A stretch of 64,000 bases of DNA from contig JACKGH010000001.1 of NCBI GenBank assembly GCA_020632075.1, positions 42,133 through 106,132 on the forward strand, given 5' to 3'. Position numbers and translations under genes: made by a program. Origin of the DNA: Candidatus Nomurabacteria bacterium. GTDB lineage: Bacteria; Patescibacteriota; Minisyncoccia; Phycocordibacterales; UBA918. This document shows positions 1 to 64,000 of this stretch, piece by piece. The notes beneath the pieces were generated by a model. The model did not search any database and was not told the origin of the DNA. It saw only the letters and a program-made list of their open reading frames with translations. Each line of letters starts with the position of its first letter. Positions within the stretch are counted from its first letter, which is position 1.

Positions 1-853
1 GTCGATACACATTTTGCTCACTAGCGATGTGACCTTGGAGTTCAAGCATCATGAGGGTCTGGGCGGCCTCGGCTACGCCGAGGCCGCATTTTCGTATTAG
101 TTCGTCGCGGTGGGTTGGTTCGGTGAGGGTGTTGATGATGAGGAGTTCGATTGGTGAGAGCGCAAGCGAAGCTTGCGCGGGCGCCGCCTCCTGCGGCGCG
201 AGATTAAGTGCATCGAGCAAATCTTCTTTGCTCGTGATCGGGATCGCACCGAGTTTTAAGAATTGATGCACGCCTTTGCTGGTCTCTGCAAATATACTAC
301 CTGGCACCACGAGGAGGTCTCGACTGTAGTCGGCGGTCATGCGAGCAGTAGTGAGTGTGCCAGACTTCGGTGCAGCTTCGGGCAAGAGAGTGGCTTGGCT
401 GATTCCTGCCACGAGACGATTGCGCTGAATGAATGACCACTTGGTCGCTTGAAAGTCTGGGTCAAATTCTGACAGTAAACCACCGCCAGCTTCTAAGATC
501 CGGTAGGCTAGCTTTTTGTGTGAGGCGGGATAGATGCGTTCGTCTGAAATGCCACCGCCGGGTATCGCGAGCGTATACAATCCATTTTTGAGCGCTGCTT
601 CGTGGGCGAGCGAGTCTATTCCGAGGGCGAGGCCAGAGACAATGCCGACGGGCTGGCCCTTAAGGCCGCCGACCAGCTCTTCGACCACTTGCTTGCCGTA
701 CGTGGTGTATTTACGTGGTCCGACGATCGAGAGTAAGGTGAGGTCGGCGGCCGGGAGCTGTCCGCGATAGTTGAGTTTCTCGGGAGGCTGCGGAATTTCC
801 CGTAGGCCTACGGGAAATTCCGCAGCCGGCAACTCTACAATAGGAAAGGACAT
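1..853 (-). CDS. dprA: DNA processing protein DprA/Smf, partial; the ORF runs off the window so the stop is not seen. Absent from the ORF track.
   Basis: Manual reverse-complement translation from ATG at 853..851 gives MSFPIVELPAAEF...IVSGLALGIDSLAHEAAL...FIQRNRLVAGIS. These are DprA Rossmann-domain motifs (GxAxGID, RNRLIAG). There is no stop before position 1. Confidence 0.8.
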   Translation of the reverse strand, partial: MSFPIVELPAAEFPVGLREIPQPPEKLNYRGQLPAADLTLLSIVGPRKYTTYGKQVVEELVGGLKGQPVGIVSGLALGIDSLAHEAALKNGLYTLAIPGGGISDERIYPASHKKLAYRILEAGGGLLSEFDPDFQATKWSFIQRNRLVAGISQATLLPEAAPKSGTLTTARMTADYSRDLLVVPGSIFAETSKGVHQFLKLGAIPITSKEDLLDALNLAPQEAAPAQASLALSPIELLIINTLTEPTHRDELIRKCGLGVAEAAQTLMMLELQGHIASEQNVYR

Positions 854-953
854 TTCAGAATCCTATCATGTATACACGTTCAAAATGTTGGGTATCCAGA
901 GTTTTGGCCCCGCTTGTGCATGCTACTATAACTAGTAATTCATTCTGGGATTT

Positions 954-3900
954 ATGAAAGAAGTTTTTACAGCAGCGGTGCCTGATTACACCGGAAAAAC
1001 TGAAGATGAACGTGCTTTTGCGGTTGCAGCTAACGACGATCCCTACGATCGCTATCTTGATGAACCATCTGACGCCGCTGAAGTTGTTCTCGCTACTCCA
1101 TCAGAGACAACAGAAGAATATTCTTCTGAGACTGAGGAAGTAGTCTCTCCAGCTATCGCCGATCTAAAAGATCAGGTAGACACTATCAATACTGCGGTGC
1201 AACACAATGAACGTATAGATGATGCAGACGCACAGGTAAAAGCCTTGGAGCGAGAAATTCACCGCATGGAACGTGAAGACGCTCGTGCTGCGGTCGAGGA
1301 AGAGATCAATGGTCTGAAGATGCAGATCGACGCGATCAATACTGCAGTGCAAGAAAACATGCGGGTTGAAAATGCTGACGAGCAGGTCGAAGCGCTCGAG
1401 CGAGAGATTCGTATGTTGCAAAGCAAAGCCGTTTTGCCGGAACTAGAAGCCCAAAAAGAAGAATTGCAAGAGGATCTGGACCCAAATTTCGTCGGACCTC
1501 AGTCGGTAGAAGCTGACTTAGCTGAACTCAATGCGCATATTGCCGAAGCTAAAGGTTGGCAAGAAAAATTTGATCAAAACACTCCTGAAGGAATCGCTAA
1601 AGCCAAAGTTGAACGTGAGCAACAAGAAGTAGCGGCTGCAGAGGCGGAGCAGGCGCGTCAAGAAGCTGAAGTGGCGCAGGCGGAGATTGAGCGACAAGAA
1701 CGATCAGAACAGCGGAGAGAATACTTGCGTTTGAAGCGCGATTTTAAGGCAGCTGAGAATGAATATTACGACGCGCTGTCAGAGCAATATCTCCTTAATG
1801 GCCATGTGAGCAATTTCCTTGGTCTTGGTCGAAAAGAAATGAGCACCAGCGTGCAGGAAGCCTATGACAAATTCATGCAAGCCAACAAGGACTTTTATGG
1901 CCTTGCACGCAGTAGCGGTTTGTACGACACGGTAGTCGATAAAGTTAATGCGCGTCGTGATAAGGCGGGTAAAGAAGAAGTGACTGTTGCGATGGTGGCG
2001 TCTGATCGGCATGTATTCAAGCCAGCGCAGGAGCGTCTTGATCGGCAGACCATGCATTTCGAGCGGATCGAGAAAGTGAAAGAGAAAGCCAAGGAACTGG
2101 TAAAGAAACGCCCGTATCTTGCAATTGCGGCTGGTCTCGGAGTAACGGCACTCAACCCTGCAACTGTTCTTATGGGAGCCGGTTTCGGTATTGCTACAAA
2201 ATTAGGTGGTGATTTCACATTTTCTCGCAAAGCCGAGCAAGATCAGTCTGGCGAAAGCGACCGTATCCTTGCCATGATGGATGACGCGCAAATGTCACTC
2301 GAAGATCTTGAGTTGTCAGAACAAGCCTTCTTCAAGGCAGCAAATCGAACGCAGCGCACCAAGACTGCCGTGAACTGGGCTGCGAAAGCTGCAGGAGTGG
2401 CTGCTGGTGGATACACTCGTACTACCGAAGCGGCTGGTCCGGTTTGGGAGCTCTTTGGTGGATCAGCTGCAGAACCGGCTACGGTGGGTGCTGAGGTGGC
2501 GCAACAAAAAGCTGAGTTAGCGATCGATCGAATTGCGGATAAATATACACAGTCACTTACGCACTTACGAGCAGGTGTATCGCCGGGTGCACACCTTGGT
2601 GAAAGGATGATCCAGGAAGATATGATAACACCACTCGCTAGAGCGATCGAAGGAGTGAGGGGTGTGAATCACGAAGAGGCAGTTAAGATGGCTTATGCCG
2701 AACTGGGTCGGTCACTTGAAACGTTTCAGAGCGAGCACCCAGGTGAACAACATGCTGGTCACATTCTCTTAGAACGCATGATGAGTAAGTCTGGAGCTGA
2801 AGCTGTGCCAAGTGGTCTTCCAACGGGAGGGAGGTCAGAAGCTGTAGCAGTTGGTCCTGATGGAAACATTCAGATCAAGGGAGCAGAAGCGCTTGGTGGT
2901 GGTCCTCAAGGCCCATCATTCCCAGGAGAAGAACGCATCAGACAGATGTATGGTGATGAAGCAGTTGAGTCACTCAAGAAGCAGTTGGCTGAAGATGGTC
3001 ACGCTGAATATTCATATCATAAAGAATACACAACTGGGGAGGCTGTTGCTGAGCCTGTTATGGCAGAGGGCACTGCTGCTGAAGCCAGTGCTACACCTGT
3101 CTTAGAAAGCGAGGTAACACCAGACATGGTGAGGGCGGTTGAGGGTGATGTGATGACGGCCGCAGAGTCGAATCCTGTTCAAGCTGAAGCATCTGCTGAA
3201 GTGCTGAAAGAAGTGGCCGATCCGCGTATTGCAAAGCTAGCGGCTGAGATCGCTAAAGATCCAACATACGAAGTTAAGTCTGGTGATACGGTTTGGAATA
3301 TTATCGAGAACAAGCTGGAAAAATACGACCTGTTCCAGAGCCTTGATAAGGGACAGCGGCTGTATCTCATCGATGCATTAAAGGATAAGATCGTGAAAGA
3401 TCCTTCACTCATTGGTATTGAAGGGGGTGATGCTAGCAAGATAGGTGTGGGCGATAAGCTTGATCTGTCTCGTTTATTTACTGAGGATATTGTTGGTTCT
3501 GCTTCGGAGAAAGCGACGAATCTCTCACCTGAGCAGATCGGGAATATTGAAGCGAATATGGGAAGACCGATGTCTCCTGTAGCTGAAGTTCCTGTCGTCG
3601 CAAAAGACCCTACGGTCTATGCTCAGCCAAAGATGGACGCGGGCGGTGGCGTTGGCTTCACTATTCCTGATGGCACCAAGGCTGCACAGGAAGTGGTATT
3701 TGAAAGTCCGTTTATAAATGATACGGCAATAGAAATGAAACGTTCTGGTGTTGCTGGTATTGCAGAAGCAATGCAAAAGAACTTATTGGCCCACGCAAAG
3801 GCTGGTCATATCAATTTACCACCAGAATTCACTGACACTAGGATTGAAAAACTGATCTTAGATCGAGTGCCAGAGCTTCGCGAGCAGAATCCTGATTCTG

Positions 3901-5270
3901 TCCTCTGGTTTCAGAAGACTGCCGATGCTCGCTTTAGTCCGGCTGAGTGGAAGCAGATGATCGGACACACAGATCCGAACGATCTACGAGCGGGGGATAA
4001 AGTGAACATTCAGCTCTTGATGGATCGTGTATTCAATAAGTTCTACGGAGCTGGTAGTGAGCAGGTTACCACCGTGACTCACGGAATGCCGGCAACAGAA
4101 ATAGCATCTTCGGCGCCGCAACCGACCGAACAAGTGACATATTCGCCAGACGGAAAGACACGCATCACAACCTATGATGACAGAGAAGGATTCTTCCAAA
4201 AAGTTGGCAGTAAATACGAGTATAGCTCAAGTGGCTTTGGTGATGCGCCTGCCGCGGTTGAGTCTGCGCGTTCAGCAGCTGCTCCAGAAGCAGCAGCTTC
4301 GCCCGAGTTGATGCGTAGTGCCGGCTTCAATCCAAACGACTTCATGCGCTCGTTCAATGAGGTGGGTAAGACCTGGACTCCGCCAGAAGGGGCAGAGTTG
4401 CGTAATCATATTCTCAAGATCATGGACTCAATGTCTGACCAGGCACGAGCGAAGTATATGCCTGATGCGAGTGGCTTAACGAAGATTGACAGTAACTATC
4501 TAGCAGTACACTGGCCTGAGGCGGCTGACCTGCCATTTGGGCCGGCTGGTGGTGCAAAGTATGCTCCAGAATATTGGCAATACGTTGGAATTCCAAGTGG
4601 TGATCCTGAAGACCTTCGGGGGGCAGTCATCGATAATGAAAAGCTGCTGCGATTAATGTTCCATCCTGACAGTATTCAGCCAGGGGAGTTTGATCCGAAT
4701 GTGCTTCCTCACGCGATCGAGGAAGCCGAGAGAGTGTCGGCTGAGGCTGCGCGCGAGCAGATGGCTCGCAATGCGTTCAAGATCGTTGATCGAGCTGCAG
4801 TACGTGATGAGCAGAATATGATCCACGGCATGCTCGCGCGCACCCACACCGGCATGTCGCCATTTGAAGCTAAAAGCGAAGCGTTGCGACTCAACACCAT
4901 CTTTGGTTATCAGCCACGGATGACGGCTGGTTTTGCAAATGAAGTCTTGCCAACCCCGGCCAGCATGAGCGAAAAGCAATTTATGAATGAGCTCTATCGT
5001 CAGACCTACGGTGCGTACGCAGAAGGTGATATCACTGTGCCAGCATATCGTATGTATTATCTCAGTCATCACGGTGGTGCTGGCAATCCAACTGCGATCA
5101 ATGCGTTTGTAGATAAGAACATGGGTATGCTGAATAAGTTGTCACCGCAGCAGTTGCAAGAACTTGGATTTAGCGCAGGTAAACTAGCGCCGCAGGCTGG
5201 CGACAAGATCCAGATCGGCAAAGTAGTAGAGCTGATCTTGAAAAACGCTGCTACTCGTATAAATAATTAA
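954..5270 (+). CDS. Large (1438 aa) hypothetical protein. It has an acidic coiled-coil N-terminus with internal ~45-aa repeats and one predicted TM segment (LAIAAGLGVTALNPATVLMGAGFGIA).
   Basis: Long uninterrupted ORF with codon usage matching its neighbours. The repeats VDTINTAVQHNERIDDADAQVKALEREIHRM and IDAINTAVQENMRVENADEQVEALEREIRML are seen, and the internal antisense ORFs are short. No recognisable catalytic motif. Confidence 0.65.
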   Translation: MKEVFTAAVPDYTGKTEDERAFAVAANDDPYDRYLDEPSDAAEVVLATPSETTEEYSSETEEVVSPAIADLKDQVDTINTAVQHNERIDDADAQVKALEREIHRMEREDARAAVEEEINGLKMQIDAINTAVQENMRVENADEQVEALEREIRMLQSKAVLPELEAQKEELQEDLDPNFVGPQSVEADLAELNAHIAEAKGWQEKFDQNTPEGIAKAKVEREQQEVAAAEAEQARQEAEVAQAEIERQERSEQRREYLRLKRDFKAAENEYYDALSEQYLLNGHVSNFLGLGRKEMSTSVQEAYDKFMQANKDFYGLARSSGLYDTVVDKVNARRDKAGKEEVTVAMVASDRHVFKPAQERLDRQTMHFERIEKVKEKAKELVKKRPYLAIAAGLGVTALNPATVLMGAGFGIATKLGGDFTFSRKAEQDQSGESDRILAMMDDAQMSLEDLELSEQAFFKAANRTQRTKTAVNWAAKAAGVAAGGYTRTTEAAGPVWELFGGSAAEPATVGAEVAQQKAELAIDRIADKYTQSLTHLRAGVSPGAHLGERMIQEDMITPLARAIEGVRGVNHEEAVKMAYAELGRSLETFQSEHPGEQHAGHILLERMMSKSGAEAVPSGLPTGGRSEAVAVGPDGNIQIKGAEALGGGPQGPSFPGEERIRQMYGDEAVESLKKQLAEDGHAEYSYHKEYTTGEAVAEPVMAEGTAAEASATPVLESEVTPDMVRAVEGDVMTAAESNPVQAEASAEVLKEVADPRIAKLAAEIAKDPTYEVKSGDTVWNIIENKLEKYDLFQSLDKGQRLYLIDALKDKIVKDPSLIGIEGGDASKIGVGDKLDLSRLFTEDIVGSASEKATNLSPEQIGNIEANMGRPMSPVAEVPVVAKDPTVYAQPKMDAGGGVGFTIPDGTKAAQEVVFESPFINDTAIEMKRSGVAGIAEAMQKNLLAHAKAGHINLPPEFTDTRIEKLILDRVPELREQNPDSVLWFQKTADARFSPAEWKQMIGHTDPNDLRAGDKVNIQLLMDRVFNKFYGAGSEQVTTVTHGMPATEIASSAPQPTEQVTYSPDGKTRITTYDDREGFFQKVGSKYEYSSSGFGDAPAAVESARSAAAPEAAASPELMRSAGFNPNDFMRSFNEVGKTWTPPEGAELRNHILKIMDSMSDQARAKYMPDASGLTKIDSNYLAVHWPEAADLPFGPAGGAKYAPEYWQYVGIPSGDPEDLRGAVIDNEKLLRLMFHPDSIQPGEFDPNVLPHAIEEAERVSAEAAREQMARNAFKIVDRAAVRDEQNMIHGMLARTHTGMSPFEAKSEALRLNTIFGYQPRMTAGFANEVLPTPASMSEKQFMNELYRQTYGAYAEGDITVPAYRMYYLSHHGGAGNPTAINAFVDKNMGMLNKLSPQQLQELGFSAGKLAPQAGDKIQIGKVVELILKNAATRINN

Positions 5271-5272
5271 GT

Positions 5273-5575
5273 ATGACCACTTCAGATCCACAATTCTCAA
5301 AATTCGCTGAAGCTGCTGGGTTTACTGACATGACTGAGGCTCAACAGGCAGCGTTTTTACAACAAGCTGGTGAAGTTGTGTTTGAGTCGGCGCTCGCGCG
5401 CTTGGTAGCTGGTATGGATGATGCTGCAATCGAAGAGTTGCAAGAGTATCTTGAAAGTGTGTCTGAAGAAGATAATGTGCTCGAATACCTCATGGCAACC
5501 TATCCTGCGTTCTCAGATCATGTGGTTGAAGAAGCAGAAGCCCTCCAGGCTGAAGGAGAGTCGACCCTATCGTAA
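5273..5575 (+). CDS. Small acidic hypothetical protein (100 aa), translationally coupled to the upstream giant ORF.
   Basis: The ORF starts 3 nt after the upstream stop. It is acidic with no recognisable motifs. Confidence 0.45.
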   Translation: MTTSDPQFSKFAEAAGFTDMTEAQQAAFLQQAGEVVFESALARLVAGMDDAAIEELQEYLESVSEEDNVLEYLMATYPAFSDHVVEEAEALQAEGESTLS

Positions 5576-5652
5576 GTGCCACATACTCTATTCAGCTAGG
5601 AAGATTCATGTATAATCGGTCATTATTATTCACTGCATAACTAAACAAAACT

Positions 5653-6915
5653 GTGCTAGACATCAAATTCATCCGCGAGAACATTGACCTGGTCAAGTTG
5701 GCTGCGCAAAAAAAGAAATCATCGGTAGACCTCGACCGCTTGGCGGCAGTGGATGATTCGCGGCGTGAGATCATGCAGCGCATGGAGGAAAAGAAAGCGG
5801 AGCAAAACCGCGTGTCTGAAGGTATCCCGGCCGCACAGGATCCAGTAGTGAAGCAGCAACTCATTACCGAAATGCAGGCGCTCAAGGCTGAGATCCAGAA
5901 AGATGAAGAAGCGCTGAGGCCAGTGATGGAAGAGTGGCAGGCGCTTATGCTTCAGGTGCCAAACATTCCCGATATGTCGGTCCCTGATGGCGATAGTGAT
6001 GAGGACAATGAAGAGATCAAGACTTGGGGTGAGCAGACGAAGTTTGATTTTGCAGCGAAGGATCATGTCGAGCTCATGTTGCAACACAACATGGTTGATT
6101 TTGAGCGTGGTGCAAAAGTGCACGGCTTCCGCGGCTATTATCTCCTTGGTGATGGTGCGAAACTGTCGTGGGCGATCTGGAACTACGCCAATCAATTTTT
6201 CATGGAAAAAGGCTTTACGCCGGTTTTGCCTCCAGCGATCGTGCGCAAGGCAAATCTCTATGGTACTGGCCATTTGCCGAACGACGCAGAGGATGTGTAC
6301 AACACCCAAGATGATGACTACCTGATTGGCACCGCTGAGGTATCAGTCATGGGCTATTATGCCGATGAGATCTTGGATAAGAGTCTTTTCCCAGTGAAGT
6401 TTCTTGGTTTCTCTCCATGCTACCGTCGCGAAGCGGGTAGTCACGGCAAGGACACACGCGGACTCATTCGCGTGCATGAATTCTATAAGCTCGAGCAGGT
6501 GATGCTTTGCGAGGCGTCACACGAGGAGAGTGTAAAGTGGCACGAATGGATCAATCGCAACACTGAAGAGTTTATCGAGAGCTTGGGTATTCCGTATCAT
6601 ACGGTACTGAACTGTGGAGGTGATCTTGGGCAAGGTCAGGTAAAGAAGTACGACATCGAGTTGTGGGTGCCGGGTGAACAGAAGTATCGCGAGATCAGCT
6701 CAGCATCGTACTTCCATGATTTCCAGACGCGTCGTTTCAACATTCGCTACCGTGATGAAGATAGTAAGATCCGCTACGCGCACTCGCTCAACTGTACTGC
6801 GATCCCGACACCACGTATTCTTGTGTCGCTGGTGGAGAATTTTCAACAGGCAGATGGCTCGATCAAGATCCCAGAAAAGCTGGTGCCTTTCTTTGGGAAG
6901 GAGAGTATTGGATAG
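5653..6915 (+). CDS. serS: Seryl-tRNA synthetase (GTG start).
   Basis: N-terminal coiled-coil arm plus a class II aaRS core (FSPCYRREAGSHGKDTRGLIRVHEFYKLEQV, YREISSASYFHDFQTRRFNIRYRD). Confidence 0.9.
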   Translation: MLDIKFIRENIDLVKLAAQKKKSSVDLDRLAAVDDSRREIMQRMEEKKAEQNRVSEGIPAAQDPVVKQQLITEMQALKAEIQKDEEALRPVMEEWQALMLQVPNIPDMSVPDGDSDEDNEEIKTWGEQTKFDFAAKDHVELMLQHNMVDFERGAKVHGFRGYYLLGDGAKLSWAIWNYANQFFMEKGFTPVLPPAIVRKANLYGTGHLPNDAEDVYNTQDDDYLIGTAEVSVMGYYADEILDKSLFPVKFLGFSPCYRREAGSHGKDTRGLIRVHEFYKLEQVMLCEASHEESVKWHEWINRNTEEFIESLGIPYHTVLNCGGDLGQGQVKKYDIELWVPGEQKYREISSASYFHDFQTRRFNIRYRDEDSKIRYAHSLNCTAIPTPRILVSLVENFQQADGSIKIPEKLVPFFGKESIG

Positions 6916-6928
6916 AGTTTTTGTGTAA

Positions 6929-6962
6929 AATTGGGCGGCCCCGAAGGGGCCGCCCAATTTTT
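6929..6962. terminator. Rho-independent terminator after serS.
   Basis: Perfect 12-bp stem ttgggcggcccc/ggggccgcccaa with a gaa loop, followed by TTTTT. Confidence 0.8.
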
Positions 6963-6980
6963 ATGCTACGATATTCCCAC

Positions 6981-7829
6981 ATGAAACCACGCCGCAAAAA
7001 ACGTCTTGATCCAAATACTGTTGTGCTTCTGAAGCATATCGGAATGGGCGTGTTGGCGATCGGCACTGTTGCGTTGATAGTGACAGGAATTTGGTATGGT
7101 TCGCGCTTGTCTGCCCTTACCATCACAAAAGTAGATGTCCGTGGCGGAGAAACGATCGACCGCAGCTCTATTGAACAGATCGTTCAAGGAGCGCTTGAAG
7201 GTAACTATCTTGGGTTGGTGCCACAACGCTTTGCCTGGTTTTATCCTGAACAGGAGATCTTGACCCAACTTGCAGGAATTGAACGTATTCACAATGTATC
7301 GGTTCAACGAATGAATGGCACTTCGCTTTTGGTCACTTTTGACGAGTATGTTCCTCATGCATTGTGGTGTAACTCGGTGGAAGATCGTAGCTGCGTCTTC
7401 CTTGATGCTTCAGGATATGCGTTTGGACGCGCACCAGAGTTATCAGGTGGTGCTTTATTACGTTTTGTGACCAGTGGCCGTGAGGTTCAGATCGGTAGTA
7501 CCGTGGCTGATGCAGAAGCGTTGACCACGGTCACCTCCCTCGTATCGTTACTTGCTGATATTGGTTGGTATGTATCGTATGTTGAGCTCGATCAGGCTGG
7601 GGATGTATTTTTAAAGATCGTTGATGGTGGCGAACTGCGTGCTACTACCGATATCGATCCACAAGAGACAGTAGAAAATTTCCAAGTTATTCTTGCATCA
7701 CCAGAGTTTTTAGACTTGGCGCCTGGCACCTTTCAGTATGTGGACCTACGATTTGGGAACAAGGTATTCGTGAATGAAGAAGATGAAACATTCTCAGAAT
7801 CAGTGACAGCGACTACTACTCCTAATTAA
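6981..7829 (+). CDS. Cell-division protein FtsQ/DivIB-like: single N-terminal TM plus a POTRA-like domain.
   Basis: MKPRRKKRL..., a TM helix VLAIGTVALIVTGIWY, then ITKVDVRGGETIDRSSIEQIV...WFYPEQEILTQL...VSVQRMNGTSLLVTFDEY, which resembles FtsQ POTRA. The track start (6921) lies inside the serS terminator hairpin, so ATG 6981 was chosen. Confidence 0.5.
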   Translation: MKPRRKKRLDPNTVVLLKHIGMGVLAIGTVALIVTGIWYGSRLSALTITKVDVRGGETIDRSSIEQIVQGALEGNYLGLVPQRFAWFYPEQEILTQLAGIERIHNVSVQRMNGTSLLVTFDEYVPHALWCNSVEDRSCVFLDASGYAFGRAPELSGGALLRFVTSGREVQIGSTVADAEALTTVTSLVSLLADIGWYVSYVELDQAGDVFLKIVDGGELRATTDIDPQETVENFQVILASPEFLDLAPGTFQYVDLRFGNKVFVNEEDETFSESVTATTTPN

Positions 7830-7860
7830 AAATTCCCGCCGTAGTAACGGCGGGAAGACT
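7828..7860. terminator. Bidirectional hairpin terminator between convergent genes.
   Basis: aaaaa-ttcccgccg-tagtaa-cggcgggaa, followed by a T-rich stretch. Confidence 0.6.
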
Positions 7861-7866
7861 TGGTTT

Positions 7867-8160
7867 TCAGTTGTTTGCTTCGCGCTGCAGTACTTCCGCG
7901 AAGACGCCGTCGACTGGGTTGTCGACTACAGTGATCGGTGGTTTGGCACATTTTTCGAAGAGTGCCGGCACTACCATGGTGATCATGCCGATCATGGCAA
8001 ATGCGACACTACCCCCGATCAGCCAGTCTGCCAAGGATCCCAACGTTTTTTGGATCGCTGCAAAGATCAGCATCAGCATGATGGAAGCTATGAGTACGCC
8101 AAGGCCGGTAGCGGTGATGATCGCACTGGAGCGTTTACGAAGGCAAGGAACTTGGTGCAT
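7867..8160 (-). CDS. Small hypothetical membrane protein (97 aa, 2 TM).
   Basis: Hydrophobic segments LGVLIASIMLMLIFAAI and VAFAMIGMITMVVPALF. Confidence 0.4.
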   Translation of the reverse strand: MHQVPCLRKRSSAIITATGLGVLIASIMLMLIFAAIQKTLGSLADWLIGGSVAFAMIGMITMVVPALFEKCAKPPITVVDNPVDGVFAEVLQREANN

Positions 8161-8275
8161 TTTCTTTCCTTTGGTGTGGTGGAACCAATCAACAGCATTA
8201 CATGTAACTTCTACGTTTGCAATGGAATGTTTTTAAATGGGCCGCCTCGCAAGCGAGGCGGCCCAACACCTTTCG

Positions 8276-8698
8276 TCACAGACTTGAAAGCAGCGTACCA
8301 AATTCCTCCGGCAGGACACTGATCATCATGAGCACGAGGAGCCAGAGCGGGAAAGCTACTTGTCCGAGCGTTACGATGAGTAGGGCGCCGGTGCTGTCAC
8401 TGATGATGCGCTTGGCCGTGAGTCTGAGCACAGCGGCGAACAGACCGAAGGCGACCACCATAGACAGGATGAGTGCTGCATGCAGCAGCGCAGTGTCGAT
8501 ATGGTTTAGGCTCAGGACCTGCCAACCGATGATAGCGGAAATGATACCGCATACGATCATGGTCAGGTAGGCGCGGGCTGAGAAGAGACGATGCTTTTCG
8601 TCGTCGCCGTGAAGTGCACTGATCATGACAATGCAGAGTATCGCGAAGATGAGGAAGACGGTCTTCGGTAGCAGGTTATTCAAGAGGTCAAACCCCAT
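8276..8698 (-). CDS. Hypothetical membrane protein (140 aa, about 4 TM).
   Basis: Four hydrophobic helices, with a GC-rich hairpin at 8240-8265 downstream of its stop. Confidence 0.5.
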   Translation of the reverse strand: MGFDLLNNLLPKTVFLIFAILCIVMISALHGDDEKHRLFSARAYLTMIVCGIISAIIGWQVLSLNHIDTALLHAALILSMVVAFGLFAAVLRLTAKRIISDSTGALLIVTLGQVAFPLWLLVLMMISVLPEEFGTLLSSL

Positions 8699-8808
8699 GA
8701 CATTTCTCCGTTTGGGTTGCTTTTGTCCGGCAAAAGAATGACATTAAATAAACATTTTGTCAATAAAAAAGCCGCACCAAGAAGGTTGCGGCGTTTTCTG
8801 CGGTAGCG

Positions 8809-9042
8809 TCAGGCATATGTGCTGCCATGGTCGGTGACGATGGCGGTTGTACCGTCTTTGCCGATGACATATTCTGTTGCCCACTCTTTATCATCATCCA
8901 GCGGTTGCGGCGTTTTGCAATTTTTGCAGATGTAGAGTGGTGATTCGTGACGATTCCCATGTTGATCATACACAAATACTTTTTTCCGAACCTGGACATT
9001 TTCATGTCCACATTTTGGACAAGGTAGGTTTCTTGTACACAT
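8809..9042 (-). CDS. Small zinc-ribbon protein (about 77 aa).
   Basis: CPKCGHEN...x...CKNCKTP four-Cys ribbon. A GGAG sits 8 nt upstream of ATG 9042. It is divergent from dus. Confidence 0.4.
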   Translation of the reverse strand: MCTRNLPCPKCGHENVQVRKKVFVYDQHGNRHESPLYICKNCKTPQPLDDDKEWATEYVIGKDGTTAIVTDHGSTYA

Positions 9043-9096
9043 TGAAAATTCTCCGGCCTTGCGTTTGTGAATCCAAAATGTACAATGCCACGACAA

Positions 9097-10190
9097 TGAA
9101 TTTTTGGCAACGACTTCCAAAACCGATCATGGCACTCGCACCAATGGCCGATGTTACCGACGCGGCTTTTCGCAGGCTTATGGCGAAGTATAGCGCGCAC
9201 GAGCGCGCGGACGGCAGCGTCGGCGGTCCCGATGTGATGTGGACGGAGTTTGTCGCTGCCGATGGGCTTGTGCGCGCTACCCCAGAAGGTAAAGAAAAGC
9301 TGATGGCAGATTTGATCTACAGCGAAGAAGAGCGACCGATCGTTGCGCAGCTTTTCACGAGCGATCCAGAACATATGGAGTACGCGGCGAAACTGTGTCG
9401 CGAGCTTGGTTTCAATGGGATCGATATCAATATGGGTTGTCCTGATCGTTCGATCGAGAAGCAGGGTTGTGGCTCAGCTATGATCAAGACACCCGAAGTC
9501 GCAAAAGAAATTATCAAAGCAGCTAAGCGCGGCGCTGGCGATATGCCAGTCAGTGTAAAGACACGCGTTGGATATGGTGAAGACATTCTTGAGGAGTGGC
9601 TGCCGGCGATTCTGAAAGAATCGCCGGCGGCTGTGACCATTCACGCCCGCACGCGCAAAGAAATGAGCAAGGTGCCAGCCAAGTGGGAGCGGGTGAAGCG
9701 GGCAGTTGAGATCCGTAATGAGCTTAAATCAGATACTCTCATTCTTGGCAATGGTGACGTGCTTTCACTCCAAGATGCTGCAGATAAAGTAGCCATGAGT
9801 GGCGCCGATGGCGCGATGATTGGACGGGCGCTTTTTGGTAATCCGTGGTTTTTCCATCCGACCAAGCGCTTGCCGGTCCGTCTTACTGCGCTTCCAACCA
9901 AAGGAGTGAACCGCGACACGATCCACGTGGCAGACACTTCTGAGGAAGGTGTCGAGTATATCTCCATCGAAGAGCGGCTGCGCGTCATGGTTGAGCACTC
10001 TAAGCTGTTTGCCGAACTGCTACCGTTCAAAAATTTCTCAGTTATGAAGAAGCACTACAAGGCATATGTGAACTCATTTCCTAACGCAGCTGAGCTCCGA
10101 GCAGAGCTTATGGAACAGAATTCTCCTGACGAAGTAGAAGCTGTGGTTGAGCGTTTCATTGAATCTCATCGTGCTATATTGGAGGGATAA
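9097..10190 (+). CDS. tRNA-dihydrouridine synthase (Dus family).
   Basis: IMALAPMADVTDAAFR, GIDINMGCP and the TIHARTRKE TIM-barrel motifs. The start is taken at MNFWQRL; the upstream part of the track ORF is antisense to the zinc-ribbon gene. Confidence 0.8.
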
Positions 10191-11170
10191 TGAGCCCACA
10201 AGAAAGTTCTTCAGAATCTACATTACAGGCGAAAAACATTTCGCAGGTAGCGTGGGCTGAGTTGCGCAGTAAGCCGATCTTGTTTTATGGCGGCATTGCT
10301 GCTGCAATCACACTGGACATTTTGCTTTTTTCGGTCATGCTCGATCGAGATTGGGGCGATGCGATTGAGTCGCTTTTCCTACCCTGGCTGCCGCTTTTCT
10401 TGTGGTATGTACACACTGCAGCAAAAGCACGCAAACGCTTTTGGCAATTGGTCGCAGAGAAGAAAGGGTGGTCGTATGCCGAGACCGACGATGTGTCAGA
10501 TGAAGAGGCGCTGTTTTTAAATACTGGCCACTCACACTCAATCAGTAACATGATCTCAGGTACTGAAGACTCGATCCCGGTTCGTGCTTTTGAGAGTATG
10601 TATACAGTTGGTAGTGGCAAAAATAAGCAGACGTATACCTTTTCATGTTTTGCTTTTCGGTTTGAAGGATCGTTTCCACATTTGTATTTAAATCGTAATG
10701 ACAACCAGGTGTCATTCATTTCAAACCGTGAGTATCAGATTCCGCTGCCGGGAGAGTTTGGTGAGAAGTTTACGCTCTACGCACCAAAGGAATATGAGAT
10801 CGAAGCGTTGCAGATCTTCACGCCAGATCTTCTTGAGTACTTACTCCAAACCAATTGGCTAAGCGATATTGAGTTTGTAGACCATGAGTTTATTGTGTTT
10901 CGAAAAGGGTTTATTAGTTCGTATGATGAATTCACTACTGAGCTTGCTAGCGCAAGTAAGATTGCGTCGCGTTTTGCTGACACACTACAGCGCATGCAAT
11001 TCGCGCCGATCCCACACACCTCACACTTGCTTCGTGATGCGACCGATCGTCAAGCTCTTCGTGGCATGATTCATGCGTGGCCGAAATGGCTGTCGTTCGT
11101 GGTGGCAGCTGCGCTAGTTATCATGGTCATGTACTGGGCGTACCTGATGACTGAGCTGCTAGGTTTGTAG
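10190..11170 (+). CDS. Hypothetical membrane protein (326 aa).
   Basis: ATGA overlap with the dus stop. N- and C-terminal TM helices flank a soluble middle region. Confidence 0.5.
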   Translation: MSPQESSSESTLQAKNISQVAWAELRSKPILFYGGIAAAITLDILLFSVMLDRDWGDAIESLFLPWLPLFLWYVHTAAKARKRFWQLVAEKKGWSYAETDDVSDEEALFLNTGHSHSISNMISGTEDSIPVRAFESMYTVGSGKNKQTYTFSCFAFRFEGSFPHLYLNRNDNQVSFISNREYQIPLPGEFGEKFTLYAPKEYEIEALQIFTPDLLEYLLQTNWLSDIEFVDHEFIVFRKGFISSYDEFTTELASASKIASRFADTLQRMQFAPIPHTSHLLRDATDRQALRGMIHAWPKWLSFVVAAALVIMVMYWAYLMTELLGL

Positions 11171-11222
11171 ACTTTTGAACAGTCTACGGATGCAATCTCT
11201 TCTAGCGCTGATACACTAGATA

Positions 11223-11516
11223 GTGATGGACGAAGTATTACACGCAAACATCTTCTTTTTCATTGCTAGTTTTGCAACCGTGGTCTTCTGTGTGTTCACG
11301 TGCTTCATTCTCTTTCAGGTCTACAAGATCATGAAAAGTTTGCGAGCGATCATCGAGCGCATTGAGGCTGGGAGTGAAATGTTAGCAAACGATGTGGCTC
11401 ATGTCCGCGAGCTGGTGGCGAGCGGTGGCATCTGGTCGCGTGTTATACAATTTATTATGGGTTCACGGCGTGGCAGTGGCCGCAGGCGACGAAGCGCCAG
11501 CACAGATGAAGAGTAA
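11223..11516 (+). CDS. Small hypothetical membrane protein with an Arg-rich C-terminus.
   Basis: TM IFFFIASFATVVFCVFTCFILF followed by a GSRRGSGRRRRS tail. Confidence 0.35.
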   Translation: MMDEVLHANIFFFIASFATVVFCVFTCFILFQVYKIMKSLRAIIERIEAGSEMLANDVAHVRELVASGGIWSRVIQFIMGSRRGSGRRRRSASTDEE

Positions 11517-11530
11517 AGACTAATATTTTT

Positions 11531-11980
11531 ATGGCAAAAAAGAGTGCAAAGAAAGAAATGAGTTCAGCGCAGAAGATCAGCGTTGGTGTTGGTCTCACTG
11601 CAGCAGCAGTAGCAGCAGCCGGTGCATATTTTTTGTACGGCAGTAAGGATGCGCAGAAGAACCGGAAGGCTGTGAAGAGCTGGATGCTCAAGGCAAAGGC
11701 TGAAGTGCTGGAGAAGCTCGAAGACGCAAAAGAGATGTCGCAAGAGGAATATGAAGAATTGATTGCCAGTGTGGCTGGTGCGTACGCTGGTCTCAAGAGC
11801 GCTTCAAAGGTAGATGTCTCAGCGTTCAAGAAAGAAATGCTCGAGCACTGGAAGGCAATCGAACAAAGTGCAAAGCCAAAGAAAAAGGCTGCGAAGAAAG
11901 CAGTAAAGAAGGCTGCTAAAAAGGCTCCAGCAAAGAAGACTGCTAAGAAAGCTGCAAAGAAGACAGCTAAGAAGAAGTAA
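11531..11980 (+). CDS. Hypothetical protein with a histone H1-like Lys/Ala-rich C-terminal tail.
   Basis: C-terminal KPKKKAAKKAVKKAAKKAPAKKTAKKAAKKTAKKK. A strong terminator follows. Confidence 0.55.
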   Translation: MAKKSAKKEMSSAQKISVGVGLTAAAVAAAGAYFLYGSKDAQKNRKAVKSWMLKAKAEVLEKLEDAKEMSQEEYEELIASVAGAYAGLKSASKVDVSAFKKEMLEHWKAIEQSAKPKKKAAKKAVKKAAKKAPAKKTAKKAAKKTAKKK

Positions 11981-12001
11981 GTGCATTATGCACAGGGAAG
12001 T

Positions 12002-12035
12002 CGGCGCGGGCCCTTTGGGCCCGCGCCGATTTTGT
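12002..12035. terminator. Rho-independent terminator.
   Basis: cggcgcgggccc-ttt-gggcccgcgccg followed by ATTTTG. Confidence 0.8.
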
Positions 12036-12046
12036 ATCATAGTAGT

Positions 12047-12850
12047 ATGAAGCAATTGGTCGTAGCCTTGGTATTACTGTTGGTTTTGGTGCAGCTTTCT
12101 GGTACACCAAAGACAACTATCTCTGCGCCAGTATTGGCCGCGGAGCCATCACATTTGATCGTACATGCGCCAGCATCACTGCCGGTTACTGCCAAGGCGT
12201 ACGGCGTGTTTGATGTTGAGTCGGGGGAGTTGCTGCTGGCGTACAATGAAGAAGCTGAACTTCCGGTAGCCTCTGTCACCAAGCTCTTCACAGCTGCGGC
12301 GGCGCTTCGCGCCGCCGACACTCCACTCACGATCACTGCCGCTGATGTGGCCACCGAAGGTCGGGCGGGCAAATTGCATGCAGGGGACGAGTACTCAGTG
12401 CACGAGCTCCTCTTTCCACTTCTCTTAGAGTCTTCAAATGATGCAGCGACCGCACTTGAACGAGTGGTTGGTCCGGTAGTGGTTGCAGGTCGAGAGTTTG
12501 GCGACGCGGCCGGGCTTTCGTCACGCAATATTGCGAGTGTACATTCGCTCGTTACAGAAGTGCGTTCACTGTATCTCACTGAGCCTCATATTTTTGATAT
12601 TACCAAACTGTCGCAGAAGGTGGGTGAGTACACTGGTTGGATCAACAATTCTCCGGTGAGAGATTTGCCGGGCTACCAAGGCGGCAAGCATGGCTACACT
12701 GAAGCGGCTGGTCGTACCCTGACCGCGATCTTCAAAGAAGATTCACTCGGCGGACATGAACTCGGCTACATTATCCTTGGAAGCACTGATATCAAGCGTG
12801 ATCTCATTGCCTTGCGACAAGTGGTCGAGGACTCGGTAGAGTTGCAATAG
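12047..12850 (+). CDS. Secreted serine-type D-Ala-D-Ala carboxypeptidase-like protein (S11/PBP5-like).
   Basis: Signal peptide MKQLVVALVLLLVLVQLS, an SxxK motif in ASVTKLFTAAAAL, and an SxN-like motif in LLESSNDAA. Confidence 0.5.
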   Translation: MKQLVVALVLLLVLVQLSGTPKTTISAPVLAAEPSHLIVHAPASLPVTAKAYGVFDVESGELLLAYNEEAELPVASVTKLFTAAAALRAADTPLTITAADVATEGRAGKLHAGDEYSVHELLFPLLLESSNDAATALERVVGPVVVAGREFGDAAGLSSRNIASVHSLVTEVRSLYLTEPHIFDITKLSQKVGEYTGWINNSPVRDLPGYQGGKHGYTEAAGRTLTAIFKEDSLGGHELGYIILGSTDIKRDLIALRQVVEDSVELQ

Positions 12851-12870
12851 TTTGGTATACTCTAGCCACT

Positions 12871-13902
12871 ATGTCAGTTACCGGAGCCTTATACCGCAAG
12901 TATCGTCCGCAGACCTTTGCCGACGTGCGTGATCAAGATCATATTGTCACTGTTTTAGAAGGAGCGATCAAGAAAGGAGAGATCCCGCACGCTATTTTAT
13001 TCTCTGGTACCCGTGGTACCGGTAAGACGACGCTGGCGCGGATTTTCGCCAAGGCGATCGGTACAGCTGATCTCGATCTGTACGAGATCGACGCAGCGAG
13101 TAATCGTGGTATCGATGACGTGCGTGAACTTAAAGAAGCGGTACACACCATGCCATATGAGAGCGAGCACAAGGTATACATCATCGACGAGGTGCACATG
13201 CTCACTAAGGAAGCCTTCAATGCGCTCCTCAAGACCCTCGAAGAGCCACCAGCACACGTGGTGTTTATCCTCGCGACCACCGAAGAAGAAAAGCTGCTCG
13301 ATACCATTCTGTCTCGCTGTCAGGTATTCCGCATGCACTCACCAAGTCGCGCAGTGCTTGCTGAGACAGTCACTGATATCGCGAAGCAAGAAGGGTTCGA
13401 CTTGCAGCCTGACGCAGCAGACCTAATCGCCGTGGCAGCGAATGGCTCTTTCCGTGATGCTCTTGGTGTAACTCAGAAGGTGATCATGGCGTCTGGTGAT
13501 AAGATCGGTAGTGCGGACGAAGTCGCAGCGATCATTGGTGCACCAAAGACGGCGACCATGCAGCAGCTTCTTAAAGGCCTTCATGAGAAGAGTCGTGAAG
13601 ACGCGCTTGGTGCTGTGCAGCTTGCGGTGGAGAGTGGGGTAGATATGAAGCTGTTTGCACGACTCCTCCTAGAGCATGTACGGGCCGTAATGCTTTTGCG
13701 CAATCTTCCTGGCAAGAAAGAGCAGATCCTTGGTGCCTTTGGGACTGAGACACAGAAGCAGCTGGAGGAGTATGCGAGCGGCGCCTCACCGCTCAATTCG
13801 CACTTGTTGCTGAAACTGCTTGAGGCTACCGAGCTCGTGGCTCGCTCACCGATCCCGCAGGCGCCGCTCGAGATCGCCATTATCGAGGTAACTGAAGGCT
13901 AG
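12871..13902 (+). CDS. dnaX: DNA polymerase III subunit gamma/tau (short form).
   Basis: YRPQTFADV, a Walker A FSGTRGTGKTTLARIFAKA, a Walker B YIIDEVHML, and sensor motifs. Confidence 0.8.
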   Translation: MSVTGALYRKYRPQTFADVRDQDHIVTVLEGAIKKGEIPHAILFSGTRGTGKTTLARIFAKAIGTADLDLYEIDAASNRGIDDVRELKEAVHTMPYESEHKVYIIDEVHMLTKEAFNALLKTLEEPPAHVVFILATTEEEKLLDTILSRCQVFRMHSPSRAVLAETVTDIAKQEGFDLQPDAADLIAVAANGSFRDALGVTQKVIMASGDKIGSADEVAAIIGAPKTATMQQLLKGLHEKSREDALGAVQLAVESGVDMKLFARLLLEHVRAVMLLRNLPGKKEQILGAFGTETQKQLEEYASGASPLNSHLLLKLLEATELVARSPIPQAPLEIAIIEVTEG

Positions 13903-13903
13903 T

Positions 13904-14518
13904 ATGGAGATCTACTTAGTACGACACGGACAGACCGATGGTAATTTGCAGCGGCGGCACCAGGTAGAGCATTCAGTGCTCACCAAGCTTGGTAAAGAAC
14001 AAGCTGAGGAAGCAGGTAAAGAACTGAAGAAGTTTAAACCGACTCACTTGGTGGCGAGTTCGCTCGTGCGCGCGATCGAGACAGCACGAATCATTGGTGA
14101 AGAGTGTGATCTTACACCCGAGATCTCTTCACACTTCATTGAGATCGCGCGCCCGAAAGAAATGTACGGCCGACATCACTTCAGTCTTTCATCACTCTGG
14201 TTCTATTTCTGGTGGTACTTTGGGAGCAAGCATGGCACCAACAATGGTGGCGAGTCATACAAGCAGTTTCGTCAGCGCTTTACCGCTGCACAAGAATACC
14301 TGGCAGCACTGCCGGAGGATTCGCGCGTGGTGGTGGTAAGTCACGGTGTGTTTATTACTTTTTTCACGATCCACATCTGTAACAAGAAGTGGATGGGTCC
14401 GCTGCGAGCGCTCAAAGTATACGCAGATATATTGTCGATCAAGAATGGATCGATCACTAAAGTTGTATACGACACCAAGGCCAAAAAAAGGGAATGTGCC
14501 TGGTCTGTTGTAAAGTGA
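13904..14518 (+). CDS. Histidine phosphatase (phosphoglycerate mutase family).
   Basis: IYLVRHGQTDGN RHG catalytic motif with an SHG later on. Confidence 0.7.
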   Translation: MEIYLVRHGQTDGNLQRRHQVEHSVLTKLGKEQAEEAGKELKKFKPTHLVASSLVRAIETARIIGEECDLTPEISSHFIEIARPKEMYGRHHFSLSSLWFYFWWYFGSKHGTNNGGESYKQFRQRFTAAQEYLAALPEDSRVVVVSHGVFITFFTIHICNKKWMGPLRALKVYADILSIKNGSITKVVYDTKAKKRECAWSVVK

Positions 14519-14556
14519 CTTGAATCTTCTCAAAATTCTGGCAGTATAGTGCAACT

Positions 14557-14585
14557 GGCGCGGAATTGCTCCGCAATTCCGCGCC
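14557..14585. terminator. Perfect 13-bp inverted repeat after the phosphatase gene.
   Basis: ggcgcggaattgc-tcc-gcaattccgcgcc. Confidence 0.5.
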
Positions 14586-14655
14586 CACAAATCACCGCAT
14601 GGTGACACATTGCCCGAATAGAAACCTACAGATCGATCGGGCGATAGAAATATTT

Positions 14656-14726
14656 TGCCCGATCGTCTAGTGGTAGGACGTTGGTTTCTGGCACCAAAAA
14701 CTGGGGTTCGAATCCCTGTCGGGCAG
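14656..14726 (+). tRNA. tRNA-Gln (anticodon CUG).
   Basis: The acceptor stem tgcccga pairs with tcgggca. A D-loop AGTGGTAG is present. The anticodon stem-loop is ttggt-ttCTGgc-accaa, and the T-arm carries GGTTCGAATCC. No encoded CCA. Confidence 0.75.
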
Positions 14727-14886
14727 CGAGCATGTGAGACAGACCGAGGTCTCAAAATGAGCTATGTTTATCAAGCTCATGAGAGAACCAGTCATGGACA
14801 CGAACCGCCAAAAACGGTTCGAGTCCAAGGTCTAAAATCACGATTCATCTATTCCGTAATTGCATACCTGCTGAGAGCAGTAGCCA

Positions 14887-14914
14887 GAATGAAAAACCAC
14901 CCGTATGGGTGGTT
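14887..14914. terminator. Bidirectional terminator.
   Basis: aaaaaccaccc-gtat-gggtggttttt perfect stem. Confidence 0.7.
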
Positions 14915-14924
14915 TTTCATTGGG

Positions 14925-15410
14925 TTAGATTTTGTCTGCTAGATGTTTCTGTACCCGCTTATACTCATGCCACGTTAACCAAATGATGAGCAAATCAAAG
15001 AGTGTCAACAAGATGAGGAAGAATGAATGGGTGTATGTATAGCGATATATCTGATACACGATAAAAAGTGCAAAAACTACAATAGCAACTGGATACGCCC
15101 ACAGCTTGCCACGCAAGAGTCCGACAGACAGAAATATCTTGATAATGCCATGACTGAGAAGATATACAGCTGCAAAAAGCTGTGTGTGCTCAGAGAGATA
15201 CGGGATGTACTGCTGGACAGTATTGGCGACGAAGTCTGTTGGGTCTTCAATCAATTCACCTTTCGCTAGATACTCTATGAAGTGTGTGGTGGCACCAGTA
15301 AATAACAGAAGGGTTCCACCAACAATCTCTAGCGCAGCATTGAGTGCTTTGAACACGATGCCAGCTACAAATATGCGGTGCATGTTTTTCTCTTCGGTTA
15401 TTGTAGCCAT
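14925..15410 (-). CDS. Hypothetical membrane protein (161 aa, about 4 TM).
   Basis: Hydrophobic helices; no motif recognised. Confidence 0.45.
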   Translation of the reverse strand: MATITEEKNMHRIFVAGIVFKALNAALEIVGGTLLLFTGATTHFIEYLAKGELIEDPTDFVANTVQQYIPYLSEHTQLFAAVYLLSHGIIKIFLSVGLLRGKLWAYPVAIVVFALFIVYQIYRYTYTHSFFLILLTLFDLLIIWLTWHEYKRVQKHLADKI

Positions 15411-15880
15411 GGCAAAGAAATACTTTTAAGTTTCTGGTCACAGAGATAATACGCACCAGAAATTGCCACTAGGACAATGACAGTACTACCAACGACATCA
15501 GTGAGATGATGTATACCTACGTAAACGCGCGACAATCCGACCATAATCGCTAGAACAAGGAGTAGGTATGCAATCTTCTTGGTATGAGGGTACACCAATG
15601 CAGCGACGTACATGGTGAGAAGCGTATGGTCTGACGGAAAACCGTTGTCAGGATCGTGAGGTACTAGTGGGGTGAAATTACCGACTACAAACGGTCGAGG
15701 GTCGTAGTAGAAGTGGGAAGTAATTTGTGTGATTATGAGGATGAGTGGCAAAGCAATCACTGACGTGATAATCATTTGTCTCTTTATCTCTTTCGAAACA
15801 TACAGGAAATATCCACTAACAATAGCGAGACTTATAAGGAACAAATACTTCGCCCCAAAAATAAAAACAATGTCTAACAT
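15398..15880 (-). CDS. PAP2-family phosphatase (undecaprenyl-diphosphatase or phosphatidate phosphatase-like).
   Basis: PAP2 motifs PSDHT...SRVYVGIHHLTDV in a multi-TM protein. Confidence 0.65.
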   Translation of the reverse strand: MLDIVFIFGAKYLFLISLAIVSGYFLYVSKEIKRQMIITSVIALPLILIITQITSHFYYDPRPFVVGNFTPLVPHDPDNGFPSDHTLLTMYVAALVYPHTKKIAYLLLVLAIMVGLSRVYVGIHHLTDVVGSTVIVLVAISGAYYLCDQKLKSISLPWLQ

Positions 15881-15946
15881 AAGTTACTAGTATAAACGAC
15901 ATTCCCACTTTAGCTAAAGTGGGAATGTCGTCCAAGTGGGCAATGC

Positions 15947-16678
15947 TTATACGAGGTCTTTCTTCTTCGATTCAAATTCTTCCTTGTCGATCTCGCCTTT
16001 AGCGTAGCGTTCTTTGAGGATATCGATAGCACTTGTGTTTGTTGTTGCGGTGTGATGCATTCCGCCTCGATGCATCGCCATACGTACCAAAGCTACAACG
16101 CTTACGATCAGTAAGAGCCAGAACAGTCCCATCACAAGACCGCCGCCAAGCCACCCAGTTCCACCGAATCCATTAAATCCATAGCCCATCATATTGTTGT
16201 GATAGTTAGACCTTGTAATGTCGGGTTGGTACCCGTAGGTACCCATCATGCCATGGCCTCCGCCGTATCCCATCATGGGCATTGCGATTGGTCCAGAGTT
16301 ATAGTTTGACCAACAGCCGAGATATGAGCGGCCCATGTTGATGTGTGCTTGGCGCAAACTGGCTGAACCCTCGCCGCCCATCATATTGTCCATAGCCTCG
16401 TGTTGTGCAGTGCTCGCAAACATGGTGCCCATGTAGGCATCGCCCAGTTTCTCAAATTGATCGTCTGTGACCTTACTGCAGTCCACCTTCGACTGGTCAG
16501 AAATATTTTGTGTGCTGAGAATTGCAGATAATGTATCCCGGAGTTCCTGACTCGTATTACTGTTCGTTTGAGTTGTCCCCCAAGTACCACCCATCATGCC
16601 CATCTGTGCGTGAGTGACATTGACAACGCCGAGGGTAAGTGCGAAGACAGCCACCAGCGTAATAATTAATTGTTTCAT
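15947..16678 (-). CDS. Secreted or membrane Met/Gly-rich protein with a C-terminal SHOCT-like domain; putative metal (Cu) binding.
   Basis: Signal peptide, multiple MMG/MGY/GYG runs, a TM WLLLIVSVVALV, and a C-terminal AIDILKERYAKGEIDKEEFESKKKDL. Confidence 0.55.
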   Translation of the reverse strand: MKQLIITLVAVFALTLGVVNVTHAQMGMMGGTWGTTQTNSNTSQELRDTLSAILSTQNISDQSKVDCSKVTDDQFEKLGDAYMGTMFASTAQHEAMDNMMGGEGSASLRQAHINMGRSYLGCWSNYNSGPIAMPMMGYGGGHGMMGTYGYQPDITRSNYHNNMMGYGFNGFGGTGWLGGGLVMGLFWLLLIVSVVALVRMAMHRGGMHHTATTNTSAIDILKERYAKGEIDKEEFESKKKDLV

Positions 16679-16721
16679 AGAATAAAGATTAAGTATTTAT
16701 AACAGTGGTGGTGTTGACCTG

Positions 16722-16739
16722 ATACCCCCTAGGGGGTAT
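16722..16739. promoter_or_regulatory. CsoR-type operator: perfect 18-bp palindrome overlapping the putative csoR-copA promoter.
   Basis: ATACCCCCTAGGGGGTAT. It matches known CsoR operators such as B. subtilis copZA ATACCCTACGGGGGTAT. A TTGACC -35 lies directly upstream and TATTGT downstream. Confidence 0.7.
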
Positions 16740-16748
16740 TGTACGCTT

Positions 16749-17018
16749 ATGAAAGAATCAGTCAAGAAAGGAGTAGTGCGGCGGCTTAAGATCGCTGAAG
16801 GTCAGGTGCGTGGTCTTCAAAAGATGGTTGACGAAGATGCATACTGTATCGACATTATCACCCAAGCGTCGGCCGTTCGACACCTACTCAGTGCTGTGGA
16901 GGATCTGATGCTCGAAAATCACCTCGGGGAACATGTGGTCCACCAAATGCAAAAGGGGCAAGACAAAAAAGCTACTGAGGAGATCATGAAAGTATTTAAG
17001 GTAGGTAAAAAAAGATAG
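16749..17018 (+). CDS. csoR: CsoR/RcnR-family metal-sensing repressor.
   Basis: RLKIAEGQVRGLQKMVDEDAYCIDIITQASAV...H...H is the CsoR fold signature with Cys/His ligands. Confidence 0.75.
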   Translation: MKESVKKGVVRRLKIAEGQVRGLQKMVDEDAYCIDIITQASAVRHLLSAVEDLMLENHLGEHVVHQMQKGQDKKATEEIMKVFKVGKKR

Positions 17019-17020
17019 GT

Positions 17021-19057
17021 ATGGATCACTCTCATCACAACCACGAACATCATCACTGTCATAACCATGAACCTACACATCATGGGCATGGTGATCACAG
17101 CATGGGTCACGGTTCGGCTCAGACATTCTTACGTCGCTTCTGGATCGTTACCTTTCTCCTCATACCACTCGTGTTTGCCAACGAGATGGTCATGCATGCG
17201 TTTGGATTTCAAGCGTATACACTAAGTAAATGGATCGGTTTTGGCATTGCTACGGTTATCTTTGGGTTTGCACTTATATTCTTTCAGCATGCGCTACACG
17301 AAATAAAAGCTCGCAAGTACGGCATGATGACACTCGTCTCGCTAGCGGTTGGAGCGGGGTATCTTTTCTCTGTAGCCGCCACTTTTATCCCATCGCTTCA
17401 TGCTGACTTCTATCTTGAAATCTCGACTTTAATCTGGGTGCTTCTCTTTGGACACTATCTTGAAGCAAAGTCTGGAGCGGTGGCCGGTAATGCGCTTCAA
17501 GAAGTAGCTAAGTTGTTACCAAAACAAGCACATAAATTATTTAACGGGGTCGAGGAAGATGTAGATATTACTGAGCTTAATGAGAACGACCAAGTACTCG
17601 TTAAACCCGGTGAGAAGATTCCGGCTGACGGAACGATTGTCTCTGGTTCAGCCAACGTTGATGAAGCACTCATTAGCGGTGAATCGAAACCAGTCCATAA
17701 AGGTGTGGGAGACGAAGTTGTGGCCGGTTCTATCTGTCTTGATGGTTCGCTGGCCGTCAAGCTCTCTCGGGTCGGTGAGCACTCAACCATCGGACAAATT
17801 CAAAAACTGATCGCAGAAGCACAACAGACAAAACCAAATTCACAACGAATCGCCGATAAAGCGGCTGCGGTACTCACATTTGTTGCTGGTATCACTGCAC
17901 TTCTCACCATCCTCGTGTGGTCGCTACTACTTGGTGAAACCTTTACTTTTGCCATCACACTCGCCATCACAGTGCTCGTTATTGCCTGTCCTCATGCACT
18001 CGGGCTTGCTATCCCTACCGTCACCACCATTACCACCTCGCTCGCAGTCAAAAACGGCTTCTTTATCAAGAATCTCGCTAAAATTGAAGTCATCAGAAAA
18101 ACAGACTACGTGGTGTTTGATAAGACCGGCACACTCACCACTGGAGTCTTTGGTGTGACTGACATTGTTCCATTTGGTGGAAAAACAAAAGATCAGATAC
18201 TCAAAATTGCCGCGTCTCTTGAACAGCACTCATCTCACATTATTGGTCAGTCGATCGTTGCATATGCCAGAGAGGAGCGTATTAGGTTTGAGGAAATTGC
18301 GGAGTTTAAAAATATTGCTGGGAAAGGCATTAAGGCCAAATTGAATAGTCAGCTCTACATTGTCGGAAACAAGACGATCATTGAGGACACTAAGATTCCA
18401 CTCGGTGAAGTTGGAAATGAATACACAAAATTAGCTTCCAAAGGAAAAACCACCATCTTTGTTGCGGACGGAGAAAGCGTTGTTGGTCTGATTGCTCTAT
18501 CGGACACTATAAAACCAGAATCGTACAAGACAGTTAGAAAACTTCACGATATGGATGTGAAAGTGGCTATGCTCACGGGCGACAACAAGGAAGTAGCTAA
18601 GGGTGTGGCAGAGGAACTTGGTATCGACACTTTCTTTGCTGAGGTACTACCAGAAGACAAGTACTCACACATCAAATCACTACAAGCCGATGGCAATGTG
18701 GTTTTGATGGTTGGTGATGGGGTAAATGATGCTCCGGCCCTCACTCAAGCCGATGCTGGCATTGCAATCGGAGCTGGTACTGATGTGGCGGTTGAAGCTG
18801 GTGACGTAGTACTGACACAGAGCAATCCTGAAGACATCGTGAAGCTTATTACGCTCTCTAAAAGGGTCTATGGCAAGATGATTCAGAATCTTGTTTGGGC
18901 ACTTGGATACAACATCATTGCAATTCCAGCTGCTGCGGGTATGTTCGCATACTGGGGCTTTTTTCTTCGACCAGAGATCGGGGCGTTTGTCATGAGTCTC
19001 TCAACGGTTATTGTGGTTGCTAATGCTATGCTCCTCAAACGGGTTAATTTACGCTAA
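17021..19057 (+). CDS. copA: Copper-translocating P1B-type ATPase with a His-rich N-terminal metal-binding tail.
   Basis: CPH (IACPHALGLA), DKTGTLT, GDGVNDAP and TGES motifs, plus an N-terminal HSHHNHEHHHCHNHEPTHHGHGDH. Confidence 0.9.
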   Translation: MDHSHHNHEHHHCHNHEPTHHGHGDHSMGHGSAQTFLRRFWIVTFLLIPLVFANEMVMHAFGFQAYTLSKWIGFGIATVIFGFALIFFQHALHEIKARKYGMMTLVSLAVGAGYLFSVAATFIPSLHADFYLEISTLIWVLLFGHYLEAKSGAVAGNALQEVAKLLPKQAHKLFNGVEEDVDITELNENDQVLVKPGEKIPADGTIVSGSANVDEALISGESKPVHKGVGDEVVAGSICLDGSLAVKLSRVGEHSTIGQIQKLIAEAQQTKPNSQRIADKAAAVLTFVAGITALLTILVWSLLLGETFTFAITLAITVLVIACPHALGLAIPTVTTITTSLAVKNGFFIKNLAKIEVIRKTDYVVFDKTGTLTTGVFGVTDIVPFGGKTKDQILKIAASLEQHSSHIIGQSIVAYAREERIRFEEIAEFKNIAGKGIKAKLNSQLYIVGNKTIIEDTKIPLGEVGNEYTKLASKGKTTIFVADGESVVGLIALSDTIKPESYKTVRKLHDMDVKVAMLTGDNKEVAKGVAEELGIDTFFAEVLPEDKYSHIKSLQADGNVVLMVGDGVNDAPALTQADAGIAIGAGTDVAVEAGDVVLTQSNPEDIVKLITLSKRVYGKMIQNLVWALGYNIIAIPAAAGMFAYWGFFLRPEIGAFVMSLSTVIVVANAMLLKRVNLR

Positions 19058-19066
19058 AATAATCAC

Positions 19067-19486
19067 ATGAAATTTGGAAGACTGTGGAAGTTACATAAAG
19101 CCATCTGGGTAGTCATTACCGCTATGTTTGTATCTGTGCTCTTTCTCAGTCTCTTTCAGATGCCGATGGGTATGGATATGACCACGGGCGCTTCGGGGTG
19201 TCCTTTTATGTCTCACGGTGAGGAGGTCTTGTGTTCCATGAACACACTTGAACATCTGTCTGCCTGGCAGTCTGCTTTTACTGCTATCGTCCCTACCTTT
19301 GGTCTTTTAACACTTACGGTAGTGAGTATTTTGTTGCTGGCTTCAGTCGCCCCCAATCTACTTTCCACACCTCGCTTCAGTGAGCCATCATCGCCACGAT
19401 ATCTACGCGAGCAGATATACACCTTTAGCTACCGGCCGCTCCAAGAACTGTTTTCAAGCGGCATCCTACACCCGAAGCTTTTCTAG
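19067..19486 (+). CDS. Hypothetical membrane protein in the cop operon.
   Basis: Follows copA by 10 nt, carries 2-3 TM helices and a CPFMSH motif. A terminator hairpin follows at 19497-19525. Confidence 0.45.
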   Translation: MKFGRLWKLHKAIWVVITAMFVSVLFLSLFQMPMGMDMTTGASGCPFMSHGEEVLCSMNTLEHLSAWQSAFTAIVPTFGLLTLTVVSILLLASVAPNLLSTPRFSEPSSPRYLREQIYTFSYRPLQELFSSGILHPKLF

Positions 19487-19532
19487 TTAACTAATTCCAA
19501 CAACAGGCCTTTTTCTGTTGTTTTATTAGTTA

Positions 19533-20414
19533 ATGAGAAAAGTAACGATGAATAACAAAACTATAGTAATTGCCGTGTTTGTGCTTCTCCTTGGTGGACT
19601 AGCCTACTACACCGTTGGCTACAACCGCCACACGGACTCGAGCGACAGTCACGAAGCTATGATGGGTGCCCACGACGATGGCACCATCGAACCATATGAA
19701 ATCTACCCAGGTGATGTTGCTGAAAAAATTAAGAACAATGACAACATTGTCTTGCTTGACGTGCGAACACCTGAAGAATATGCCGAAAATCACCTCAAGG
19801 GTGCACTACTGCTTCCGGTACAAGAACTCTCACAGCAGTCACTGAATGCAATCGGACTCGGCGAAAACGCAAAAGACAAGGAGATCTACCTCTACTGTCG
19901 TAGCGGCAGTCGGAGTCAGACGGCGTATAACATCATGCGCTCGCTCGGGTACACCAACATTAAAAGTGTGGCTGGTGGTATGATCCACTGGGAAGAAGAC
20001 AACTACCCATTTACTGAGTCAGGTGTATACGAAGGAAATCAAATGATGAACGGTGAGACTATGATGCCGGACGATGCTACTGGCCCTCACATTACCTTTA
20101 ATCAAACCAGTCACGACTTTGGGGTTATTCCGCAATACGGTGGCAAGGTTGAAACGACCTTCACGGTCACAAATACCGGCAAAGAGACGTTACAGATTGG
20201 CGACCTAACGACGAGCTGCAGCTGTACGAGCGCAATGATCGCGGAAACCTCTATTGAACCCGGTAAAAGTACAACTCTGACAGTGGTGTTCGATCCAAAC
20301 TTCCACGAGGAACCGCTTGATGTCTTTAAACGTACCGTCTTTATTCCTACCAACGACCCCCGAAATCCTGAAGCAGAAGTCTCAATCACTGTCGATATTG
20401 CAGAGGGTCAGTAA
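19533..20414 (+). CDS. Rhodanese-domain protein with a C-terminal DUF1573-like beta-sandwich domain.
   Basis: N-terminal TM, a rhodanese core LLDVRTPEEYAENHLKGA...YCRSGSRS (active-site Cys), then FGVIPQYGGKVETTFTVTNTGKETLQIGDLTTSCSCT. Confidence 0.65.
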   Translation: MRKVTMNNKTIVIAVFVLLLGGLAYYTVGYNRHTDSSDSHEAMMGAHDDGTIEPYEIYPGDVAEKIKNNDNIVLLDVRTPEEYAENHLKGALLLPVQELSQQSLNAIGLGENAKDKEIYLYCRSGSRSQTAYNIMRSLGYTNIKSVAGGMIHWEEDNYPFTESGVYEGNQMMNGETMMPDDATGPHITFNQTSHDFGVIPQYGGKVETTFTVTNTGKETLQIGDLTTSCSCTSAMIAETSIEPGKSTTLTVVFDPNFHEEPLDVFKRTVFIPTNDPRNPEAEVSITVDIAEGQ

Positions 20415-20420
20415 TCATTA

Positions 20421-20921
20421 ATGAAAATAATACCTATGAACAAATACACTATTGGTGCGATCTTGCTGGGAACCATTCTGTTGCTGGTAATGGTCTCGAC
20501 CCAGAGCAACAACGCTGGACAAGCAGCCACCAAACAATCAGCCACATCTATCATCACTGTTACGGGAGACAAATATGACTTCGGTACAATTGATATCTTT
20601 GGCGGCAAAGTACATACAACTTACATGCTCAAAAATGAAGGACCCGATGATGTCACTATCACCAACGCCCAAACGAGCTGTATGTGTACCGAAGGCGAAA
20701 TAGACGGTTATACATTCGGTATGCATGGTAGTAACGTGCACAACATTGTCATCCCGGCCGGTGCAGAAAAAGAAGTGACCGCCACCTTCGACCCACTCGC
20801 TCATGGTCCGAATGGTACCGGTAAGATCACTCGAGAATTGGTCCTTAAGACCAACTCCACTGCTTCACCGGAAGTACGAATGATGTTCAATGGAGACGTC
20901 GCTAAAAATGAAAACAATTAA
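20421..20921 (+). CDS. DUF1573-like secreted protein.
   Basis: Signal/TM followed by YDFGTIDIFGGKVHTTYMLKNEGPDDVTITNAQTSCMCT, a paralog of the upstream C-terminal domain. Confidence 0.55.
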   Translation: MKIIPMNKYTIGAILLGTILLLVMVSTQSNNAGQAATKQSATSIITVTGDKYDFGTIDIFGGKVHTTYMLKNEGPDDVTITNAQTSCMCTEGEIDGYTFGMHGSNVHNIVIPAGAEKEVTATFDPLAHGPNGTGKITRELVLKTNSTASPEVRMMFNGDVAKNENN

Positions 20922-21321
20922 TCAGAAAAAACCTATGCAATACGGCTATTCAAAACAAGTAGCGCTACCCTTTACGGAAGCGGTGACAAAAACTAAAGAC
21001 GCACTGGCAGTGGAAGGTTTCGGGGTGCTCACTGAGATTAATGTTGCTGCCACGCTGAAGAAAAAACTCGATATTAATTTCAATCAGTACGTCATATTTG
21101 GTGCGTGTAACCCGGCGTTTGCCCACCAAGCACTCGAGGCAGAACCAGAGATTGGTCTACTACTTCCGTGCAACGTAATTGTTTACGAGCGCGACGGCAG
21201 TGTGCATGTCTCCGCCATTCTGCCAACGGTCGCCATGCAAATGGTTAAAAACGACTCATTACACGAAATCGCAACTGCAGTTGAAGCAAAGCTTAAAACT
21301 GTTGTTGACGCAATCGCATAA
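20908..21321 (+). CDS. DUF302-family protein.
   Basis: YGYSKQVALPFTEAVTKTKDALAVEGFGVLTEINVAATLKK...ILPTVAMQM is typical of DUF302. Confidence 0.55.
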   Translation: MKTINQKKPMQYGYSKQVALPFTEAVTKTKDALAVEGFGVLTEINVAATLKKKLDINFNQYVIFGACNPAFAHQALEAEPEIGLLLPCNVIVYERDGSVHVSAILPTVAMQMVKNDSLHEIATAVEAKLKTVVDAIA

Positions 21322-21326
21322 ACCTA

Positions 21327-22090
21327 TGAATGAAGAACAACAAACAACCAAAGTTACCGCTATGCCAGTAAGGACAAATTACCTCATTCCGCTTTCGATC
21401 GTAATCGCCGGGGCACTCATTGGGGCTGGACTTTATTTCAGTGGCAGCGCCACGTCATCAACTGTTCAAGCAAATAAAGCAGCTGTGGCTACTCCGCAAC
21501 CAGCCGTTGAGCAAGGTTCACCAGAGAAAGTAAATCCAGTTACCGCAACCGATCATATCAAAGGTTCACCTGATGCAGCGGTAAAGATTGTTGAGTATTC
21601 GGACTTTGAATGTCCATTCTGCAAACGTTTCCACGACACCATGAATCAGATAATGGAACAGTATGGCAATTCGGATGACGTAGCGTGGGTATACCGCCAC
21701 TTTCCACTTGACCAACTACATAGCAAAGCGCGACCAGTTGCAGTGGCATCTGAGTGTGCTAATGAGCAAGGTGGCAACGATACGTTCTGGAAATTTACTG
21801 ATCGTTACTTTGCACTTACCAAGTCGAATAATCAGACCGATATTCAAACCGTAATCCCGCAGATTGTAAATGAACTTGGTCTTAATACCACTGCTTTTCA
21901 AAGTTGTTTCGAAAGTGGAAAGTATGATGACCATATCCAGGCCGATGTACAGAACGCTATTGATACTGGTGGGCGTGGCACCCCATGGAGTATTGTCATT
22001 GCTCCAAATGGAAAGACCTTTCCACTGAATGGAGCGCTGCCACTCGAAGCCGTAAAGCAATTGATCGAACTGGCAAAGAAAGAACAATAA
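21327..22090 (+). CDS. DsbA-like thioredoxin-fold thiol:disulfide oxidoreductase, membrane-anchored.
   Basis: N-terminal TM, then KIVEYSDFECPFCKRFH containing a CxxC. It is a paralog of 58953..59711. Confidence 0.75.
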
Positions 22091-22093
22091 GCA

Positions 22094-22654
22094 ATGCTGC
22101 GAACACTCGGTACAGTCTTTAAACAACCACGGTATATACTCGTAGCGACACTCGTTGCGGTGAGTGTATTCGTGTTTGCAGTCTGGTTACCAAATGTCAG
22201 TTTGATAGCTTCTGTTCTTACGTCAAATGTGGGTACCTCTGCGGAGAAGGTGACTTTTCTGTTTAGCCTATTAGGCTCACTTACTACCAACTTCACGGTT
22301 CTATCTGCTGGTACGACCATTGTGGTGGCGATACTCTTTGGTATGAATGTCGCATTACTTCTGTACTACATCCAGAAAGTTAGAGTTAGAACATCAAGCA
22401 TTAGCTCCTTTAGTGGTATGGGTGTAGCTGGTGTCATAAGTGGCTTCTTGGGGGTCGGGTGTGCAGCATGCGGAACCTTTATCTTAAGTTCCGTACTGGT
22501 GCTGATTGGAGCTGGTGGAATATTAGTATACTTACCATTCGGAGGAAAAGAATTCGGAGTCATTGGTATTGCTCTACTGTTAGTAAACATTCACCAGTTA
22601 CTTAAAAAGATCAATACCAGTCTTACCTGTGAGACAAATTTATTTAGGAAGTGA
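22094..22654 (+). CDS. Four-TM membrane protein with an intramembrane CxxC (GVGCAACG) and a C-terminal Cys; conserved partner of the DsbA-like gene.
   Basis: Four hydrophobic helices, GFLGVGCAACGTFIL, and C-terminal TSLTCETN. It is a paralog of 59717..60271. Confidence 0.5.
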   Translation: MLRTLGTVFKQPRYILVATLVAVSVFVFAVWLPNVSLIASVLTSNVGTSAEKVTFLFSLLGSLTTNFTVLSAGTTIVVAILFGMNVALLLYYIQKVRVRTSSISSFSGMGVAGVISGFLGVGCAACGTFILSSVLVLIGAGGILVYLPFGGKEFGVIGIALLLVNIHQLLKKINTSLTCETNLFRK

Positions 22655-22671
22655 ATTAGAAAGATAAAATT

Positions 22672-24306
22672 ATGAAACGACTACTCATTATTATTGTGGC
22701 TGTGTTACTTTTAGGTGCTGCGTTTTGGTACCTGAATCAAAATGACACGATTACTACCAGCCACCTAGATACAACTGGTTACAATAACATTCAATCTGCT
22801 AGTGATTTAACGAAACTCACTGACGAACAGGTGGCAACTGTCCGCCCTACTGAAGTAGTGGAACTAAAAGACGGTGATACTTATAACTTAACTGCTTCGA
22901 TTGTGAAGCAAGAGGTTGGTAATCGAGAGGTAAAACGATTGGCATACAATGGGCAAATCCCAGGGCCAATCCTTAAAGCACCAAAAGGATCAACTGTAAC
23001 CATTAACTTTACCAATAACATCGACATGCCAACCGCGCTGCACTCACATGGCATTCGAGGTGATTACAAAATGGACGGCGCAGCACCACTCTCACAAGAC
23101 CCTATTCCGGTTGGTGGAACCTTCACGTATAAAATCACCTTCCCTGACACTGGTGTGTTTTGGTATCATCCGCACGTTCGAGAAGACTACCAGCAAGACA
23201 TGGGTCTCTATGGGAACATGGTCGTAACGGAACCTGGCTACTGGAATGATGTCGATCAAGAAGAATATCTAATCGTCGATGATGTACTCGAAAATGGTGA
23301 CTATAGTCCGACAATTGTCACCAACACCATGATGGGTCGTTTTGGTGACACGCTACTCATTAACGACCAAACAAATTACACACTTACGGTAAAACAAGGT
23401 CAGATAACACGACTTAACTTCACCAACGTAGCCAACACACGTACTTTTGATTTGTCGCTCACAGGCGCTGAAGTAAAAATGGTTGGTGGTGATATAGGTA
23501 GAATTGAAAAAGAGAAAATGGTTGACGATGTCATTATTGCGCCGGCCGAACGGTATGTTGTTGAGGTCTTCTATAAAGATTCGGGCACGTATGCCATCCT
23601 GCATCGTGGTAAGAAAATCGGTACGGTAGTAGTAGAGCCAAGCTCTGAAAATAAACAGGCACAATTTGCAGTCTTGGCTGAACATGCGGCGGATTACTCA
23701 GACATTCGCACAAATCAAACAGCACTACTCGCCAAGGCACCGGATAAACGTCTCCGTCTTGATGTAGACTTGATGGGACAGATGGGTGACATGATGTCAG
23801 GCGGAATGATGGATAACAACAACGAAGCACTGCGGGAACACTGTAAGCTCATGCCCGAAATGCATGGTTGCGAGCAGTTCACTACAGAGAATGGTGGTGA
23901 GCCTGGAGCTGGTATTGAGTGGGAAGATGATATGGCAATGATGAATAGGGTGAGCACAGACAAAAACACAACCTGGATCATTGAAGATCAAGATACCAAA
24001 AAACAAAACGAGGATATTAACTGGTCCTTCAAACAAGGCGACCTGGTAAAAGTACGCATTTACAACGACGAAAAAGGCGAACACCCAATGCAACATCCAA
24101 TTCACTTTCATGGACAACGTTTTGTTGTTCTGGCACGTAATGGACAGTTGAATGACGACTTGCAATGGAAAGACACGGTCCTGATTCCAAAGGGTCAGAC
24201 AGTCGATCTTCTAGTTGACATGAGTAATCCAGGAGAATGGATGGCACATTGTCACATTGCAGAACACTTGCACTCAGGGATGATGTTCCAGTTTAAGGTT
24301 GAGTAA
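22672..24306 (+). CDS. Multicopper oxidase (CopA/CueO/laccase-like).
   Basis: Signal peptide plus four Cu-binding motifs HSHG, WYHPH, HPIHFHG and HCHIAEHLHSGM. Confidence 0.85.
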   Translation: MKRLLIIIVAVLLLGAAFWYLNQNDTITTSHLDTTGYNNIQSASDLTKLTDEQVATVRPTEVVELKDGDTYNLTASIVKQEVGNREVKRLAYNGQIPGPILKAPKGSTVTINFTNNIDMPTALHSHGIRGDYKMDGAAPLSQDPIPVGGTFTYKITFPDTGVFWYHPHVREDYQQDMGLYGNMVVTEPGYWNDVDQEEYLIVDDVLENGDYSPTIVTNTMMGRFGDTLLINDQTNYTLTVKQGQITRLNFTNVANTRTFDLSLTGAEVKMVGGDIGRIEKEKMVDDVIIAPAERYVVEVFYKDSGTYAILHRGKKIGTVVVEPSSENKQAQFAVLAEHAADYSDIRTNQTALLAKAPDKRLRLDVDLMGQMGDMMSGGMMDNNNEALREHCKLMPEMHGCEQFTTENGGEPGAGIEWEDDMAMMNRVSTDKNTTWIIEDQDTKKQNEDINWSFKQGDLVKVRIYNDEKGEHPMQHPIHFHGQRFVVLARNGQLNDDLQWKDTVLIPKGQTVDLLVDMSNPGEWMAHCHIAEHLHSGMMFQFKVE

Positions 24307-24422
24307 CTGGGAGTAAAAATTGAAAGGACTATAATTACTGCTGTAAAAAATAAAGAAAAAGCGCCATTGTCGGCGTTTTTTCTTTTTTAACGATAAGTTT
24401 CAATTTTGTTATACTTGCAACC

Positions 24423-25868
24423 ATGAGTGAGTTGTATGCACAAACATTAAAGTATTTTCACCTTGCAATCACGGAATTCTTACCGACTCTTAGAGAGTTG
24501 TGTGATAACGTAACAGATGCCACCGTAAGAGAAGAGATAGAAGATTTAATTGAGGCATATGAAGATATTGATGCCAAGATAGAATCTCATGGTCTTAATT
24601 ACGATGACCCTAATCGTTCTTACGATGGAGAGCCTGATGAGATCAAAATTGATATCCCAGACGAAATGATTAAAAACTTGGCTCGTCTTTCTCATCGGCT
24701 ACTCTTTGCTTGGAAAAAACGACTTGTAAAACTTCAAAGAAAAACATATCTCACTGACGCTAACAAGGACGAAATTTACAAACTAGAGAATCTAATCTGG
24801 CCAATAGAGGCTTTACTGAAGGCTGAGTCTTATGTTCTGGGCAAATACGCTAATCTAGGTCCTTTGACTTTTCCTGGGGAAACCTCTGATCATGAAGGTG
24901 GAGTGACAAAAAGACTACATGATTTGCTTGAGCAGATTCATTCTTGTTACTCCTTGGGTGATGCAGGAGTTCTAGAGGGACAGCGTTTATCTGACACAGA
25001 AGAGCATGTGAGAACACAAATGACAGAAATTGCAGACGCTGTTGGTAACGAGGTTTTTCAGTTAAAGGTTAAAAAGCTTAACTCTGGATGGAGAACTATG
25101 CTGAAGAGTGGTTTTCATAATAGAAAGACGGCCGAATCTAAGCTTGCTGAGTGGGAGTCAATAATTAATGACATCTTGAAAAATCTTCATCCAGTAGATT
25201 CAGTTGAAAATATTGTAAAGACAATTAAGAATCGTCTAAAAACCGAAGACTTATTTGTTGAGAGTCGGTCTCAGGATGAAGACCAACATCTCCTTATAGG
25301 TAAAAGGGATGGTAGTCCAGAAAAGGCCCATCTGATCATTGACGGAAAGACCGGCGAGATCCGTGTTGAGGACAATCAGCAAGAACCAACTGAATTGATC
25401 AGTAAGATTGAATCGGTTCTCACACTACGTGATGGTAGAAAAATCAGATCAACACGGGAGTCTCTAGAAGAGATTTCAGATCACGATGCAAAACGACCAA
25501 AATTAGATTTGGAGACAAATTTTTCGGTTTCTGGAAGCAGTGCCGGAAACTTCCTAAAGTTTAAAGTTAAAAACGATGGAGAGGAATCTGCTGTTGATGT
25601 TAAAGCCATTTTTGTAGCCGATGGAGAAGAGGTGGAGAAAATTAGCGTTGCACACAGCATTTCACCAACACAATGTAGTCCTGAAATAAACTATCGTTAC
25701 ACAGATACAATGCTCTTTAATAGTCAGATATCTGATGCGAGAGTAAAATTTGAATACAAGGATCGCGCTGGCAATACTTACTTGTCAGGACGGAAACTCA
25801 TTCAAAATGATCGTGCTGACGGAAGATTTAATATACAAAGTAGACCCGGTGACTATTTTGAAGAATAG
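24423..25868 (+). CDS. Hypothetical protein (481 aa), acidic, no recognised domains.
   Basis: Long AT-rich ORF. It is convergent with the recombinase gene and overlaps it by 16 bp. Confidence 0.5.
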   Translation: MSELYAQTLKYFHLAITEFLPTLRELCDNVTDATVREEIEDLIEAYEDIDAKIESHGLNYDDPNRSYDGEPDEIKIDIPDEMIKNLARLSHRLLFAWKKRLVKLQRKTYLTDANKDEIYKLENLIWPIEALLKAESYVLGKYANLGPLTFPGETSDHEGGVTKRLHDLLEQIHSCYSLGDAGVLEGQRLSDTEEHVRTQMTEIADAVGNEVFQLKVKKLNSGWRTMLKSGFHNRKTAESKLAEWESIINDILKNLHPVDSVENIVKTIKNRLKTEDLFVESRSQDEDQHLLIGKRDGSPEKAHLIIDGKTGEIRVEDNQQEPTELISKIESVLTLRDGRKIRSTRESLEEISDHDAKRPKLDLETNFSVSGSSAGNFLKFKVKNDGEESAVDVKAIFVADGEEVEKISVAHSISPTQCSPEINYRYTDTMLFNSQISDARVKFEYKDRAGNTYLSGRKLIQNDRADGRFNIQSRPGDYFEE

Positions 25869-27196
25869 ATGTTGATTTGCTTATCTTGTAGCACAAGTTT
25901 GCTTTTTAAACAGCCCAGTAACTCTCGTTTTTCATAAATTGGTCTCTTTCTTAGAATGTGCTTAGCGTAATTCCGTATATCAATATCTCTCACACTCACT
26001 TTAGTTGAATCTTCTCCTAACACTGATTTCTGGAACTCATTGTGTGCTTCTAGCTCGGCTTTGATACGATCTTTCATACCAATTTCATCGAGTGAGATTG
26101 TGTCGAGTAGTTGCGCTAGTTGCTCAATCAAATCTTCTTCTCTGATGTAGCCACACTTACAGTGTTTATCGTGGAATTTGCTACAACCGTAGTAGACGTA
26201 GCGATGTGTATTGCCGTTTTTCTGTGTCTTGAATTTTTCGTCAGCGCTTATGGTCGAACCGCAGAGTCCGCAACTAATCATCTTAGTGAAGGCGAATTCT
26301 TTGTTTTGAGTTCTTACTACGTGTTCGTTGGTGAGTCTGTTTTGAACTGCCTTGTACAACTCTTTTGAAATTATTGGGTCATGTTTACCTTTGTACCAGT
26401 TACCGCTACCTTTTGGATACTCAAATTCTCCATAATAGAAGGTGTTTTTGAGGATGATATACACGTTGCTAAGCGTGAGTGGTTTTCCGTTCTTTGTTGC
26501 AAACCCTAAGTCGTCCCGAAGCCAGTGGAATATCTTTCGTCCAGACCAGCCATTGTATGCGACCTTCTCAAATATTTGTTTGATGACGTCTGCTCGTTGT
26601 TCATCAATAATCACTTCGCATTTTCGATTCCTGTCAGGATGATTGAGGTATCCAGTCGGTGCGACTGCGGGCCACAGTCCCATTTCACACCGTGCCTTGA
26701 GACCTCGCTTCACATTGACCACCTTGTTGTCATTCTCAAGCTTCGCCTGTGACCCAAGGATCATGAGAAGGAATTTTTCGTTCGGATTGTTCGTGAATCG
26801 TTGTCCGAAGGTGCGGATTTCGTGCAACAATCCTTGGTCCATGAGATCGACGACCGATCCGAGATCTCCTGCGTTACGGGAGAGACGGTCTGGTGCCCAG
26901 GTCAAAATACCGTTAAACTTGCCACTCCTGATCTCAGCAAGTAGCTCGTTGTATATGGGTCGCTGACCAACCTCTTTCGAGGAATGTGATTCACGTTTGA
27001 TTTCAGTAACGTTGAGTTGCTCACGGGAGGCAAGATCAAGCATCTCCCGTACCTGTGATTCGATCGAGAGGGCTTGTTTATCCTCCTGTTCCGTTGATTT
27101 TCGTGCGTAGAGGCAGTACCTGACGGTTGTTTGTACCTCCACTTTTTTCTCTGTCACCAGAGCGTTGCTTGCGTATGTCTCCATTACCACAATCAA
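25853..27196 (-). CDS. Large serine recombinase (phage integrase-type).
   Basis: Resolvase catalytic domain YCLYARKSTEQED...SIESQ, a recombinase domain, and a zinc ribbon CGLCGS...YYGCSKFHDKHCKCG. Confidence 0.85.
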   Translation of the reverse strand: MIVVMETYASNALVTEKKVEVQTTVRYCLYARKSTEQEDKQALSIESQVREMLDLASREQLNVTEIKRESHSSKEVGQRPIYNELLAEIRSGKFNGILTWAPDRLSRNAGDLGSVVDLMDQGLLHEIRTFGQRFTNNPNEKFLLMILGSQAKLENDNKVVNVKRGLKARCEMGLWPAVAPTGYLNHPDRNRKCEVIIDEQRADVIKQIFEKVAYNGWSGRKIFHWLRDDLGFATKNGKPLTLSNVYIILKNTFYYGEFEYPKGSGNWYKGKHDPIISKELYKAVQNRLTNEHVVRTQNKEFAFTKMISCGLCGSTISADEKFKTQKNGNTHRYVYYGCSKFHDKHCKCGYIREEDLIEQLAQLLDTISLDEIGMKDRIKAELEAHNEFQKSVLGEDSTKVSVRDIDIRNYAKHILRKRPIYEKRELLGCLKSKLVLQDKQINIYSSK

Positions 27197-27240
27197 TGAC
27201 GCAATACCCTGAAGGAGTCTAGGGCATCTGAAGTTGGTAA

Positions 27241-28710
27241 CTAAATCGCATCTGGGCGTCCGATGCCTGCAGTGGCGACTCGAGGGCTGTCTTCAAGAAT
27301 TCTAAGAACGACAATTGCGAAAGCGTCTGCAAGGTCATCATGCGTCTCTTTCCCAAAGCCAACCATTTGTTCGATCAGTTCCTCACATCCGACATCGGGG
27401 AAAAGAATCCTGCCTTCTTTTATGAATGAGGTGGTGAGGCGAAGTCGAGCGCCTTTGTCAGCACGCCCAGTCGGTACTCCGACCACATCGTAACGGTTCG
27501 TATCTAAGACCTGTACGAGTGCTCTTTGGTATCCAACGTCCTCAATGTACAGCTTCACACGGTAGCATTTGTCTTTATGTACTGCGTGCAATGCTTTGAT
27601 ATGTTCGACCTGTTCGGGAAAAGTTAATTGCGCGTTCGTGGGATTGGGTTGAATGTATATCTTCATATTCTTCCCATACCCGTAGACGTAGCCGACCACC
27701 ATAGCGGTACAGTCGGCAGAACTTTTCTCACTGATCGCCAAGTCCACCCCAATGGCAATCTGGTGTAACCCTTGGGATGGGAGTGATGAGTACGTTTGAA
27801 TCCATTGTGGTTGTACCACCTGTTCTGCAGTCGAGATGATTTTCAGCATGTATTCGCGGTACCATGACACCTCGTCACCAGTTTTCTCTTTTTCTGCTTC
27901 AACACTCTCTGTGTCGGGATATTTTCCCGGCCATAGCGGGTTATTATCGACATCTACAATCGGGTATTCACGATACATAGCATTGAGGGAATTCATCTCA
28001 CCAGCTTCTATCTTTCGCTGTAGTCGCTTCAGTACCGAATCCTCATGGAGCAGGTTCCCAACAGCGATGATACGTGTGCGCCTACTACCGGCTGGTATCA
28101 TCTCCCCTGTGAGCCAATCGAATGTCTTGTTTCGTCCCTCACGTGTCTTTACTGAATTAATGTCTTCAATGTCATCAAGGATGATCAGGTCTGGTCGATG
28201 TTCACCGTGACGCATACCACGGATGCTCTGCTCGACTGATGTGATCATGATCTTCACGTTGAGCCGTTTGATAATGAGTGCAGTAGCATTCCCAAGACTG
28301 TTCCGTTCTTCTTCAAACGGCCCAAGGTCTCGCTTGAGGAGTTCGTTGTGCAGAAGTTCGTTTTTTATGTTTGTGAGATATGCCCGCGCCTTTTGTTCGG
28401 TTTGCCCTGCAATGACGATGAATTTACGCTGTTGAACGCCTAAAATCGCCCACAGCACGTATGCAGTGGTGATAATGGTGGATTTAGCTGATCCTCGAAA
28501 CGCAACGATCACCGCAAGCTTCACGCTTTCATCTTGTAGGATGCGGAAGAGGTCAACATGGAAGGGTGCAACCTCATACTCAATGTATTTGTGAAAGTAG
28601 ATCGGAAAAAAGTGTTCGAAGCTTTTTTGCACGAGGTTTCGACGAAGCGAATGGTCGGAGAGTACTTTATCGAAAAAGTCTTCGACACTACTTTTCTTTT
28701 TTCTTGCCAT
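27241..28710 (-). CDS. Phage terminase large subunit.
   Basis: ATPase Walker-A-like AFRGSAKST, a C-terminal RNaseH-like nuclease region with acidic residues (DVGYQ, HDDLADAF), and adjacency to a terS-like gene. Confidence 0.65.
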   Translation of the reverse strand: MARKKKSSVEDFFDKVLSDHSLRRNLVQKSFEHFFPIYFHKYIEYEVAPFHVDLFRILQDESVKLAVIVAFRGSAKSTIITTAYVLWAILGVQQRKFIVIAGQTEQKARAYLTNIKNELLHNELLKRDLGPFEEERNSLGNATALIIKRLNVKIMITSVEQSIRGMRHGEHRPDLIILDDIEDINSVKTREGRNKTFDWLTGEMIPAGSRRTRIIAVGNLLHEDSVLKRLQRKIEAGEMNSLNAMYREYPIVDVDNNPLWPGKYPDTESVEAEKEKTGDEVSWYREYMLKIISTAEQVVQPQWIQTYSSLPSQGLHQIAIGVDLAISEKSSADCTAMVVGYVYGYGKNMKIYIQPNPTNAQLTFPEQVEHIKALHAVHKDKCYRVKLYIEDVGYQRALVQVLDTNRYDVVGVPTGRADKGARLRLTTSFIKEGRILFPDVGCEELIEQMVGFGKETHDDLADAFAIVVLRILEDSPRVATAGIGRPDAI

Positions 28711-29110
28711 AGTGATTTACGGACGAGAGCCGAAGCGCCTCTTTTATGAGACGCTTTTGCTCTTTCGTTAATGGTTCATCAGTCGATACCTTTCCTGAAA
28801 TCTCAAGCTTGTTGCTGTACCGAGAATTGTGCGTGGTCAAATACAAGCGAATTGCTTTAAACTCTCGATCACCAATAAGAGAAAACAGTTGATTCTCCGC
28901 AACATCAGACATAAACGTTCGACCCTCAACAAGCGCATCTTCGACCTGTTTTTTGAAACGCTTGTTGCTATTGATCCAGCGATACACAGTGGCTCGACCA
29001 ACACCCACTTTCTGACATGCTGTCTCGATGGTTGGGGTACGTTTAAGTTGCTCAAGAAACGCTTCCTTGAGTTTCTTTTGCCGAGCGTGAATAGTGTCAC
29101 GCCTGCTCAT
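28688..29110 (-). CDS. Terminase small subunit-like HTH protein.
   Basis: MSRRDTIHARQKKLKEAFLEQL...TACQKVGVGRATVYRWI has a HTH and sits upstream of TerL. The start was chosen at the internal Met to avoid overlap with the MTase. Confidence 0.5.
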   Translation of the reverse strand: MSRRDTIHARQKKLKEAFLEQLKRTPTIETACQKVGVGRATVYRWINSNKRFKKQVEDALVEGRTFMSDVAENQLFSLIGDREFKAIRLYLTTHNSRYSNKLEISGKVSTDEPLTKEQKRLIKEALRLSSVNHYGKKKEK

Positions 29111-29864
29111 ACGGTTTTGCTTTAATGCTGGTAAGTTTCTCGAAGCGGGCAATGATAGTCGCACAGTACTCAGGGTCGAGTTCAATACCTACACACTTTC
29201 GCTTAGTCTGCTCGCAAGCGAGTAGTGTCGTTCCAGAGCCAAGAAAGCTATCGAAAACAACATCACCGACTCGAGTGCTGTTCAGAATCAGACGACGAAT
29301 CAAATCAAGCGGTTTTGTGGTCGGATGCATCTTGCTTTGGTTTGGCTTTGGACACACGAGCACACTCTTATCTTTGGATTTCACAAACTCATGTGTGCCG
29401 TACCAGCCATACACAATCAGTTCATGTTGTGGTGCGTAATCAAGCCGACCTACAACTGCATGCGTCTTCACCCAGATAAGTAACTGGGCAAACTTCACAT
29501 CTAGTTCATTCATCGCTTCTCGCAGCGCAAACACCATCTTGTCTGCGTTGAAGATATAGAGACCATTCTTTCGTTCTAGATGTGATAACACAGGAGCAAG
29601 CCATGCTTTGGTGAATTCGCGATATTCATCGTCACTTTGGATATGGTCGTTGGTAATTACTTTGTCTTTAGCGAGAGTCTGGAAGTTACGTTTACTCTCC
29701 GTTACTGCCACTCCATACGGAGGATCACTTATAACCGCTTTGATCTTTTTATCTCCAATAATCTTGGCTACTAGCTCAGCATTCCGAGCATCACCACAGG
29801 CGAGGACATGCTCGCCAAGCACGAAGATGTCTCCGTGCTTAATTGAGTTTTGTAACTGGCTCAT
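29097..29864 (-). CDS. DNA methyltransferase (N6-adenine/N4-cytosine family, DPPY).
   Basis: Motif IV SDPPYGV and motif I FDSFLGSGTTLLACEQ. Confidence 0.85.
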   Translation of the reverse strand: MSQLQNSIKHGDIFVLGEHVLACGDARNAELVAKIIGDKKIKAVISDPPYGVAVTESKRNFQTLAKDKVITNDHIQSDDEYREFTKAWLAPVLSHLERKNGLYIFNADKMVFALREAMNELDVKFAQLLIWVKTHAVVGRLDYAPQHELIVYGWYGTHEFVKSKDKSVLVCPKPNQSKMHPTTKPLDLIRRLILNSTRVGDVVFDSFLGSGTTLLACEQTKRKCVGIELDPEYCATIIARFEKLTSIKAKPYEQA

Positions 29865-31119
29865 GTGAGAGTTTCTTAAATCGGTTGATAATCACCTGAC
29901 AGAAGACAGGCTCTATTTCGTTGAGGTACGCAGTACGCTTTAGCTGCTCGCAAGCTGAGAGAATACTCCCTGAGCCAGCGGTCAGGTCGAGTACAGTGTC
30001 TCCTGGTTTGGTACAACGGCGTAATGCTTTTTCGTGCAGTGTCGGATTCTTCTGGGTTGGATGTTCATATTCGCTACCAGGAATCCGCTTTACGAGCCAG
30101 ATGTTGAAGAGGTCTAGAATGTCGTCAGTTAGCCGATTGCCAGAAGAGACTTCTTTATTAATCACTTCGTTAAGATTCTTCAGTGAGTCATTCAGATACG
30201 GCTTACCAACCGTGCCGTACACGCAATATTCAGTAACTTTGTTGAATGCCACCTTCGGGGTGGGTGACTGATTGTCTTTGATCCAAATACAGAGCCGCTT
30301 CGAATCTACTCCTAGCTCTCGGTAGAGTTGCTGGAATAACCAAACGTATCGCTCGTCGGTCCAAAACATTACATGAGCGTCTGGTTTTGCTACCGACAGC
30401 GCATTTTGCATGATGGTGCGGATAAACAACTGATACTCATCGTCAGATTTGTTGTCATTTGTAGTACCACCGTACTTTGCTTTATTCCCGACACCTTTGT
30501 CGTATGACAATCCTATATTGAATGGCGGGTCGTCGTTTATGAGATCTATTCGCACACCATTAGTGAGTTGCTTTACTGTCTCGGGATCTAAGGCATTTCC
30601 ACACATCAGACGATGTCTACCAAGAGAAAAATAATCTCCTGGTTTGATGTTTGTATCCTGTGCGTTCTCTACCTCTTTCTTTTCATCAAACTCATCATTC
30701 ACAATCTCTAAGTTGTCATCGAATATGAATGACAAATCTTGTGACTCAAATCCAGCTAGTAGGAGTTCATCAATGTTGAAATCTGATGCGAGCTTTTCGT
30801 AGTCCCACGTTCCGCCTGAGCGGTTTGAGGTGAGAAGATAGTCACGAAATTCAGCTTTAGTGAGTGGTCGATTTGGGACTCGTACTTCAATCTCTTCTTC
30901 TTCACGACCAAGGAGCGATAGTGCCAAGACCCGCTGATTTCCAGCCACCAAGGTTCCGTCTGTGTTAATACAAGGCAGCTCAGCAACGTTGAACTTGTTG
31001 AGACTACGCTTCAGTCCCTCTAGTTGAGAGTCTGTGAGTTTACGGGGATTTTTCCCGTATCTAATAAGGTCTTTAACTTTCCGACGTTCAGTACGCCAGA
31101 CTAATTTTTGTTTAGCCAT
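29839..31119 (-). CDS. ParB-like nuclease domain fused to a DNA methyltransferase (N6A/N4C family).
   Basis: The N-terminus RYGKNPRKLTDSQLEGLKRSLNKFNVAELPCI...AGNQR is ParB/Srx-like. It is followed by DDPPFNIG (motif IV) and LDLTAGSGSILSACEQ (motif I). Confidence 0.85.
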   Translation of the reverse strand: MAKQKLVWRTERRKVKDLIRYGKNPRKLTDSQLEGLKRSLNKFNVAELPCINTDGTLVAGNQRVLALSLLGREEEEIEVRVPNRPLTKAEFRDYLLTSNRSGGTWDYEKLASDFNIDELLLAGFESQDLSFIFDDNLEIVNDEFDEKKEVENAQDTNIKPGDYFSLGRHRLMCGNALDPETVKQLTNGVRIDLINDDPPFNIGLSYDKGVGNKAKYGGTTNDNKSDDEYQLFIRTIMQNALSVAKPDAHVMFWTDERYVWLFQQLYRELGVDSKRLCIWIKDNQSPTPKVAFNKVTEYCVYGTVGKPYLNDSLKNLNEVINKEVSSGNRLTDDILDLFNIWLVKRIPGSEYEHPTQKNPTLHEKALRRCTKPGDTVLDLTAGSGSILSACEQLKRTAYLNEIEPVFCQVIINRFKKLSHEPVTKLN

Positions 31120-31151
31120 GTTATGTGGGCTTAACTACTAATCAGTCCAAC

Positions 31152-31186
31152 AAAAACACCAACTCAAATAAATGGTTGGTGTTTTT
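31152..31186. promoter_or_regulatory. Perfect 12-bp-stem hairpin in the divergent regulatory region between the MTase operon and the XRE gene.
   Basis: aaaaacaccaac-tcaaataaatg-gttggtgttttt. A related AAATGGTTG motif repeats at 31228-31241. Confidence 0.4.
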
Positions 31187-31506
31187 GCTTTCAGCCTTAA
31201 GAGATAGTTGACGAATGCAACAAACAGCAACCAAATGGTTGTATTTGTTACCTTCGTCAAAGACCCCTTTGTCTCCGATCAGTGACTGACCGGCTCCGGC
31301 ATCCTCCTCTGACTCATCAAATACTTAAAAGTATCTGGTCGCCGCATTTTGTTATGGCGCTGAAAGGCGTATGTGTTCCTGATGAACCTACTTATAAGGG
31401 TAGTACGTTTTTGAAATTACGCAACCTAGTTATTCAGAAGTAGGTAACTAAGGCTTCGCAAATACCCTGAAGTAAGCTAGAGTGCCAAAATAACTACAAA
31501 AAAGCG

Positions 31507-31788
31507 ATGTTTAATCTGAGCAATAGTAGTATCCTATATGATAACGTTGTGTTATATTGCAACAAGGCGTATAGTCAAATTATGAAAAGCGAGTCGCAAA
31601 AATTGGGCAATAACCTCAAACGAATTAGAACTGAGAAAGGTATTTCGCAGGGTGACATTGCTCGTGAGCTTGAGGTAAGCAGAAGCTTTATAAGCAATAT
31701 CGAGAACGGTAAAACAAACCCGACTTTGTCGACTATTTCGAAACTTGCAAAAACTGTTGGAGTCTCTGTGAGCGAATTAACAAAATAA
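31507..31788 (+). CDS. XRE-family HTH transcriptional regulator.
   Basis: LKRIRTEKGISQGDIARELEVSRSFISNIENGKTNPTLSTISKLAKTVGVSVSEL. The true start is probably MKSESQ at 31582. Confidence 0.75.
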   Translation: MFNLSNSSILYDNVVLYCNKAYSQIMKSESQKLGNNLKRIRTEKGISQGDIARELEVSRSFISNIENGKTNPTLSTISKLAKTVGVSVSELTK

Positions 31789-31798
31789 TTTTAATAAC

Positions 31799-32305
31799 AT
31801 GACATTCGACCCACAATTAATCTTATTATTCATCAACACAGTCGCTGTCATTTTTGTAATCGCACTGTTTTTAACTAAGAATGATACTGCCAGAAACGGT
31901 GACGCTGGTGATATTTACGAGAGGATTAAGAATGATATCAAATTCACATTCGAACCAATGGTCGATATACCACTTGGTGTCGAGGAAATCGTCGACCTTG
32001 CGGTAGAAGTGTGGCGAATGGAACAAAGGTTGTCTAAAGCGTCCGAAAATATACCAGAGATACACCAACGCAGTCTTTCAAATTCAATAAATCGTCTAAA
32101 GAGTTACTTAAATAAGTACGATGTAGAAATCCATGACTATACAGGACAAAAATATAACGATGGATTAAATTTTGACATTCTCTCCAGAGAGCAGGACCCG
32201 ACTCTTGAATCACCAATCGTAAAAGAAACAGTTGAGCCTACCATTACATGCAGAGGTAAGGTGGTGAAGAGGGCAAAAATCATATTGGCATCAAATCAAA
32301 AATAG
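31799..32305 (+). CDS. Hypothetical N-terminally membrane-anchored protein; first gene of the cargo operon.
   Basis: TM LILLFINTVAVIFVIALFL. The next gene starts 3 nt after its stop. Confidence 0.5.
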   Translation: MTFDPQLILLFINTVAVIFVIALFLTKNDTARNGDAGDIYERIKNDIKFTFEPMVDIPLGVEEIVDLAVEVWRMEQRLSKASENIPEIHQRSLSNSINRLKSYLNKYDVEIHDYTGQKYNDGLNFDILSREQDPTLESPIVKETVEPTITCRGKVVKRAKIILASNQK

Positions 32306-32307
32306 TT

Positions 32308-34800
32308 ATGGCAACTCGAAATATACAAATTGGAATTGATTTAGGTACCACAAACTCAGAGGTGGCAATTAATAATGGATCTGCTATTGAAATAATCAAG
32401 AATGGTTTTAATGATGAGTATACTCCTTCAGTATTTGGTGTAGATAAATCAAAAAATAAAATCGTGGGTAAAAAAGCCTATGAAAGATTGTTTAAATATT
32501 CATCAACCGAAGAACTAAATAACAACAAAGCTGAGGTTAAGAGAATCATGGGAACCTCAGAGACAGTACGTTTTGATAGAACAAATGAAGAATTACAACC
32601 TGAAGAGATTTCCGCAGAGATTTTGAAGTCACTAAAAGAAGACATTTTAAGAAAGTATAGTGACTTTGAGACTACGTCTGCTGTCATCACGATACCCGCT
32701 CACTTTTCTGTTGTTCAAGCTGAAGCAACCAAGAGAGCTGGAAATATAGCTGGATTTAATTATGTTGTTTTGCTCCAAGAACCAATCGCAGCCGCAATCG
32801 GTTACGGTTTTATGAATGCTAAGAACGAAAACTGGTTAGTATATGATCTTGGCGGCGGCACATTTGATGTTGCATTAATTTCTGCAAAAGATGGAAATCT
32901 TACTGTTGTTGCTCAAAACGGTGACAACTTCTTAGGAGGAAAAGACTTCGATAAATTGATAATCGATAAAGTCTTAATTCCAAAAATCAAAGAAGAATTC
33001 AACGTACCCGACCTAAAAGATGATCAAGTCGTTTTCTCTAAACTCAAGAATCTAGCAGAGACAGCAAAAATTGAACTAACCTCATCTGATAAGACTAATA
33101 TCCAAGTAGAAAACATTGGTGAGGATATGAATGGAAATGAAATTTATCTATCCATTGATTTCACTCGGTCAGAATTTGAGAAGCTTATCAAACCTCTAGT
33201 AGAACGAACAATAAAACTGAGTCAGGAAACAATTAAAGAATCTGGCATTAAACAGAGTTCAATCAATAAAATCATACTTGTTGGCGGACCTACATTAATT
33301 CCTTATATAAAAGATCGCCTTGAACGAGACCTAAAGATTGAGGTTGATACCAGTGTCGATCCTCTAACAATTGTTGCAAGAGGGGCTTGTATCTACGGAG
33401 TCAGTCAACAAATACCTGAAGAATTTCTGGAAAAAAGAGCTGATGCCGCTGAATCAATGTCGGTAAAATTACACTTCGACTCACTGTCATCTGATATTGA
33501 GACAACCATTAGTGGTGTAGTTGAGGATTTGAGGGACTCGGAAGAAGAGTATTATATTCAAATCCAAAGCGACTCAGGTACCTATAGTGGCCCAAAGATT
33601 AAAGTTAAAGGAGGTAAATTTTTTGACACTATAACCCTCGACAAAAATAAAACTAACCTATTCTGGATTTATCTTTTCGATTCTGAGGGAAACACTATTC
33701 AGATTGACCCTGACTCCTTTACTATTATTCACGGATTGTCTATATCTGGTGCGCCAATCCCTCATTCTGTTGGGGTTGGAGTTGTTAAGAAGGATTTTAA
33801 GACAGGTATTGCTACCGAAGTATTTGATAAATACTTTTCAAAAAATAGCACCTTGCCACTCGAAGAGACAAAAATCTTTAAGACTCTCAGAAAGCTTAAA
33901 AAGGGCGACAAAGATAACGCTCTACCTATCAATGTATATGAGGGAGAGTCTGACAGACAGGACAGAAATCAAAGAATCTGCAGCCTCAAGCTAACTGGTG
34001 AGCAGATACCCTATGATCTTCCTGAAGGAACTCCTGTTGAAATTACCATAAAGATTAATGAATCTCGCGAAGTCTCAGTTAATGCTTACATTGAGTCAAT
34101 TGATCTTTCTGTAGATGCCCGGGCAACTATTCATGATGAAGAACTGGACGTTGAGCAAATGAAGTCAGAGCTTGAACTACAAAGAAATCGAATTTCGAAT
34201 GCCAAGGAAAACTGCTCGGATGCTGAACGTAGAGATCTGGAAAACACATACGAATCCGTAGACGATAGTTTGCAAAGAGCTGAGGACGATCAGGATGAGA
34301 AAAGAAAAGCTAATAAGCAACTCAAAGATTTAAAGATTCAACTTGACTCCATCGAGCGAGACAAAGAAATGCCACAGCTAACTCGTGAATTTCGTGATGG
34401 CCTAATGAATGCAGACGAAACAATTAGAGAACTTGGTGATAAGGAAGAATACAATCAGCACAAAGAATTACTTGAAGCATTAAAGGCTGAAGGTGAAATT
34501 GCAATTGAAAACAACGACAAACATCTATTGGCTCGAGTGAATGAACAAATTGATGAGCTTAAGCAAAAGATTGTCTTTTCAAATCCTGCTGCATGGGCCT
34601 ATCTTTTCCAAAAGATAGTGTCAGAAAATAAGAATTTTATTAGCGACAAAGAAGCTGAATATTTCATCAACAAGGGACTTAGGTCAATTGAGGTTGGTGA
34701 TGTCGAAGAACTAAAGCGTTGCGTTAGAGGATTGCTGTTGTTGCTACCCCCTGAACAACAGCACATGATTCAAAGTTCAATGTCAGGTATAACTTATTAA
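32308..34800 (+). CDS. Non-canonical Hsp70 (830 aa): a complete actin-like NBD, a long insert, a degenerate SBD-beta and a helical C-terminus.
   Basis: IGIDLGTTNSEVA (phosphate 1), DLGGGTFDVAL (phosphate 2), ILVGGPTLIPYIKD (adenosine motif), and the SBD-like INVYEGESDRQDRNQRICSLKLTGEQIPYDLPEGTPVEITIKINESREVSVNA. Confidence 0.8.
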   Translation: MATRNIQIGIDLGTTNSEVAINNGSAIEIIKNGFNDEYTPSVFGVDKSKNKIVGKKAYERLFKYSSTEELNNNKAEVKRIMGTSETVRFDRTNEELQPEEISAEILKSLKEDILRKYSDFETTSAVITIPAHFSVVQAEATKRAGNIAGFNYVVLLQEPIAAAIGYGFMNAKNENWLVYDLGGGTFDVALISAKDGNLTVVAQNGDNFLGGKDFDKLIIDKVLIPKIKEEFNVPDLKDDQVVFSKLKNLAETAKIELTSSDKTNIQVENIGEDMNGNEIYLSIDFTRSEFEKLIKPLVERTIKLSQETIKESGIKQSSINKIILVGGPTLIPYIKDRLERDLKIEVDTSVDPLTIVARGACIYGVSQQIPEEFLEKRADAAESMSVKLHFDSLSSDIETTISGVVEDLRDSEEEYYIQIQSDSGTYSGPKIKVKGGKFFDTITLDKNKTNLFWIYLFDSEGNTIQIDPDSFTIIHGLSISGAPIPHSVGVGVVKKDFKTGIATEVFDKYFSKNSTLPLEETKIFKTLRKLKKGDKDNALPINVYEGESDRQDRNQRICSLKLTGEQIPYDLPEGTPVEITIKINESREVSVNAYIESIDLSVDARATIHDEELDVEQMKSELELQRNRISNAKENCSDAERRDLENTYESVDDSLQRAEDDQDEKRKANKQLKDLKIQLDSIERDKEMPQLTREFRDGLMNADETIRELGDKEEYNQHKELLEALKAEGEIAIENNDKHLLARVNEQIDELKQKIVFSNPAAWAYLFQKIVSENKNFISDKEAEYFINKGLRSIEVGDVEELKRCVRGLLLLLPPEQQHMIQSSMSGITY

Positions 34801-34808
34801 AATAGAAT

Positions 34809-36269
34809 ATGAATCTCTTAAAAGATAATGCATACCACATATTAGGCTTAGATACTTCAGCAAGCCAAAAAGAGATCTCCAAGAGGTCAAAAGAAATATT
34901 AACGCGCCTAAAAATTGACGATGTACCAGAGTACGAAATTGACTTAAATTTCTTTTCAAATTTTAGAACTGAGAATTCGGTAAAACTGGCACAATCTAAT
35001 TTATCGAATCCTAAGAAATTGATAAAAGAATACTTCTTTTGGTTTCAGGTTGCAGATAGCGTAGACGAAGAAGCTGTTGATTTTTTCAGAAAAGGACAAT
35101 TTGGTGAAGCTGCAAAAATATGGAAGGAGCATAGCCAAGGAGATACCATAAAGTCATTACTCTATAAAAAGAATTTGGCGATTTTAGTTACAATTCTCTT
35201 GTACAAATCAAAAGATGATGACCTCCTTAACAAGTCAGTCTCATTGTGGAGTGAATTAATAGGGTCTGATAAATTTTGGAACGGGTTTTCAAAAGTGTAT
35301 AAGTTACATGATGAATTGGGTTCTGACTCAGAAGTTATTAGTGATTTCAAAAGTAAGGTTGCCGATTATCTTTCTGACATTTATGCAGAGTTATCTTCAA
35401 TTCATCAGGACAAAGACTTTGTTACTTTGTTCGCAAAAAATTTTGGACTTAAGGGTGAAAAGATGGAGGCTGATGTATTGAACCCAATCTATAAAGTGAT
35501 AAATGACGCCGTTGAAGAATTGGATGCACTTGGCGTGAGTGATGACGGGGTGTTAGATCAAAAAGAAACCGCAGAGATTAAGCGACTTATTGGCATCATC
35601 CAATCTGAACTAAATAAGCTAATAGATCTTGGTTTGTACGATGATAGTAAGATTAAACTTGTACGTGACAGAGCTGCTGCTACCCTAAGAAAACTAAGTA
35701 TTGAGGTAAACAACAACTTAAATGAGGCTGATATTGCATTAGGTTTAAGTAAAATTGCCGATAGCATTTCAGGAACAACCAGCTTTAAGAGCAAGGTCCA
35801 GCAAGACATTAAAACTCTTGAAGAAAATCAAGCCTATAAAGCAAAGGAAGAAAAGCAAAAGGCTATTATTGATCCAATTCTGGCCACTTTTAAAGCTGGC
35901 GACTCAGAGAAGGCACTTCAGACAATTAATGCTTACATCTATAACGAAAGTACTGACCCTGATTTAAAAGAAACGTTATTAGAAATTAAAAAAGTTATTG
36001 AGGAACGTATCGTCCAACATGGTAAACCAGTAAAAAGTGCCCCCACCTTGTTTACTCTTAACGGTTTCGGTACAAAAATATATGGTGACACTTTGTATGT
36101 CACACTTTTGTTCATACCAGTAATTCCTCTCTCTCGATACTCCTTGGTTAATAATGGTGACAATTACAGTTTCCAGGGGAAGTTGGAATTGCGAGAGTGG
36201 CAAAAGATTTGGAAGGTGGTGGGTTTGATCGCGGTCGGTATTATCGTGCTTATGATGTTTAGCAGCTAG
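34809..36269 (+). CDS. J-like domain protein lacking the HPD motif, with a C-terminal transmembrane anchor.
   Basis: N-terminal AYHILGLDTSASQKEISKRSKEILTRLKIDDVPE aligns with DnaJ YYEILGV...EIRKAYKRLAMKYHPD, with HPD replaced by IDD. The C-terminal TM is WKVVGLIAVGIIVLMMF. Confidence 0.6.
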   Translation: MNLLKDNAYHILGLDTSASQKEISKRSKEILTRLKIDDVPEYEIDLNFFSNFRTENSVKLAQSNLSNPKKLIKEYFFWFQVADSVDEEAVDFFRKGQFGEAAKIWKEHSQGDTIKSLLYKKNLAILVTILLYKSKDDDLLNKSVSLWSELIGSDKFWNGFSKVYKLHDELGSDSEVISDFKSKVADYLSDIYAELSSIHQDKDFVTLFAKNFGLKGEKMEADVLNPIYKVINDAVEELDALGVSDDGVLDQKETAEIKRLIGIIQSELNKLIDLGLYDDSKIKLVRDRAAATLRKLSIEVNNNLNEADIALGLSKIADSISGTTSFKSKVQQDIKTLEENQAYKAKEEKQKAIIDPILATFKAGDSEKALQTINAYIYNESTDPDLKETLLEIKKVIEERIVQHGKPVKSAPTLFTLNGFGTKIYGDTLYVTLLFIPVIPLSRYSLVNNGDNYSFQGKLELREWQKIWKVVGLIAVGIIVLMMFSS

Positions 36270-36273
36270 GCTT

Positions 36274-36867
36274 ATGAATGATCACTTAGACTTCAACACA
36301 GATTTTTTAAATAATCCTGTTTCTGGTAAGAATCAGGGTCCATCTAATGATAACCAACCCAAAAATGGTGGGGGTAAAAAAGGTTGGATTATAGCAGCAG
36401 TCATCTTCGGTGTCCTTATTGTTATTGGTGCGATGGAAGATTCTGGTTCAACAGGTTCAACTTATACACCAACAACCAACTCGACGTACAGCAACAACAC
36501 GAACACTTCTGCTGATCATTCATTAGTATTTGATGGGCAAACTTTTAGATGTTCTGATTATCACTATGATAAAGCGATGGCATTGAGGCCAGACGCAACA
36601 CTGAGCGCACAAATAGATTCAGAGAGTGCAGCTCTAGATTTGCGTATTAGTAGTCTAGACTCAGAAGCGGCTAGGATAGACGCAATGTATGTTGATGAGT
36701 ATAGCCAGTGGTCGATTGATAACTACAACGCAGCTGTTGATGCATATAATGTTAAGAAAAATAGACTACAAGCCGATATTGATAGTTGGAATCTAAAAAA
36801 CACTTCTTTTAATAGAAAAATTGATGCTTACAACAATTACCTAGATACTAACTGCCGACCACAATAA
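36274..36867 (+). CDS. Single-pass membrane protein with an extracytoplasmic domain (197 aa).
   Basis: TM WIIAAVIFGVLIVIGAM. A Thr/Ser/Asn-rich linker follows, with repeated AYN/YN motifs. Confidence 0.5.
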   Translation: MNDHLDFNTDFLNNPVSGKNQGPSNDNQPKNGGGKKGWIIAAVIFGVLIVIGAMEDSGSTGSTYTPTTNSTYSNNTNTSADHSLVFDGQTFRCSDYHYDKAMALRPDATLSAQIDSESAALDLRISSLDSEAARIDAMYVDEYSQWSIDNYNAAVDAYNVKKNRLQADIDSWNLKNTSFNRKIDAYNNYLDTNCRPQ

Positions 36868-36870
36868 ATT

Positions 36871-37926
36871 ATGTCAATTCAAACAAAACCAATTCTACAT
36901 AATGGCTTTGAAATCAGAGAAGGCCTAAAAGTAAAGAGTCGTATCGACAAGGTATTTTTCACTGAGATTTATCACCTTGATAACGACACATACTTCTACC
37001 TCTTCCTAAATCTCAATCCTAACGAAATTATCGATAAGCGAGGGCGGTATGAATTAGTGAGGATTAATATCTCTTCTAAGGAGTGGATTGGAGCTATTGT
37101 AAAAAGTAATACTAACCCCGCTTCTGTCATTGAGGAGTTAACTACTCTGCGAGGATTTGATCAGATTGCTGGAATGCAAGAACTAAAGAATCTATTGATT
37201 GCAGAAGTGATAAATCCGCTACGAGATCCTGCTAGATTTGAAAAATTCAAAGTGTCTATACCTAACGGAATTTTGCTTTACGGTCCTCCGGGATGCGGAA
37301 AAACCTTCATCGTAAGAAAACTTGCGGAAGAGCTGGGATATAACTTTTTTGAAGTAAAACACTCAGACCTTGCAACGCCTTTTATACATGGATCAGTAGG
37401 TAATATTGGTAAGGTTTTTGAAACCGCAAAACAGAATTCACCAGCTGTTGTATTTTTTGATGAAATCAGTGGTCTTGTACCAAACCGTCAAAATTTGAAT
37501 GATTCATCTTCACACAAAGAGGAAGAGGTTAACGAGTTTTTGATTCAGCTTAACGATGCTGCTGATAATAATATTCTAGTTGTAGGTGCAACGAACTATA
37601 TTGATCGAATTGACCCAGCGATATTGAGGCCAGGACGAATGGATAAAAAGATTCATGTCCCACCACCTGACGCAGAAGCCAGAAAAGAACTATTCAAGCT
37701 TGGTCTTTCAGGTCGTCCGCACGATGAGAATATCGACTTTGAACACCTAGCTAAAATAACCGATGGCTACAGTAGCGCTGACATTATTGAGGGTATAGTT
37801 GAAGGAGCTGCTCGTCTGGCTGCGAACATGGATAAACAAGAAATTGATCAGGAACTACTAGAAAAAGAAGCAGCTAAACTTAAACCTGTAGAAGAAGAAA
37901 AGCCGAGATTTGGTTTCGGTGCGTAA
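36871..37926 (+). CDS. Classical-clade AAA+ ATPase (CDC48/FtsH/Vps4-like module) with an approximately 100-aa N-domain.
   Basis: Walker A GILLYGPPGCGKTF, Walker B VVFFDEISGL, and a second region of homology with Arg fingers GATNYIDRIDPAILRPGRMDKKIHV. Confidence 0.8.
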   Translation: MSIQTKPILHNGFEIREGLKVKSRIDKVFFTEIYHLDNDTYFYLFLNLNPNEIIDKRGRYELVRINISSKEWIGAIVKSNTNPASVIEELTTLRGFDQIAGMQELKNLLIAEVINPLRDPARFEKFKVSIPNGILLYGPPGCGKTFIVRKLAEELGYNFFEVKHSDLATPFIHGSVGNIGKVFETAKQNSPAVVFFDEISGLVPNRQNLNDSSSHKEEEVNEFLIQLNDAADNNILVVGATNYIDRIDPAILRPGRMDKKIHVPPPDAEARKELFKLGLSGRPHDENIDFEHLAKITDGYSSADIIEGIVEGAARLAANMDKQEIDQELLEKEAAKLKPVEEEKPRFGFGA

Positions 37927-37937
37927 TTTAGTAATCA

Positions 37938-38600
37938 ATGGAAATCGACTCAAAAGAAATCATTCTGCAATTGTTGAAAGGGATGTGGGAAATGAAGTCA
38001 CTATACCTCATGCTGTTTGGAGTGGTTGTCTTGGCCTTAATTGCAAGAATCCTTATGGATTTGATGAGCCGACAAAGTCAAATTAAGTGGTTTCTAGGCA
38101 AGCAAAAAGTTCAGGACTTGCAAAAGCTCACACCTTCACAATTTGAGGAATATATCGCCGAACTATTTAAATCACTTGGCTATCAAGCAGTTGTAACTGG
38201 CGGTAAGGGTGATGGAGGAGTCGATGTTGAAGCAGAAAAAGACGGCATCAAACACTACATTCAATGCAAAAAATTCATCACATCAAAAGTACCCGTTGGA
38301 GCAGTGCGTGACTTCTACGGTGCTATTGCAGATAGGATTGATGGTGGAAAGGGTTATTTCATCACTACAAATGTTTTTACACTTGATGCTGAACATTTTG
38401 CAGAAGATAAACCAATTGAACTAGTTGATAAGTTCAAGTTGATGGAATACATGCACATGGCGAATGTGGAAGTTCCAGAGTCCACTCCCGTCGTGTGTCC
38501 AAAGTGCGGATCCGAGCTTATTCGTCGCAGTGGTAAATACGGTCCCTTTATGGGCTGTAGTACGTATCCAAAGTGTGACTACACAAAGAAACTCGCATAA
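37938..38600 (+). CDS. Membrane-anchored Mrr-type (type IV restriction-like) PD-(D/E)XK nuclease fused to a topoisomerase-type C4 zinc ribbon.
   Basis: N-terminal TM LYLMLFGVVVLALIARILM; Mrr_cat-like FEEYIAELFKSLGYQAVVTGGKGDGGVDVEAEKDGIKHYIQCKKF; and C-terminal CPKCGSELIRRSGKYGPFMGCSTYPKCDY. Confidence 0.65.
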   Translation: MEIDSKEIILQLLKGMWEMKSLYLMLFGVVVLALIARILMDLMSRQSQIKWFLGKQKVQDLQKLTPSQFEEYIAELFKSLGYQAVVTGGKGDGGVDVEAEKDGIKHYIQCKKFITSKVPVGAVRDFYGAIADRIDGGKGYFITTNVFTLDAEHFAEDKPIELVDKFKLMEYMHMANVEVPESTPVVCPKCGSELIRRSGKYGPFMGCSTYPKCDYTKKLA

Positions 38601-38606
38601 GGTTAT

Positions 38607-39677
38607 ATGGATAAAGAAGTCGCATATAAGCCAAACACAACAGCCTGTGAGGATCTACCATATCCAATAGTATTATATCCCGGTTTCTACGGCTCCTTTT
38701 TCGCATTTAAGCAGAATAAAAAAGCAAAACCTCACTTTTGTTCATGTGCGTACGAAGCAATAGAAAACTACATTAGAATCAGACAGTCATCTGAGATTCC
38801 ATTGAACTCATACCCTGATCGTATGTACTTATTGGATTCCCACGATTTTCCAAAATCTGTTGTCCAGACTTTGATGCAATCCAACATACCTGACGATCAG
38901 GTGTTGGCGAATCTTAACTTTGCTGACAAGTTATGTCATGAGTGCAATTTGCAAACTCCTTCGTATCGCTATTGTGTAGAGATGTACGGAGGTGCATTCA
39001 AGCAAAATTATGGTTGGTACATAGGAAAACAAGCATACGAGTGGGGTTTTGATAGGAGTAAAAGTAAGTTGTTGATCGACAGTTTGTGTCCTGAAGATCT
39101 TCTTGAGTTGGTCAATGATGAATCCTTCCAGTATGGTAGAAAGAGACGAAGAGAAATTGCAGATAAAACGTTTGAGTTCGATAGAGATTTTGCAAACATT
39201 TCAGATGTAGATCGACAAGAATACAGTGCTTTGTTCCAAGAAGCTCGAAATATTGATAAAAGTCTCTCAAAACACTACAGAAAGATCAACAATGTTGTTG
39301 AGAACGAAGTGCGAAGGAAATTTGGTCATAAGAATGTTGGTGAAGCATGGACTAGTGAAACAATTCTCTACTACATAGTAAAAAAACTATATCCTGAACA
39401 TACAATCCACCGTCACTATCGTCCTGACTTTTTAGATGGTCTAGAATTAGATATTTACATTGAGGAGCTGAATATAGGTATTGAGTACCAAGGCATTCAG
39501 CACTACAAGCCAGTAAAACACTGGGGTGGTGAAGATGCGTTAAAAAAGTTGCAACAAAGAGATAAAAAGAAGAGGAATATTTGCAAAAAGATTGGAATTC
39601 CACTTATCTATTTTGAACATGATGAGGGATTGAGCGATAGTCTAGTTGTAGCGAAGTTAAGTGATTATGAAAGTTAG
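38607..39677 (+). CDS. Hypothetical protein with a C-terminal DUF559/Vsr-like PD-(D/E)XK endonuclease domain.
   Basis: The C-terminus HRHYRPDFLDGLELDIYIEELNIGIEYQGIQHY...RDKKKRNICKKIGIPLIYFEHDE aligns with the DUF559 core (YIVDF...LVIELDGGQHY...RD..L...G..VLRF.N.E). Confidence 0.5.
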   Translation: MDKEVAYKPNTTACEDLPYPIVLYPGFYGSFFAFKQNKKAKPHFCSCAYEAIENYIRIRQSSEIPLNSYPDRMYLLDSHDFPKSVVQTLMQSNIPDDQVLANLNFADKLCHECNLQTPSYRYCVEMYGGAFKQNYGWYIGKQAYEWGFDRSKSKLLIDSLCPEDLLELVNDESFQYGRKRRREIADKTFEFDRDFANISDVDRQEYSALFQEARNIDKSLSKHYRKINNVVENEVRRKFGHKNVGEAWTSETILYYIVKKLYPEHTIHRHYRPDFLDGLELDIYIEELNIGIEYQGIQHYKPVKHWGGEDALKKLQQRDKKKRNICKKIGIPLIYFEHDEGLSDSLVVAKLSDYES

Positions 39678-40239
39678 AATAAAGAAATTGATACAAAGAT
39701 TAAAAACTGACAAGAAACTGGCAGGTCTTTTTTTTCTATATGTTGCTACGGTGGTCGTTGTTTCTTATTTATTTATTCAGTGGCCTGAATATGCAAACAA
39801 GACTACCTACATTCTTTTCCTAATTTCTCTAATGCTGGTCACGTTGTTTACTTGGTCAATGGCAGCGTTGGCTATCTTCAGGTCTCTTCTAGTTGTTGGT
39901 GCAGGACTATCACTAGTGTTGTTCATTGCTCAATCGTACTGCGCCTTACCTCTTAACGAACAGGTTGCAGACGACTCTCTACAGAGCTTGATTGGAATAA
40001 GTGTTTTGTTTATAGGCGTGATGTTTTTTAATCGACTGTACCGCGAGCTGTTTGGTAATCCAGAATCGAAGCGTGAATTTGATAAGCTTGGTGCACTTAA
40101 AGTCTTTCGGGAAGCAAACAAAGGTAAGGATTCTGTTTTAATCCTTGTTCTTTACGCTTCCTTTATGGGTCTTATTCTAGGTCAGTTGTTCCAAGTTTTG
40201 TTCCCGATTTTTATTAACCTTTGTGTTTATCAACCATGA
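39667..40239 (+). CDS. Multi-pass membrane protein (about 5 TM).
   Basis: Overlaps the upstream stop; has five hydrophobic helices. Confidence 0.5.
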   Translation: MKVRIKKLIQRLKTDKKLAGLFFLYVATVVVVSYLFIQWPEYANKTTYILFLISLMLVTLFTWSMAALAIFRSLLVVGAGLSLVLFIAQSYCALPLNEQVADDSLQSLIGISVLFIGVMFFNRLYRELFGNPESKREFDKLGALKVFREANKGKDSVLILVLYASFMGLILGQLFQVLFPIFINLCVYQP

Positions 40240-40883
40240 CTGAATTATTAAAAATAGTACACAAATGTGTAGACAAGATTAAAGACGATTTTCTTTTGTT
40301 TTCAGTTGCAACTTTAGTATTAATGGTTGCTTTTCCAGAAGCAAAGATGACAACCTTCATTGTCTATGGCACTGCGGTGCTTATTTATGTTGTCGTAACT
40401 CTGATTAAAAGTAGAAAGCAGGAAACGAACAATCGTTTTTTACAGAATGTAGATGATTTCTTAAACGATCCAGCTTCTTGGGAACGTCGCACTATTGATC
40501 ATTCAGATGTCTATTTCTATTCTAGAGATAACAATTACAAAATTGTAACTGGTGACGAGTCAATACGTGAGTGGGAACCAAACATTGAACCTTGGATGCA
40601 AAATTTTCCAGACCCTCATGTTTCTGAGTACAACGTGTATTTAAAGCATGGAGAGAACACAATTGCAGAGTATAAATTTGTATATTGTGATGGTGCAAGA
40701 TATTTTATGCCCTTACCTAAAAAGCGTTGTGCTGAACCAGGAGATGATTTCAGATGCAATAGGTTCGAGTATATTTGGAATCGCAATTCAATCGAATATA
40801 AAATTGGTACTGTAATAGGTGATTTTTATAGGTATGAAAATCTGGAAGAGGTAGCTAGATTCTGCGGTATCGTGATTGAGTAA
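40236..40883 (+). CDS. Membrane-anchored hypothetical protein (2 TM plus a soluble domain).
   Basis: ATGA start/stop overlap with the upstream gene. TMs are FLLFSVATLVLMVAF and FIVYGTAVLIYVVVTLI. Confidence 0.5.
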   Translation: MTELLKIVHKCVDKIKDDFLLFSVATLVLMVAFPEAKMTTFIVYGTAVLIYVVVTLIKSRKQETNNRFLQNVDDFLNDPASWERRTIDHSDVYFYSRDNNYKIVTGDESIREWEPNIEPWMQNFPDPHVSEYNVYLKHGENTIAEYKFVYCDGARYFMPLPKKRCAEPGDDFRCNRFEYIWNRNSIEYKIGTVIGDFYRYENLEEVARFCGIVIE

Positions 40884-40897
40884 TCTATGGATTTTGT

Positions 40898-41845
40898 ATG
40901 TATAAAAACTTATATGACAAACATAAAATTAGAGGTGCCTTTATTACAGAAGACAATAAGAAGTTAATAGTAAACTTCGAGTTTTCAAACAAGGTAGTAT
41001 CCTTTAACAAAGGTCAGCTAATCGAAACGACTGAGACCTTAGAGAGGGCGGAAGTGAAAACTGTACTAGAGAAAGATAAGTATTTTGTATGTGTTGTTTC
41101 GACACCTGAAGCTGACCTCGATTTTCTTTATAAGATTTCCCTCGCGATTGCTTATGTAGTTGGTCAGAATTTTGAACTTCAATACTACTTCAAAGAATTT
41201 CCATACTATCCAACAAGTCACCACTGGAACATTGATAGCTGCAATCCAATATCGCGAAGACTTTTTGAAGACCTTTTACGTTCACCAAGTAACACTATCA
41301 GATTTTTACTTTCATTATTGCGCGATGACGCAACTGCTTTTTCACAACTTGTACCAACAATGTTGGTAGTAAACGCATACAATCACTCAGAAGTAAGCTT
41401 TATTACAGAGTTTGGTCTATTACAAAAGCTTTCCAAGAGGCACGATGCCGACAGTAAGTTGTTCACAGCCGAAAATGATCTAGATAAGCTATCACAGTTT
41501 TCTAATACAATACTTGAAACACTCCAGTTAGATTATACTGATATCAATATACCTGCACTAGAAAAGAAGTTATCGACAGAAAGCTTAAATAGTAAAACCG
41601 CTACAAACGAAAAGATTGTTTCGTATTTAAACAGTTTTGATAAAGAAAGAATAAAGTCGTGTGCTGAATATGTCCCACAATGGAATAAGTTGAGAAGTTC
41701 TGCACTTGTGACTCACGGAGGCAGACCGATCAATGTCAAAGATGCAGATAAACGTGGAAAAATGCACAAACTTCACGAACTATTATTGGACATAGTTAGT
41801 CTAGAGGTAAATGCAAAATATGGAGATGCTGGCATTCTAGACTGA
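40898..41845 (+). CDS. Hypothetical soluble protein (315 aa).
   Basis: In-operon ORF; no motif recognised. Confidence 0.45.
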   Translation: MYKNLYDKHKIRGAFITEDNKKLIVNFEFSNKVVSFNKGQLIETTETLERAEVKTVLEKDKYFVCVVSTPEADLDFLYKISLAIAYVVGQNFELQYYFKEFPYYPTSHHWNIDSCNPISRRLFEDLLRSPSNTIRFLLSLLRDDATAFSQLVPTMLVVNAYNHSEVSFITEFGLLQKLSKRHDADSKLFTAENDLDKLSQFSNTILETLQLDYTDINIPALEKKLSTESLNSKTATNEKIVSYLNSFDKERIKSCAEYVPQWNKLRSSALVTHGGRPINVKDADKRGKMHKLHELLLDIVSLEVNAKYGDAGILD

Positions 41846-41865
41846 TGAGCATACAATGAGGACTA

Positions 41866-43194
41866 ATGGAGTATCTCAAACCAAAACACTACTACACTGA
41901 CCTCTACGATAAACATACAGTCGAACGCTGTCGTCGTATTGAAAGTACGAATAGCATGCCTGATGCAGATCGCCCGAAGAAAGTCAGTAAGAAAGAAGCT
42001 GAAGCAATCAACGACTGGGCACACAACCTCATCCTTACCTTTGAGAAAGGGTCTCGCTGGTCCAATAAAGAAAAGACCATTAATGATTGGATGGAGAGAG
42101 ATAGAAGACGAGACGAGCTATTAGAATCAGCCAAAGCGCCAGAAGATATCCGCTGCCTCACGTGTCGTAATCGTATGGAACCTAATCACCGACAGCTTTG
42201 GCACGGTGATGAAGATAAGCCAGATCGTGTCCTCTTTATGTATGACTGCCCGAACCAGTGTCTTCCACGGCGGGCATTTTTTGATGATGGTAAGGAATGG
42301 CGCAGTACCCCACACCTCTGTGCTCGTTGTGGCAATCCAACCAATCACACGGTCTCTGATGACAAAGAGAAAATGGTCACAACGTACACTTGTCCAACTT
42401 GTCATCATGTTGAAGTTGATGAGTACGTCTGGAATAAGCCAGAAGATGAATACGATGAACACTTCGCGACGGATCGTGATCGATTCTGTGTTTCAGATGA
42501 AGAAGGGAGAAATATAGAAGACATGAAATGGCAAATGGAGCGCATGGGTGACTTTGCTAAGGAGTGGGAAGAGAAAGAAAAAGCTCGTGCCAAGAAACTA
42601 GAGGAGAACCCAAAAGGATTTCACCTTGAGGGTGCTGGCTATACTTGTTCGATTTGTCGCAATAGTACCCCTGCAGGAGACAACTGGTACGATAAATGGG
42701 GTATCAAATGTCTAGTGTGTCAGTGGTCCATTGATCATAAAGAAATACCAGCCTCACTCGCCAAGAATGAGGATAGCTGGTATCGAAAGTATGACTTTGA
42801 ACACTATTTTAATGTGAAGGGTCAGACGCTCAATAAATGGGTTAGAGAAGGTCTGGTAAAAGCTCGAACGGTGAGTCGTTACGGTGAAGGTGTGCATACG
42901 CAAGTATTCCTTGTCAAAGATAACAAGGATTTCCTGCCTCCTAAGAAGTTACTTGAATCAAAGCGGGGTCGAGTTGTAGAGAATGGCAAAGAGGAGGTGC
43001 GAATACTGCCTTGGTACTGCTTTGGTGATCCGCACGAAATATTGAAAGGATACAAGATCATGGATTATTTACGAGTACTGTCTCCAGAAGAGGTAGAACA
43101 ACGAGAGAAAGAACGTCAGGAGAAAGCGGAGAAACGCAGACTGCATCGTGAGAAAGTAAAAGCTGCTAGAGAGAAGCGCAAGAAGCGTAAATGA
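41866..43194 (+). CDS. Multi-zinc-ribbon protein with a Lys/Arg-rich C-terminal tail.
   Basis: Three CxxC...CxxC pairs (CLTCRN...CPNQC; CARCGN...CPTCHH; CSICRN...CLVCQW), a GGA-rich RBS, and a tail EKRRLHREKVKAAREKRKKRK. Confidence 0.55.
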   Translation: MEYLKPKHYYTDLYDKHTVERCRRIESTNSMPDADRPKKVSKKEAEAINDWAHNLILTFEKGSRWSNKEKTINDWMERDRRRDELLESAKAPEDIRCLTCRNRMEPNHRQLWHGDEDKPDRVLFMYDCPNQCLPRRAFFDDGKEWRSTPHLCARCGNPTNHTVSDDKEKMVTTYTCPTCHHVEVDEYVWNKPEDEYDEHFATDRDRFCVSDEEGRNIEDMKWQMERMGDFAKEWEEKEKARAKKLEENPKGFHLEGAGYTCSICRNSTPAGDNWYDKWGIKCLVCQWSIDHKEIPASLAKNEDSWYRKYDFEHYFNVKGQTLNKWVREGLVKARTVSRYGEGVHTQVFLVKDNKDFLPPKKLLESKRGRVVENGKEEVRILPWYCFGDPHEILKGYKIMDYLRVLSPEEVEQREKERQEKAEKRRLHREKVKAAREKRKKRK

Positions 43195-43428
43195 GACAGT
43201 GACCGAGATGGGTGATTTATGTCTCATTTGTCTCACTTGCAAAAACAGCAGCATGACCGAAGTGCCTCTGCTAAAGAGTAGAAGGAGGTGTAATATGTCC
43301 TTAGGTTGCTTGACCTCAGAGGTTCAGAACCGTAGTGGGCAGCCTTGACTTTTAAATATTTAATGCTATTATTTTAATAGTAGATTTTTCTAATGTAAAT
43401 CCACAAAGCAATTTCCAAGGAGGTAATT

Positions 43429-44043
43429 GTGAGTGCAGAAAGTTGGACATACGTGTCAGCGCTGGTGGTCGCCATCAGTGGAGCGTACTACGCGATCCGT
43501 GCTTGGCAGGGGCATGTCGACCCCAATCCTGTAAGTTGGGGTGTCTGGGCCTTTGTAGGTGTTGCTCTGTTTCTGACTGCAGACTCATCAGAAGCTGGAG
43601 CTGTTTACTGGAGTGCACTTATTGGCGCGATCAATCCTACGGTTATAGCCGCCGTCATCTTTTTCCGGTCTAAAAACAGAACATACAGCCTACAAGCACA
43701 TGAAAAGTGGTGTTTGATCCTGGCTGCAATGGGATATGCGTTTTGGTTTTGGGTTCGAAACGAGCCGGCTGCAGCGTCGTGGTCCCTGTACTGGATGATC
43801 TTCGTAGATCTCTTTGCTGTCTGGCCAACATTGGTGCAAGTCCTCAAAGATCCTTTGTCGGACAAACCGTTTCCATGGATCGTATTCGGTATTGGATATG
43901 GGCTCTCAGGCTTTGCTATCGAAACACATACAGTAGCAAACTGGGCTCTGACCGTCTACATGCTTGCTGGAGGACTCACGATTTCACTGCCGATGATTAT
44001 CGGCCGCGTGCGTCGTGGCGTACCTATCGTCGAGTGGGCATAA
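43429..44043 (+). CDS. Hypothetical six-TM membrane protein (GTG start).
   Basis: GGAGG lies 6 nt upstream of the GTG. Six hydrophobic helices; a terminator follows at 44044-44083. Confidence 0.5.
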   Translation: MSAESWTYVSALVVAISGAYYAIRAWQGHVDPNPVSWGVWAFVGVALFLTADSSEAGAVYWSALIGAINPTVIAAVIFFRSKNRTYSLQAHEKWCLILAAMGYAFWFWVRNEPAAASWSLYWMIFVDLFAVWPTLVQVLKDPLSDKPFPWIVFGIGYGLSGFAIETHTVANWALTVYMLAGGLTISLPMIIGRVRRGVPIVEWA

Positions 44044-44102
44044 GCCGCCTCACCAAGAAAACCGGTGGAGGCGGTTTTCTTTTGTCTAAATCACAAAGAA
44101 AG

Positions 44103-44162
44103 TTCCAACTTCGTCCCATACGGCCAGCGAGATTGACAAATAGTACTTAATGTGCTACTTTA
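44103..44162 (+). promoter_or_regulatory. Promoter module copy 1: conserved upstream box, TTGACA, a 17-nt spacer, and an extended -10 TGcTACTTT.
   Basis: cttcgtcccatacggccagcgagaTTGACAaatagtacttaatgTGcTACTTT. Near-identical to copy 2. Confidence 0.6.
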
Positions 44163-44191
44163 CATACTAGTTTGCAACTCTGGAGAAAATC

Positions 44192-44482
44192 ATGCCCACC
44201 GCAATGAGTGAAGCGCTGACGAAAGCTGGTCTTATTACACAGGAGCAATCTGATAGTGTGAGGTCTACTCCTGCACACATGGAACACTGTTTTGACTTGA
44301 TTCCTGAGAGTGACAGGCTTGTAGCTTTGCTAGAAGAGCATAAGGTGCCCTGGAATATCCATACTCTCGGCGTGATTGCTGCCTGCAGTGCGATGCGTGA
44401 AAGGGGTGAGTACAGACAGGCTCTTCAGCACATGATCAGTCACATGAAATCGATGGCAGTCGAGCACGGGATTCCCGTGTAA
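44192..44482 (+). CDS. Small hypothetical protein (96 aa).
   Basis: GGAG RBS, bracketed by promoter copy 1 and a terminator hairpin at 44484-44530. Confidence 0.45.
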   Translation: MPTAMSEALTKAGLITQEQSDSVRSTPAHMEHCFDLIPESDRLVALLEEHKVPWNIHTLGVIAACSAMRERGEYRQALQHMISHMKSMAVEHGIPV

Positions 44483-44542
44483 ACGCCCTACGTAGAAATT
44501 GCTCTACGGAGGGCGATTTCTATTTTAAATACTCAAAAAAAG

Positions 44543-44602
44543 TTCGAACATCGTCCCAAACTGCCAGCGAGATTGACAAATAGCATTTAATGTGCTATTT
44601 TG
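44543..44602 (+). promoter_or_regulatory. Promoter module copy 2.
   Basis: catcgtcccaaactgccagcgagaTTGACAaatagcatttaatgTGcTATTTT. Confidence 0.6.
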
Positions 44603-44638
44603 TTTTGGGTTTTTCTCAACAACCGCAAGAGGTATGAA

Positions 44639-45067
44639 ATGTTCAACAAACACAAAGGCTTTACACTGATCGAACTGATGATCGTCGTGGCTATTCTCGG
44701 CATACTGGTCGCAATTCTGGCTGGTGTCGGAGGTGCCGGCCTCTACGGCTGGGCTTTCTCAGAGGAGAAAAGTGGTCAACTACAGAGTGTCGAGTCGGCT
44801 ATTCCTGAAGGTGGCCTGATTGCGGCAACGGGAAGCGCTGTTTTTTCTGCTGCAGTTTCGATGAAGCTGGAAGACCAGTCGTATCTGACTTTCTCGACAG
44901 ATGATCGTCAGTGGGCAGTCTATCGGGGCGACAAGGCACGTGGTAAATGTGCAACCGTGAAGGTGTATCCATACGCACCATGGAATATTTCCAAGGGCGG
45001 CACGTTCCACAATGGCCGACTGCTCAAGGTCTGGGACTGTCCAGCGGTTATGATGAACGAAGGTTGA
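44639..45067 (+). CDS. Type IV pilin-like protein (prepilin with a class III signal).
   Basis: AAGAGGT RBS 7 nt upstream; MFNKHKG|FTLIELMIVVAILGILVAI prepilin peptidase motif; a terminator at 45088-45120. Confidence 0.7.
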   Translation: MFNKHKGFTLIELMIVVAILGILVAILAGVGGAGLYGWAFSEEKSGQLQSVESAIPEGGLIAATGSAVFSAAVSMKLEDQSYLTFSTDDRQWAVYRGDKARGKCATVKVYPYAPWNISKGGTFHNGRLLKVWDCPAVMMNEG

Positions 45068-45138
45068 TTCTGTCCGTTTGTGTACCTATAAATCCCGCGC
45101 AATGTGTGCGGGATTTCTTATTTACAAAAGGTTCTAAC

Positions 45139-45198
45139 TTCGTCCCAAGCGGCCAGCGTATTCAATATTGACAAAAATTCAAAAAAGTGTATAGTATT
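45139..45198 (+). promoter_or_regulatory. Promoter module copy 3: the same upstream box displaced by about 10 bp, then TTGACA-N16-TATAGT.
   Basis: cttcgtcccaagcggccagcgtattcaataTTGACAaaaattcaaaaaagtgTATAGT. Confidence 0.55.
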
Positions 45199-45282
45199 TA
45201 CATCAAATCGAAATTGTTGTAAGCAGAAGTGTTTATCACAGTCTCATAGGTTTGAGATTTATTCACTTTTTGTTCAAAACAA

Positions 45283-45483
45283 ATGGAAACAGGAACTATT
45301 GCAAGCCTACGAAATGGCTTCGGCTTTATCAAGCGAGAAGGACAGGAGAAAGATCTCTTTTTCCACGTAAGCGGACTCGTAGGAGTTGAGTTTGACAGTC
45401 TTCGCGAAGGAGATAAAGTCCAGTTCGAAGTAGGCGAAGGATCAAAGGGTCCTAACGCTGTGAACGTAAGCTTGGTTGACTAA
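45283..45483 (+). CDS. cspA: Cold-shock protein (CspA family) with an approximately 85-nt 5'UTR.
   Basis: METGTIASLRNGFGFIKREGQEKDLFFHVSGL carries the RNP1 (GFGFI) and RNP2 (FFHV) motifs. A terminator follows at 45503-45535. Confidence 0.85.
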   Translation: METGTIASLRNGFGFIKREGQEKDLFFHVSGLVGVEFDSLREGDKVQFEVGEGSKGPNAVNVSLVD

Positions 45484-45569
45484 GTTAACTAGCACTATAC
45501 AAAAAGCACCCAACCGGGTGCTTTTTGTTTTTTATTGCCACATCCTCTCCCTCAGCGTATGCTACCAGC

Positions 45570-46835
45570 ATGAAAAATGACGGAGAGCAGACCAGTGTAG
45601 TGTGGGACGTGATCGTGATCGGTGGTGGGTCAGCGGGGATGATGGCCGCCGCGATAGCGGCGGCCAAAGGAGCAACAGTCTTGCTCCTAGAGAAAAACGA
45701 CGTCCTCGGCAAAAAGCTCTCGATCACCGGGGGCGGGCGCTGTAATATCACCAACAACAAGCCAAATGTCCGCGATATGCTTGCATCGTACAAAGACGAA
45801 GGAAAGTTTCTCTTTTCGACCTTTACGCAGCATGGTGTGGCGGAGTCACTCGAATGGTTCCTTGAGCGTGGCGTGGCGGTAAAAGAAGAAAACGAAGGAC
45901 GACTCTTCCCGGTGACAGACTCTGCGGAGACTGTCCTCGATGCACTCGTAGCAGAACTCAAGCGGCAAAAAGTCGAGGTGCGGTCCAGGCAGCCAGTGAC
46001 TGATGTGTCGTACTCTCAGGAACAGAAACTGTTCACCATTCATACTGTCACCGAAGCTTTCACCACCAAGGCTTGCGTGGTTGCAACCGGCGGCTACGCC
46101 CGGCCAGACACTGGCTCGACTGGCGATGGCTTTCGGTGGCTTGAGAAACTTGGTCATGCTATCGAGTCGGTCAGCGACGCACTCGTACCAGTGAAGCTGC
46201 AATCTGCCTGGGTGAAAGAACTAAGCGGCATTACGCTTCCAGAAGTAAAGGTCAGTGTATGGACTGGTGGCAAGAAGCAGTTGGTGAAGACTGGTCGTGT
46301 ACTCTTTACGCACTTTGGAGTAACTGGCCCGTTGATCTTGAATATGAGTAAATTGATCGCAGATCATCTAGCGCACGATCCAGTAGAAATCCGTTTTGAT
46401 CTGTTTCCGCAGTACGACGCTGGCGAATTTAAAACGTACCTACACGAGGTCTTGCAGTCGAATAAAAAACTCCAGAACGCACTCAGTGAGCTTTTGCCAC
46501 TACAGCTCGTAAAGGGAATACTAGCCGAGCTATCGATCGACGGTGAGACACCGTGTCATAGCGTACGGAAAGAAGATCGGACACAGCTGCTGCAGTACCT
46601 CCAGGCGGTTCCACTACCAGTCGAGGGTTTGCTTGGGGTAGAGAAGGCAATCGTATCTTCCGGCGGTGTGGCGCTGACTGAAGTGGATTTTAAAACCATG
46701 TCATCAAAGCTCGTTTCACGGCTCTACATTGTGGGTGATATGCTCAATATCAACCGCCCGTCGGGCGGGTACAGCTTGCAGCTCTGTTGGAGCACTGGGT
46801 ACGTAGCTGGGCTCCATGCTGCAGGCATTGAGTAG
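45570..46835 (+). CDS. HI0933-like FAD-dependent oxidoreductase (aminoacetone oxidase family flavoprotein).
   Basis: DVIVIGGGSAGMMAAAIAAAKGATVLLLEK dinucleotide-binding motif and GGGRCNITN. Confidence 0.7.
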   Translation: MKNDGEQTSVVWDVIVIGGGSAGMMAAAIAAAKGATVLLLEKNDVLGKKLSITGGGRCNITNNKPNVRDMLASYKDEGKFLFSTFTQHGVAESLEWFLERGVAVKEENEGRLFPVTDSAETVLDALVAELKRQKVEVRSRQPVTDVSYSQEQKLFTIHTVTEAFTTKACVVATGGYARPDTGSTGDGFRWLEKLGHAIESVSDALVPVKLQSAWVKELSGITLPEVKVSVWTGGKKQLVKTGRVLFTHFGVTGPLILNMSKLIADHLAHDPVEIRFDLFPQYDAGEFKTYLHEVLQSNKKLQNALSELLPLQLVKGILAELSIDGETPCHSVRKEDRTQLLQYLQAVPLPVEGLLGVEKAIVSSGGVALTEVDFKTMSSKLVSRLYIVGDMLNINRPSGGYSLQLCWSTGYVAGLHAAGIE

Positions 46836-46954
46836 AAGAGTGTGGTGCCAGTGAAAAATTACAGAGACGCTTGAAATTGACAAAGTAACAAAAATATGTT
46901 ATTTTGTAAAAAGCTAAAACTGTAAGTAACTCACATAGATCTGGGGAGGTCGTC

Positions 46955-47398
46955 ATGTTGCGAGCATTCACTCAGCTAGTGTCTCGTTTGCCGTTTGCTG
47001 GCAGGGCGGCTATCCGTCCTGCATATCGTAGTTTCATCAGAGCCAAGAAAGGCAAAAAGCACGGTGCGATGGCTTGGTTGTCATCGGTTCTCGGGTTTAT
47101 GATCTGGGGCCATGGATATCAGGCGATCCGCGGTGCAGCCGCCATGCGGTTGGCCTTCCTGATGAAGGCAAAGTGGTTCTCACACGTCGTTGTGATGGGG
47201 TACACGGCAGCCAATGTTGCCGTGACGATCGCGCAGGTCTACCTGCTGGCGCTATCTCTCTACTACTACTTCGCTGATAAACGCACCAGACTGCTCGGCG
47301 GACATGAGGAATTCTCCGGTGGAGAAATACTGCTCATGCTCGTGGTTACTCTGGGGGGTCAACTGCTTTTCATGCATATCGAAAAGGGTCTGGCGTAA
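46955..47398 (+). CDS. Hypothetical membrane protein.
   Basis: Several hydrophobic helices; a terminator hairpin lies near 47421-47445. Confidence 0.4.
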   Translation: MLRAFTQLVSRLPFAGRAAIRPAYRSFIRAKKGKKHGAMAWLSSVLGFMIWGHGYQAIRGAAAMRLAFLMKAKWFSHVVVMGYTAANVAVTIAQVYLLALSLYYYFADKRTRLLGGHEEFSGGEILLMLVVTLGGQLLFMHIEKGLA

Positions 47399-47479
47399 GT
47401 TCAAACGCTCCGCACCGAAAAAGCCTCGGTGACGGGGCTTTTTCAATGTTTAGGTACGCTATACTAAACCTATATGGAA

Positions 47480-47676
47480 AACACAGAAAAACATTACATT
47501 TGTCTTGGGGGGTGCCGAGGGGTATCAGCTCATCCGGGAGTGTGCCAAGCGCCAGATTGTGCAAATCACCAGCATGAGCTCGTAGAGTGTACGTGCACCG
47601 ATGGACTGCATAATGATTTCAAGCCAGTGGAGGAGTAAGGTAAGTTCATGAAAGACGGCAACTGATGACCGTCTTT
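47480..47676 (+). ncRNA. Candidate small RNA or structured leader of about 200 nt ending in an intrinsic terminator, with no credible ORF.
   Basis: Begins ggggggtgccgagggg and ends aagacgg-caactgatga-ccgtcttttttg. Only tiny or antisense ORFs fall in this span. Confidence 0.25.
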
Positions 47677-47704
47677 TTTGTGTCTGTTATACTTTCATTT
47701 AATG

Positions 47705-47989
47705 AACAAGATAAGTGAACAGGCACAGCGGGTGGAGGTTGAGATCAAAAAGCTCGAAGCTATGGGTGGATCGCTTACTGGCAAGTCGAAGCGTCTCCGT
47801 GACTCAGTATTTGCGCGGTTCCCAGTGTTGTTCGTGCTGCTGTCTACGTTTGGTCTGGTAGCGACCTTGTATGGCTTTGAGAAAGCGATCGATCAGGTCG
47901 ATTATTTTGCTGAGCATCCGATCATGGTTTTGATTATTGGTTTAGGGACGCTTACGCTCACTGGAAGTTTGTATAAGAAGCTGCGATAA
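47705..47989 (+). CDS. Small hypothetical membrane protein.
   Basis: MNKISEQAQRVEVEIKKLEAMGG... followed by two TM helices. Confidence 0.4.
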   Translation, partial: NKISEQAQRVEVEIKKLEAMGGSLTGKSKRLRDSVFARFPVLFVLLSTFGLVATLYGFEKAIDQVDYFAEHPIMVLIIGLGTLTLTGSLYKKLR

Positions 47990-47995
47990 ATTTCT

Positions 47996-48244
47996 ATGAC
48001 ACAACGATTATCAAGTGGCGTCGTCCACAAAGTCCCGGCTGACATGCGAGAAGCGTTGCTATCCTCGGAGAAGATCGCTGCAGCCTGGAATGACCTCACG
48101 CCACTGGCGCGCAATGAGTGGATCTGCTGGACAACTTCAGTGAAAAAGGCTGAGACAAGAGCTGATCATATCAGGCGAGTGAAAGAAGATATGTTGAAAG
48201 GGAAGCGACGGCCCTGCTGCTGGCCTGGGTGCCCACACCGGTAG
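47996..48244 (+). CDS. YdeI/OmpD-associated family-like small protein.
   Basis: WNDLTPLARNEWICWTTSVKKAETRADHIRRV...RPCCWPGCPHR, with a C-terminal CCWPGC motif. Confidence 0.4.
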   Translation: MTQRLSSGVVHKVPADMREALLSSEKIAAAWNDLTPLARNEWICWTTSVKKAETRADHIRRVKEDMLKGKRRPCCWPGCPHR

Positions 48245-48315
48245 CTATTATTGACAATCTGTTTAAATAATCGTACTCTCACTTTTAGGTAACTAACAAA
48301 TCAAGGAGGTGCGCC

Positions 48316-48513
48316 ATGTCTCACCGTGAGCGAGAAACAGTGATAGATTTTATCCGTTCGCTGTACGGGGATTCAGAACATGCGGAGAGGATTATTGCCT
48401 CATTGGCAAGTTTGAACGATGAAGAGGTAAGTGAATTCTATGAAGATCTCGTTGCACTAGCAGATCGCTTGAAGGATGTTCCAGGCATGTTGGAACACTT
48501 AACAAAAAAATGA
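48316..48513 (+). CDS. Small acidic hypothetical protein.
   Basis: AAGGAGG RBS; a terminator follows at 48530-48556. Confidence 0.45.
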   Translation: MSHRERETVIDFIRSLYGDSEHAERIIASLASLNDEEVSEFYEDLVALADRLKDVPGMLEHLTKK

Positions 48514-48579
48514 ACTTACTTGACCAAACCTGCCTCTTCGGAGGCGTTTTTTGTTCGCGTGTTGTATACTTAGATTCTA

Positions 48580-49485
48580 ATGGAACATATTTTTGAAGCG
48601 CAGCAGTTTAGTACTGCAGACATCGCACAGCTATTTGAGACAGCAACTCGGCTGGAGCATGAACCATCAGACGCTCTTAAAGGGAAAATATTAGCAACTT
48701 TATTTTATGAACCGAGTACCCGAACTCGGCTTTCTTTTGAGTCAGCCATGCTCAAGCTCGGAGGTGGTGTGATCAGTACTGAGAATGCTAAAGAATTTTC
48801 TTCTGCCACCAAGGGTGAGACGCTTGAAGACACGATCCGTGTAGTGAGTTCATATGCGGACGTGATCGCACTTCGTCATTTTGAAGCGGGTGCTGCCAAG
48901 CAGGCAGCGGCAGTCTCAATGGCATCGGTCATCAATGCTGGTGATGGAGCGGGCCAGCATCCAACGCAGGCGTTGCTTGATCTCTACACGATCCAACGTG
49001 AGCGCGGCAAGATTGATGATATTCGTGTCGTGATGATGGGTGACCTGAAGAATGGGCGCACGGTGCGTTCACTGTCATACTTGCTGGGTAAGTATGAGGA
49101 TGTACACATTGATTTTGTGTCGCCACCGGCGCTTAAGATTGGTGATGATATCAAGGAGTATCTTGATAAGCATGGGGTGTCGTACGAGGAGCATGATGAC
49201 TTTGTGGCAGTGATAGATGATGCTGATGTGGTGTATCAGACGCGGATCCAGAGCGAGCGCTTTAGTGATACGGCAGAGTATCAAAAATACAAAGGCGTGT
49301 ATGTACTGACGGTGGAGAATACGAGTGGTATGAAAGAGGGTGCGGTGATCATGCATCCACTGCCACGAGTTGACGAGATCGATGCTGCGCTTGATGAATA
49401 TCCTCGTGCTGCGTATTTTCGTCAGGCAGGGTATGGGTTGTTGGTGCGGATGGCGTTGTTACTGCTGGTGTGTGGGAAAGTGTGA
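48580..49485 (+). CDS. pyrB: Aspartate carbamoyltransferase catalytic subunit.
   Basis: FYEPSTRTRLSFESAM and HPTQALLDLYTI. Confidence 0.75.
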   Translation: MEHIFEAQQFSTADIAQLFETATRLEHEPSDALKGKILATLFYEPSTRTRLSFESAMLKLGGGVISTENAKEFSSATKGETLEDTIRVVSSYADVIALRHFEAGAAKQAAAVSMASVINAGDGAGQHPTQALLDLYTIQRERGKIDDIRVVMMGDLKNGRTVRSLSYLLGKYEDVHIDFVSPPALKIGDDIKEYLDKHGVSYEEHDDFVAVIDDADVVYQTRIQSERFSDTAEYQKYKGVYVLTVENTSGMKEGAVIMHPLPRVDEIDAALDEYPRAAYFRQAGYGLLVRMALLLLVCGKV

Positions 49486-49539
49486 GAAGTATTGTTAAAG
49501 GTATTAAAAAGCCACGCCGATCTCGGCGTGGCATTTTGT

Positions 49540-50064
49540 TTAGCGCGGGTTACGTATCCACTCGCGAATGTTCTGTAGTAGTGCAGCTGACCGTTTCTCC
49601 TCTGGGCTGAATTGGCCCCAGTTCTCCTCGGTGAAATCGTCTACCAGATAGAACAGGGTAGTGCCAGACTCCAGGTGGTGTACGTAGTCTTTGCTGTCTT
49701 CTATCAGTTTCAACTCATCACCGTAGTAGTTTTCGACTACCAGTGACCCGTCGGGAAAGCAGTAGTAGGCAACTAGATTTCTGGTGCCATGAGTGTCTTC
49801 GAATGGTCTTTTGCGCATGTCGATCGCTACCTCAGCGTACGGCTCATCCTTCGATAGCCATATTAATATCGCGCGCTTGTACCTTGTTCGTTGTGATTCC
49901 TTGTGGCGCCAGATCGAACGATCTGGTTCATTCTCAAAGTTTTCCCAATGAGGTTCTGAACTTTCAGAGATCGCATTAGGGATAAAGCTGCCACAGCCTG
50001 CAAGAAAAATGACTGATAATGACACAAGCAATAGTTGAATGATCTGCTTCACTGGTTGCTCCAA
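49540..50064 (-). CDS. Lipoprotein, hypothetical.
   Basis: Signal peptide with a lipobox, LSVIFLAGCGS. Confidence 0.5.
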   Translation of the reverse strand: MEQPVKQIIQLLLVSLSVIFLAGCGSFIPNAISESSEPHWENFENEPDRSIWRHKESQRTRYKRAILIWLSKDEPYAEVAIDMRKRPFEDTHGTRNLVAYYCFPDGSLVVENYYGDELKLIEDSKDYVHHLESGTTLFYLVDDFTEENWGQFSPEEKRSAALLQNIREWIRNPR

Positions 50065-50165
50065 AGGACAAGAAATTTATCCAAAATATGACATAGATAT
50101 CAAACTTTGTAAAACATCACTCGACTTCTGCTATACTATTGATATAGCAGCTAAGCCACTGTGTA

Positions 50166-51106
50166 TGTCATATGCATATTCGGAAGAGCAGTTTGGCTCA
50201 TATACCAAACTCCTGGTCCTTCATGAGGAAAGCGGCAATGAGATCGGGATTGTTCCCGAGATGGGTGCTCGACTCAATCGGTTCCTGGTGAATTTACATG
50301 GAGAAACCGTACCGGCGGTCGATGGCTACAAGACTCCACTCGAACTCGGGAAGCAAGCATCTGCCAAGAGTTCACTGTTAGCACCCTTTCCGAATCGTGT
50401 CGCTGACGGGAAATTCACGTATCGTAACGAATCATATCAGCTTGAGATAAATAAGAAGAAAGAACACAATGCGATTCATGGTTTCATTTCCGATCAGGTG
50501 TTCACGGTAGTGTCTGCAGACGTGGTTGAAGATTTTTACGAGATCGTGCTTGAACATGTCTCAGAAGGTGCGAAAGGGTATCCGTTCGCATTTAAGACGA
50601 CGGTGACGTATCGCTTCGGTGGCGTGTGGCTGTCTGTCGACACTGCTGTGACCAATTTGGAGAAGACGAGTATACCGATCGGCTTTGGCTGGCACCCATA
50701 CTTCCAGCTGACGGTGCCGATCGATGAGGTACAGCTGACCTTGCCACCTGTCGAACGGATCGATGTTGATGCGCGACTGATCCCGACTGGAGTGACTGAA
50801 GTGTACGAAAAATTTCAACAACCAACATATATCGGAGAGACAGAGTTTGATACTGGTTTTCACTTTTTAAGCGACCAGCGTGAGATACAGTTATATGACG
50901 ATTCGCATGGTATGTATCTCACGATCTGGATGGAAGGTGAAGGGAATAACTATGAGTATGTGCAGTTGTATACACCACCTGGGAGAAAGTCGATCGCGAT
51001 CGAACCAATGACCTGTGCAGCTGATGCTTTCAATAATGGTATGGGTCTTAAGAAACTTGCGGCACACGACACGTTCAAGGCACAATTTACGATCATGGTG
51101 TCGTAG
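50166..51106 (+). CDS. Aldose 1-epimerase (galactose mutarotase-like) family protein.
   Basis: GFGWHPYFQL motif and FPNRVADGKF; the start is taken at MSYAYS. Confidence 0.55.
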
Positions 51107-51157
51107 CTCTGCTGACATTTTGGGGTGATATGCTATGGTATACAACGTATATTTGAT

Positions 51158-52843
51158 ATGGAGCTAGATCCGAAACAGATGCTGCACGACGTGCTGGTGG
51201 GAGCGGTCGTTAAGAATGATTGGCCGGAAGAGGTCGATTTTGTGGTGGATTACCCGACCGATAAAAACGCGCAGGCGGACCTTTTTTCCAATGTGGCGAT
51301 GGTGTTGAGTAAGCGGGTGGGTAGCGCGCCGCGAGCTGTTGCGGAGCAACTGCTCGCGGCGCTGCCTGCCCTCCCGCAAGTCACTGCAGTCGAAGTGGCT
51401 GGGTCAGGCTTCATAAACTTCACCCTTGATCGGTCGTACTTTACAAGCGTACTTGCAGGTGCGCTTGAAGCAGGCGAAAACTGGGGTAAGAATGCTTCTT
51501 GGCAGGGGAAGAAGGTGTTGGTGGAATACACCGACCCAAATCCGTTTAAAGAATTCCATGTTGGACATTTGTTTACCAATGCGGTTGGTGAAAGTATTGC
51601 ACGACTGTTCATGATGAATGGAGCAGACACCAAGCGAGTCAACTACCAGGGTGACGTGGGCTTGCATGTTGCGCACGCTATTTGGGGGCTTCGAAAACTG
51701 GGGGTGACTAATGTAGCTGAACTTACTCCAAAAATCTTAGGCAAGGCATACGCCACTGGTGCGACTGCGTACAAGGAAGACCAAGTTGCCGCCGATGAAA
51801 TTCGTGAGATCAACAAGCTGGTTTACAGTCGTGCCGATGCTGCGGTGAATGAAATCTATGATGCAGGAAGAAAAGTATCGCTTGGGTACTTTGAAACGAT
51901 CTATGCGCTCGTGGGCACGCAGTTTGATGAGTACTTTTTCGAAAGCGAGGCTGGGCCGAAGGGGAAGGAACTGGTGCTCGCGCATCCAGAAGTATTCCCA
52001 GAGAGTGATGGCGCGCGGATCTTTGATGGTGAGCAGTATGGCCTGCACACTCGTGTGTTTTTGAACAAGGAAGGTCTGCCGACCTACGAGGCAAAAGAGC
52101 TTGCACTCGCGAAGCTGAAGAAGGAGCGACTTGGAGAATATGATCACTCAGTGATTTCAACTGCTAATGAAGTGAGTCAATACTTTAAGGTGTTGCTCAA
52201 GGCGATGAGTTTGCTCTATCCAGAGTTGGCAGCGAAGACCGAGCACATCGGGCATGGTACGGTGCGCCTTAGTACCGGCAAGATGTCGTCTCGAACGGGC
52301 GATGTGATCCCGGCGATCGACTTCGTGGCTGAAGTAGCAGAGAAAGCGGCTGAGAAAATGGCTGCACCAAGTCATCAGCTTGCGAATGAGGTAGCGATCG
52401 CTGCGATCAAGTACGCCACACTGAAGGGAAATATTTTGCAGGACTCTGTTTTTGATAAGGAGAAAGCGCTTTCGTTTGAGGGAGATTCTGGGCCGTATTT
52501 GCAGTATACGCATGCGCGGATTTGTTCAGTGCTCGAGAAGGCGGCGGAAGCCGGCGTCCAGGTGGACGCGTCGCTTCCGCCGCCAGAGGCTTACGCAGTC
52601 GAAAAGCTGCTAGAGCGGTTCCCGAGTGTCGTTGAAGCGGCGCTCGCGGAGCGAGCGCCGCACCAGGTCACTGGCTATCTCACAGAACTCGCTGGTGCCT
52701 TCAACTCATTCTATGCTGCAGAAAAGATTGCCGATGCTGCAGATCAGTACGCGCCGTATAAGGCTGCAGTTGCAAAGGCTGTGGCGCTTACCCTGCAACA
52801 AGGCTTGTGGACGCTTGGTATCTCTGCGCCAGAGCGCATGTAA
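51158..52843 (+). CDS. argS: Arginyl-tRNA synthetase.
   Basis: HIGH-like FHVGHLFTNAVGESIARL, the arginyl-tRNA synthetase architecture, and a C-terminal DALK-type anticodon-binding domain. Confidence 0.85.
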   Translation: MELDPKQMLHDVLVGAVVKNDWPEEVDFVVDYPTDKNAQADLFSNVAMVLSKRVGSAPRAVAEQLLAALPALPQVTAVEVAGSGFINFTLDRSYFTSVLAGALEAGENWGKNASWQGKKVLVEYTDPNPFKEFHVGHLFTNAVGESIARLFMMNGADTKRVNYQGDVGLHVAHAIWGLRKLGVTNVAELTPKILGKAYATGATAYKEDQVAADEIREINKLVYSRADAAVNEIYDAGRKVSLGYFETIYALVGTQFDEYFFESEAGPKGKELVLAHPEVFPESDGARIFDGEQYGLHTRVFLNKEGLPTYEAKELALAKLKKERLGEYDHSVISTANEVSQYFKVLLKAMSLLYPELAAKTEHIGHGTVRLSTGKMSSRTGDVIPAIDFVAEVAEKAAEKMAAPSHQLANEVAIAAIKYATLKGNILQDSVFDKEKALSFEGDSGPYLQYTHARICSVLEKAAEAGVQVDASLPPPEAYAVEKLLERFPSVVEAALAERAPHQVTGYLTELAGAFNSFYAAEKIADAADQYAPYKAAVAKAVALTLQQGLWTLGISAPERM

Positions 52844-52846
52844 TCT

Positions 52847-53848
52847 ATGAAGACTGGTCGAGTTACCGAAGTGCATCGTACTAACCTCACGGTCAGAGTC
52901 GACGATCGTGAGCTGCTCGCCACGGTGCGGGGTGATTTTCATGTGACAGGTGCGTTTCCGGTGGTGGGTGATTATGTGTCACTTAAAGTGCTTGCTGATG
53001 ATAAAGCAGTGATTGAGGAAGTGTTAGAACGAAAGAGTGTGATCAAGCGAAAGGCGGCTGATGCAGAAGAAGAGCAGACAATCGTCGCGAATGTTGATGT
53101 TATCTTTATCGTCATGGGGCTCGATGGTGACTACAGCATCAGCCGCCTTGAACGCTACCTACTCCTTGCGCAGCAGAGCGCTGTGCCGGCAGTAGTTGTT
53201 TTGAATAAGTCAGATGTGGTTGATGATACAACGTCGTACCAAACAGAAGTCGAAGCGGTGGCTGGTGATACTCCAGTGTGTGTGATTTCAGCACTTTCTG
53301 GTAAGGGGATGGATACGGTATTGGCGCATATTGCTTCAGAGACTACTGCGGTGCTCCTTGGTTCATCAGGTGCGGGGAAATCGACCATGACCAACTGGCT
53401 CCTACAGGAAGAAGTGCAGGAGGTGAATGAAACGCGTGCCGATGATAGTCATGGTCGTCATACCACCACTTCACGACAATTATTTGCATTGCCACACGGT
53501 GGGTATTTGATCGACACGCCAGGTATGCGCGAGCTTGGTGTGCTTGAGTCAGATGCTGATGATGAACTATTGGTTTTTGCGCATATCGAAGAGCTGGCGC
53601 AACAGTGTAAGTATCGTGACTGTGATCATGAGAAGAGTGATGGATGTGCGGTTCTCGCTGCGATCGCGGCCGGCGAGCTGGAGGAGCGGGAGCTGCAGAA
53701 TTACCTCAAGCTGCAGCGCGAGCGCGAATTCAACGACAGCAAGGGCTCGCCGGCCGCGGCTCGACACCGACGTCAAAATGAAAAAAGACTTAGTCAAAAG
53801 ATCGAAGCGATGAAACGCGACCAGTTGAAACGTCGTGCTGGGAGATAG
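52847..53848 (+). CDS. rsgA: Ribosome small-subunit-dependent GTPase A.
   Basis: Circularly permuted GTPase: NKSDVV, LGSSGAGKSTMTNWL, DTPGMRE; and a zinc finger CKYRDCDHEKSDGC. Confidence 0.85.
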   Translation: MKTGRVTEVHRTNLTVRVDDRELLATVRGDFHVTGAFPVVGDYVSLKVLADDKAVIEEVLERKSVIKRKAADAEEEQTIVANVDVIFIVMGLDGDYSISRLERYLLLAQQSAVPAVVVLNKSDVVDDTTSYQTEVEAVAGDTPVCVISALSGKGMDTVLAHIASETTAVLLGSSGAGKSTMTNWLLQEEVQEVNETRADDSHGRHTTTSRQLFALPHGGYLIDTPGMRELGVLESDADDELLVFAHIEELAQQCKYRDCDHEKSDGCAVLAAIAAGELEERELQNYLKLQREREFNDSKGSPAAARHRRQNEKRLSQKIEAMKRDQLKRRAGR

Positions 53849-53853
53849 TCAGC

Positions 53854-54966
53854 TTACTTAGTCACAGTGACAACTCCTTCATTTTGCATATACGCGGTCG
53901 CTTCGTCATTGTCGATGATGGAGCGGTCTTTTTGTGTTAAGCCGAAGAAGATCGGATAGCTCGACCAGTGCACCGCAAATGAAACAGCCGGGAAGTGCTG
54001 CTGAATATCAGTTGCAATAGTTTGGTTGTTGAAGCCGGAAATAGAAAGTGACCCAATCTCAGCCAGTCCGATCGGTTTTTGCTTTGAGATGAGCTCGTCT
54101 AGATCGCCCGTTTGATTTAGTTCGCTCAGGTCGTCTCGGTAGTAGTCGACAGCAAGGATATCTACCAGATCATCGCCCGGATACAATTCAAGCACTGGTC
54201 TATACTGCGACCCATACGTGCTATTGGGACTATAGACCCAAATTAGGTTGTTCAGGCCACGTTCATTTGTGAAGTATTCAAAGATGCCTTGCCAGAGTTT
54301 TTGAAACGTCTCGGAGCTTATTGGTTGACCATTCTCCCATGACCACCAAAACCAGTCACCGTTCATCTCATGTAGTGGTCTGATGAGCACAACAACACCT
54401 GCTGCCTCCAGCTCTTCCAGTCCATCTGCTACTTTACGTAGGTCGTCTCTCCAACGTGTGTAAGGTTCTGTGTCGGGAGTAAAAATGTCTGCAAAGTCAC
54501 TGGAGCTACTATCGTACAGTCCGTTGTTTGTGAAAGGATTGTTGGGCGTGAAGTTGATCGTTACAAGACCATCGCGATTCCAGTGGTCGACCGCGATCGT
54601 ATTGATATCGTGTAAATCCTCCTTCACGCTACCAAATCCGTATCCAAGGTCAAAGATCTTCGGGTACAAGCCTGTTTCATTGTGCAGCTTTGTGATGTTA
54701 TGCTCGAATTTTGTTGTCAGGTCGTCTGTGGCATGACCAACATGTTGTCCAGACATAAATGTAGGTTTGAAGGAAAGATCTGCAAGTGTATCAAGGATCG
54801 TGGCAGAAGCCGACATATCTGACGAAACGGGTGTGGTGTCCATTTCCTCACGAGTGAAAGGGTTCTGCGCGTCAGCTACGACTACAACTTGAGTTGGCTC
54901 ACTAGTGGTATTGGCGACCACTGCAAAGCCAATGATGATCAGTATCAGAATCACGAGTTTCTTCAT
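53854..54966 (-). CDS. Secreted glycoside hydrolase, GH26-like.
   Basis: Signal peptide MKKLVILILIIIGFAVVA, LIRPLHEMNGDWFWW, and WSWENGQ. Confidence 0.5.
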   Translation of the reverse strand: MKKLVILILIIIGFAVVANTTSEPTQVVVVADAQNPFTREEMDTTPVSSDMSASATILDTLADLSFKPTFMSGQHVGHATDDLTTKFEHNITKLHNETGLYPKIFDLGYGFGSVKEDLHDINTIAVDHWNRDGLVTINFTPNNPFTNNGLYDSSSSDFADIFTPDTEPYTRWRDDLRKVADGLEELEAAGVVVLIRPLHEMNGDWFWWSWENGQPISSETFQKLWQGIFEYFTNERGLNNLIWVYSPNSTYGSQYRPVLELYPGDDLVDILAVDYYRDDLSELNQTGDLDELISKQKPIGLAEIGSLSISGFNNQTIATDIQQHFPAVSFAVHWSSYPIFFGLTQKDRSIIDNDEATAYMQNEGVVTVTK

Positions 54967-55032
54967 GTTCTCATTGTACACTGTGTGGCTACCTTGTACT
55001 CCCGTGCAGCTAGCGTATACTGCTCGATAATT

Positions 55033-56334
55033 ATGCGAAGAGATATTGTGCATCCGGGAGCTGGTTCGCTCACATATGAAATACGCGAGATTGTAGCGGT
55101 GGGCGAAAAGCTGCGCGATCTTGGCGTGCCGATCTATTGGGAAAATATTGGTGATCCGATCGCCAAAGGTCGAAAGATGCCGGAGTGGATCAAGGATATT
55201 GTGGCTGACTTAGTAGCCAATGATGATAGTTCGTGGGGCTATTCGCCGACCAAGGGTGTTCTCTCGACACGCGAATACATCGCGAAAGCACGCAATGCCG
55301 AGGGTGGAGTTGAGATCACAGCAAATGACATCCTCTTTTTCAATGGACTCGGTGATGCTATCCAGACCATCTTCATGTACCTCAACCAAAGCGCACGTGT
55401 ACTTGGTCCGAATCCGGCTTACTCCACACACAGCTCGGCTGAGGCAGCACATGCACGTAGTGAACACTTAACCTATGATCTCTTGCCAGAAAATGGCTGG
55501 CTACCAGATCTTGAAGATCTTTACCGAAAAGTGAAGTACAACCCGAGCATCTCAGGTATCTTGATCATCAATCCAGATAATCCAACGGGGACAGTCTATC
55601 CAGAAAAAGTTTTACGAGGGATCGTTGATATTGCGCGAGAGTTTGACTTGTTTATTATGAGCGATGAGATCTATGCGAGCATCACGTACGGCGAGACGCC
55701 AATGTGCCCACTCTCAAAGGTGCTTGGTGACGTGCCTGGGATGGCGCTTAAGGGACTTTCAAAGGAGATTCCGTGGCCGGGGAGTCGCTGTGGCTGGGTA
55801 GAGTTTTACAATCAGTCAAAGGACGAGAACTTTGCTACGTTTGCGAATTCGATCGTACATGCGAAGCAGCTCGAAGTGTGCTCGACCACCTTGCCACAGA
55901 AAGCCTTGCCGCTTATTTTTTCACATGAGAAGTATCCTGCCCATCTCAAGGAAGTGGCAACTGAGTATGCGAAGAAGGCTGAGGTGCTGGCAGAAATTTT
56001 AAATAAGATTGAGGGACTGTCAGTAGTAAAACCACAGGGAGCTTTCTATGCCTCACCGCTCTTTGCTGAAGGTGTGTTGCGGAATGATCAAACTCTACCG
56101 ATCGAGGATGATAAGGTTCGTGCGTATGTTGAAGGGTTGGTGAAGAGCGTTCCAAACGATAAGCGCTTCGTGTACTACCTGCTCGGGGCAACTGGTATCT
56201 GTGTTGTACCGCTTTCTGGCATGAACAGTCATCGCGAAGGGTTCCGAATGACCATGCTTGAGCCAGACGAGAAGAAATTTAAAGACATGGTTGAGCGACT
56301 AGCAGCAGCGACTGCGCAGTATCTGCAGAGTTAA
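55033..56334 (+). CDS. PLP-dependent aminotransferase class I/II (AlaA/AlaC-like).
   Basis: IVHPGAGSLTYEIREI, ENIGDP, IINPDNPTG, and a PLP-lysine region SKE. A terminator follows at 56336-56362. Confidence 0.75.
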   Translation: MRRDIVHPGAGSLTYEIREIVAVGEKLRDLGVPIYWENIGDPIAKGRKMPEWIKDIVADLVANDDSSWGYSPTKGVLSTREYIAKARNAEGGVEITANDILFFNGLGDAIQTIFMYLNQSARVLGPNPAYSTHSSAEAAHARSEHLTYDLLPENGWLPDLEDLYRKVKYNPSISGILIINPDNPTGTVYPEKVLRGIVDIAREFDLFIMSDEIYASITYGETPMCPLSKVLGDVPGMALKGLSKEIPWPGSRCGWVEFYNQSKDENFATFANSIVHAKQLEVCSTTLPQKALPLIFSHEKYPAHLKEVATEYAKKAEVLAEILNKIEGLSVVKPQGAFYASPLFAEGVLRNDQTLPIEDDKVRAYVEGLVKSVPNDKRFVYYLLGATGICVVPLSGMNSHREGFRMTMLEPDEKKFKDMVERLAAATAQYLQS

Positions 56335-56362
56335 CAACAGCCGGGCGCGAAGCGCCCGGCTG

Positions 56363-56581
56363 TTGGTATACTATTTTCATATGGAACCTCATTGGCAGAT
56401 CATCGTGTTTTCACTGCTTGTGGTCGACAGTGTCGGTGCGATCATTATGTCGTGGTGCGGTCGCCGCTGGTGGATACACAACCTAGGTGTGTTCGCTGAA
56501 TATTTTCCGCCTGCCAAAGGTTGGTCAGCGCTATACTTTTTGCTCGTGCTGGTGATAGGTCACTTACTTGGCCTGTACTAA
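56363..56581 (+). CDS. Small hypothetical membrane protein.
   Basis: Two TM helices; weak evidence. Confidence 0.3.
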   Translation: MVYYFHMEPHWQIIVFSLLVVDSVGAIIMSWCGRRWWIHNLGVFAEYFPPAKGWSALYFLLVLVIGHLLGLY

Positions 56582-58809
56582 GGTACGAGACACTCAAGCC
56601 CAAGTTCGATCCGATCGGCAACAATATCGTAGCCAAAGTCATTTGGGTGCACTAAGTCACTCATGAGGAACGGATTGCCGAAGATGTTTTTATAAATGTC
56701 TGGAATGAAAACAGAACCAGTGTCGCTCGCGACATCTTCGTAGGCTGCATACACAGTGTCGTTGAAGAGGTAATTATCAAAACCAACCACGATCGTGTTC
56801 GCACCAGTTTCTTGAATTTGATCCACGATCGATCGTAGGTTTGTAAACGTCTGTGCTTGAGTAAGGAGTGGTACCGATTGCCAGTCGTAGCCGAGTCGGT
56901 CTGCGATCGCGTCAAGCTCGCTGGTCAGTTCGCGATCGACCGCAGTTTCGCTTAGCGCTTCGTAGACACGACGGATCTCATCATTACCACCTAGAAAGAC
57001 GATCACTGTGCTTGGTGACTTGCTCAGCACATCGGCAGTGAGTCGCTCGAGCGCATCTTGGGTTGTGTCTCCAGAGACGCCAGCATTAATGATGTTGATC
57101 CCTAAGTTCTTCTCAAGCTCATCAACGTAGTTTTGGCCAGGCGTGGCGCCAATACCGTAGGTGATGCTATCGCCGAGTGCGATCACCGGGCCGCTGCCAG
57201 TCGGGTAATTGGTTATCTGACTCAGGTCAAAACCGTTACAGTTTTCGGGATTGAATGTAACTGAGAATGGTTCTGAAGTGGCGACCTTCGTGTAGGAATT
57301 CTTTTTGAATAATCGAAACTCAAAGGTTCCTTCAGTGTTCAATGGGAACTGTTCTCGGTACGACAGAGTGTCGGTGTACTCCCAGTCTAAGTAGCTGCTA
57401 TCCGAAGATCCTACGGTGTATAGTCCGATCCAGTCAAGCAGGGAATAAGGTCCGCTCCAAACAGCATCGGCTATTTCACCAAAGTCGTATGAGGTTTTGT
57501 CCGGTTCAACACTGTATATTGTGACCGGCGGCGGATCGTTCGGGTTGTCATTCGCAGTGACCAAAAAACTATTTGAGATGGCAACTCGTTTGTAACTATT
57601 GTTCTTGAAGTAGCGAAACTCGAATTCTCCAGTATTCGGCAGTGCAAATGATAGCTCTCCAGTAACACCAGTGACGTATGCCCAGCTGCTGTAGCTGTAG
57701 TCTGAGGCTCCTAACTGGTACAGTCCGATCCAGTCTTGAGTCAAGCTGTCGCTGGTGTCAGTTTCCCAGCTTACGGTTGCAGTCGCACCTTGCGCGTATT
57801 CAGTGTCATCGGTGCTTAGTGTGTACGCATTGTTGTTATCATTTGGGTCTGGTGCAGTGACAGTGAAGTTTTCTGAGGTGGCAACGCGTTCATATCCGTT
57901 ATTCTTGAAGTATCGTATTTCGAATGTGCCGATCTGTGGGAGATTGAAGGATTTTTCTCCGGTTGCACTGGTAATGTACGCCCAGTCTTGGTAACTGTAA
58001 TCGGTTGTGTCGACAGCGTACAGTCCGATCCAGTCATTGGTTAGATTATCGTCTGCGTCAGCATCCCAGGCCACTGTCACGGTGTCACCTTGTGTAAAGC
58101 TGGTGTCGTTTACGGTGAGGGAGTAGCCGGGAGTGCTATCGTCCCCATCATCAGAATCATCCGCCTCAGTCACAGTGATCGTGTCTGAAGTCGCGACATC
58201 AGTGTAGCTATTGTCGATAAGATAGCGGAATTCGTACGTTCCGGGTGTGTTGATGGTGAAAGTCTTGCTGCCGTCGGTGGTGTTGGTGTAGGCCCAATCG
58301 CTATAGGAGGTGTTGCTGCTGTCTACACCGTACAGTCCGATCCAGTCATAGGTCACATCTGTGGTCCCAGTGACTTCCCAGCTTACTGTCACTTGTTTAC
58401 CTGCTGCGACAGTGCCTGCATCGGTAGAAAGGATATACGTCACTTCTGGATCAGTCGTGATCGTGAATGCTTCTGAGGTAGCAACAAGTTCGAATCCTGC
58501 ATTTGTAAACAATCGGAGTTCGTAGGTGCCAGGAACTCCCTCGTACAAGATGAGCGACCCTTCGGTGGCAGTCGATAAGTATGACCAGCTACGGTACTGA
58601 GTATTGGCCGAGTCAACTTTATAGATACCGACCCAGTCGCTTGCATTGTGATCTGCTGGCGCAGTCCAAGAAACAACGATCGATTCATTGGGAGAGTAGT
58701 TCGTGGCGTTTGGGGCGACAGTATAAGTTGCTGCACTCACTAAAATTGGCGACAGCAGTAGCACTTCCAACAAGCCTAGAAATGAGTTTCGTAGGACGTT
58801 CATATACAC
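56578..58809 (-). CDS. Secreted protein with five to six tandem ~100-aa beta-domain repeats and a C-terminal SGNH/GDSL hydrolase domain.
   Basis: Signal peptide; repeats of the form DWIGLYxVDSSNTSYxDWAYT...GTYEFRYFKNNSY..VATS; a C-terminal VIALGDSITYG...GGNDE...DxxH (SGNH). Confidence 0.65.
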   Translation of the reverse strand: MYMNVLRNSFLGLLEVLLLSPILVSAATYTVAPNATNYSPNESIVVSWTAPADHNASDWVGIYKVDSANTQYRSWSYLSTATEGSLILYEGVPGTYELRLFTNAGFELVATSEAFTITTDPEVTYILSTDAGTVAAGKQVTVSWEVTGTTDVTYDWIGLYGVDSSNTSYSDWAYTNTTDGSKTFTINTPGTYEFRYLIDNSYTDVATSDTITVTEADDSDDGDDSTPGYSLTVNDTSFTQGDTVTVAWDADADDNLTNDWIGLYAVDTTDYSYQDWAYITSATGEKSFNLPQIGTFEIRYFKNNGYERVATSENFTVTAPDPNDNNNAYTLSTDDTEYAQGATATVSWETDTSDSLTQDWIGLYQLGASDYSYSSWAYVTGVTGELSFALPNTGEFEFRYFKNNSYKRVAISNSFLVTANDNPNDPPPVTIYSVEPDKTSYDFGEIADAVWSGPYSLLDWIGLYTVGSSDSSYLDWEYTDTLSYREQFPLNTEGTFEFRLFKKNSYTKVATSEPFSVTFNPENCNGFDLSQITNYPTGSGPVIALGDSITYGIGATPGQNYVDELEKNLGINIINAGVSGDTTQDALERLTADVLSKSPSTVIVFLGGNDEIRRVYEALSETAVDRELTSELDAIADRLGYDWQSVPLLTQAQTFTNLRSIVDQIQETGANTIVVGFDNYLFNDTVYAAYEDVASDTGSVFIPDIYKNIFGNPFLMSDLVHPNDFGYDIVADRIELGLECLVP

Positions 58810-58952
58810 TACTATATACGCATAACTGGTATTTGCAAGTAATGATTAATGTGGTGTAATTTTTTCTGAACCAAATAGGGTAGTAGGGTAATTCAAATAC
58901 CGTGTATACTATGCTGAAATAGTAGTTAAATAGTCACGTAGTAACAGTCATT

Positions 58953-59711
58953 ATGTCAGACCAAACAGTACAATCAACGCAACCTCACACGCAGCAAAGC
59001 ACGCTAATGAAAGATCTTATGATCCCGGTTTCGATCATCATTGCTGGTGGCTTTATTGGCGCTGGACTTTACTTTGGTGGTGGCCAAGCAAGCTCTACTG
59101 GTGTTGCTGCACCAACTCAGGCAGCTGAAGCTGATGATAAGACTAGTTTGGTCAATCCAGTGACTGCCGCAGACCATATTCGTGGCAGTCTCGAAGCGCC
59201 GGTGAAGATCATCGAGTTTTCTGACTATGACTGTCCATTCTGTACGCGGTACCACACGGCAATGCAGGAGATCACAAGTAAGTATTCCGGTGATGAAGTG
59301 GCGTGGGTATACCGTCATTTTCCGCTTGAGCAACTTCATCCACAGGCAGCTGCTGTCGCTCTTGCTTCAGAATGTGTCGCTGAGCTCGGTGGTAATGATG
59401 CGTTCTGGGAATTCACAGATAGCTATATGACAGCTCGTGGCAGTGGCGATAAAACTGCACACAATGAACTTATTCCAAAGCTGGTTCTCGGAGTTGGTGT
59501 GTCACAGCAAGCATTCACAGAGTGCTACGATAGTGGTCGTCACAACGCAGCAATCCAGGAAGACATGACTGATGCGGTCGAGACCGGTGGTCGCGGTACA
59601 CCATGGAGTATTTTGGTTGGGCCATCTGGCAAGACCTACCCGATCAATGGTGCGCTTCCAGCTGCAACGATCGAGAATCTTATCAAGCTAGCAAAAGAAG
59701 AAGCTTACTAG
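58953..59711 (+). CDS. DsbA-like thioredoxin-fold oxidoreductase (paralog of 21327..22090).
   Basis: KIIEFSDYDCPFCTRYH, with about 55% identity by eye to the upstream paralog. Confidence 0.75.
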   Translation: MSDQTVQSTQPHTQQSTLMKDLMIPVSIIIAGGFIGAGLYFGGGQASSTGVAAPTQAAEADDKTSLVNPVTAADHIRGSLEAPVKIIEFSDYDCPFCTRYHTAMQEITSKYSGDEVAWVYRHFPLEQLHPQAAAVALASECVAELGGNDAFWEFTDSYMTARGSGDKTAHNELIPKLVLGVGVSQQAFTECYDSGRHNAAIQEDMTDAVETGGRGTPWSILVGPSGKTYPINGALPAATIENLIKLAKEEAY

Positions 59712-59716
59712 AGAGT

Positions 59717-60271
59717 ATGGCGTCCGGAGTTTTGACTCGGGTCTTTCGACATCGAAGGTATGTGTTCGGTGCTGCGTTGGTAGCGTTCGCGGTGTTGACC
59801 GCTGGTGTTATGTTGCCCAATTGGGGTATTTTAGTACAGATACTGTTTTCTGGTTCGATCGGTCTTGGTGCAAAACTTTCCTTTGTCTTTAGTTTGTATG
59901 GTTCGATCTTTACTAACTTCACTGTATTTTCAGCCCTGTATCTATTGCTGATCGCAGTACTGTTTGGGATCAATGTTGGCATTTTGACATTCTACATTCG
60001 TCGACGGCAGACCAAGCGCACCGAAGGTGCGGCGGCGCATCTGGCGAGTATTGGAGGGATTGTGAGTGCGATGCTTGGGATTGGCTGTGCGGCGTGTGGC
60101 TCGGTAGTGATCACAGCAGTACTTGGTTTATTTGGTGCTACTGGATTGCTGCTCCTGCTACCGTTTCATGGAATCGAGTTTGGTGTGCTTGGTCTGATCT
60201 TGCTTATCGTATCGATCAGATATTTGATGCGGCGGATCAATGATCCAATCGTTTGTCCAACTAAGTACTAA
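59717..60271 (+). CDS. Four-TM CxxC membrane partner (paralog of 22094..22654).
   Basis: GIGCAACGSVVI and C-terminal DPIVCPTKY, in the same arrangement after the DsbA-like gene. Confidence 0.5.
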   Translation: MASGVLTRVFRHRRYVFGAALVAFAVLTAGVMLPNWGILVQILFSGSIGLGAKLSFVFSLYGSIFTNFTVFSALYLLLIAVLFGINVGILTFYIRRRQTKRTEGAAAHLASIGGIVSAMLGIGCAACGSVVITAVLGLFGATGLLLLLPFHGIEFGVLGLILLIVSIRYLMRRINDPIVCPTKY

Positions 60272-60302
60272 AAAAGAGCCACCACTGGCTCTTTTTTAGC
60301 AT

Positions 60303-61310
60303 TTATCTCCCACGGCCGTAGATTGAACGCAACTTACTCACGTGTTCTTGATAATCAGCAGAACAGTGATAGGTACCGTTGCTGGTATGGAAGTAGAATA
60401 GACAGTCTGTTGGAATCGGATTGAGGGCGGCTAAGATAGCTTCAGCCGAAGGATTCGAAATTGGTCCTGGTGGCAAGCCTTCATTCTTGTAGGTGTTATA
60501 TGGTGAGTCCATGTACTTGTCGGCTGGGCGAACTGCTGGCCACCAGGCTGGTTCGTAGGCGCGGCTCCCGCGTGCATACTGCAACGTCGCGTCTAATTGT
60601 AGTGGCATATTTATAAAGAGACGATTCCAGATCACGCCTGAAATTTCGCGCATGTTCTCAAAATCACTGGCTTCGCGTTCAAGTAATGATGCGATGATGA
60701 GCGCGTCTTCAAGCGGTACTTGCTCAGCTACTTCAGGAGTATACCGAGCAAGGATTTCTTTCTCAAATGAAGAGCTGATGAGCTGCTGCATGTCGGCTGG
60801 TGTCGCGCCACGATGTGCGATGTATTGGCCTGGATAGTACTTTCCGTCACTAAAAGTAGGCGCTGTCTCGTCGACGAGTCGTTGGAACTCTAACCGGTCA
60901 TCAACGTCCCAGCGAAGGATCTCCCCGATCTTTTTTGCTGCTTCTTCTTTTCGTTCGCCTGGCCAGATCACAACGATCCGACCGACTGGTGAGGCAAGGT
61001 TTTGATACCAGTCATCTTCAGCAAAGAAAGCAGCGACCTTGTTCCACCAGTTACGGCGTGAATCTGGAGCCGCTGCAAGCGCGTCTGTGAAGAAGGTATC
61101 TGCAGCAGGGTCTTCTATGATCGTTTTTGCGATCGGGTCAACACTGACCGGAAATGGCTCTGGGCGGTCGATCTCCTCGATCTGCTTTACTGCATAAGAA
61201 AAGATCATGCTCTTTGACTCGAGTAGAAGAACAAACCCCATTGACCCAAGGACACTACACATGATTATGAGACCCGCGATTCCACGAAGCACCGCCTGTT
61301 TGTTCAGCAT
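60303..61310 (-). CDS. mltG: Endolytic murein transglycosylase MltG (YceG family).
   Basis: N-terminal TM plus YceG motifs GLPPGPISNPSAEAILAALNP...YFHTSNGTYH. Confidence 0.7.
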   Translation of the reverse strand: MLNKQAVLRGIAGLIIMCSVLGSMGFVLLLESKSMIFSYAVKQIEEIDRPEPFPVSVDPIAKTIIEDPAADTFFTDALAAAPDSRRNWWNKVAAFFAEDDWYQNLASPVGRIVVIWPGERKEEAAKKIGEILRWDVDDRLEFQRLVDETAPTFSDGKYYPGQYIAHRGATPADMQQLISSSFEKEILARYTPEVAEQVPLEDALIIASLLEREASDFENMREISGVIWNRLFINMPLQLDATLQYARGSRAYEPAWWPAVRPADKYMDSPYNTYKNEGLPPGPISNPSAEAILAALNPIPTDCLFYFHTSNGTYHCSADYQEHVSKLRSIYGRGR

Positions 61311-61438
61311 GTGATTATTATGCCATATTGCAATGAGATAGATTCTTGAATGGGTGGGTAATTCTCTAGTCTTATAATTTGTGGCCTGGCGTGGTGAGGA
61401 GTAGAATAGGTAGACCTTACAGGCTTAATTTTGTACGT

Positions 61439-62116
61439 ATGAAAAGCATGAAAATTATTGGATTCTTAGTAGTTGCAGCGATAGTGGTTGCTGTAGCCGG
61501 GTATTTCATGTTGTTTGGTGGTGATACGTCATCAGAGACTAGTGAAGAAAAAGCTGCGCAGTTGGCTGAGGAAGCGGGAGTTTCGCCAGCTACTGATGAT
61601 ACACGCCAGGGTAGCGGAACGCTCGAAGAGTTGCGACTCTTGGGCGAGGACCTCGAATGTACTATCGCTGTGGTGGCTGGAGAGCAAGCGACGACTGTTG
61701 AAGGAACCTACTTCGTGAGTGATGGTGAGATCAGAGGTGACTTCCTGACCGAGACGCCAGACCTAAGCGGCATGATGTTGTCTTCTATGATCATTTCTGA
61801 GGATATGATGTATGTTTGGACTGAACTTGAAGGTGAAAAGTATGGGGTGAAGATCGATCTTTCACTGGTAGAGGAGGATGTAAATGCAGAGACTGCAGTG
61901 TCACAAGAACCGGTGCGAATGGATGATCGAGTTGATTATCGTTGTGTGCGCTGGAGCAACGTCGACCGCACGGTGTTTGTACCACCGGGTGATGTGCTCT
62001 TTCAGGACATGAGTGCTGTCATGGAGTCTGGTATGGAATACGGTACTACGTACGAAGGAGGAGGCATGCCGAATTTTGAAGGATTCGAGATGCCGCAAAT
62101 GCCAGAATTACCGTAG
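61439..62116 (+). CDS. Hypothetical secreted or membrane-anchored acidic protein.
   Basis: N-terminal TM IIGFLVVAAIVVAVAGYFML; a terminator at 62131-62165. Confidence 0.45.
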   Translation: MKSMKIIGFLVVAAIVVAVAGYFMLFGGDTSSETSEEKAAQLAEEAGVSPATDDTRQGSGTLEELRLLGEDLECTIAVVAGEQATTVEGTYFVSDGEIRGDFLTETPDLSGMMLSSMIISEDMMYVWTELEGEKYGVKIDLSLVEEDVNAETAVSQEPVRMDDRVDYRCVRWSNVDRTVFVPPGDVLFQDMSAVMESGMEYGTTYEGGGMPNFEGFEMPQMPELP

Positions 62117-62162
62117 TGGAGCTAATAGAAAAGGCGCGGGGCCCTTGGGCCCCGCACCTTTT

Positions 62163-62519
62163 CTATGCCAATCTATCAACTCCGATCGTGATTAATACGA
62201 TGGCGAAAAAGATGCCAGCCAAGAACACTGCACCAGCAGCCATGTCCTTACTGTGTTTGATGCCGTCGTGTAGTTCGGGGTGGATGCGGTCGAGGGCCGC
62301 TTCAAGGGCAGAGTTTTGGAGTTCAGTGATAAAAATGAGAAACGTGGAGAGAGTTAGAAAAAGCGCCTCTATAGTAGAAAACGGTTTGAAAAAGTAGTAG
62401 GCGAGCAGTGCAACAATGGCAGCAAGTGCTACCTGACTAGCGAAGCCAAAATCATGTCGTAATGCATAGGTGAGTCCACGTAGTGCGTGTGGGAAGCGTC
62501 GAAAGTATTTTTTGATCAT
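62163..62519 (-). CDS. dgkA: Diacylglycerol/undecaprenol kinase (DgkA family).
   Basis: ELQNSALEAALDRIHPELH...KDMAAGAVFLAGIF in a three-TM protein. Confidence 0.7.
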   Translation of the reverse strand: MIKKYFRRFPHALRGLTYALRHDFGFASQVALAAIVALLAYYFFKPFSTIEALFLTLSTFLIFITELQNSALEAALDRIHPELHDGIKHSKDMAAGAVFLAGIFFAIVLITIGVDRLA

Positions 62520-62761
62520 AGTTTCACTATTTTACTATACACCATGGTTCTGAATACTTTCTCGTTATCACTGATCAGTCGGGGGTTTGGGGGGTTTTAA
62601 AAATCGAGCCGCATTCAGGCAGGCTAGGGTCATATCCGCATGGCGGAAGGTCGTCAAAGTCTGGTGTGTAGCCCACCTCTGTGTATACGTAGGCCAACAA
62701 CAGTATGAGCATAACAACTATTGCGATTACTATTTTTCTAAACATGAGACCTTTAGTATAC

Positions 62762-63493
62762 CTAATAGTCTTTCTCTGCGTAGATAGAGATAGTACGGCG
62801 CTTGCGGGCCTTACCTTTTGAGGTGTGTTTGTGAGAGCGATAGATTTTGTGAACAATGAATCGCTCACTTAGGAATGCTACTAACTCTTCCTCACTGTAG
62901 ACATACTCTGGCACTCCCATGACCGGATGGATATAGGTTCCTTCTTCTTGTCCCGGATGATCCTTGAGGAGCCGAGCGGTGTGGAGGTCTTTGTCCTTGA
63001 GGAAGGTTTTCATGAAGAGGAAGCCACCGGGCGCGAGCACGCGAAAGAGTTCGTCACGGAGGTGCTCGCGCCCGGCTTTATCGAGGAAATGCGAAGTCAT
63101 CATATCAAGCGCAATCGTTTGTGACTCGTCTTCGGCAGGGAGCGGCGCGCCAGCTGATCCAACGTGGTATTTAATCGCAAGCCCCTCGCTGGCGCGCCGT
63201 GCTTGCGCAACTGCCGCAGAAGAGATGTCGACGCCAATACCATTCATACCAAACTCGCGTGCCAGATAGATGAGATTACGTCCGTTACCACAGCCAGCAT
63301 CGATCGCACTTGATCCAGTAGCCAGAATATCCTCACGCTTGCGCCGCTCTGTCCACCGAGTGAACTTAGCGAGGTCGGCACTCTCAGCTTCAGAGAGCTT
63401 GAGGTGCTCCGGGTTGGTGTACTCCTTATCCCAAAAAGCCGCACCGTGCACCTTGCGCTTTTTCTTCCGAGTGAAATTTGGTTTGACTGCCAT
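62762..63493 (-). CDS. Class I SAM-dependent methyltransferase.
   Basis: Motif I AIDAGCGNGRNLIYLA and motif II GIGVDIS. Confidence 0.65.
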   Translation of the reverse strand: MAVKPNFTRKKKRKVHGAAFWDKEYTNPEHLKLSEAESADLAKFTRWTERRKREDILATGSSAIDAGCGNGRNLIYLAREFGMNGIGVDISSAAVAQARRASEGLAIKYHVGSAGAPLPAEDESQTIALDMMTSHFLDKAGREHLRDELFRVLAPGGFLFMKTFLKDKDLHTARLLKDHPGQEEGTYIHPVMGVPEYVYSEEELVAFLSERFIVHKIYRSHKHTSKGKARKRRTISIYAEKDY

Positions 63494-63508
63494 ACAGTAC
63501 GCAAGAGA

Positions 63509-64000
63509 CTACGACACTTTTGGCTTATTGTCTACCTCTCGTACGATAAAGGTATTTGCGATCCACTTCGAGAATTCAACCACCATGATGTTGATCAAGC
63601 ACCACACTGCCACAAAGCAGATCCAGCCAAAAGAGAGTGGGGTGACTTCAAAGATATCCACTAAGAACGGAACGGTAAAGGTTGCGATCATGAGTACTGT
63701 GCCAATGGCAACACCACCCATAAGGTATCGATTTTCAAGTAGTGAGTAGCTGAAGATCGAGCGACTGAGATCAAGGAAAGAGAATGAAATGAAGAGTGTG
63801 TAGGTACCAAAACTTGCAAAGATGATACTGCGAGCGAGGTCGACTGGTACGCCGAACTGTAGCAAGCTTAAGTATAGTCCGAAGAGCATAAGCGAGACTA
63901 CTATACCGATGAAGATCGTCAGAAAGATCACTCGTGTGCTAAAGAACTGTTTGCTGGCCGCGCCTTCTTCACGCATTCTCTGACGGTCAAACGCAAAGGC
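63509..64000 (-). CDS. C-terminal membrane segment of a cation-transporting P-type ATPase, partial; the ORF continues past the window end.
   Basis: Cation_ATPase_C-like TM helices. The reading frame remains open upstream of Met 63976 (AFAFDRQRM...). Confidence 0.5.
   Translation of the reverse strand, partial: AFAFDRQRMREEGAASKQFFSTRVIFLTIFIGIVVSLMLFGLYLSLLQFGVPVDLARSIIFASFGTYTLFISFSFLDLSRSIFSYSLLENRYLMGGVAIGTVLMIATFTVPFLVDIFEVTPLSFGWICFVAVWCLINIMVVEFSKWIANTFIVREVDNKPKVS

Follow-up and report, generated by a model that had tools for sequence, protein, structure and literature searches.

The window analysed here is a 64,000-nt stretch of the chromosome of a Candidatus Nomurabacteria bacterium (CPR/Patescibacteria). 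A block of copper and redox genes follows directly after a tRNA-Gln(CUG) gene (Table 1), as the initial annotation had stated, and all of the genes listed there were recovered by ARAGORN, Rfam and Pfam. PAP2, however, which had been placed first after the tRNA, is preceded by a DUF2127 gene. The phage-like island said to abut the block was likewise present: positions 25853-31119 encode a serine integrase, TerL and TerS as well as two DNA methyltransferases.

Table 1. Features at the tRNA-Gln locus and in the adjoining region, in window positions
Feature	Position	Strand	Basis or remark
tRNA-Gln(CUG)	14656-14727	+	ARAGORN; Rfam tRNA, 58 bits
Left copy of boundary repeat	14705-14727		Last 23 nt of tRNA-Gln
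Conserved recombinase-proximal element end, ~190 nt	14728-14916	+	Homology to L095, L109, L110, L129
Conserved block GCATGTGAGACAGACCGAGGT	14730-14750		In element end
Conserved blocks GTCATGGACACGAAC and CATCTATTCCGTAATTGCATACCTGCTGAGAGCAGTA	14846-14882		In element end
Bidirectional terminator hairpin	14889-14916		In element end, 3' of conserved blocks
DUF2127 membrane protein, 4 TM	14925-15410	-	Pfam 1.2e-31
PAP2-family membrane phosphatase	15398-15880	-	Pfam 3.8e-17
Perfect 36-bp palindrome	15896-15931		Repeat search; between PAP2 and SHOCT genes
SHOCT protein, Met-rich (8.6% Met)	15947-16678	-	Pfam SHOCT
CsoR-type operator ATACCCCCTAGGGGGTAT, predicted	16722-16739		Perfect palindrome between promoter-like hexamers
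CsoR-family metal-sensing repressor	16749-17018	+	Pfam Trns_repr_metal 8e-25
CopB-type (P1B-3) copper-exporting P-type ATPase, predicted	17021-19057	+	TIGR01511 above cutoff
139-aa two-TM protein	19067-19486	+	Met/Cys-rich loop MPMGMDMTTGASGCPFMSHGEEVLC
Rhodanese-DUF1573 protein, membrane-anchored	19533-20414	+	Pfam
DUF1573 protein, membrane-anchored, CxC motif	20421-20921	+	Pfam; L129 homologue
DUF302 protein	20890-21321	+	Pfam 4.1e-26; L129 homologue
DsbA-like thioredoxin-fold protein, membrane-anchored, CPFC	21326-22090	+	Pfam Thioredoxin_4 and DSBA
186-aa four-TM protein, intramembrane CAAC	22094-22654	+	Sequence; paralogue and L129 homologue
Multicopper oxidase (MCO), three-domain	22672-24306	+	Pfam
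Terminator hairpin with T-run, closing csoR-to-MCO operon	24362-24389		
481-aa low-GC (0.39) gene, no assigned function	24423-25868	+	
Large serine recombinase/integrase	25853-27196	-	Pfam Resolvase, Recombinase, Zn_ribbon_recom; PHROG 95 integrase 9e-66
Terminase large subunit-like protein (TerL)	27241-28710	-	PHROG 38, 3.5e-78
Terminase small subunit-like HTH protein (TerS)	28688-29185	-	PHROGs TerS families; Pfam HTH_Tnp_1_2 / Sf6_terminase
Two N6/N4 DNA methyltransferases (MTases), second fused to ParB-like domain	29097-31119	-	Pfam, PHROGs
Low-GC (0.375) variable module	31507-41845	+	
442-aa CPR-specific protein, three Cys4 zinc ribbons	41866-43194	+	Homologues in L102, L118, L123; family search
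Second end-motif copy TGAGACAGTGACCGAG	43192-43207	+	Motif search of window
Degenerate direct repeat of tRNA-Gln 3' end (GGTTCAGAACCGTAGTGGGCAGC)	43321-43343	+	16/23 match

Homologues of PAP2 adjoin the recombinase in L108 and L128 too, and Logan contigs break at the palindrome beside this gene. The SHOCT protein, divergent from csoR, has a signal peptide, one TM segment and the SHOCT domain at its C-terminus, as judged by composition and TM prediction. The operator occurs once in the window, is flanked by a -35-like TTGACC (16714) and a -10-like TATTGT (16737), and is conserved upstream of csoR in L129. Alignment to the CsoR structures 4M1P, 4ADZ, 3AAI and 2HH7 gives the CsoR-family protein a C-H-H and not a C-H-C metal site (C33, H58, H62). 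The genes from csoR to the MCO (16749-24306), with intergenic gaps of at most 47 nt and a terminator after the last, are predicted to form a CsoR-repressed operon of nine genes.

The csoR-copA pair of the initial annotation stands in so far as a csoR-family gene and an ATPase with a His-rich N-terminus (MDHSHHNHEHHHCHNHEPTHHGHGDH) are present. The pump, however, is of the CopB/P1B-3 type and not a classical CopA, as indicated by the motifs CPH, MSLST and NX5GYNX4P and by the lack of an HMA domain. DKTGT and GDGVND are also found in the ATPase, and its nearest relatives with a solved structure are copper ATPases. The 139-aa two-TM protein has no family match in Pfam or NCBIfam; its homologues come after CopB in L102, L105 and L107, and by this order it is a conserved CopB partner across CPR cassettes. 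The rhodanese-DUF1573 protein, with a 53% homologue in L129, contains a CRSGSRS loop and a fused Ig-like DUF1573 domain with CxC.

The DsbA-like gene probably starts at 21326, as called in L089, and its product has a 52% paralogue in the core (58953-59711), adjoined there by a 42% paralogue of the 186-aa four-TM protein (59603-60271); the pair in the block is a duplicate of this core pair. The 186-aa protein has no match in Pfam or PDB, its homologue adjoins DsbA in L129, and it is presumed to be the redox partner of the DsbA-like protein. The MCO carries a signal or anchor sequence, a Met-rich insert and all four copper-ligand motifs (HSH, WYHPH, HPIHFHG and HCHIAEHLHSGM).

Beyond the operon, the 3' end of the 481-aa gene overlaps that of the recombinase gene by 16 nt. 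The variable module encodes an HTH regulator, an Hsp70-like protein of 830 aa, an AAA ATPase (IetA-like), an Mrr nuclease, an HNH-like nuclease and unknown proteins; the gene at 39661-40239 has a 62% homologue in the element L108. The AF2 model of the 442-aa protein (pLDDT 84) gave no fold match except the zinc ribbons. Nothing in the element was recognised as a virion, replication or conjugation gene.

The order of dnaX and tRNA-Gln is kept in seven class-level relatives, in none of which the genes downstream of the window tRNA-Gln were found at this place. In the strain L002, which is 99.9% identical upstream, the match to the window stops exactly after base 14727, and the MAG contig L001 terminates precisely at the same base. 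The junction between tRNA and island is crossed identically by the independent assemblies L087 and L088, and L089, also independent, is a 29.7-kb contig spanning 15.9-45.5 kb; since these assemblies agree, the junction is no assembly artefact. An empty site, in which tRNA-Gln is fused to the sequence after 43343, was not found. What follows the tRNA in L002 and L093 instead occurs nowhere in the window, so that it does not represent a simple empty site.

The acquired region covers 28.6 kb (14728-43343), its left limit being set by the final tRNA base, and its GC, GC3 and codon usage are all off the core. GC is about 0.50 in the core, 0.455 in the copper block, 0.454 in the recombinase module and 0.375 at 31.5-41.8 kb. 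The codon-usage distance of the copper block from the core is larger than that of 99.8% of size-matched core subsets (0.2% reach it), and its codon usage lies 0.071 from the recombinase module versus 0.094 from the core. For single copper genes the GC3 deviation is mild (z +0.4 to -1.9, within 2 sd of core). This mildness is consistent with the copper/redox genes being ancestral core beside tRNA-Gln, with only 25.8-43.3 kb foreign, as are the common occurrence of MCO homologues in CPR and the presence of the genes at the dnaX-tRNA-Gln locus of the distant relative L129.

Such an origin is nevertheless very improbable, given the departure of a nearly identical strain exactly at the tRNA end, the relatives that lack the genes at this locus, the codon usage of the block as a whole and the element end that lies between tRNA and block. 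L129, which has the rhodanese-DUF1573/DUF1573/DUF302/DsbA/CxxC-TM set, is the sole relative sharing the position; there, a recombinase 79% identical to that of the window lies between the genes and the tRNA, whereas DnaX is 48% identical. Genes at the same locus with the same recombinase point to repeated site-specific integration, not vertical inheritance. Moreover, CopB and MCO are 77-87% identical to those of L102, against best DnaX matches of 55-69%, and these identities already suggest that the trees of CopB and MCO would disagree with those of core markers.

L095, L109, L110 and L129 contain homologues of the conserved element end, which adjoin the 3' end of tRNA-Gln, that of the recombinase gene, or both. 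The end lies directly against the 3' end of the large serine recombinase gene in L109 and L110, with 119 nt from tRNA-Gln to recombinase in L110; the order in L129 is tRNA-Gln, element end, a single DUF4238 gene and recombinase. In the window, element end and recombinase gene are instead separated by the copper block (14917 to about 25852). Because the end is found on the tRNA side of the block, the block is internal cargo and not a neighbouring island. The earlier suggestion of a composite acquired region at 15-43 kb is supported by all three checks proposed with it, namely synteny, composition and the partial tRNA repeat, and no conserved core position of the genes in relatives was found; copper block and phage-like island are, however, not two islands side by side. 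Pairing covariation within the end was confined to the terminator, and the end motif, a pattern picked after both sites had been seen, has just two matches in the window (14735-14748 and 43192-43207).

Tandem accretion would instead make the copper block a separate integrase-less island (CIME or pseudo-SCC-like) at tRNA-Gln beside an independent recombinase element. The mosaic composition, with the low-GC 481-aa gene between MCO and recombinase, is consistent with this, as is a cassette found on one side of the recombinase in the window and L107 and on the other in L102 and L129. L105 has a cassette without the recombinase, and the sequence left of 14894 in L085 differs from the window, which indicates that end sequence and cargo can be recombined. 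We consider accretion quite unlikely, since the conserved end leaves the copper block bracketed by element parts, no tRNA-like repeat of at least 15/23 was found between 14.7 and 43.3 kb, and block and recombinase module are equal in GC and similar in codon usage.

The backbone of the single element is the ~190-nt end, the recombinase-TerL-TerS-MTase module and the 442-aa zinc-ribbon protein, which is, by its homologues, a recurrent gene of the element family. The module was found in about 20 other CPR contigs, and the order MTase-TerS-TerL-recombinase is kept in most of 20 viral-contig loci and in L102, L107 and L128. Among the best 120 cluster representatives, which span Kaiserbacteria, Pacebacteria and Parcubacteria, recombinase identity is 75-87%, versus 45-69% for DnaX; judged by such comparisons, the backbone family occurs widely in CPR lineages and is unusually conserved among them. 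Copper cassettes linked to the recombinase occur in at least four other lineages. The copper gene order of L107 is that of the window, and those of L102 and L103 are circular permutations of it; L120 contains a CopB fragment. A SurA-M23-ATPase-PAP2 flank is common to L128, without the cassette, and L107, with it. No tRNA was found near the recombinase in the related elements L107, L108 and L128.

The partial tRNA-Gln 3' repeat suggested further downstream exists in degenerate form only, and no near-exact second copy was found in the window. The degenerate copy is the top non-self match to the tRNA 3' end across the window, on the same strand, and lies in a 234-nt gap that marks the return to core GC and core gene content; 5000 shuffles of this gap never scored 16/23. 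The core genes ATCase, ArgRS and RsgA follow, and contigs of other assemblies break in the gap (L097 begins at 43260 and L101 stops at 43339). The repeat, mismatched at 7 of 23 positions, probably marks the right element boundary. Since this repeat is degenerate, and since long direct repeats are not an expected product of large serine recombinases, the link between recombinase and tRNA site is circumstantial; we infer integration by the serine recombinase, with tRNA-Gln(CUG) as its putative target.

The decayed right repeat, the lack of recognised virion genes and the presence of a highly conserved module in very many CPR genomes could also point to an old, fixed and immobile remnant (domesticated prophage-like), whose module would be kept because it serves the host, with the copper genes simply linked to it. 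This is unlikely in view of the strain-level polymorphism exactly at the junction, contexts and cargo that vary by lineage, and the intact recombinase catalytic motif (YARKST). Recombinase identity far above that of core proteins from the same genomes, moreover, suggests recent spread. It is probable that 14728-43343 is one mobile element at the tRNA-Gln 3' end, with the copper/redox block as cargo working in the manner proposed below.

From homology and sequence features, the C-H-H repressor would bind the palindrome overlapping the csoR promoter and, once bound to Cu(I), leave the DNA, so that the nine-gene operon is derepressed; the divergent SHOCT-PAP2-DUF2127 unit would probably be derepressed as well. 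Cytoplasmic copper would be exported by the CopB-type ATPase, and outside the membrane the anchored MCO, with its Met-rich insert, may convert Cu(I) to Cu(II), which is less toxic. The additional DsbA-like protein, together with its CxxC partner in the membrane, would maintain envelope thiols and disulfides during copper stress, and the rhodanese/DUF1573 CxC proteins, DUF302, SHOCT and the 139-aa Met/Cys protein may act as accessory handlers of envelope thiols and copper. The copZA operators of S. lividans are near-identical to the operator of the window (PMC3902906).

The left boundary of the island can be placed to the base. A contig from a metagenome-assembled genome (L001) stops at 14727, the final base of the tRNA-Gln gene, and a second contig (L002) is 99.9% identical to the window up to this base and wholly different beyond it; the island begins at the tRNA 3' end, as in a classical tRNA-associated genomic island. 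The junction is considered real because three independent assemblies (L087, L088, L089) reproduce it together with the whole 15.9-45.5 kb arrangement. Two explanations for the divergent tail of L002 were rejected. As the far flank of the island it would be expected in the window, from which it is wholly absent; as an empty site it is contradicted by L093, a different species with the same tail. Tails of the L002/L093 type represent another occupant or another flank. Alternative junctions in L002, L085 and L093 indicate strain-variable presence, and neither an empty site nor a circular form was observed. From 14894 on, L085 (sample ERZ28655481) matches the copper block of the window at 100% identity; the 68 nt before it (L085:2264-2331, ending in CTACTATTCTCAGTAAGTTTAGCGAAACAAT) differ and are possibly a diverged variant of the element end.

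The suggestion in the initial annotation that 15-43 kb may be a composite acquired region is borne out by boundaries, synteny and composition. Seven class-level relatives share the succession of dnaX and tRNA-Gln, but in none do the island genes come next. In one Parcubacteria relative (L006:8125-8352), a fragment 47% identical to the N6_N4 methyltransferase of the island was seen about 2.2 kb downstream of the tRNA-Gln beside dnaX; it may be what is left of a related element that occupied this site. GC content is about 0.50 on either side of the island; within it, the copper block (0.455) and the recombinase module (0.454) are lower, and 31.5-41.8 kb drops to 0.375. The GC3 and codon usage of the island are also atypical. 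The codon-usage distance of the copper block is 0.094 to the core, a value reached by 0.2% of size-matched core subsets, and 0.071 to the recombinase module. Core genes (ATCase, ArgRS, RsgA) occupy 48.5-56 kb. The best match of DnaX among species-representative genomes is 55%, and all its matches are CPR/Patescibacteria.

A partial repeat of the tRNA-Gln 3' end had also been anticipated downstream. No copy with three or fewer mismatches is present in the window; a relaxed scan detected a degenerate one, GGTTCAGAACCGTAGTGGGCAGC, which agrees with the tRNA 3' end on the same strand at 16 of 23 positions and is the best non-self match in the window. It sits in a 234-nt gap where composition returns to that of the core, and 5000 shuffles of the gap never produced so high a score. 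Within this gap, two contigs from other samples break off; apart from these breaks, no alternative right-hand junctions were found. The left junction, the composition shift and the right degenerate repeat thus delimit an acquired region of 28.6 kb. Outside it, the two copies of a 68-nt direct repeat (88% identical) each lie upstream of a small gene and are probably duplicated promoter or leader regions. A minus-strand gene farther on encodes a 743-aa protein with a GDSL lipase domain and Pfam matches to HECW_N and SKICH, families named from eukaryotic proteins and odd in a CPR bacterium.

Coordinates of the island, its parts and neighbouring features in the window
Feature	Position	Remark
tRNA-Gln(CUG)	14656-14727	sole tRNA in the window (ARAGORN)
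Acquired region (element)	14728-43343	
Putative element end	14728-14916	
Copper block	14917 to ~25852	
DUF2127 membrane protein gene	14925-15410	minus strand
Perfect 36-bp palindrome	15896-15931	ACGACATTCCCACTTTAG followed by CTAAAGTGGGAATGTCGT
Predicted CsoR operator	16722-16739	ATACCCCCTAGGGGGTAT
CopB-type ATPase gene	17021-19057	
Operon terminator	24362-24389	
481-aa gene	24423-25868	GC 0.39
Recombinase module	25853-31119	
Low-GC gene array	31799-41845	GC 0.375
442-aa protein gene	41866-43194	
Degenerate tRNA repeat	43321-43343	
68-nt direct repeat	44094-44161, 44534-44601	
Small gene behind a 68-nt repeat	44600-45067	type IV pilin N-methylation motif
743-aa protein gene	56578-58809	minus strand
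Core DsbA/CxxC membrane protein pair	58953-60271	

The tyrosine integrase (P4/lambda type) expected beside the tRNA of a classical tRNA-associated island is absent: no Phage_integrase (Pfam) match was found among the island ORFs, and the only recombinase is of the large serine type, 11 kb from the tRNA. Metagenome contigs were scanned with the 3' part of the tRNA, and viral contigs with the recombinase. In L110 (recombinase 65% identical), tRNA-Gln(CUG) lies 119 nt past the recombinase stop codon, and these 119 nt contain CATCTATTCCG..GCATACCTGCTGAGAGCAGTA plus a terminator, as found at window 14846-14916. In L109 (66%), GCATGTGAGACCGACCGAGGT stands 69 nt past the recombinase stop and matches window 14730-14750; this contig begins with GGGCA, the end of the acceptor stem. 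In L095, a complete tRNA-Gln is followed after 157 nt by 21 nt of a tRNA 3' end, fused to a copy of the spacer with 77% identity. In L129, from a distant organism (DnaX 48%, Dus 45%), the order is dnaX, tRNA-Gln(UUG), a spacer homologue (69% over 275 nt, tRNA included), DUF4238 and the recombinase (79%). Because these four loci place the same sequence by tRNA-Gln or the recombinase, the ~190 nt after the tRNA is the putative conserved, recombinase-proximal end of a mobile element. The recombinase would act at the tRNA-Gln site, as inferred from adjacency in five loci.

A structured noncoding RNA was considered for the spacer and rejected, with nothing above threshold in Rfam and pairing covariation restricted to the terminator; the remaining blocks, conserved in sequence, resemble protein-binding sites. 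In the viral-contig collection the 21-nt end motif was found in L110 only, and the tRNA 3' end had no match. The motif TGAGACAG(N0-2)ACCGAG has two sites in the window, at 14735 and 43192, and, as a pattern chosen post hoc, serves as a lead only.

In the window, 11 kb of sequence, from DUF2127 to the 481-aa gene, separate the element end from the recombinase. This block might be internal cargo of one element or a member of two tandem islands. Since it is bracketed by the element end and the recombinase, with no intermediate tRNA-like repeat between them, the arrangement favours a single element carrying the copper block as predicted internal cargo. The 481-aa gene overlaps the recombinase 3' end by 16 nt. 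The GC content of the recombinase gene falls from about 0.49 in its 5' part to about 0.38-0.42 in its 3' part (25853-26400 region), and this internal drop suggests a recombination joint within or beside the gene.

The dnaX-adjacent tRNA-Gln has the anticodon CUG in the window and in L094, and UUG in the seven class-level relatives and in L129. The tRNA-Gln of L110 is also CUG, though its neighbourhood is not dnaX, and a distinct T-arm is common to the CUG tRNAs. In L094 (DnaX 69%; L094:2394-4307), an identical tRNA-Gln is followed by 49 nt and then by a 53-nt exact partial tRNA copy (positions 19-71, anticodon included); a distant (36%) large serine recombinase lies about 320 nt past the partial copy and reads away from the tRNA. 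This copy spans the anticodon and the CUG tRNAs have their own T-arm, which prompts the speculation that integration could exchange the 3' two-thirds of the tRNA.

Copper genes were found beside related recombinases in other CPR loci. In L107 (multicopper oxidase 62% identical), CsoR, CopB, a 138-aa protein, DUF411, multicopper oxidase (MCO) and a 210-aa gene are followed by recombinase, TerL, TerS and methyltransferase, which is the order of the window. In L128, the chromosomal flank of L107 (SurA, M23, ATPase, PAP2) stands directly against the recombinase, without the copper cassette. L102 and L103 (CopB 87%, MCO 77%) carry the recombinase module, a homologue of the 442-aa protein and the copper genes as a circular permutation of the window's order. 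L129 shares the unusual set of the window (CsoR, rhodanese-DUF1573, DUF1573, CopB, DUF302, MCO, DsbA and CxxC membrane protein), placed on the opposite side of the recombinase, and in L120 a CopB fragment is found past the recombinase. In L105, CopB, a 133-aa protein and MCO occur and no recombinase lies within 10 kb, so the cassette exists outside the element too. A DUF411 (CopG-like) gene in related CPR cassettes occupies the place of the window's genes from rhodanese to the CxxC membrane protein.

The recombinase module encodes a phage-type large serine integrase, TerL, TerS and two DNA methyltransferases, one a ParB-like fusion; matches to PHROG 95 (integrase), PHROG 38 (TerL) and TerS families provide the integrase and terminase of a temperate prophage. 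The gene order ParB-methyltransferase, methyltransferase, TerS, TerL, recombinase is kept in most of 20 viral-contig loci and likewise in L102, L107 and L128. In contigs L112-L116 and L127 (e.g. L113:2432-5453), the recombinase is preceded by a tandem pair of TerL-like paralogues that share about 45-51% identity with TerL of the window. Homologues of the recombinase below 1e-30 number more than 8000; all of the best 120 cluster representatives show 75-87% identity and carry the labels Kaiserbacteria, Pacebacteria, Parcubacteria or Patescibacteria, a conservation across CPR far above that of DnaX. The recombinase is called as 443 aa in other assemblies and as 447 aa in the window; no exact-protein matches are on record for the 447-aa ORF or for the HI0933-like gene. 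Family members are not all located at tRNA-Gln: those in L111 and L119 have a tRNA-Ser nearby, and those in L107, L108 and L128 adjoin a PAP2 gene at loci free of tRNAs.

The 442-aa protein at the far end of the island recurs in L102, L118, L123 and on the L128 contig. A capsid, portal or replication protein was considered and rejected, as the confident AF2 model (pLDDT 84) contains three Cys4 zinc ribbons and its fold matches are zinc ribbons only; by this model it is a zinc-ribbon protein, not a virion protein. In the low-GC part of the island (31.5-43.2 kb) lie genes for an HTH regulator, an AAA ATPase, an Hsp70-like protein, nucleases of Mrr and HNH-like type and unknowns. No Pfam, PHROG or PADLOC match to portal, capsid, tail or lysis proteins was obtained there, although highly divergent CPR-phage proteins could have escaped these searches. 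The element lacks the recognisable virion and lysis genes of a complete temperate prophage, and its integrase and packaging genes without virion genes are the combination of a satellite. No replication initiator or primase was recognised in the element. The gene array within this low-GC part resembles a defence island: it encodes an Hsp70-like protein of 830 aa, two unknowns of 486 and 197 aa, an IetA-like AAA ATPase, an Mrr nuclease bearing a zinc ribbon of topoisomerase type, and HNH-like and PDC-S50-like proteins. PADLOC found no complete known defence system in 31.8-41.8 kb, only generic matches (IetA-like AAA, Mrr, PDC-S50).

The genes that the initial annotation named in the copper block are each confirmed by Pfam, with three amendments. 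PAP2 does not directly follow the tRNA; the DUF2127 gene comes first along the window, with PAP2 and then the Met-rich SHOCT protein beyond it, all on the minus strand. Between the PAP2 and SHOCT genes is a perfect 36-bp palindrome at which Logan contigs break exactly; terminator, operator and recombination site are all possible readings of it. The presumed copA does encode a P-type copper ATPase with a His-rich N-terminus, of CopB type (P1B-3) and not a classical CopA. In the P1B classification, P1B-3 pumps are defined by the motifs CPH, NX5GYNX4P and MSXSTX5N. All of these occur in the ATPase (CPH at 323, the transmembrane metal site; NLVWALGYNIIAIP; MSLSTVIVVAN), along with a very His-rich N-terminus (14 His within the first 30 residues) and no HMA domain in Pfam, and the pump is therefore classed as CopB-type. 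It scores above the NCBIfam copper-ATPase subfamily cutoff, and its closest solved structures are copper ATPases. For csoR the family assignment stood (Trns_repr_metal, 87.5 bits against a Pfam cutoff of 22.8), and the metal site proved to be C-H-H rather than C-H-C: Cys33, His58 and His62 follow the pattern of Thermus thermophilus CsoR (PDB 3AAI). His62 replaces the second Cys of the x-C-H-C Cu(I) ligand set, so metal specificity is uncertain from the sequence.

The MCO has three cupredoxin domains (Pfam Cu-oxidase, Cu-oxidase_2 and Cu-oxidase_3), all four His-rich copper motifs, HCH included (HSH, WYHPH, HPIHFHG and HCHIAEHLHSGM), and a Met-rich insert. CueO orthology was rejected at an NCBIfam equivalog score of 150, below the cutoff of 525. 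The rhodanese domain retains an intact CRSGSRS loop, and both DUF1573 domains have CxC motifs. A core pair elsewhere in the window is paralogous to the DsbA-like protein (52%) and to its membrane partner, the 186-aa CAAC protein (42%). This recurrent pairing suggests that the 186-aa CxxC four-TM family, which has no Pfam family and no solved-structure match, would be an uncharacterised CPR membrane redox partner of DsbA.

Upstream of csoR, between a -35-like TTGACC and a -10-like TATTGT, lies a perfect palindrome, ATACCCCCTAGGGGGTAT, which is single-copy in the window and is kept upstream of csoR in L129. It is nearly identical to the experimentally defined CsoR operators of S. lividans copZA, TACCCCCTAGGGGTA (PMC3902906), and has the G-tract pseudopalindrome form (TAC-N9/10-GTA at the regulated promoter). 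From csoR to MCO, nine plus-strand genes are separated by gaps of at most 47 nt and are followed by a terminator. Because a promoter-like site on the minus strand overlaps the palindrome, the divergent SHOCT-PAP2-DUF2127 unit may be co-regulated with the csoR operon. In the proposed working of the cargo, Cu(I) would cause CsoR to leave the predicted operator, CopB would move copper out, the MCO would oxidise Cu(I) outside the membrane, and the additional thiol-redox proteins would shield envelope cysteines.

Copper operons of such logic and tRNA-linked islands are already well known. What is unusual is a large-serine-recombinase element with TerS, TerL and methyltransferases, without virion genes and strongly conserved across CPR, and the copper cargo repeatedly tied to it. 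Full-text literature searches, whose incomplete coverage leaves an earlier description possible, returned nothing relevant on a CPR serine-recombinase element or a CPR copper island. We tentatively propose, at somewhat less than even odds, that one highly conserved integrative-element family moves across Patescibacteria classes, with a recombinase/TerL/TerS/ParB-methyltransferase backbone, the ~190-nt end and no virion genes, some members at tRNA-Gln, shuttling exchangeable cargo, copper-resistance operons and defence genes for example. If true, bacteria with almost no known horizontal-transfer machinery would possess a vehicle functionally akin to satellites or tycheposons. CPR/Patescibacteria have genomes of about 1 Mb and a handful of described phages, and we know of no plasmids or conjugative systems among them. 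The locus offers a concrete candidate vehicle, with precise boundaries, the conserved recombinase, packaging and methylation genes, and a cargo slot occupied in several lineages by copper-resistance operons. A compact CPR copper-defence operon is defined by it as well, in which several envelope proteins are uncharacterised: the 139-aa Met/Cys protein, the DUF1573 CxC proteins and the new CxxC membrane partner for DsbA.

CsoR-regulated copper efflux operons include csoR/copZA of S. lividans, copZA of Bacillus subtilis and copZ-csoR-copA of Thermus thermophilus. The window resembles them in its CsoR-family repressor, with the C-H-H site shared with T. thermophilus, its promoter-overlapping G-tract palindrome and a P1B copper ATPase immediately downstream. 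It differs in having no CopZ chaperone, in its CopB-type pump and in seven additional extracytoplasmic or membrane genes (the 139-aa protein, rhodanese-DUF1573, DUF1573, DUF302, DsbA, the CxxC membrane protein and MCO). A second comparison is with the CueO/CopA multicopper oxidases of Proteobacteria and their Scs (suppressor of copper sensitivity) or Dsb envelope thiol systems: these too include an exported MCO with a Met-rich insert, and a DsbA-like thioredoxin-fold protein with a membrane CxxC protein in a copper context is analogous to ScsC/ScsB. The window's proteins do not belong to these families by sequence, however: the MCO is under the CueO cutoff and the partner lacks a Pfam or structure match. 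Moreover, the CPR host has no classical periplasm, and the DsbA pair is a paralogue of a core CPR pair.

Tycheposons of Prochlorococcus reside in streamlined genomes, integrate at tRNAs leaving partial tRNA repeats, and combine a modular backbone with swappable niche-adaptive cargo, including metal homeostasis, and in some cases packaging genes (bioRxiv 10.1101/2020.12.28.424599). In that study, 910 of the 937 integrase-carrying elements had tyrosine recombinases, and packaging genes and cargo never occurred together in one element. The window's element is likewise tRNA-targeted and cargo-bearing in a streamlined genome, but it has a large serine recombinase, carries TerS and TerL together with cargo, and belongs to a different phylum. 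The tyrosine recombinase of the tycheposon clade and its replication module are absent, no replication genes having been found. Temperate phages and PICI-like satellites share with the element a terminal phage-type serine integrase (PHROG 95), TerS, TerL, the ParB-methyltransferase, a cI-like HTH regulator and cargo beside the attachment site, as in phage morons. The element has no recognised portal, capsid, tail or lysis genes in its remaining 12 kb, and at 28.6 kb it exceeds the typical PICI size; we know of no helper phage for it. SCCmec of staphylococci contains one or more large serine recombinases and resistance cargo, inserts at the 3' end of a conserved housekeeping gene, and has short imperfect boundary repeats and a mosaic composite structure. 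By analogy the element corresponds to SCCmec in each of these features, whereas its target is a tRNA and not rlmH, it has one recombinase and not CcrAB, and it adds terminase and methyltransferase genes. Tycheposons, SCCmec and phage satellites are its nearest analogues.

Follow-up and report, generated by a model that had tools for sequence, protein, structure and literature searches.

The question raised by this locus is whether the perfect palindrome lying just upstream of a gene of the CsoR/RcnR family serves as the operator of the encoded repressor and, if so, which inducer takes the repressor off it. The locus belongs to a 64-kb stretch of DNA that was analysed as a whole and is referred to below as the window. 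An earlier note had recognized in the palindrome a CsoR-type operator placed on the promoter of an autoregulated csoR and copper-ATPase unit, and this reading is sustained by the PF02583 gene located downstream, by the resemblance of the site to those of Streptomyces lividans, by its occurrence at 77 loci, and by 76 of 85 related loci that contain an ATPase homologue at 4 kb or less from the regulator. It is quite probable, judging from these sequence comparisons, that the palindrome serves as operator for the CsoR-family repressor whose gene directly follows, and that both form a copper-released switch acting on the csoR promoter and on a second promoter which faces it on the other strand. 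The features of the locus are collected in Table 1.

Table 1. Position, strand and basis of the features assigned around the palindrome (positions are those of the window).
Feature	Position	Strand	Basis or remark
Divergent 243-aa protein; signal peptide, Met/Gly/His-rich extracytoplasmic region, one TM helix	15947-16678	-	
-35 hexamer TTGACC of the csoR promoter	16714-16719	+	promoter scan
Operator ATACCCCCTAGGGGGTAT; type-2 CsoR-family site TAC-X10-GTA	16722-16739	.	C5 and G5 tracts split by TA
-10 hexamer TATTGT of the csoR promoter	16737-16742	+	promoter scan
-10 hexamer TACAAT of the divergent promoter	16738-16743	-	promoter scan; 2-nt overlap with the operator
CsoR/RcnR-family repressor, 89 aa	16749-17018	+	PF02583, E 8e-25
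-35 hexamer TTGACT of the divergent promoter	16760-16765	-	promoter scan; within the first csoR codons
P1B-3 (CopB-type) copper ATPase, 678 aa	17021-19057	+	motifs; TIGR01511, 1.5e-169
139-aa membrane protein (orf139) with Met/Cys/His motifs, no known family	19067-19486	+	no Pfam match
Terminator-like hairpin, 9-pair stem followed by a T-rich tail	19499-19522	+	consensus match only

The palindrome, whose sequence context between positions 16700 and 16760 contains GGTGTTGACCTGATACCCCCTAGGGGGTATTGTACGCTTATGAAAG, consists of a perfect 9+9 inverted repeat, the two arms of which (16722-16730 and 16731-16739) are 100% complementary and follow each other with a spacer of 0 nt, exactly as expected from the perfect 18-bp inverted repeat first described. 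It reads as TAC-CCCC-TA-GGGG-GTA, with 10 bp from TAC to GTA, which corresponds to the definition of a type-2 CsoR operator (PMC3902906). The palindrome had also been located between the hexamers TTGACC and TATTGT; it does occupy the 17-nt spacer that separates them, but is not strictly comprised between the two hexamers because the final TAT of its right arm doubles as the first 3 nt of the -10. The pair scores 9/12 to the consensus in the promoter scan, and both hexamers are consensus matches; promoter-like matches are not more frequent in this region than in shuffled sequences (6 found versus 6.0 expected). The ATG of csoR, at position 16749, starts 9 nt past the palindrome, instead of the 10 nt previously proposed, and 6 nt past the -10.

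A perfect palindrome of 18 bp is not very rare, and not remarkable by itself, in this DNA: four of them occur in the window versus 0.2 expected per 64 kb, and two of the other perfect 9+9 palindromes belong to longer terminator-like hairpins. What distinguishes the palindrome at 16722-16739 from a chance occurrence is its particular sequence, together with the place it occupies and the fact that 77 related promoters have kept it. In this respect, ATACCCCCTAGGGGGTAT occurs a single time in the window, also at a tolerance of 3 mismatches, and gave a match in none of 100 dinucleotide shuffles. No further credible operator was detected in the window with strict, loose or type-1 patterns, the only loose match, at position 8095, being devoid of G/C tracts.

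The protein encoded downstream readily falls into the Trns_repr_metal family PF02583, with 87.5 bits versus a cut-off of 22.8 over residues 6-84 of 89. Ten solved members of the CsoR/RcnR family match the repressor, the best matches being copper-sensing CsoRs from Geobacillus (4m1p, 7e-15), Streptomyces (4adz, 4e-13), Thermus (3aai, 8e-11) and Mycobacterium (2hh7, 2e-10). Three other identities were considered for the protein and rejected: RcnR (its N-terminus MKESV lacks His, the NCBIfam RcnR model yields 42.6 bits versus a cut-off of 138, and no type-1-like site occurs in the window), CstR (Cys33 is its single Cys and His58 is present), and FrmR (no Pro2, and an NCBIfam score of 33.4 versus 133).

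Among characterized operators, those of S. lividans offer the closest parallel. The CsoR of this species binds in vitro to the type-2 sites GTACCCCCTAGGGGTATAC and TATACCCCCTAGGGGTAA (Tan, Vijgenboom & Worrall 2014, PMC3902906); any swap of a TAC/GTA base abolishes the binding, a half-site remains unbound, and the Cu(I)-loaded CsoR does not bind (PMC3902906). The operators of copZA1, copZA2 and csoR in S. lividans (TACCCCCTAGGGGTA) are almost identical to the site of the window (TACCCCCTAGGGGGTA), which contains one extra G, so that the match to characterized CsoR operators claimed in the earlier note holds for the S. lividans copZA sites, one G apart (PMC3902906). The operator string of B. 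subtilis copZA quoted in support of the same claim gave no relevant match in full-text literature searches, including searches with its substrings. In both S. lividans and the window, a TAC/GTA inverted repeat surrounds two G/C tracts split by TA, and the site precedes both a copper ATPase operon and csoR, which encodes a repressor of the same family. The two systems differ by the spacing, X10 in the perfect even palindrome of the window versus X9 in S. lividans, both spacings being found among the relatives from Patescibacteria. They also differ by the sensor (C-H-H versus C-H-C), the replacement of R57 by Ile15, the CopB-type pump, the lack of a CopZ in the window, and the long N-terminal extension of S. 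lividans CsoR, which is absent from the window protein. Closely related boxes have been described elsewhere, e.g., the CsoR box of C. glutamicum, ATACCCCnnnGGGGTAT (PMC5057107).

The replacement of R57 deserves attention, since this residue is the second Arg of the RLXR DNA-binding motif of S. lividans CsoR, in which the R57A mutant gave no binding signal (PMC3902906). Two other residues needed for DNA binding in S. lividans, R54 and Q81, are kept as R12 and Q39 in the repressor. We do not think that DNA binding would be lost in the Ile15 variant, because the operator is conserved upstream of the genes encoding this variant.

Nearly all the homologues of the regulator originate from metagenome assemblies of Patescibacteria (CPR), including Saccharibacteria, Paceibacterota, Kaiserbacteria, Campbellbacteria and others, and 80 genome loci together with 5 closer contigs were assembled into a comparison set of 85 related loci. 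Upstream of the homologue, 72 of 81 sequences contain a strict TAC3-7..G3-7TAT site; of the remaining nine, eight possess near-matches with one mismatch and one (L011) is truncated by the contig end. Over all the loci, which represent ~580 kb, 78 strict sites were counted, 77 of them at a csoR promoter and a single one elsewhere. The base that precedes TAC is A in 97% of the sites and the base that follows GTA is T in 100%, at positions left unconstrained by the search pattern. The TAC-X9-GTA spacing was found in 44 sites and the TAC-X10-GTA spacing in 34, and 19 of 78 sites, more than for any other variant, have the core present in the window. The promoter elements accompany the operator in a similar arrangement, with a TTGAC-type -35 at a spacing of 15-18 nt in most related loci (55/72 score ≥5/6) and a TATnnT-like -10 beginning in the TAT of the right arm. 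In the relatives whose CsoR is 89-97% identical, the whole block made of the -35, the operator, the -10 and the ATG is unchanged except for one base of the spacer, whereas the remaining intergenic region has diverged. The literature on CsoR in Patescibacteria was found to be limited to incidental co-mentions, and no occurrence of the exact palindrome core was found in the literature search.

The mRNA of csoR is probably leaderless. This reading relies on the location of A16749, exactly 7 nt downstream of the -10, on the lack of a Shine-Dalgarno (SD) sequence before the csoR start, where no upstream in-frame start occurs either, on the spacing conserved across loci (6-10 nt from the -10 to the ATG in 58 of 72), and on the SD-poor character of the genome, since 8 of 53 large ORFs are preceded by an SD-like motif. 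Several other genes similarly display TATACT-like boxes 6-10 nt before their ATG.

On the opposite strand, the hexamers TTGACT and TACAAT, separated by 16 nt, constitute the best promoter-like match of the region (10/12) and face the divergent gene, with a predicted transcription start near 16731 that falls inside the operator. The earlier note did not mention a divergent promoter sharing this operator. The divergent gene lies 70 bp from csoR and encodes a protein with a C-terminal SHOCT domain (6.6e-10), which may play a role in copper binding. Homologues of this gene are divergent from csoR in three relatives (L081, L082 and L085), and weaker matches occur in L009, likewise on the divergent strand, and in L034. 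The hexamer TACAAT is conserved in the three relatives that have kept the divergent gene, and the AGTCAA of the plus strand is kept in all four sequences that possess it, i.e., the window and these relatives. A fifth locus, L083, encodes a regulator 85% identical to that of the window and has another upstream neighbour and no divergent gene; it has kept the plus-strand promoter and the operator and lost both hexamers of the minus strand, which read CACAAT and TTGATT (AATCAA on the plus strand). The argument for the divergent promoter comprises four sequences in which this gene is retained and this one counter-example, and should be read with the caution that TATAAT-like boxes are quasi-palindromic, so that a minus-strand -10 often arises for free, and that the calls of upstream minus-strand ORFs are unreliable. 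The single counter-example hints that the minus-strand promoter could be real where the divergent gene exists, and a single operator probably controls both directions, the divergent gene representing a second target of the repressor.

Downstream of csoR, the pump had been labelled copA, a name that does not suit its sequence. According to the definitions of the P1B subgroups (PMC5552934), CopA-type P1B-1 ATPases are recognized by a CPC motif, an MxxSS motif and an N-terminal CxxC/HMA domain, all of which are missing from the pump: no C..C occurs in its first 150 residues and no Pfam HMA match was found. Its transmembrane metal site instead contains IACPHALG, and the ATPase also has GYNIIAIP and MSLST motifs and 15 His among its first 60 residues, in agreement with the CPH, GYN(X)4P, MSXST and His-rich N-terminus of the CopB-type P1B-3 ATPases, with copper as the presumed transported ion. 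Its start codon lies 2 nt past the csoR stop, and both genes are probably co-transcribed and translationally coupled. The next gene, orf139, whose homologues adjoin the ATPase in three related loci (L001, L004 and L005), possibly represents the third gene of the operon, and the terminator-like hairpin located beyond it would be a likely end of the csoR-copB-orf139 transcription unit. Genes for a rhodanese-domain protein, a DUF302 protein and a DsbA-like protein are located beyond the ATPase at 0.5-3 kb and are found again near some of the related loci, and a multicopper-oxidase fragment occurs downstream in L083. The window contains no second CsoR paralogue, no second P-type ATPase and no GMxCxxC chaperone motif of the CopZ type.

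The nature of the inducer has to be looked for in the repressor residues and in the neighbouring genes, because the DNA site alone cannot identify it: the operator of the persulfide sensor CstR, ATATACCCTTATGGGGTATAT (PMC8643695), is almost the same as that of the window. The repressor aligns without gaps, at an offset of +3, to 2hh7, the CsoR of M. tuberculosis, and was also aligned to 4m1p and 3aai. In the ungapped alignment, Y32, C33, H58 and E78 correspond to Y35, C36, H61 and E81 of M. tuberculosis CsoR. Compared with the canonical x-C-H-C set of copper sensors, the repressor thus possesses the Cys of the X position (C33) and the His of the Y position (H58), and the second-shell Tyr and Glu which couple Cu(I) binding to DNA release (PMC11672702). 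The Cys expected at the Z position, C65 in M. tuberculosis, is replaced by His62, which is invariant in the clade of the window protein. The sensor site is accordingly C33-H58-H62, i.e., x-C-H-H instead of x-C-H-C, C33 being the only Cys of the protein, and the five residues C33, H58, H62, Y32 and E78 are invariant across 29 close homologues. Such x-C-H-H CsoRs, exemplified by that of Thermus thermophilus and by SSN cluster 17, have been regarded as copper sensors from their gene neighbourhood (PMC8643695), and the repressor of the window conforms to this subclass by its Cys-His-His set and by the CopB-type ATPase that directly follows it. According to a 2024 review, however, the Cu(I) specificity of x-C-H-H CsoRs has not been unequivocally evaluated, and the change from Cys to His may enhance their promiscuity (PMC11672702). 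The earlier note had spoken of a clean copper-sensing switch. Copper remains the likely inducer, but its specificity is less certain than the word clean implies, because His replaces the second Cu(I)-binding Cys.

This substitution feeds the most serious alternative, in which the same repressor acts on the same operator with a sensor that is not copper-specific and may respond, mainly or in addition, to Cu(II), Ni(II), Co(II), Zn(II), Cd(II) or Ag(I), in the manner of a broad metal-stress switch. We consider it unlikely, even though His62 at the Z position is the residue also found in the H-C-H-H set of the Ni/Co sensor RcnR (PMC8643695), the T. thermophilus CsoR that carries the same substitution reportedly responds to Cu(I), Cu(II), Zn and Cd (PMC5057107), the enhanced promiscuity envisaged in the review just mentioned may apply (PMC11672702), and the partner pump belongs to the CPH, His-rich class originally assigned to Cu(II) (PMC5552934). 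Against these points, the window protein has neither a His at the W position nor an N-terminal extension, and the scores obtained with the RcnR and FrmR models are far below their cut-offs. The operator, in addition, is of type 2 and not of the type 1 (TACT-G6-N-AGTA) recognized by RcnR (PMC3902906). Wherever an ATPase motif could be recognized, moreover, the linked transporters are of the copper types P1B-1 or P1B-3, and neither an RcnA-like nor a Co/Ni-type pump was seen.

A look-alike operator controlled by a non-metal sensor, either of persulfide (CstR) or of formaldehyde (FrmR), appears very improbable. The near identity of the CstR operators speaks in its favour, as do the rhodanese, DUF302 and DsbA-like genes, recurring near some related loci, which give a hint of sulfur chemistry downstream of the ATPase. 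The chemistry of CstR, however, requires two Cys per site, whereas the repressor has C33 alone; the His of the Y position, absent from CstRs, is kept; and the Pro2 fingerprint of FrmR is missing (PMC8643695). The gene that immediately follows the repressor is moreover a copper ATPase, and a terminator-like site lies between the operon and the rhodanese gene. Scarcely credible, finally, is a palindrome that would be an RNA hairpin (terminator or attenuator) or a chance repeat devoid of function: the transcript would indeed fold into a GC-rich hairpin of 8 bp (-12.4 kcal/mol for the centroid structure), and other perfect 9+9 palindromes do lie within terminator-like hairpins of the window, but the fold is not unusual (z-score -0.61), no U-run follows the palindrome on either strand, the terminator scan gave no call, no Rfam family was matched at E up to 1, save for a chance miRNA match elsewhere, the predicted starts leave the palindrome untranscribed on the plus strand and half transcribed on the minus strand, and a chance repeat would not be kept at one fixed place of the promoter in 77 loci whose flanks are otherwise unrelated.

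With the CsoR-type operator retained as the preferred reading, the following course of events can be proposed. The apo-repressor, probably as two tetramers per type-2 site by analogy with characterized CsoRs, would bind the TAC...GTA inverted repeat and its C5/G5 tracts. The operator would cover the positions -27 to -10 of the csoR promoter, i.e., its spacer and the start of its -10, and, on the other strand, the face-to-face promoter from about -8 to +10, so that the bound repressor would exclude the RNA polymerase from both. Upon a rise of cytoplasmic copper, the metal would occupy the inter-subunit site Cys33-His58-His62, and the repressor, in which His58 is coupled via Tyr32 and Glu78 to the DNA-binding face, would leave the DNA. 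This release would allow the expression of a leaderless csoR-copB(-orf139) transcript and of the divergent Met/His-rich membrane protein, and the export of copper by the pump would reset the repressor. The anatomy of the locus, comprising the sequence features, the family membership of the repressor, its aligned ligand residues, the conserved operator and promoter architecture and the linkage to an ATPase across Patescibacteria, was directly observed, and we infer from it the DNA binding and its stoichiometry, copper as the inducer, the transcription starts, the co-transcription, and the control of the divergent gene.

Other characterized systems share some of these elements with the window. 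The CsoR of T. thermophilus HB8 (TTHA1719; 3aai) resembles the window protein by its Cys-His-His sensor, with a His at the position of H62, and by a short RRLL-type α1 motif devoid of the second Arg, and it also autoregulates a copper-ATPase operon. Its operator, CCCCACCCCACCTGGGGTGGGG (PMC10318464), is G/C-rich and lacks the TAC/GTA arms, and its operon has the order copZ-csoR-copA with a CPC-containing CopA, in contrast to the association of csoR with a CopB-type pump in the window. One paper ascribes an additional N-terminal His5 to the T. thermophilus protein, which would give an H-C-H-H set (PMC5057107). The His substitution of the window protein may be independent of that of Thermus, because the protein is nearer to the C-H-C CsoR of Geobacillus (7e-15) than to 3aai (8e-11). 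The csoR-cueA divergon of Bradyrhizobium liaoningense contains a box of the same type, TATACCCnnnnnGGGTATA, in overlapping bidirectional promoters (PMC5057107), and this box governs both csoR and a divergent copper-resistance gene, whereas in the window the divergent control is predicted. In B. liaoningense, the ATPase is the divergent gene and the regulator is of the C-H-C type, whereas in the window the ATPase runs in the direction of csoR and it is the gene for a Met/His-rich SHOCT membrane protein that is divergent. The Ni/Co sensor RcnR of E. coli belongs to the same family and has Cys-His-His at the X, Y and Z positions, but it needs an N-terminal His3 (W position) and tandem type-1 sites upstream of rcnA, neither of which occurs in the window. 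Taken as a whole, the system of the window combines a Thermus-like sensor, a Streptomyces/Corynebacterium-like operator and a CopB-type pump.

The 81 related regulators, consisting of 40 C-H-H, 40 C-H-C and 1 C-H-Q sensors, separate into two clades, both of which are associated with the same operator type. The C-H-C regulators adjoin CPC/CxxC (CopA-type) ATPases in 38 of 39 loci. Within the clade of the window, a CPH, His-rich CopB-type pump adjoins the C-H-H regulator in 14 loci and occurs elsewhere in the locus in 6 more (~20), and C-H-H regulators are found next to CPC pumps in 8-9 loci. It is conceivable, though doubtful enough to be held as a long shot, that the swaps from C-H-C to C-H-H in the sensor and from CPC to CPH in the pump go together in Patescibacteria as two modules, the His-type module differing in the metals it handles. 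The association may amount to no more than shared ancestry, instead of a functional coupling, since it largely follows the two protein clades. If the pairing were true, the His-type module would sense and export another copper species or more metals, e.g., Cu(II), or copper in a thiol-poor cytoplasm devoid of CopZ; it would work via a single operator common to two face-to-face promoters, one of them leaderless; and the His-rich tail of its pump would stand in for the CxxC domain.

CsoR operators are textbook copper switches, and the finding changes little in principle. It provides, however, a confident sequence-level prediction of regulation for uncultivated Patescibacteria, in which regulation is almost unstudied, and the motif ATAC3-7..G3-7TAT marks a copper regulon in at least 77 genomes of this group. 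It also illustrates a compact promoter design in an SD-poor genome, with an operator whose right arm is the start of the -10 and a start codon that would be leaderless. Finally, the x-C-H-H sensor and the CPH pump offer natural material on how the second change from Cys to His affects the metal selectivity of this family.

Sensor type was compared with pump type across the related, mostly patescibacterial loci L001-L080 and the regulator-pump pair of the window (16749-19057), and the regulators of this set fall into two clades. The C-H-C sensors adjoin CopA-type pumps, characterized by the CPC/CxxC motifs, in 38 of 39 cases, and most C-H-H sensors are accompanied by CopB-type pumps of the CPH/His-rich type, either adjacent (14 cases) or more distant (6 cases), with 8-9 exceptions. 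The regulator of the related locus L063 is of the C-H-C type but belongs to the C-H-H clade, and its pump carries the CPH motif. The operator is common to both clades of regulators.

In L041, the site upstream of the C-H-H homologue looks like a type-1 (RcnR-style) operator instead of a type-2 operator, judging from its sequence, since the G7 tract is single and unbroken. The site from L065 is the sole strict operator-like match outside csoR promoters in the ~580 kb scanned, and occurs 2.6 kb upstream of the operator belonging to L065 itself.

Features of the window and of related loci, with their coordinates
Feature	Position	Sequence	Location
Perfect 21+21 palindrome	window 781-822	GGCTGCGGAATTTCCCGTAGG/CCTACGGGAAATTCCGCAGCC	~130 nt upstream of 1438-aa ORF (954-5270)
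Perfect 9+9 palindrome	window 1111	CAGAAGAATATTCTTCTG	within 1438-aa ORF (954-5270)
tRNA-Gln(CUG)	window 14656-14727		
Perfect 13+13 palindrome	window 15901-15926	ATTCCCACTTTAG/CTAAAGTGGGAAT	directly past stop of divergent SHOCT gene
Rhodanese+DUF1573, DUF1573, DUF302 and DsbA-like thioredoxin gene cluster	window 19533-22090		downstream of operon
Low-G+C block	window 32001-42000		
SD-poor/start-proximal box, examples	window 12871, 15880 (-), 24423, 48580, 60303-61379		
Operator-like site	L041, about 3955-3975	ATACAGGGGGGGTGTAT	upstream of C-H-H homologue
Operator-like site	L065, 1353-1367	TACCCTATGAGGGTA	

Homologues of each gene of the rhodanese-thioredoxin cluster were found near 4-7 related C-H-H csoR loci, and DUF302 adjoins the SHOCT gene in L085, one of the closer contigs; the cluster may be part of a wider copper/redox island. 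In L083 (4960-5464), another closer contig with a regulator 85% identical to that of the window, no ATPase follows the regulator; the genes downstream instead encode small unknown proteins along with part of a multicopper oxidase (Cu-oxidase_2).

The tRNA-Gln(CUG) gene, the sole tRNA gene in the window, is flanked by a histidine-phosphatase gene and by the DUF2127/PAP2 genes, which precede the copper locus. The G+C content falls to 0.36-0.39 in the low-G+C block, versus 0.45-0.53 in the rest of the window, and this block may comprise horizontally acquired or functionally distinct genes.

The 13+13 palindrome is followed by a TATACT box located 9 nt ahead of the ATG of the PAP2 gene, and together they probably represent a terminator combined with a leaderless promoter. 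The genome is SD-poor: among the 53 ORFs in the window that are 120 aa or longer, only 8 carry an SD-like motif. Several genes exhibit a TATACT/TATAAT-like box no more than ~10 nt ahead of their start codon. The proximity of these boxes to the start codons suggests, from sequence, that leaderless mRNAs are common in the source organism.

Follow-up and report, generated by a model that had tools for sequence, protein, structure and literature searches.

The window analysed here, a 64-kb stretch of the ~1 Mb genome of a Candidatus Nomurabacteria bacterium, encodes two copies of a gene pair, both on the forward strand and in the same order, as the original prediction had it. In each copy, a gene for a membrane-anchored DsbA-like oxidoreductase is followed by one for a protein with four transmembrane (TM) helices that belongs to an unnamed family, here called MP. 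The first pair comprises DsbA1 (21326..22090, 254 aa) and MP1 (22094..22654, 186 aa), and the second comprises DsbA2 (58953..59711, 252 aa) and MP2 (59717..60271, 184 aa). The start of DsbA1 is corrected here from 21327 to the ATG at 21326, and its stop codon ends at 22090. The mechanically called reading frame of MP2 begins at 59603, which gives a 109-nt overlap with DsbA2 and is probably not the true start; comparison with the family points to the ATG at 59717. The genes are thus separated by 3 nt in the first pair and by 5 nt in the second. The residues that the two copies were said to share are present in the sequences: CPFC in the DsbA-like proteins, and G(V/I)GCAACG plus a C-terminal Cys in the membrane proteins. 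DsbA1 shares 52% identity with DsbA2 (E 1e-94) and MP1 shares 42% with MP2 (E 5e-47), far above chance. By sequence comparison the two pairs are old, diverged paralogs and did not originate in a recent duplication, because MP1 and DsbA1 are much nearer to genes of other genomes (78% and 93% identity, respectively) than to their paralogs in the window.

The first pair is located in a copper island (16749..24306, forward strand). This begins with genes for a CsoR repressor (16749-17018), a CopB-type P1B ATPase with a CPH motif and a His-rich N-terminus (17021-19057) and a membrane protein designated u138 (19067-19486). These are followed by genes for a rhodanese-DUF1573 protein (19533-20414), a DUF1573 protein (20421-20921) and a DUF302 protein (20890-21321), then by DsbA1 and MP1, and the island ends with a multicopper oxidase gene (22672-24306). 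The gene assignments in the island come from Pfam matches. Intergenic gaps within the island are 2-46 nt, except for a 32-nt overlap between the DUF1573 and DUF302 reading frames, and scans of the island for promoters and terminators gave nothing above chance. Syntenic islands occur at three related loci (L012, L014 and L095). A gene for a large serine recombinase (25853..27196, reverse strand; Pfam Resolvase, Recombinase and Zn_ribbon_recom) flanks the island, which suggests that the island is mobile, and at 17 of 80 related loci the pair likewise has a recombinase of this family at its side. The second pair lies among housekeeping genes, and housekeeping copies of the pair are found beside dnaA or YceG.

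The assignment of the upstream genes to the DsbA-like proteins holds, including the Trx fold with its inserted helical domain and an extracytoplasmic location. DsbA1 matches the Pfam families Thioredoxin_4 (1e-21) and DSBA (5.6e-18), and the scores of DsbA1 and DsbA2 are 78 and 62 bits for PF13462 and 66 and 48 bits for PF01323, all over the cut-offs. DsbA1 has an N-terminal TM anchor at approximately residues 18-39, the CPFC active site at residues 96-99 (nt 21611-21622), a GTPW cis-Pro loop and an additional Cys pair, C144/C194. In DsbA2, the CPFC is at residues 94-97 and the additional pair is C141/C191. All relatives in the PDB are DsbA-like. The closest solved structure to DsbA1 is that of PaDsbA2 (4n30), in which both additional cysteines align, and the closest characterized relatives are oxidases (PaDsbA2, Wolbachia DsbA1, MdbA and BdbD). 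The DsbAs of the window resemble the subclass of PaDsbA2, Wolbachia alpha-DsbA1 and MdbA in having a Thioredoxin_4/DSBA fold and, at positions that align, an additional non-catalytic Cys pair; they share the CPFC active site with PaDsbA2 and membrane anchoring with MdbA. PaDsbA2 is very oxidizing and is re-oxidized by DsbB (PMC3870256). Unlike the known members of this subclass, which are recycled by DsbB or VKOR, the DsbAs of the window adjoin an unrelated membrane protein family. By Pfam they lack the ScsC_N domain, and ScsC structures match DsbA1 weakly (E ~1e-5).

MP1 and MP2 each contain exactly three cysteines, a CAAC pair and one C-terminal Cys. In MP1 the CAAC occupies residues 123-126 (nt 22460-22471) within TM3 and the last Cys, C179 (nt 22628-22630), is 7 residues from the C-terminus; in MP2 they are at residues 124-127 and at C180, 4 residues from the C-terminus. 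Residues C123, C126, C179, P148, G151 and E153 are ~100% conserved across 242-308 sequences, the last three of these positions being predicted to sit in the outer loop of MP1. The residues inside the CxxC are small (AA or AS in 93% of the family), and the spacing between the CxxC and the last Cys is 53 residues in 81% of the family.

Several lines of evidence agree with the claimed architecture of four TM helices, an intramembrane CAAC and a conserved C-terminal Cys. The mean number of Lys and Arg residues is 2.5 in the N-terminus, ~4 in loop 94-108, 0.35 in loop 138-155 and 3.3 in the C-terminus. Coevolution analysis (DCA) places TM1 and TM2 antiparallel and TM2 and TM4 parallel. In some members the C-terminus is extended by a K/R-rich stretch, and in one it is fused to a SAM-methyltransferase. 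Both of two AF2 models (pLDDT 77 and 81) have four long helices. Together, the charge bias, DCA, C-terminal extensions and AF2 give good support to four TM helices with the N- and C-termini inside. The predicted position of the CAAC pair within TM3, level with the mid-plane or a little to its outer side, also has good support, as does an outer vestibule above it lined by P33/N34, T65/N66 and E153. AF2 confidence is lowest around TM3 (pLDDT 56-72), which makes it uncertain how deep the CAAC lies and how far it is from C179. From the charge bias, the extensions and DCA, the invariant last Cys is most likely just on the cytoplasmic side. We searched for an internal 2+2 repeat in MP and found none.

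The MP family is large, with 1,736 clusters at 50% identity, and is nameless, as had been proposed. Pfam and NCBIfam scans of MP1 and MP2 returned no match (Pfam E<=1), and Pfam scans of 55 diverse members taken singly (E<=10) returned nothing consistent and no DsbB. MerC (PF03203) was absent from the matches of MP1 and MP2 and from the 25 of 48 families that were listed for the 55 members. Against PDB sequences, the family profile gave a single TetR match (E 1.6) that we consider spurious. Profile comparison with hhalign yielded probabilities of 0.4% for DsbB from CPR bacteria and E. coli, 1.6% for CcdA (19 columns) and 8% for MerC (12 columns around GCAAC), and no fold similarity to DsbB, VKOR or MauE was found. 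The architecture predicted for MP, with four TM helices and both termini cytoplasmic, is that of DsbB (PF02600), although homology and the two periplasmic Cys pairs are lacking. MP likewise lacks homology to VKOR (PF07884) with its CxxC and loop Cys pair, and homology to MauE (PF07291), where a CXC is followed by F-G; the motif in MP is C-A-A-C-G. Nor does it have the homology, the TM helices numbering at least six, or the PCxxP-type Cys helices of CcdA and DsbD (PF02683, PF13386). The family thus does not match any known unrelated transporter family; such a match would have spoken against the original prediction. A search of the literature on DsbA in CPR bacteria (Patescibacteria) and on the MP motif found no description of it, and as judged from these comparisons it is a previously undescribed family of its own.

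The association of MP with DsbA extends well beyond the window. In 76 of 80 species-level loci, MP is immediately preceded by a DsbA gene of the same orientation, and a DsbA gene is also upstream at every metagenomic site examined for the family members P0018, P0006, P0054, P0059 and the very distant P0251. When the search was started in reverse from DsbA homologs, MP was found downstream in both of two loci. Exceptions include two CPR loci (L070 and L083) with no DsbA upstream of MP, and the most distant members, from a DPANN archaeon and P0245, have no adjacent DsbA. The two genes therefore constitute a tightly coupled and widely conserved module, and the expectation that the pair would co-occur elsewhere is borne out. 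Hundreds of ultra-small (CPR) bacteria carry the pair, frequently as part of a copper-resistance island. In ~64 of 75 sampled loci (about 85%), copper or metal genes, including those for CsoR, CopB-type ATPases, multicopper oxidases, cupredoxins, DUF305 and DUF3105 proteins, lie no more than 5 kb from the pair.

Other thiol redox genes also occur near the pair. True DsbB, with its own DsbA, adjoins it in ~10 of 80 related loci and in L094, in an oxidative module composed of a CEAC-type DsbA, DsbB and a SurA_N-like protein. An initial count of 20 loci with DsbB was too high, as the reference sequence was a DsbB-SurA_N fusion. The DsbA linked to MP has CPFC in 67 of 70 cases and the DsbA linked to DsbB has CEAC; each membrane protein thus has its own type of DsbA. 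CcdA genes are located just upstream of the pair in ~6 loci, and a search for VKOR out to 5 kb from the pair turned up none at 80 loci. The proposal that neither DsbB nor VKOR is evident in the window is consistent with a six-frame scan of all 64 kb for at least three hydrophobic segments plus CxxC or CxC, which recovered only the two MPs and one low-complexity reading frame; no DsbB-type motif was found in a real reading frame. An argument from a missing DsbB is nevertheless weak, because VKOR is common among CPR bacteria (PMC6744442). In 2019, a study surveying the protein families of the CPR reported an enriched MdbA-like oxidoreductase with VKOR as its third most frequent neighbor, and adjacency of VKOR and MdbA in these bacteria (PMC6744442).

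We consider MP to be probably a dedicated membrane redox partner of the co-translated CPFC DsbA. This part of the original prediction is well supported. Its other part, that the partner re-oxidizes DsbA in the manner of DsbB, is not established and is in tension with the cytoplasmic Cys, the coexistence of MP with DsbB, the common occurrence of VKOR in CPR bacteria and a copper-island context in which DsbA may need to be kept reduced, as ScsC does. We lean instead towards a trans-membrane reductive relay for DsbA, a possible role that we would stop short of calling probable. MP would be a thiol relay of three invariant cysteines, in which a cytoplasmic donor of the thioredoxin type delivers reducing equivalents to the C-terminal Cys, from where they pass to the CAAC disulfide and then to the CPFC of the extracytoplasmic DsbA. 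Held reduced in this way, DsbA could act as a reductase or isomerase or, like ScsC, in copper sequestration, and MP would be a minimal, non-homologous functional analogue of DsbD, CcdA and ScsB. One pair may have arrived with the CsoR-controlled copper island, and the other may serve a housekeeping function.

In favor of this role, an invariant Cys in the cytoplasm and a CxxC inside the membrane are the features that a trans-membrane thiol relay requires. The established redox potentials of thioredoxin and DsbA make thiol-disulfide exchange thermodynamically favorable in one direction only, from the cytoplasm outwards. The DsbB modules beside the pair suggest that the role of MP is complementary to that of DsbB. 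Known systems offer parallels: CcdA, DsbD and ScsB exchange electrons between membrane-buried cysteines and an outside Trx-fold partner and reach the cytoplasm, as proposed for MP; ScsB-ScsC shares the copper-tolerance context; and the local G-x-G-V-G-C of MP resembles the TM4 motif of CcdA. ScsC-type DsbA-like proteins must remain reduced for copper tolerance (PMC11634996). Against the reductive direction, the closest characterized relatives of DsbA1 are oxidases, and some DsbA oxidase is needed in small CPR genomes. Where CcdA adjoins the pair, a second conduit would be redundant. To our knowledge, all known reductant conduits (DsbD, CcdA and ScsB) have at least six TM helices and two intramembrane cysteines, and MP, with four helices, three cysteines and no internal repeat, is unlike them. 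More specifically, the known conduits have 6-8 TM helices with 3+3 pseudo-symmetry, two of them PCxxP helices with a single Cys apiece, whereas MP has its CxxC in one helix and a further Cys in the cytoplasm.

Alternatively, MP could be a non-homologous analogue of DsbB, VKOR and MauE whose CAAC re-oxidizes the CPFC DsbA and is itself re-oxidized by a membrane quinone or another oxidant, which we judge unlikely. BdbC or VKOR is encoded beside DsbA in other bacteria, and MP occupies this slot; as a small four-TM bundle with both termini inside and a CxxC in a TM helix, it resembles DsbB, VKOR and MauE. That its DsbA belongs to a highly oxidizing subclass with an extra disulfide, that copies of the pair lie beside dnaA or YceG in tiny genomes needing an oxidase, and that VKOR is absent near the pair all fit an oxidase, for which the adjacent CcdA would be complementary and not redundant. 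A single Cys motif (CXC) can suffice for such a function, as MauE demonstrates (bioRxiv 10.64898/2026.03.05.709764). On the other hand, MP lacks an outer-loop shuttle Cys pair, and an oxidase offers no role for a fully invariant cytoplasmic Cys, which quinone-coupled oxidases do not need. MP has no sequence or fold similarity to the known oxidases, gives no sign of quinone use and coexists with bona fide DsbB and its CEAC-type DsbA in related islands. The proteobacterial DsbA partners of MP carry the ScsC_N oligomerization domain, a hallmark of proteins shielded from oxidases. CPR bacteria are also not generally known to synthesize quinones, which adds to the difficulty.

It is quite improbable that MP is instead a relay or transporter for thiophilic metals like MerC or MerT, passing Cu(I), or Hg or Ag, between the outside CPFC protein, the CAAC and the cytoplasmic Cys, or that it is a metal effector for which DsbA merely keeps the CAAC reduced. 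MerC spans the membrane four times, with both termini inside and its C-terminal cysteines in the cytoplasm. The Tn21 MerC (its sequence confirmed by a 100% match to plasmid records) shares the GCAAC in a TM helix, and the Mer transporters (MerC, and MerT/MerF) resemble MP further in having an outside CxxC partner and a metal-resistance island as context. The predominance of metal islands among the sampled loci is in keeping with this role, and the neighboring DsbB and CcdA modules fit it equally well. However, the similarity to MerC is confined to the 12 aligned residues, in TM1 of MerC but TM3 of MP, and the partner of MP is a Trx-fold DsbA and not MerP or another HMA-type metal chaperone. 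No MerA, MerP or mer operon was found in the window or at ~95 related loci, where the neighbors are copper genes. Importing copper would bring no obvious benefit to a copper-resistance island, and pairs also occur in housekeeping contexts without metal genes. A comparably low probability attaches to a non-catalytic MP, either a scaffold, anchor or assembly factor for DsbA or a favored substrate with structural cysteines: its function is so far predicted from sequence and a few members lack an adjacent DsbA, but DsbA already has its own TM anchor, and invariance focused on three cysteines, a small-residue CxxC and a fixed spacing is typical of catalytic or ligand residues.

Recycling of DsbA where the known partners are missing is an acknowledged gap. 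A preprint of March 2026 adds MauE as a third oxidase and states that more pathways await discovery (bioRxiv 10.64898/2026.03.05.709764). MP is an abundant and concrete candidate, a protein of ~185 aa with three invariant cysteines and a fixed partner. We think the balance tips slightly towards MP founding a new, non-homologous class of membrane enzymes that recycle DsbA-type proteins, either as a fourth kind of oxidase after DsbB, VKOR and MauE or as the first trans-membrane thiol reductant conduit outside the DsbD/CcdA superfamily, and serving across much of the CPR as the main partner of DsbA, spread on mobile copper islands. If MP is a reductant conduit, a four-helix protein would suffice for trans-membrane thiol transfer; if it is an oxidase, this raises the question of the electron acceptor in largely quinone-less symbionts. 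In either direction, envelope thiol redox control would be tied to mobile copper-resistance islands in CPR bacteria. Among the 150 best relatives of MP and the 120 best relatives of DsbA, there were no fusions of DsbA with MP or involving VKOR; those seen were the single MP-methyltransferase protein and one ADH fusion that is probably chimeric.

Both gene pairs lie on the forward strand of a contig of about 1.0 Mb from a Candidatus Nomurabacteria genome. In pair 1, a DsbA-like gene (DsbA1, 21326-22090) is followed after a 3-nt gap by a gene for a membrane protein of about 185 aa, hereafter MP (MP1, 22094-22654); in pair 2 the corresponding genes, DsbA2 (58953-59711) and MP2 (59717-60271), are separated by 5 nt. 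The mechanical ORF of MP2 begins at 59603 and overlaps DsbA2, and the family-consistent start is the ATG at 59717. Both DsbA-like proteins have an N-terminal TM anchor, a CPFC motif, a GTPW cis-Pro loop and one extra Cys pair, and both MPs have exactly three cysteines, two in G(V/I)GCAACG and one a few residues before the C-terminus. Coordinates, shared order and cysteine motifs, as read from the sequence, agree with the original prediction of a pair present twice, a one-base offset aside. The DsbA-like proteins share 52% identity (E 1e-94) and the MPs 42% (E 5e-47), and relatives in other genomes share 78% identity with MP1 and 93% with DsbA1. The pairs are old paralogs and do not stem from a recent duplication. 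Pair 2 is flanked by genes for a GDSL lipase and YceG. The lipase gene (56578-58809, reverse strand), immediately upstream of the pair, encodes a secreted product of 743 aa in which about five tandem Ig-like repeats (weak Pfam matches to SKICH and HECW_N) are combined with a GDSL lipase/esterase domain at the C-terminus.

A GTDB scan with one genome per species found 144 MP relatives, and 80 loci were retained, a sample biased towards island-type relatives of MP1. Nearly all are from Patescibacteria/CPR, and a few are labelled Alpha- or Betaproteobacteria or Flavobacteriaceae. The co-occurrence proposed earlier is borne out: a DsbA-like gene is located immediately upstream of MP, on the same strand and with a gap below 150 nt, in 76 of the 80 loci. 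The other four comprise one with a single intervening gene, one without upstream sequence and two without DsbA. The pairing is also kept in independent metagenomic contigs, including that of a very distant MP beside dnaA/dnaN, and is likewise recovered by searching from DsbA homologs. The most distant members are unpaired, including one from a DPANN archaeon (Candidatus Diapherotrites contig, L091, 5001-5585), which has a CASC motif and a C-terminal Cys with no adjoining DsbA; the family thus reaches the other ultra-small episymbiont group. Pairs in genomes labelled Proteobacteria or Flavobacteriaceae (L068 on Alphaproteobacteria chromosome OZ245842.1, L086, L087 and L063) may reflect real transfers or binning errors. 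The L068 locus has an Scs-like layout, with CcdA, a 118-aa Cys-containing membrane protein, a DsbA with a ScsC_N domain, and MP.

Neither MP1 nor MP2 matched Pfam or NCBIfam. A profile built from 33 members and searched against cluster representatives at 50% identity matched 1,736 of these at E<=1e-3 (1,106 at E<=1e-10), and almost all are 170-200 aa long. When 55 diverse members were each compared with Pfam, no family recurred, and none was DsbB, VKOR, MauE, DsbD or Mer; a search of PDB sequences with the family profile found nothing, and no internal repeat was found. Profile comparison by hhalign, a check of the kind proposed earlier, found no homology to DsbB (probability 0.4%), to CcdA (1.6%, confined to the G-x-G-V-G-C stretch) or to MerC (8%, only 12 columns around the common GCAAC; plasmid records confirmed the MerC sequence). 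Searches of Pfam (2025 copy), NCBIfam (June 2026) and the accessible literature turned up no description of the family, and the earlier remark that it could not be named holds. Membrane partners of DsbA are a known type of system, of which MP is a non-homologous new version, and its three-Cys, two-sided layout is unusual. An MdbA-like family is enriched in CPR, with VKOR ranking only third in frequency among its neighbours and the first two unnamed (Méheust et al. 2019, PMC6744442), and a March 2026 preprint describes MauE as a third DsbA oxidase, with more pathways still to find (bioRxiv 10.64898/2026.03.05.709764).

Across 242-308 MP sequences, C123 and C126 (the CAAC motif, MP1 numbering), C179, P148, G151 and E153 are essentially invariant. 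The dipeptide within CxxC is AA in 79% and AS in 14%, the second and last cysteines are 53 residues apart in 81%, and 78% of members have exactly three cysteines. AlphaFold predicts helices at 12-43, 49-66, 69-99, 107-137, 141-146 and 152-174, with confidence lowest around TM3 (pLDDT 56-72). Mean K+R is highest in loop 94-108 (about 4), followed by the C-terminal tail (3.3) and the N-terminus (2.5); outer loop 138-155, which holds the invariant Glu, averages 0.35. Mean-field DCA at modest alignment depth (Meff 269) gave a coherent antiparallel TM1/TM2 register (14-91, 22-83, 28-76) and a parallel TM2/TM4 register (70-156, 74-155, 85-165, 92-169), the latter placing both termini on one side of the membrane. 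A position of CAAC in the outer bilayer half, near E153, is suggested by couplings 38-130 and 120-154. Some members have K/R-rich C-terminal extensions, and one has a C-terminal SAM-methyltransferase domain. We infer, with good support, that MP has four TM helices and that its N- and C-termini are inside; CAAC then falls in TM3 and the last Cys on the cytoplasmic side. The methyltransferase protein (P0202, 381 aa, from the representative search) is a natural-looking fusion of a full MP domain, C-terminal Cys included, to a class I SAM-dependent methyltransferase, and served as topology evidence.

The solved structures nearest DsbA1 are PaDsbA2, Wolbachia alpha-DsbA1, MdbA and BdbD, with ScsC proteins matching more weakly. 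PaDsbA2, a strongly oxidising protein that DsbB can re-oxidise (PMC3870256), has the same CPFC, and both extra cysteines align. Proteobacterial DsbAs paired with MP bear the ScsC_N oligomerisation domain, which is characteristic of proteins for copper tolerance that have to stay reduced and are shielded from DsbB (PMC11634996).

Of 70 DsbAs preceding MP, 67 have CPFC. A true DsbB occurs near the pair in about 10 of the 80 loci and in L094, always with its own CEAC DsbA paralog (L015, L023, L026, L040, L046, L047, L056, L075, L081, L088 and L094). CcdA was found near the pair at about six loci, mostly accompanied by a small thioredoxin or SCO1/TlpA-like protein of its own, MauE occurred once among the loci examined, and VKOR was never found within 5 kb among the 80 loci. 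Each membrane redox protein thus has its own Trx-fold partner, a pattern that supports MP as membrane partner to the CPFC DsbA. The DsbA paralog with the unusual CEAC active site belongs to a second thiol-redox module beside the pair in related islands (e.g. L094:7324-9264), together with a genuine DsbB, in some cases fused to a SurA_N-like chaperone domain, and a further, free-standing SurA_N-like protein.

Pair 1 lies in a compact, co-directional copper island (16749-24306, forward strand) headed by a CsoR-family repressor, followed by a CopB-type P1B ATPase with a CPH motif and a His-rich N-terminus, the gene u138, a membrane-anchored rhodanese-DUF1573 fusion, DUF1573, DUF302, DsbA1, MP1 and a multicopper oxidase. 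Intergenic gaps are 2-46 nt, except for a 32-nt overlap of the DUF1573 and DUF302 ORFs. The island is likely mobile, given syntenic islands in other CPR lineages (L012, L014 and L095); a large serine recombinase (25853-27196, reverse strand) is encoded about 1.5 kb downstream, beyond a 481-aa ORF of unknown function. Copper or metal genes occur within 5 kb of the pair at about 64 of 75 sampled loci, in a sample biased towards MP1 relatives. The u138 product (19067-19486, forward strand; 139 aa, 2-TM) is an unannotated Cys/Met/His protein with no Pfam match and is probably a copper-handling membrane protein; homologs immediately precede the DsbA-MP pair at 33-38 of the 80 species loci, and it may belong to the module as a third component. 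Its motif is G-C-P-F-M...H..E..L-C-S-M, with a conserved C-terminus, YSFSYRPLQELFSSGILHPKLF.

MP is probably a dedicated membrane thiol-redox partner of DsbA. The original prediction of a re-oxidation partner is well supported as to the dedicated partnership, given the pairing in 76 of 80 loci; its oxidising direction is in tension with some of the evidence. On direction we lean, tentatively, towards a reductive trans-membrane relay, in which electrons would pass from a cytoplasmic donor to C179, then to CAAC and on to CPFC. This is the sole reading that employs the invariant cytoplasmic Cys, and thiol exchange is thermodynamically downhill only outward; the lean draws on both points, on the parallel between the copper-island context and the copper setting of ScsB-ScsC, and on the frequent coexistence of a complete DsbB oxidative module. 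Against it count the oxidase-type subclass of the partner DsbA, the CcdA neighbours in some loci and a four-helix format unlike that of DsbD/CcdA. Re-oxidation of DsbA by MP, as a DsbB analogue, is a serious rival that we consider somewhat unlikely: position and bundle architecture would be analogous, but the invariant cytoplasmic Cys is left without use. A metal relay built like MerC is improbable, since it would account for GCAAC and for the setting in an island but lacks functional logic and leaves housekeeping MP copies unexplained.

Membrane proteins with HMA-DsbD_2 fusions, putative metal-handling members of the DsbD_2 family, recur beside the P-type ATPase of these islands (L024:322-1371, L043:603-1616, L078:1905-2918 and L094:1513-2532). 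Directly 3' of MP, 11 of the 80 loci encode a secreted, very Cys-rich protein of about 197 aa (e.g. L054:2171-2764) with CC, CCC and CxC runs and no Pfam match, a possible substrate or metal binder.
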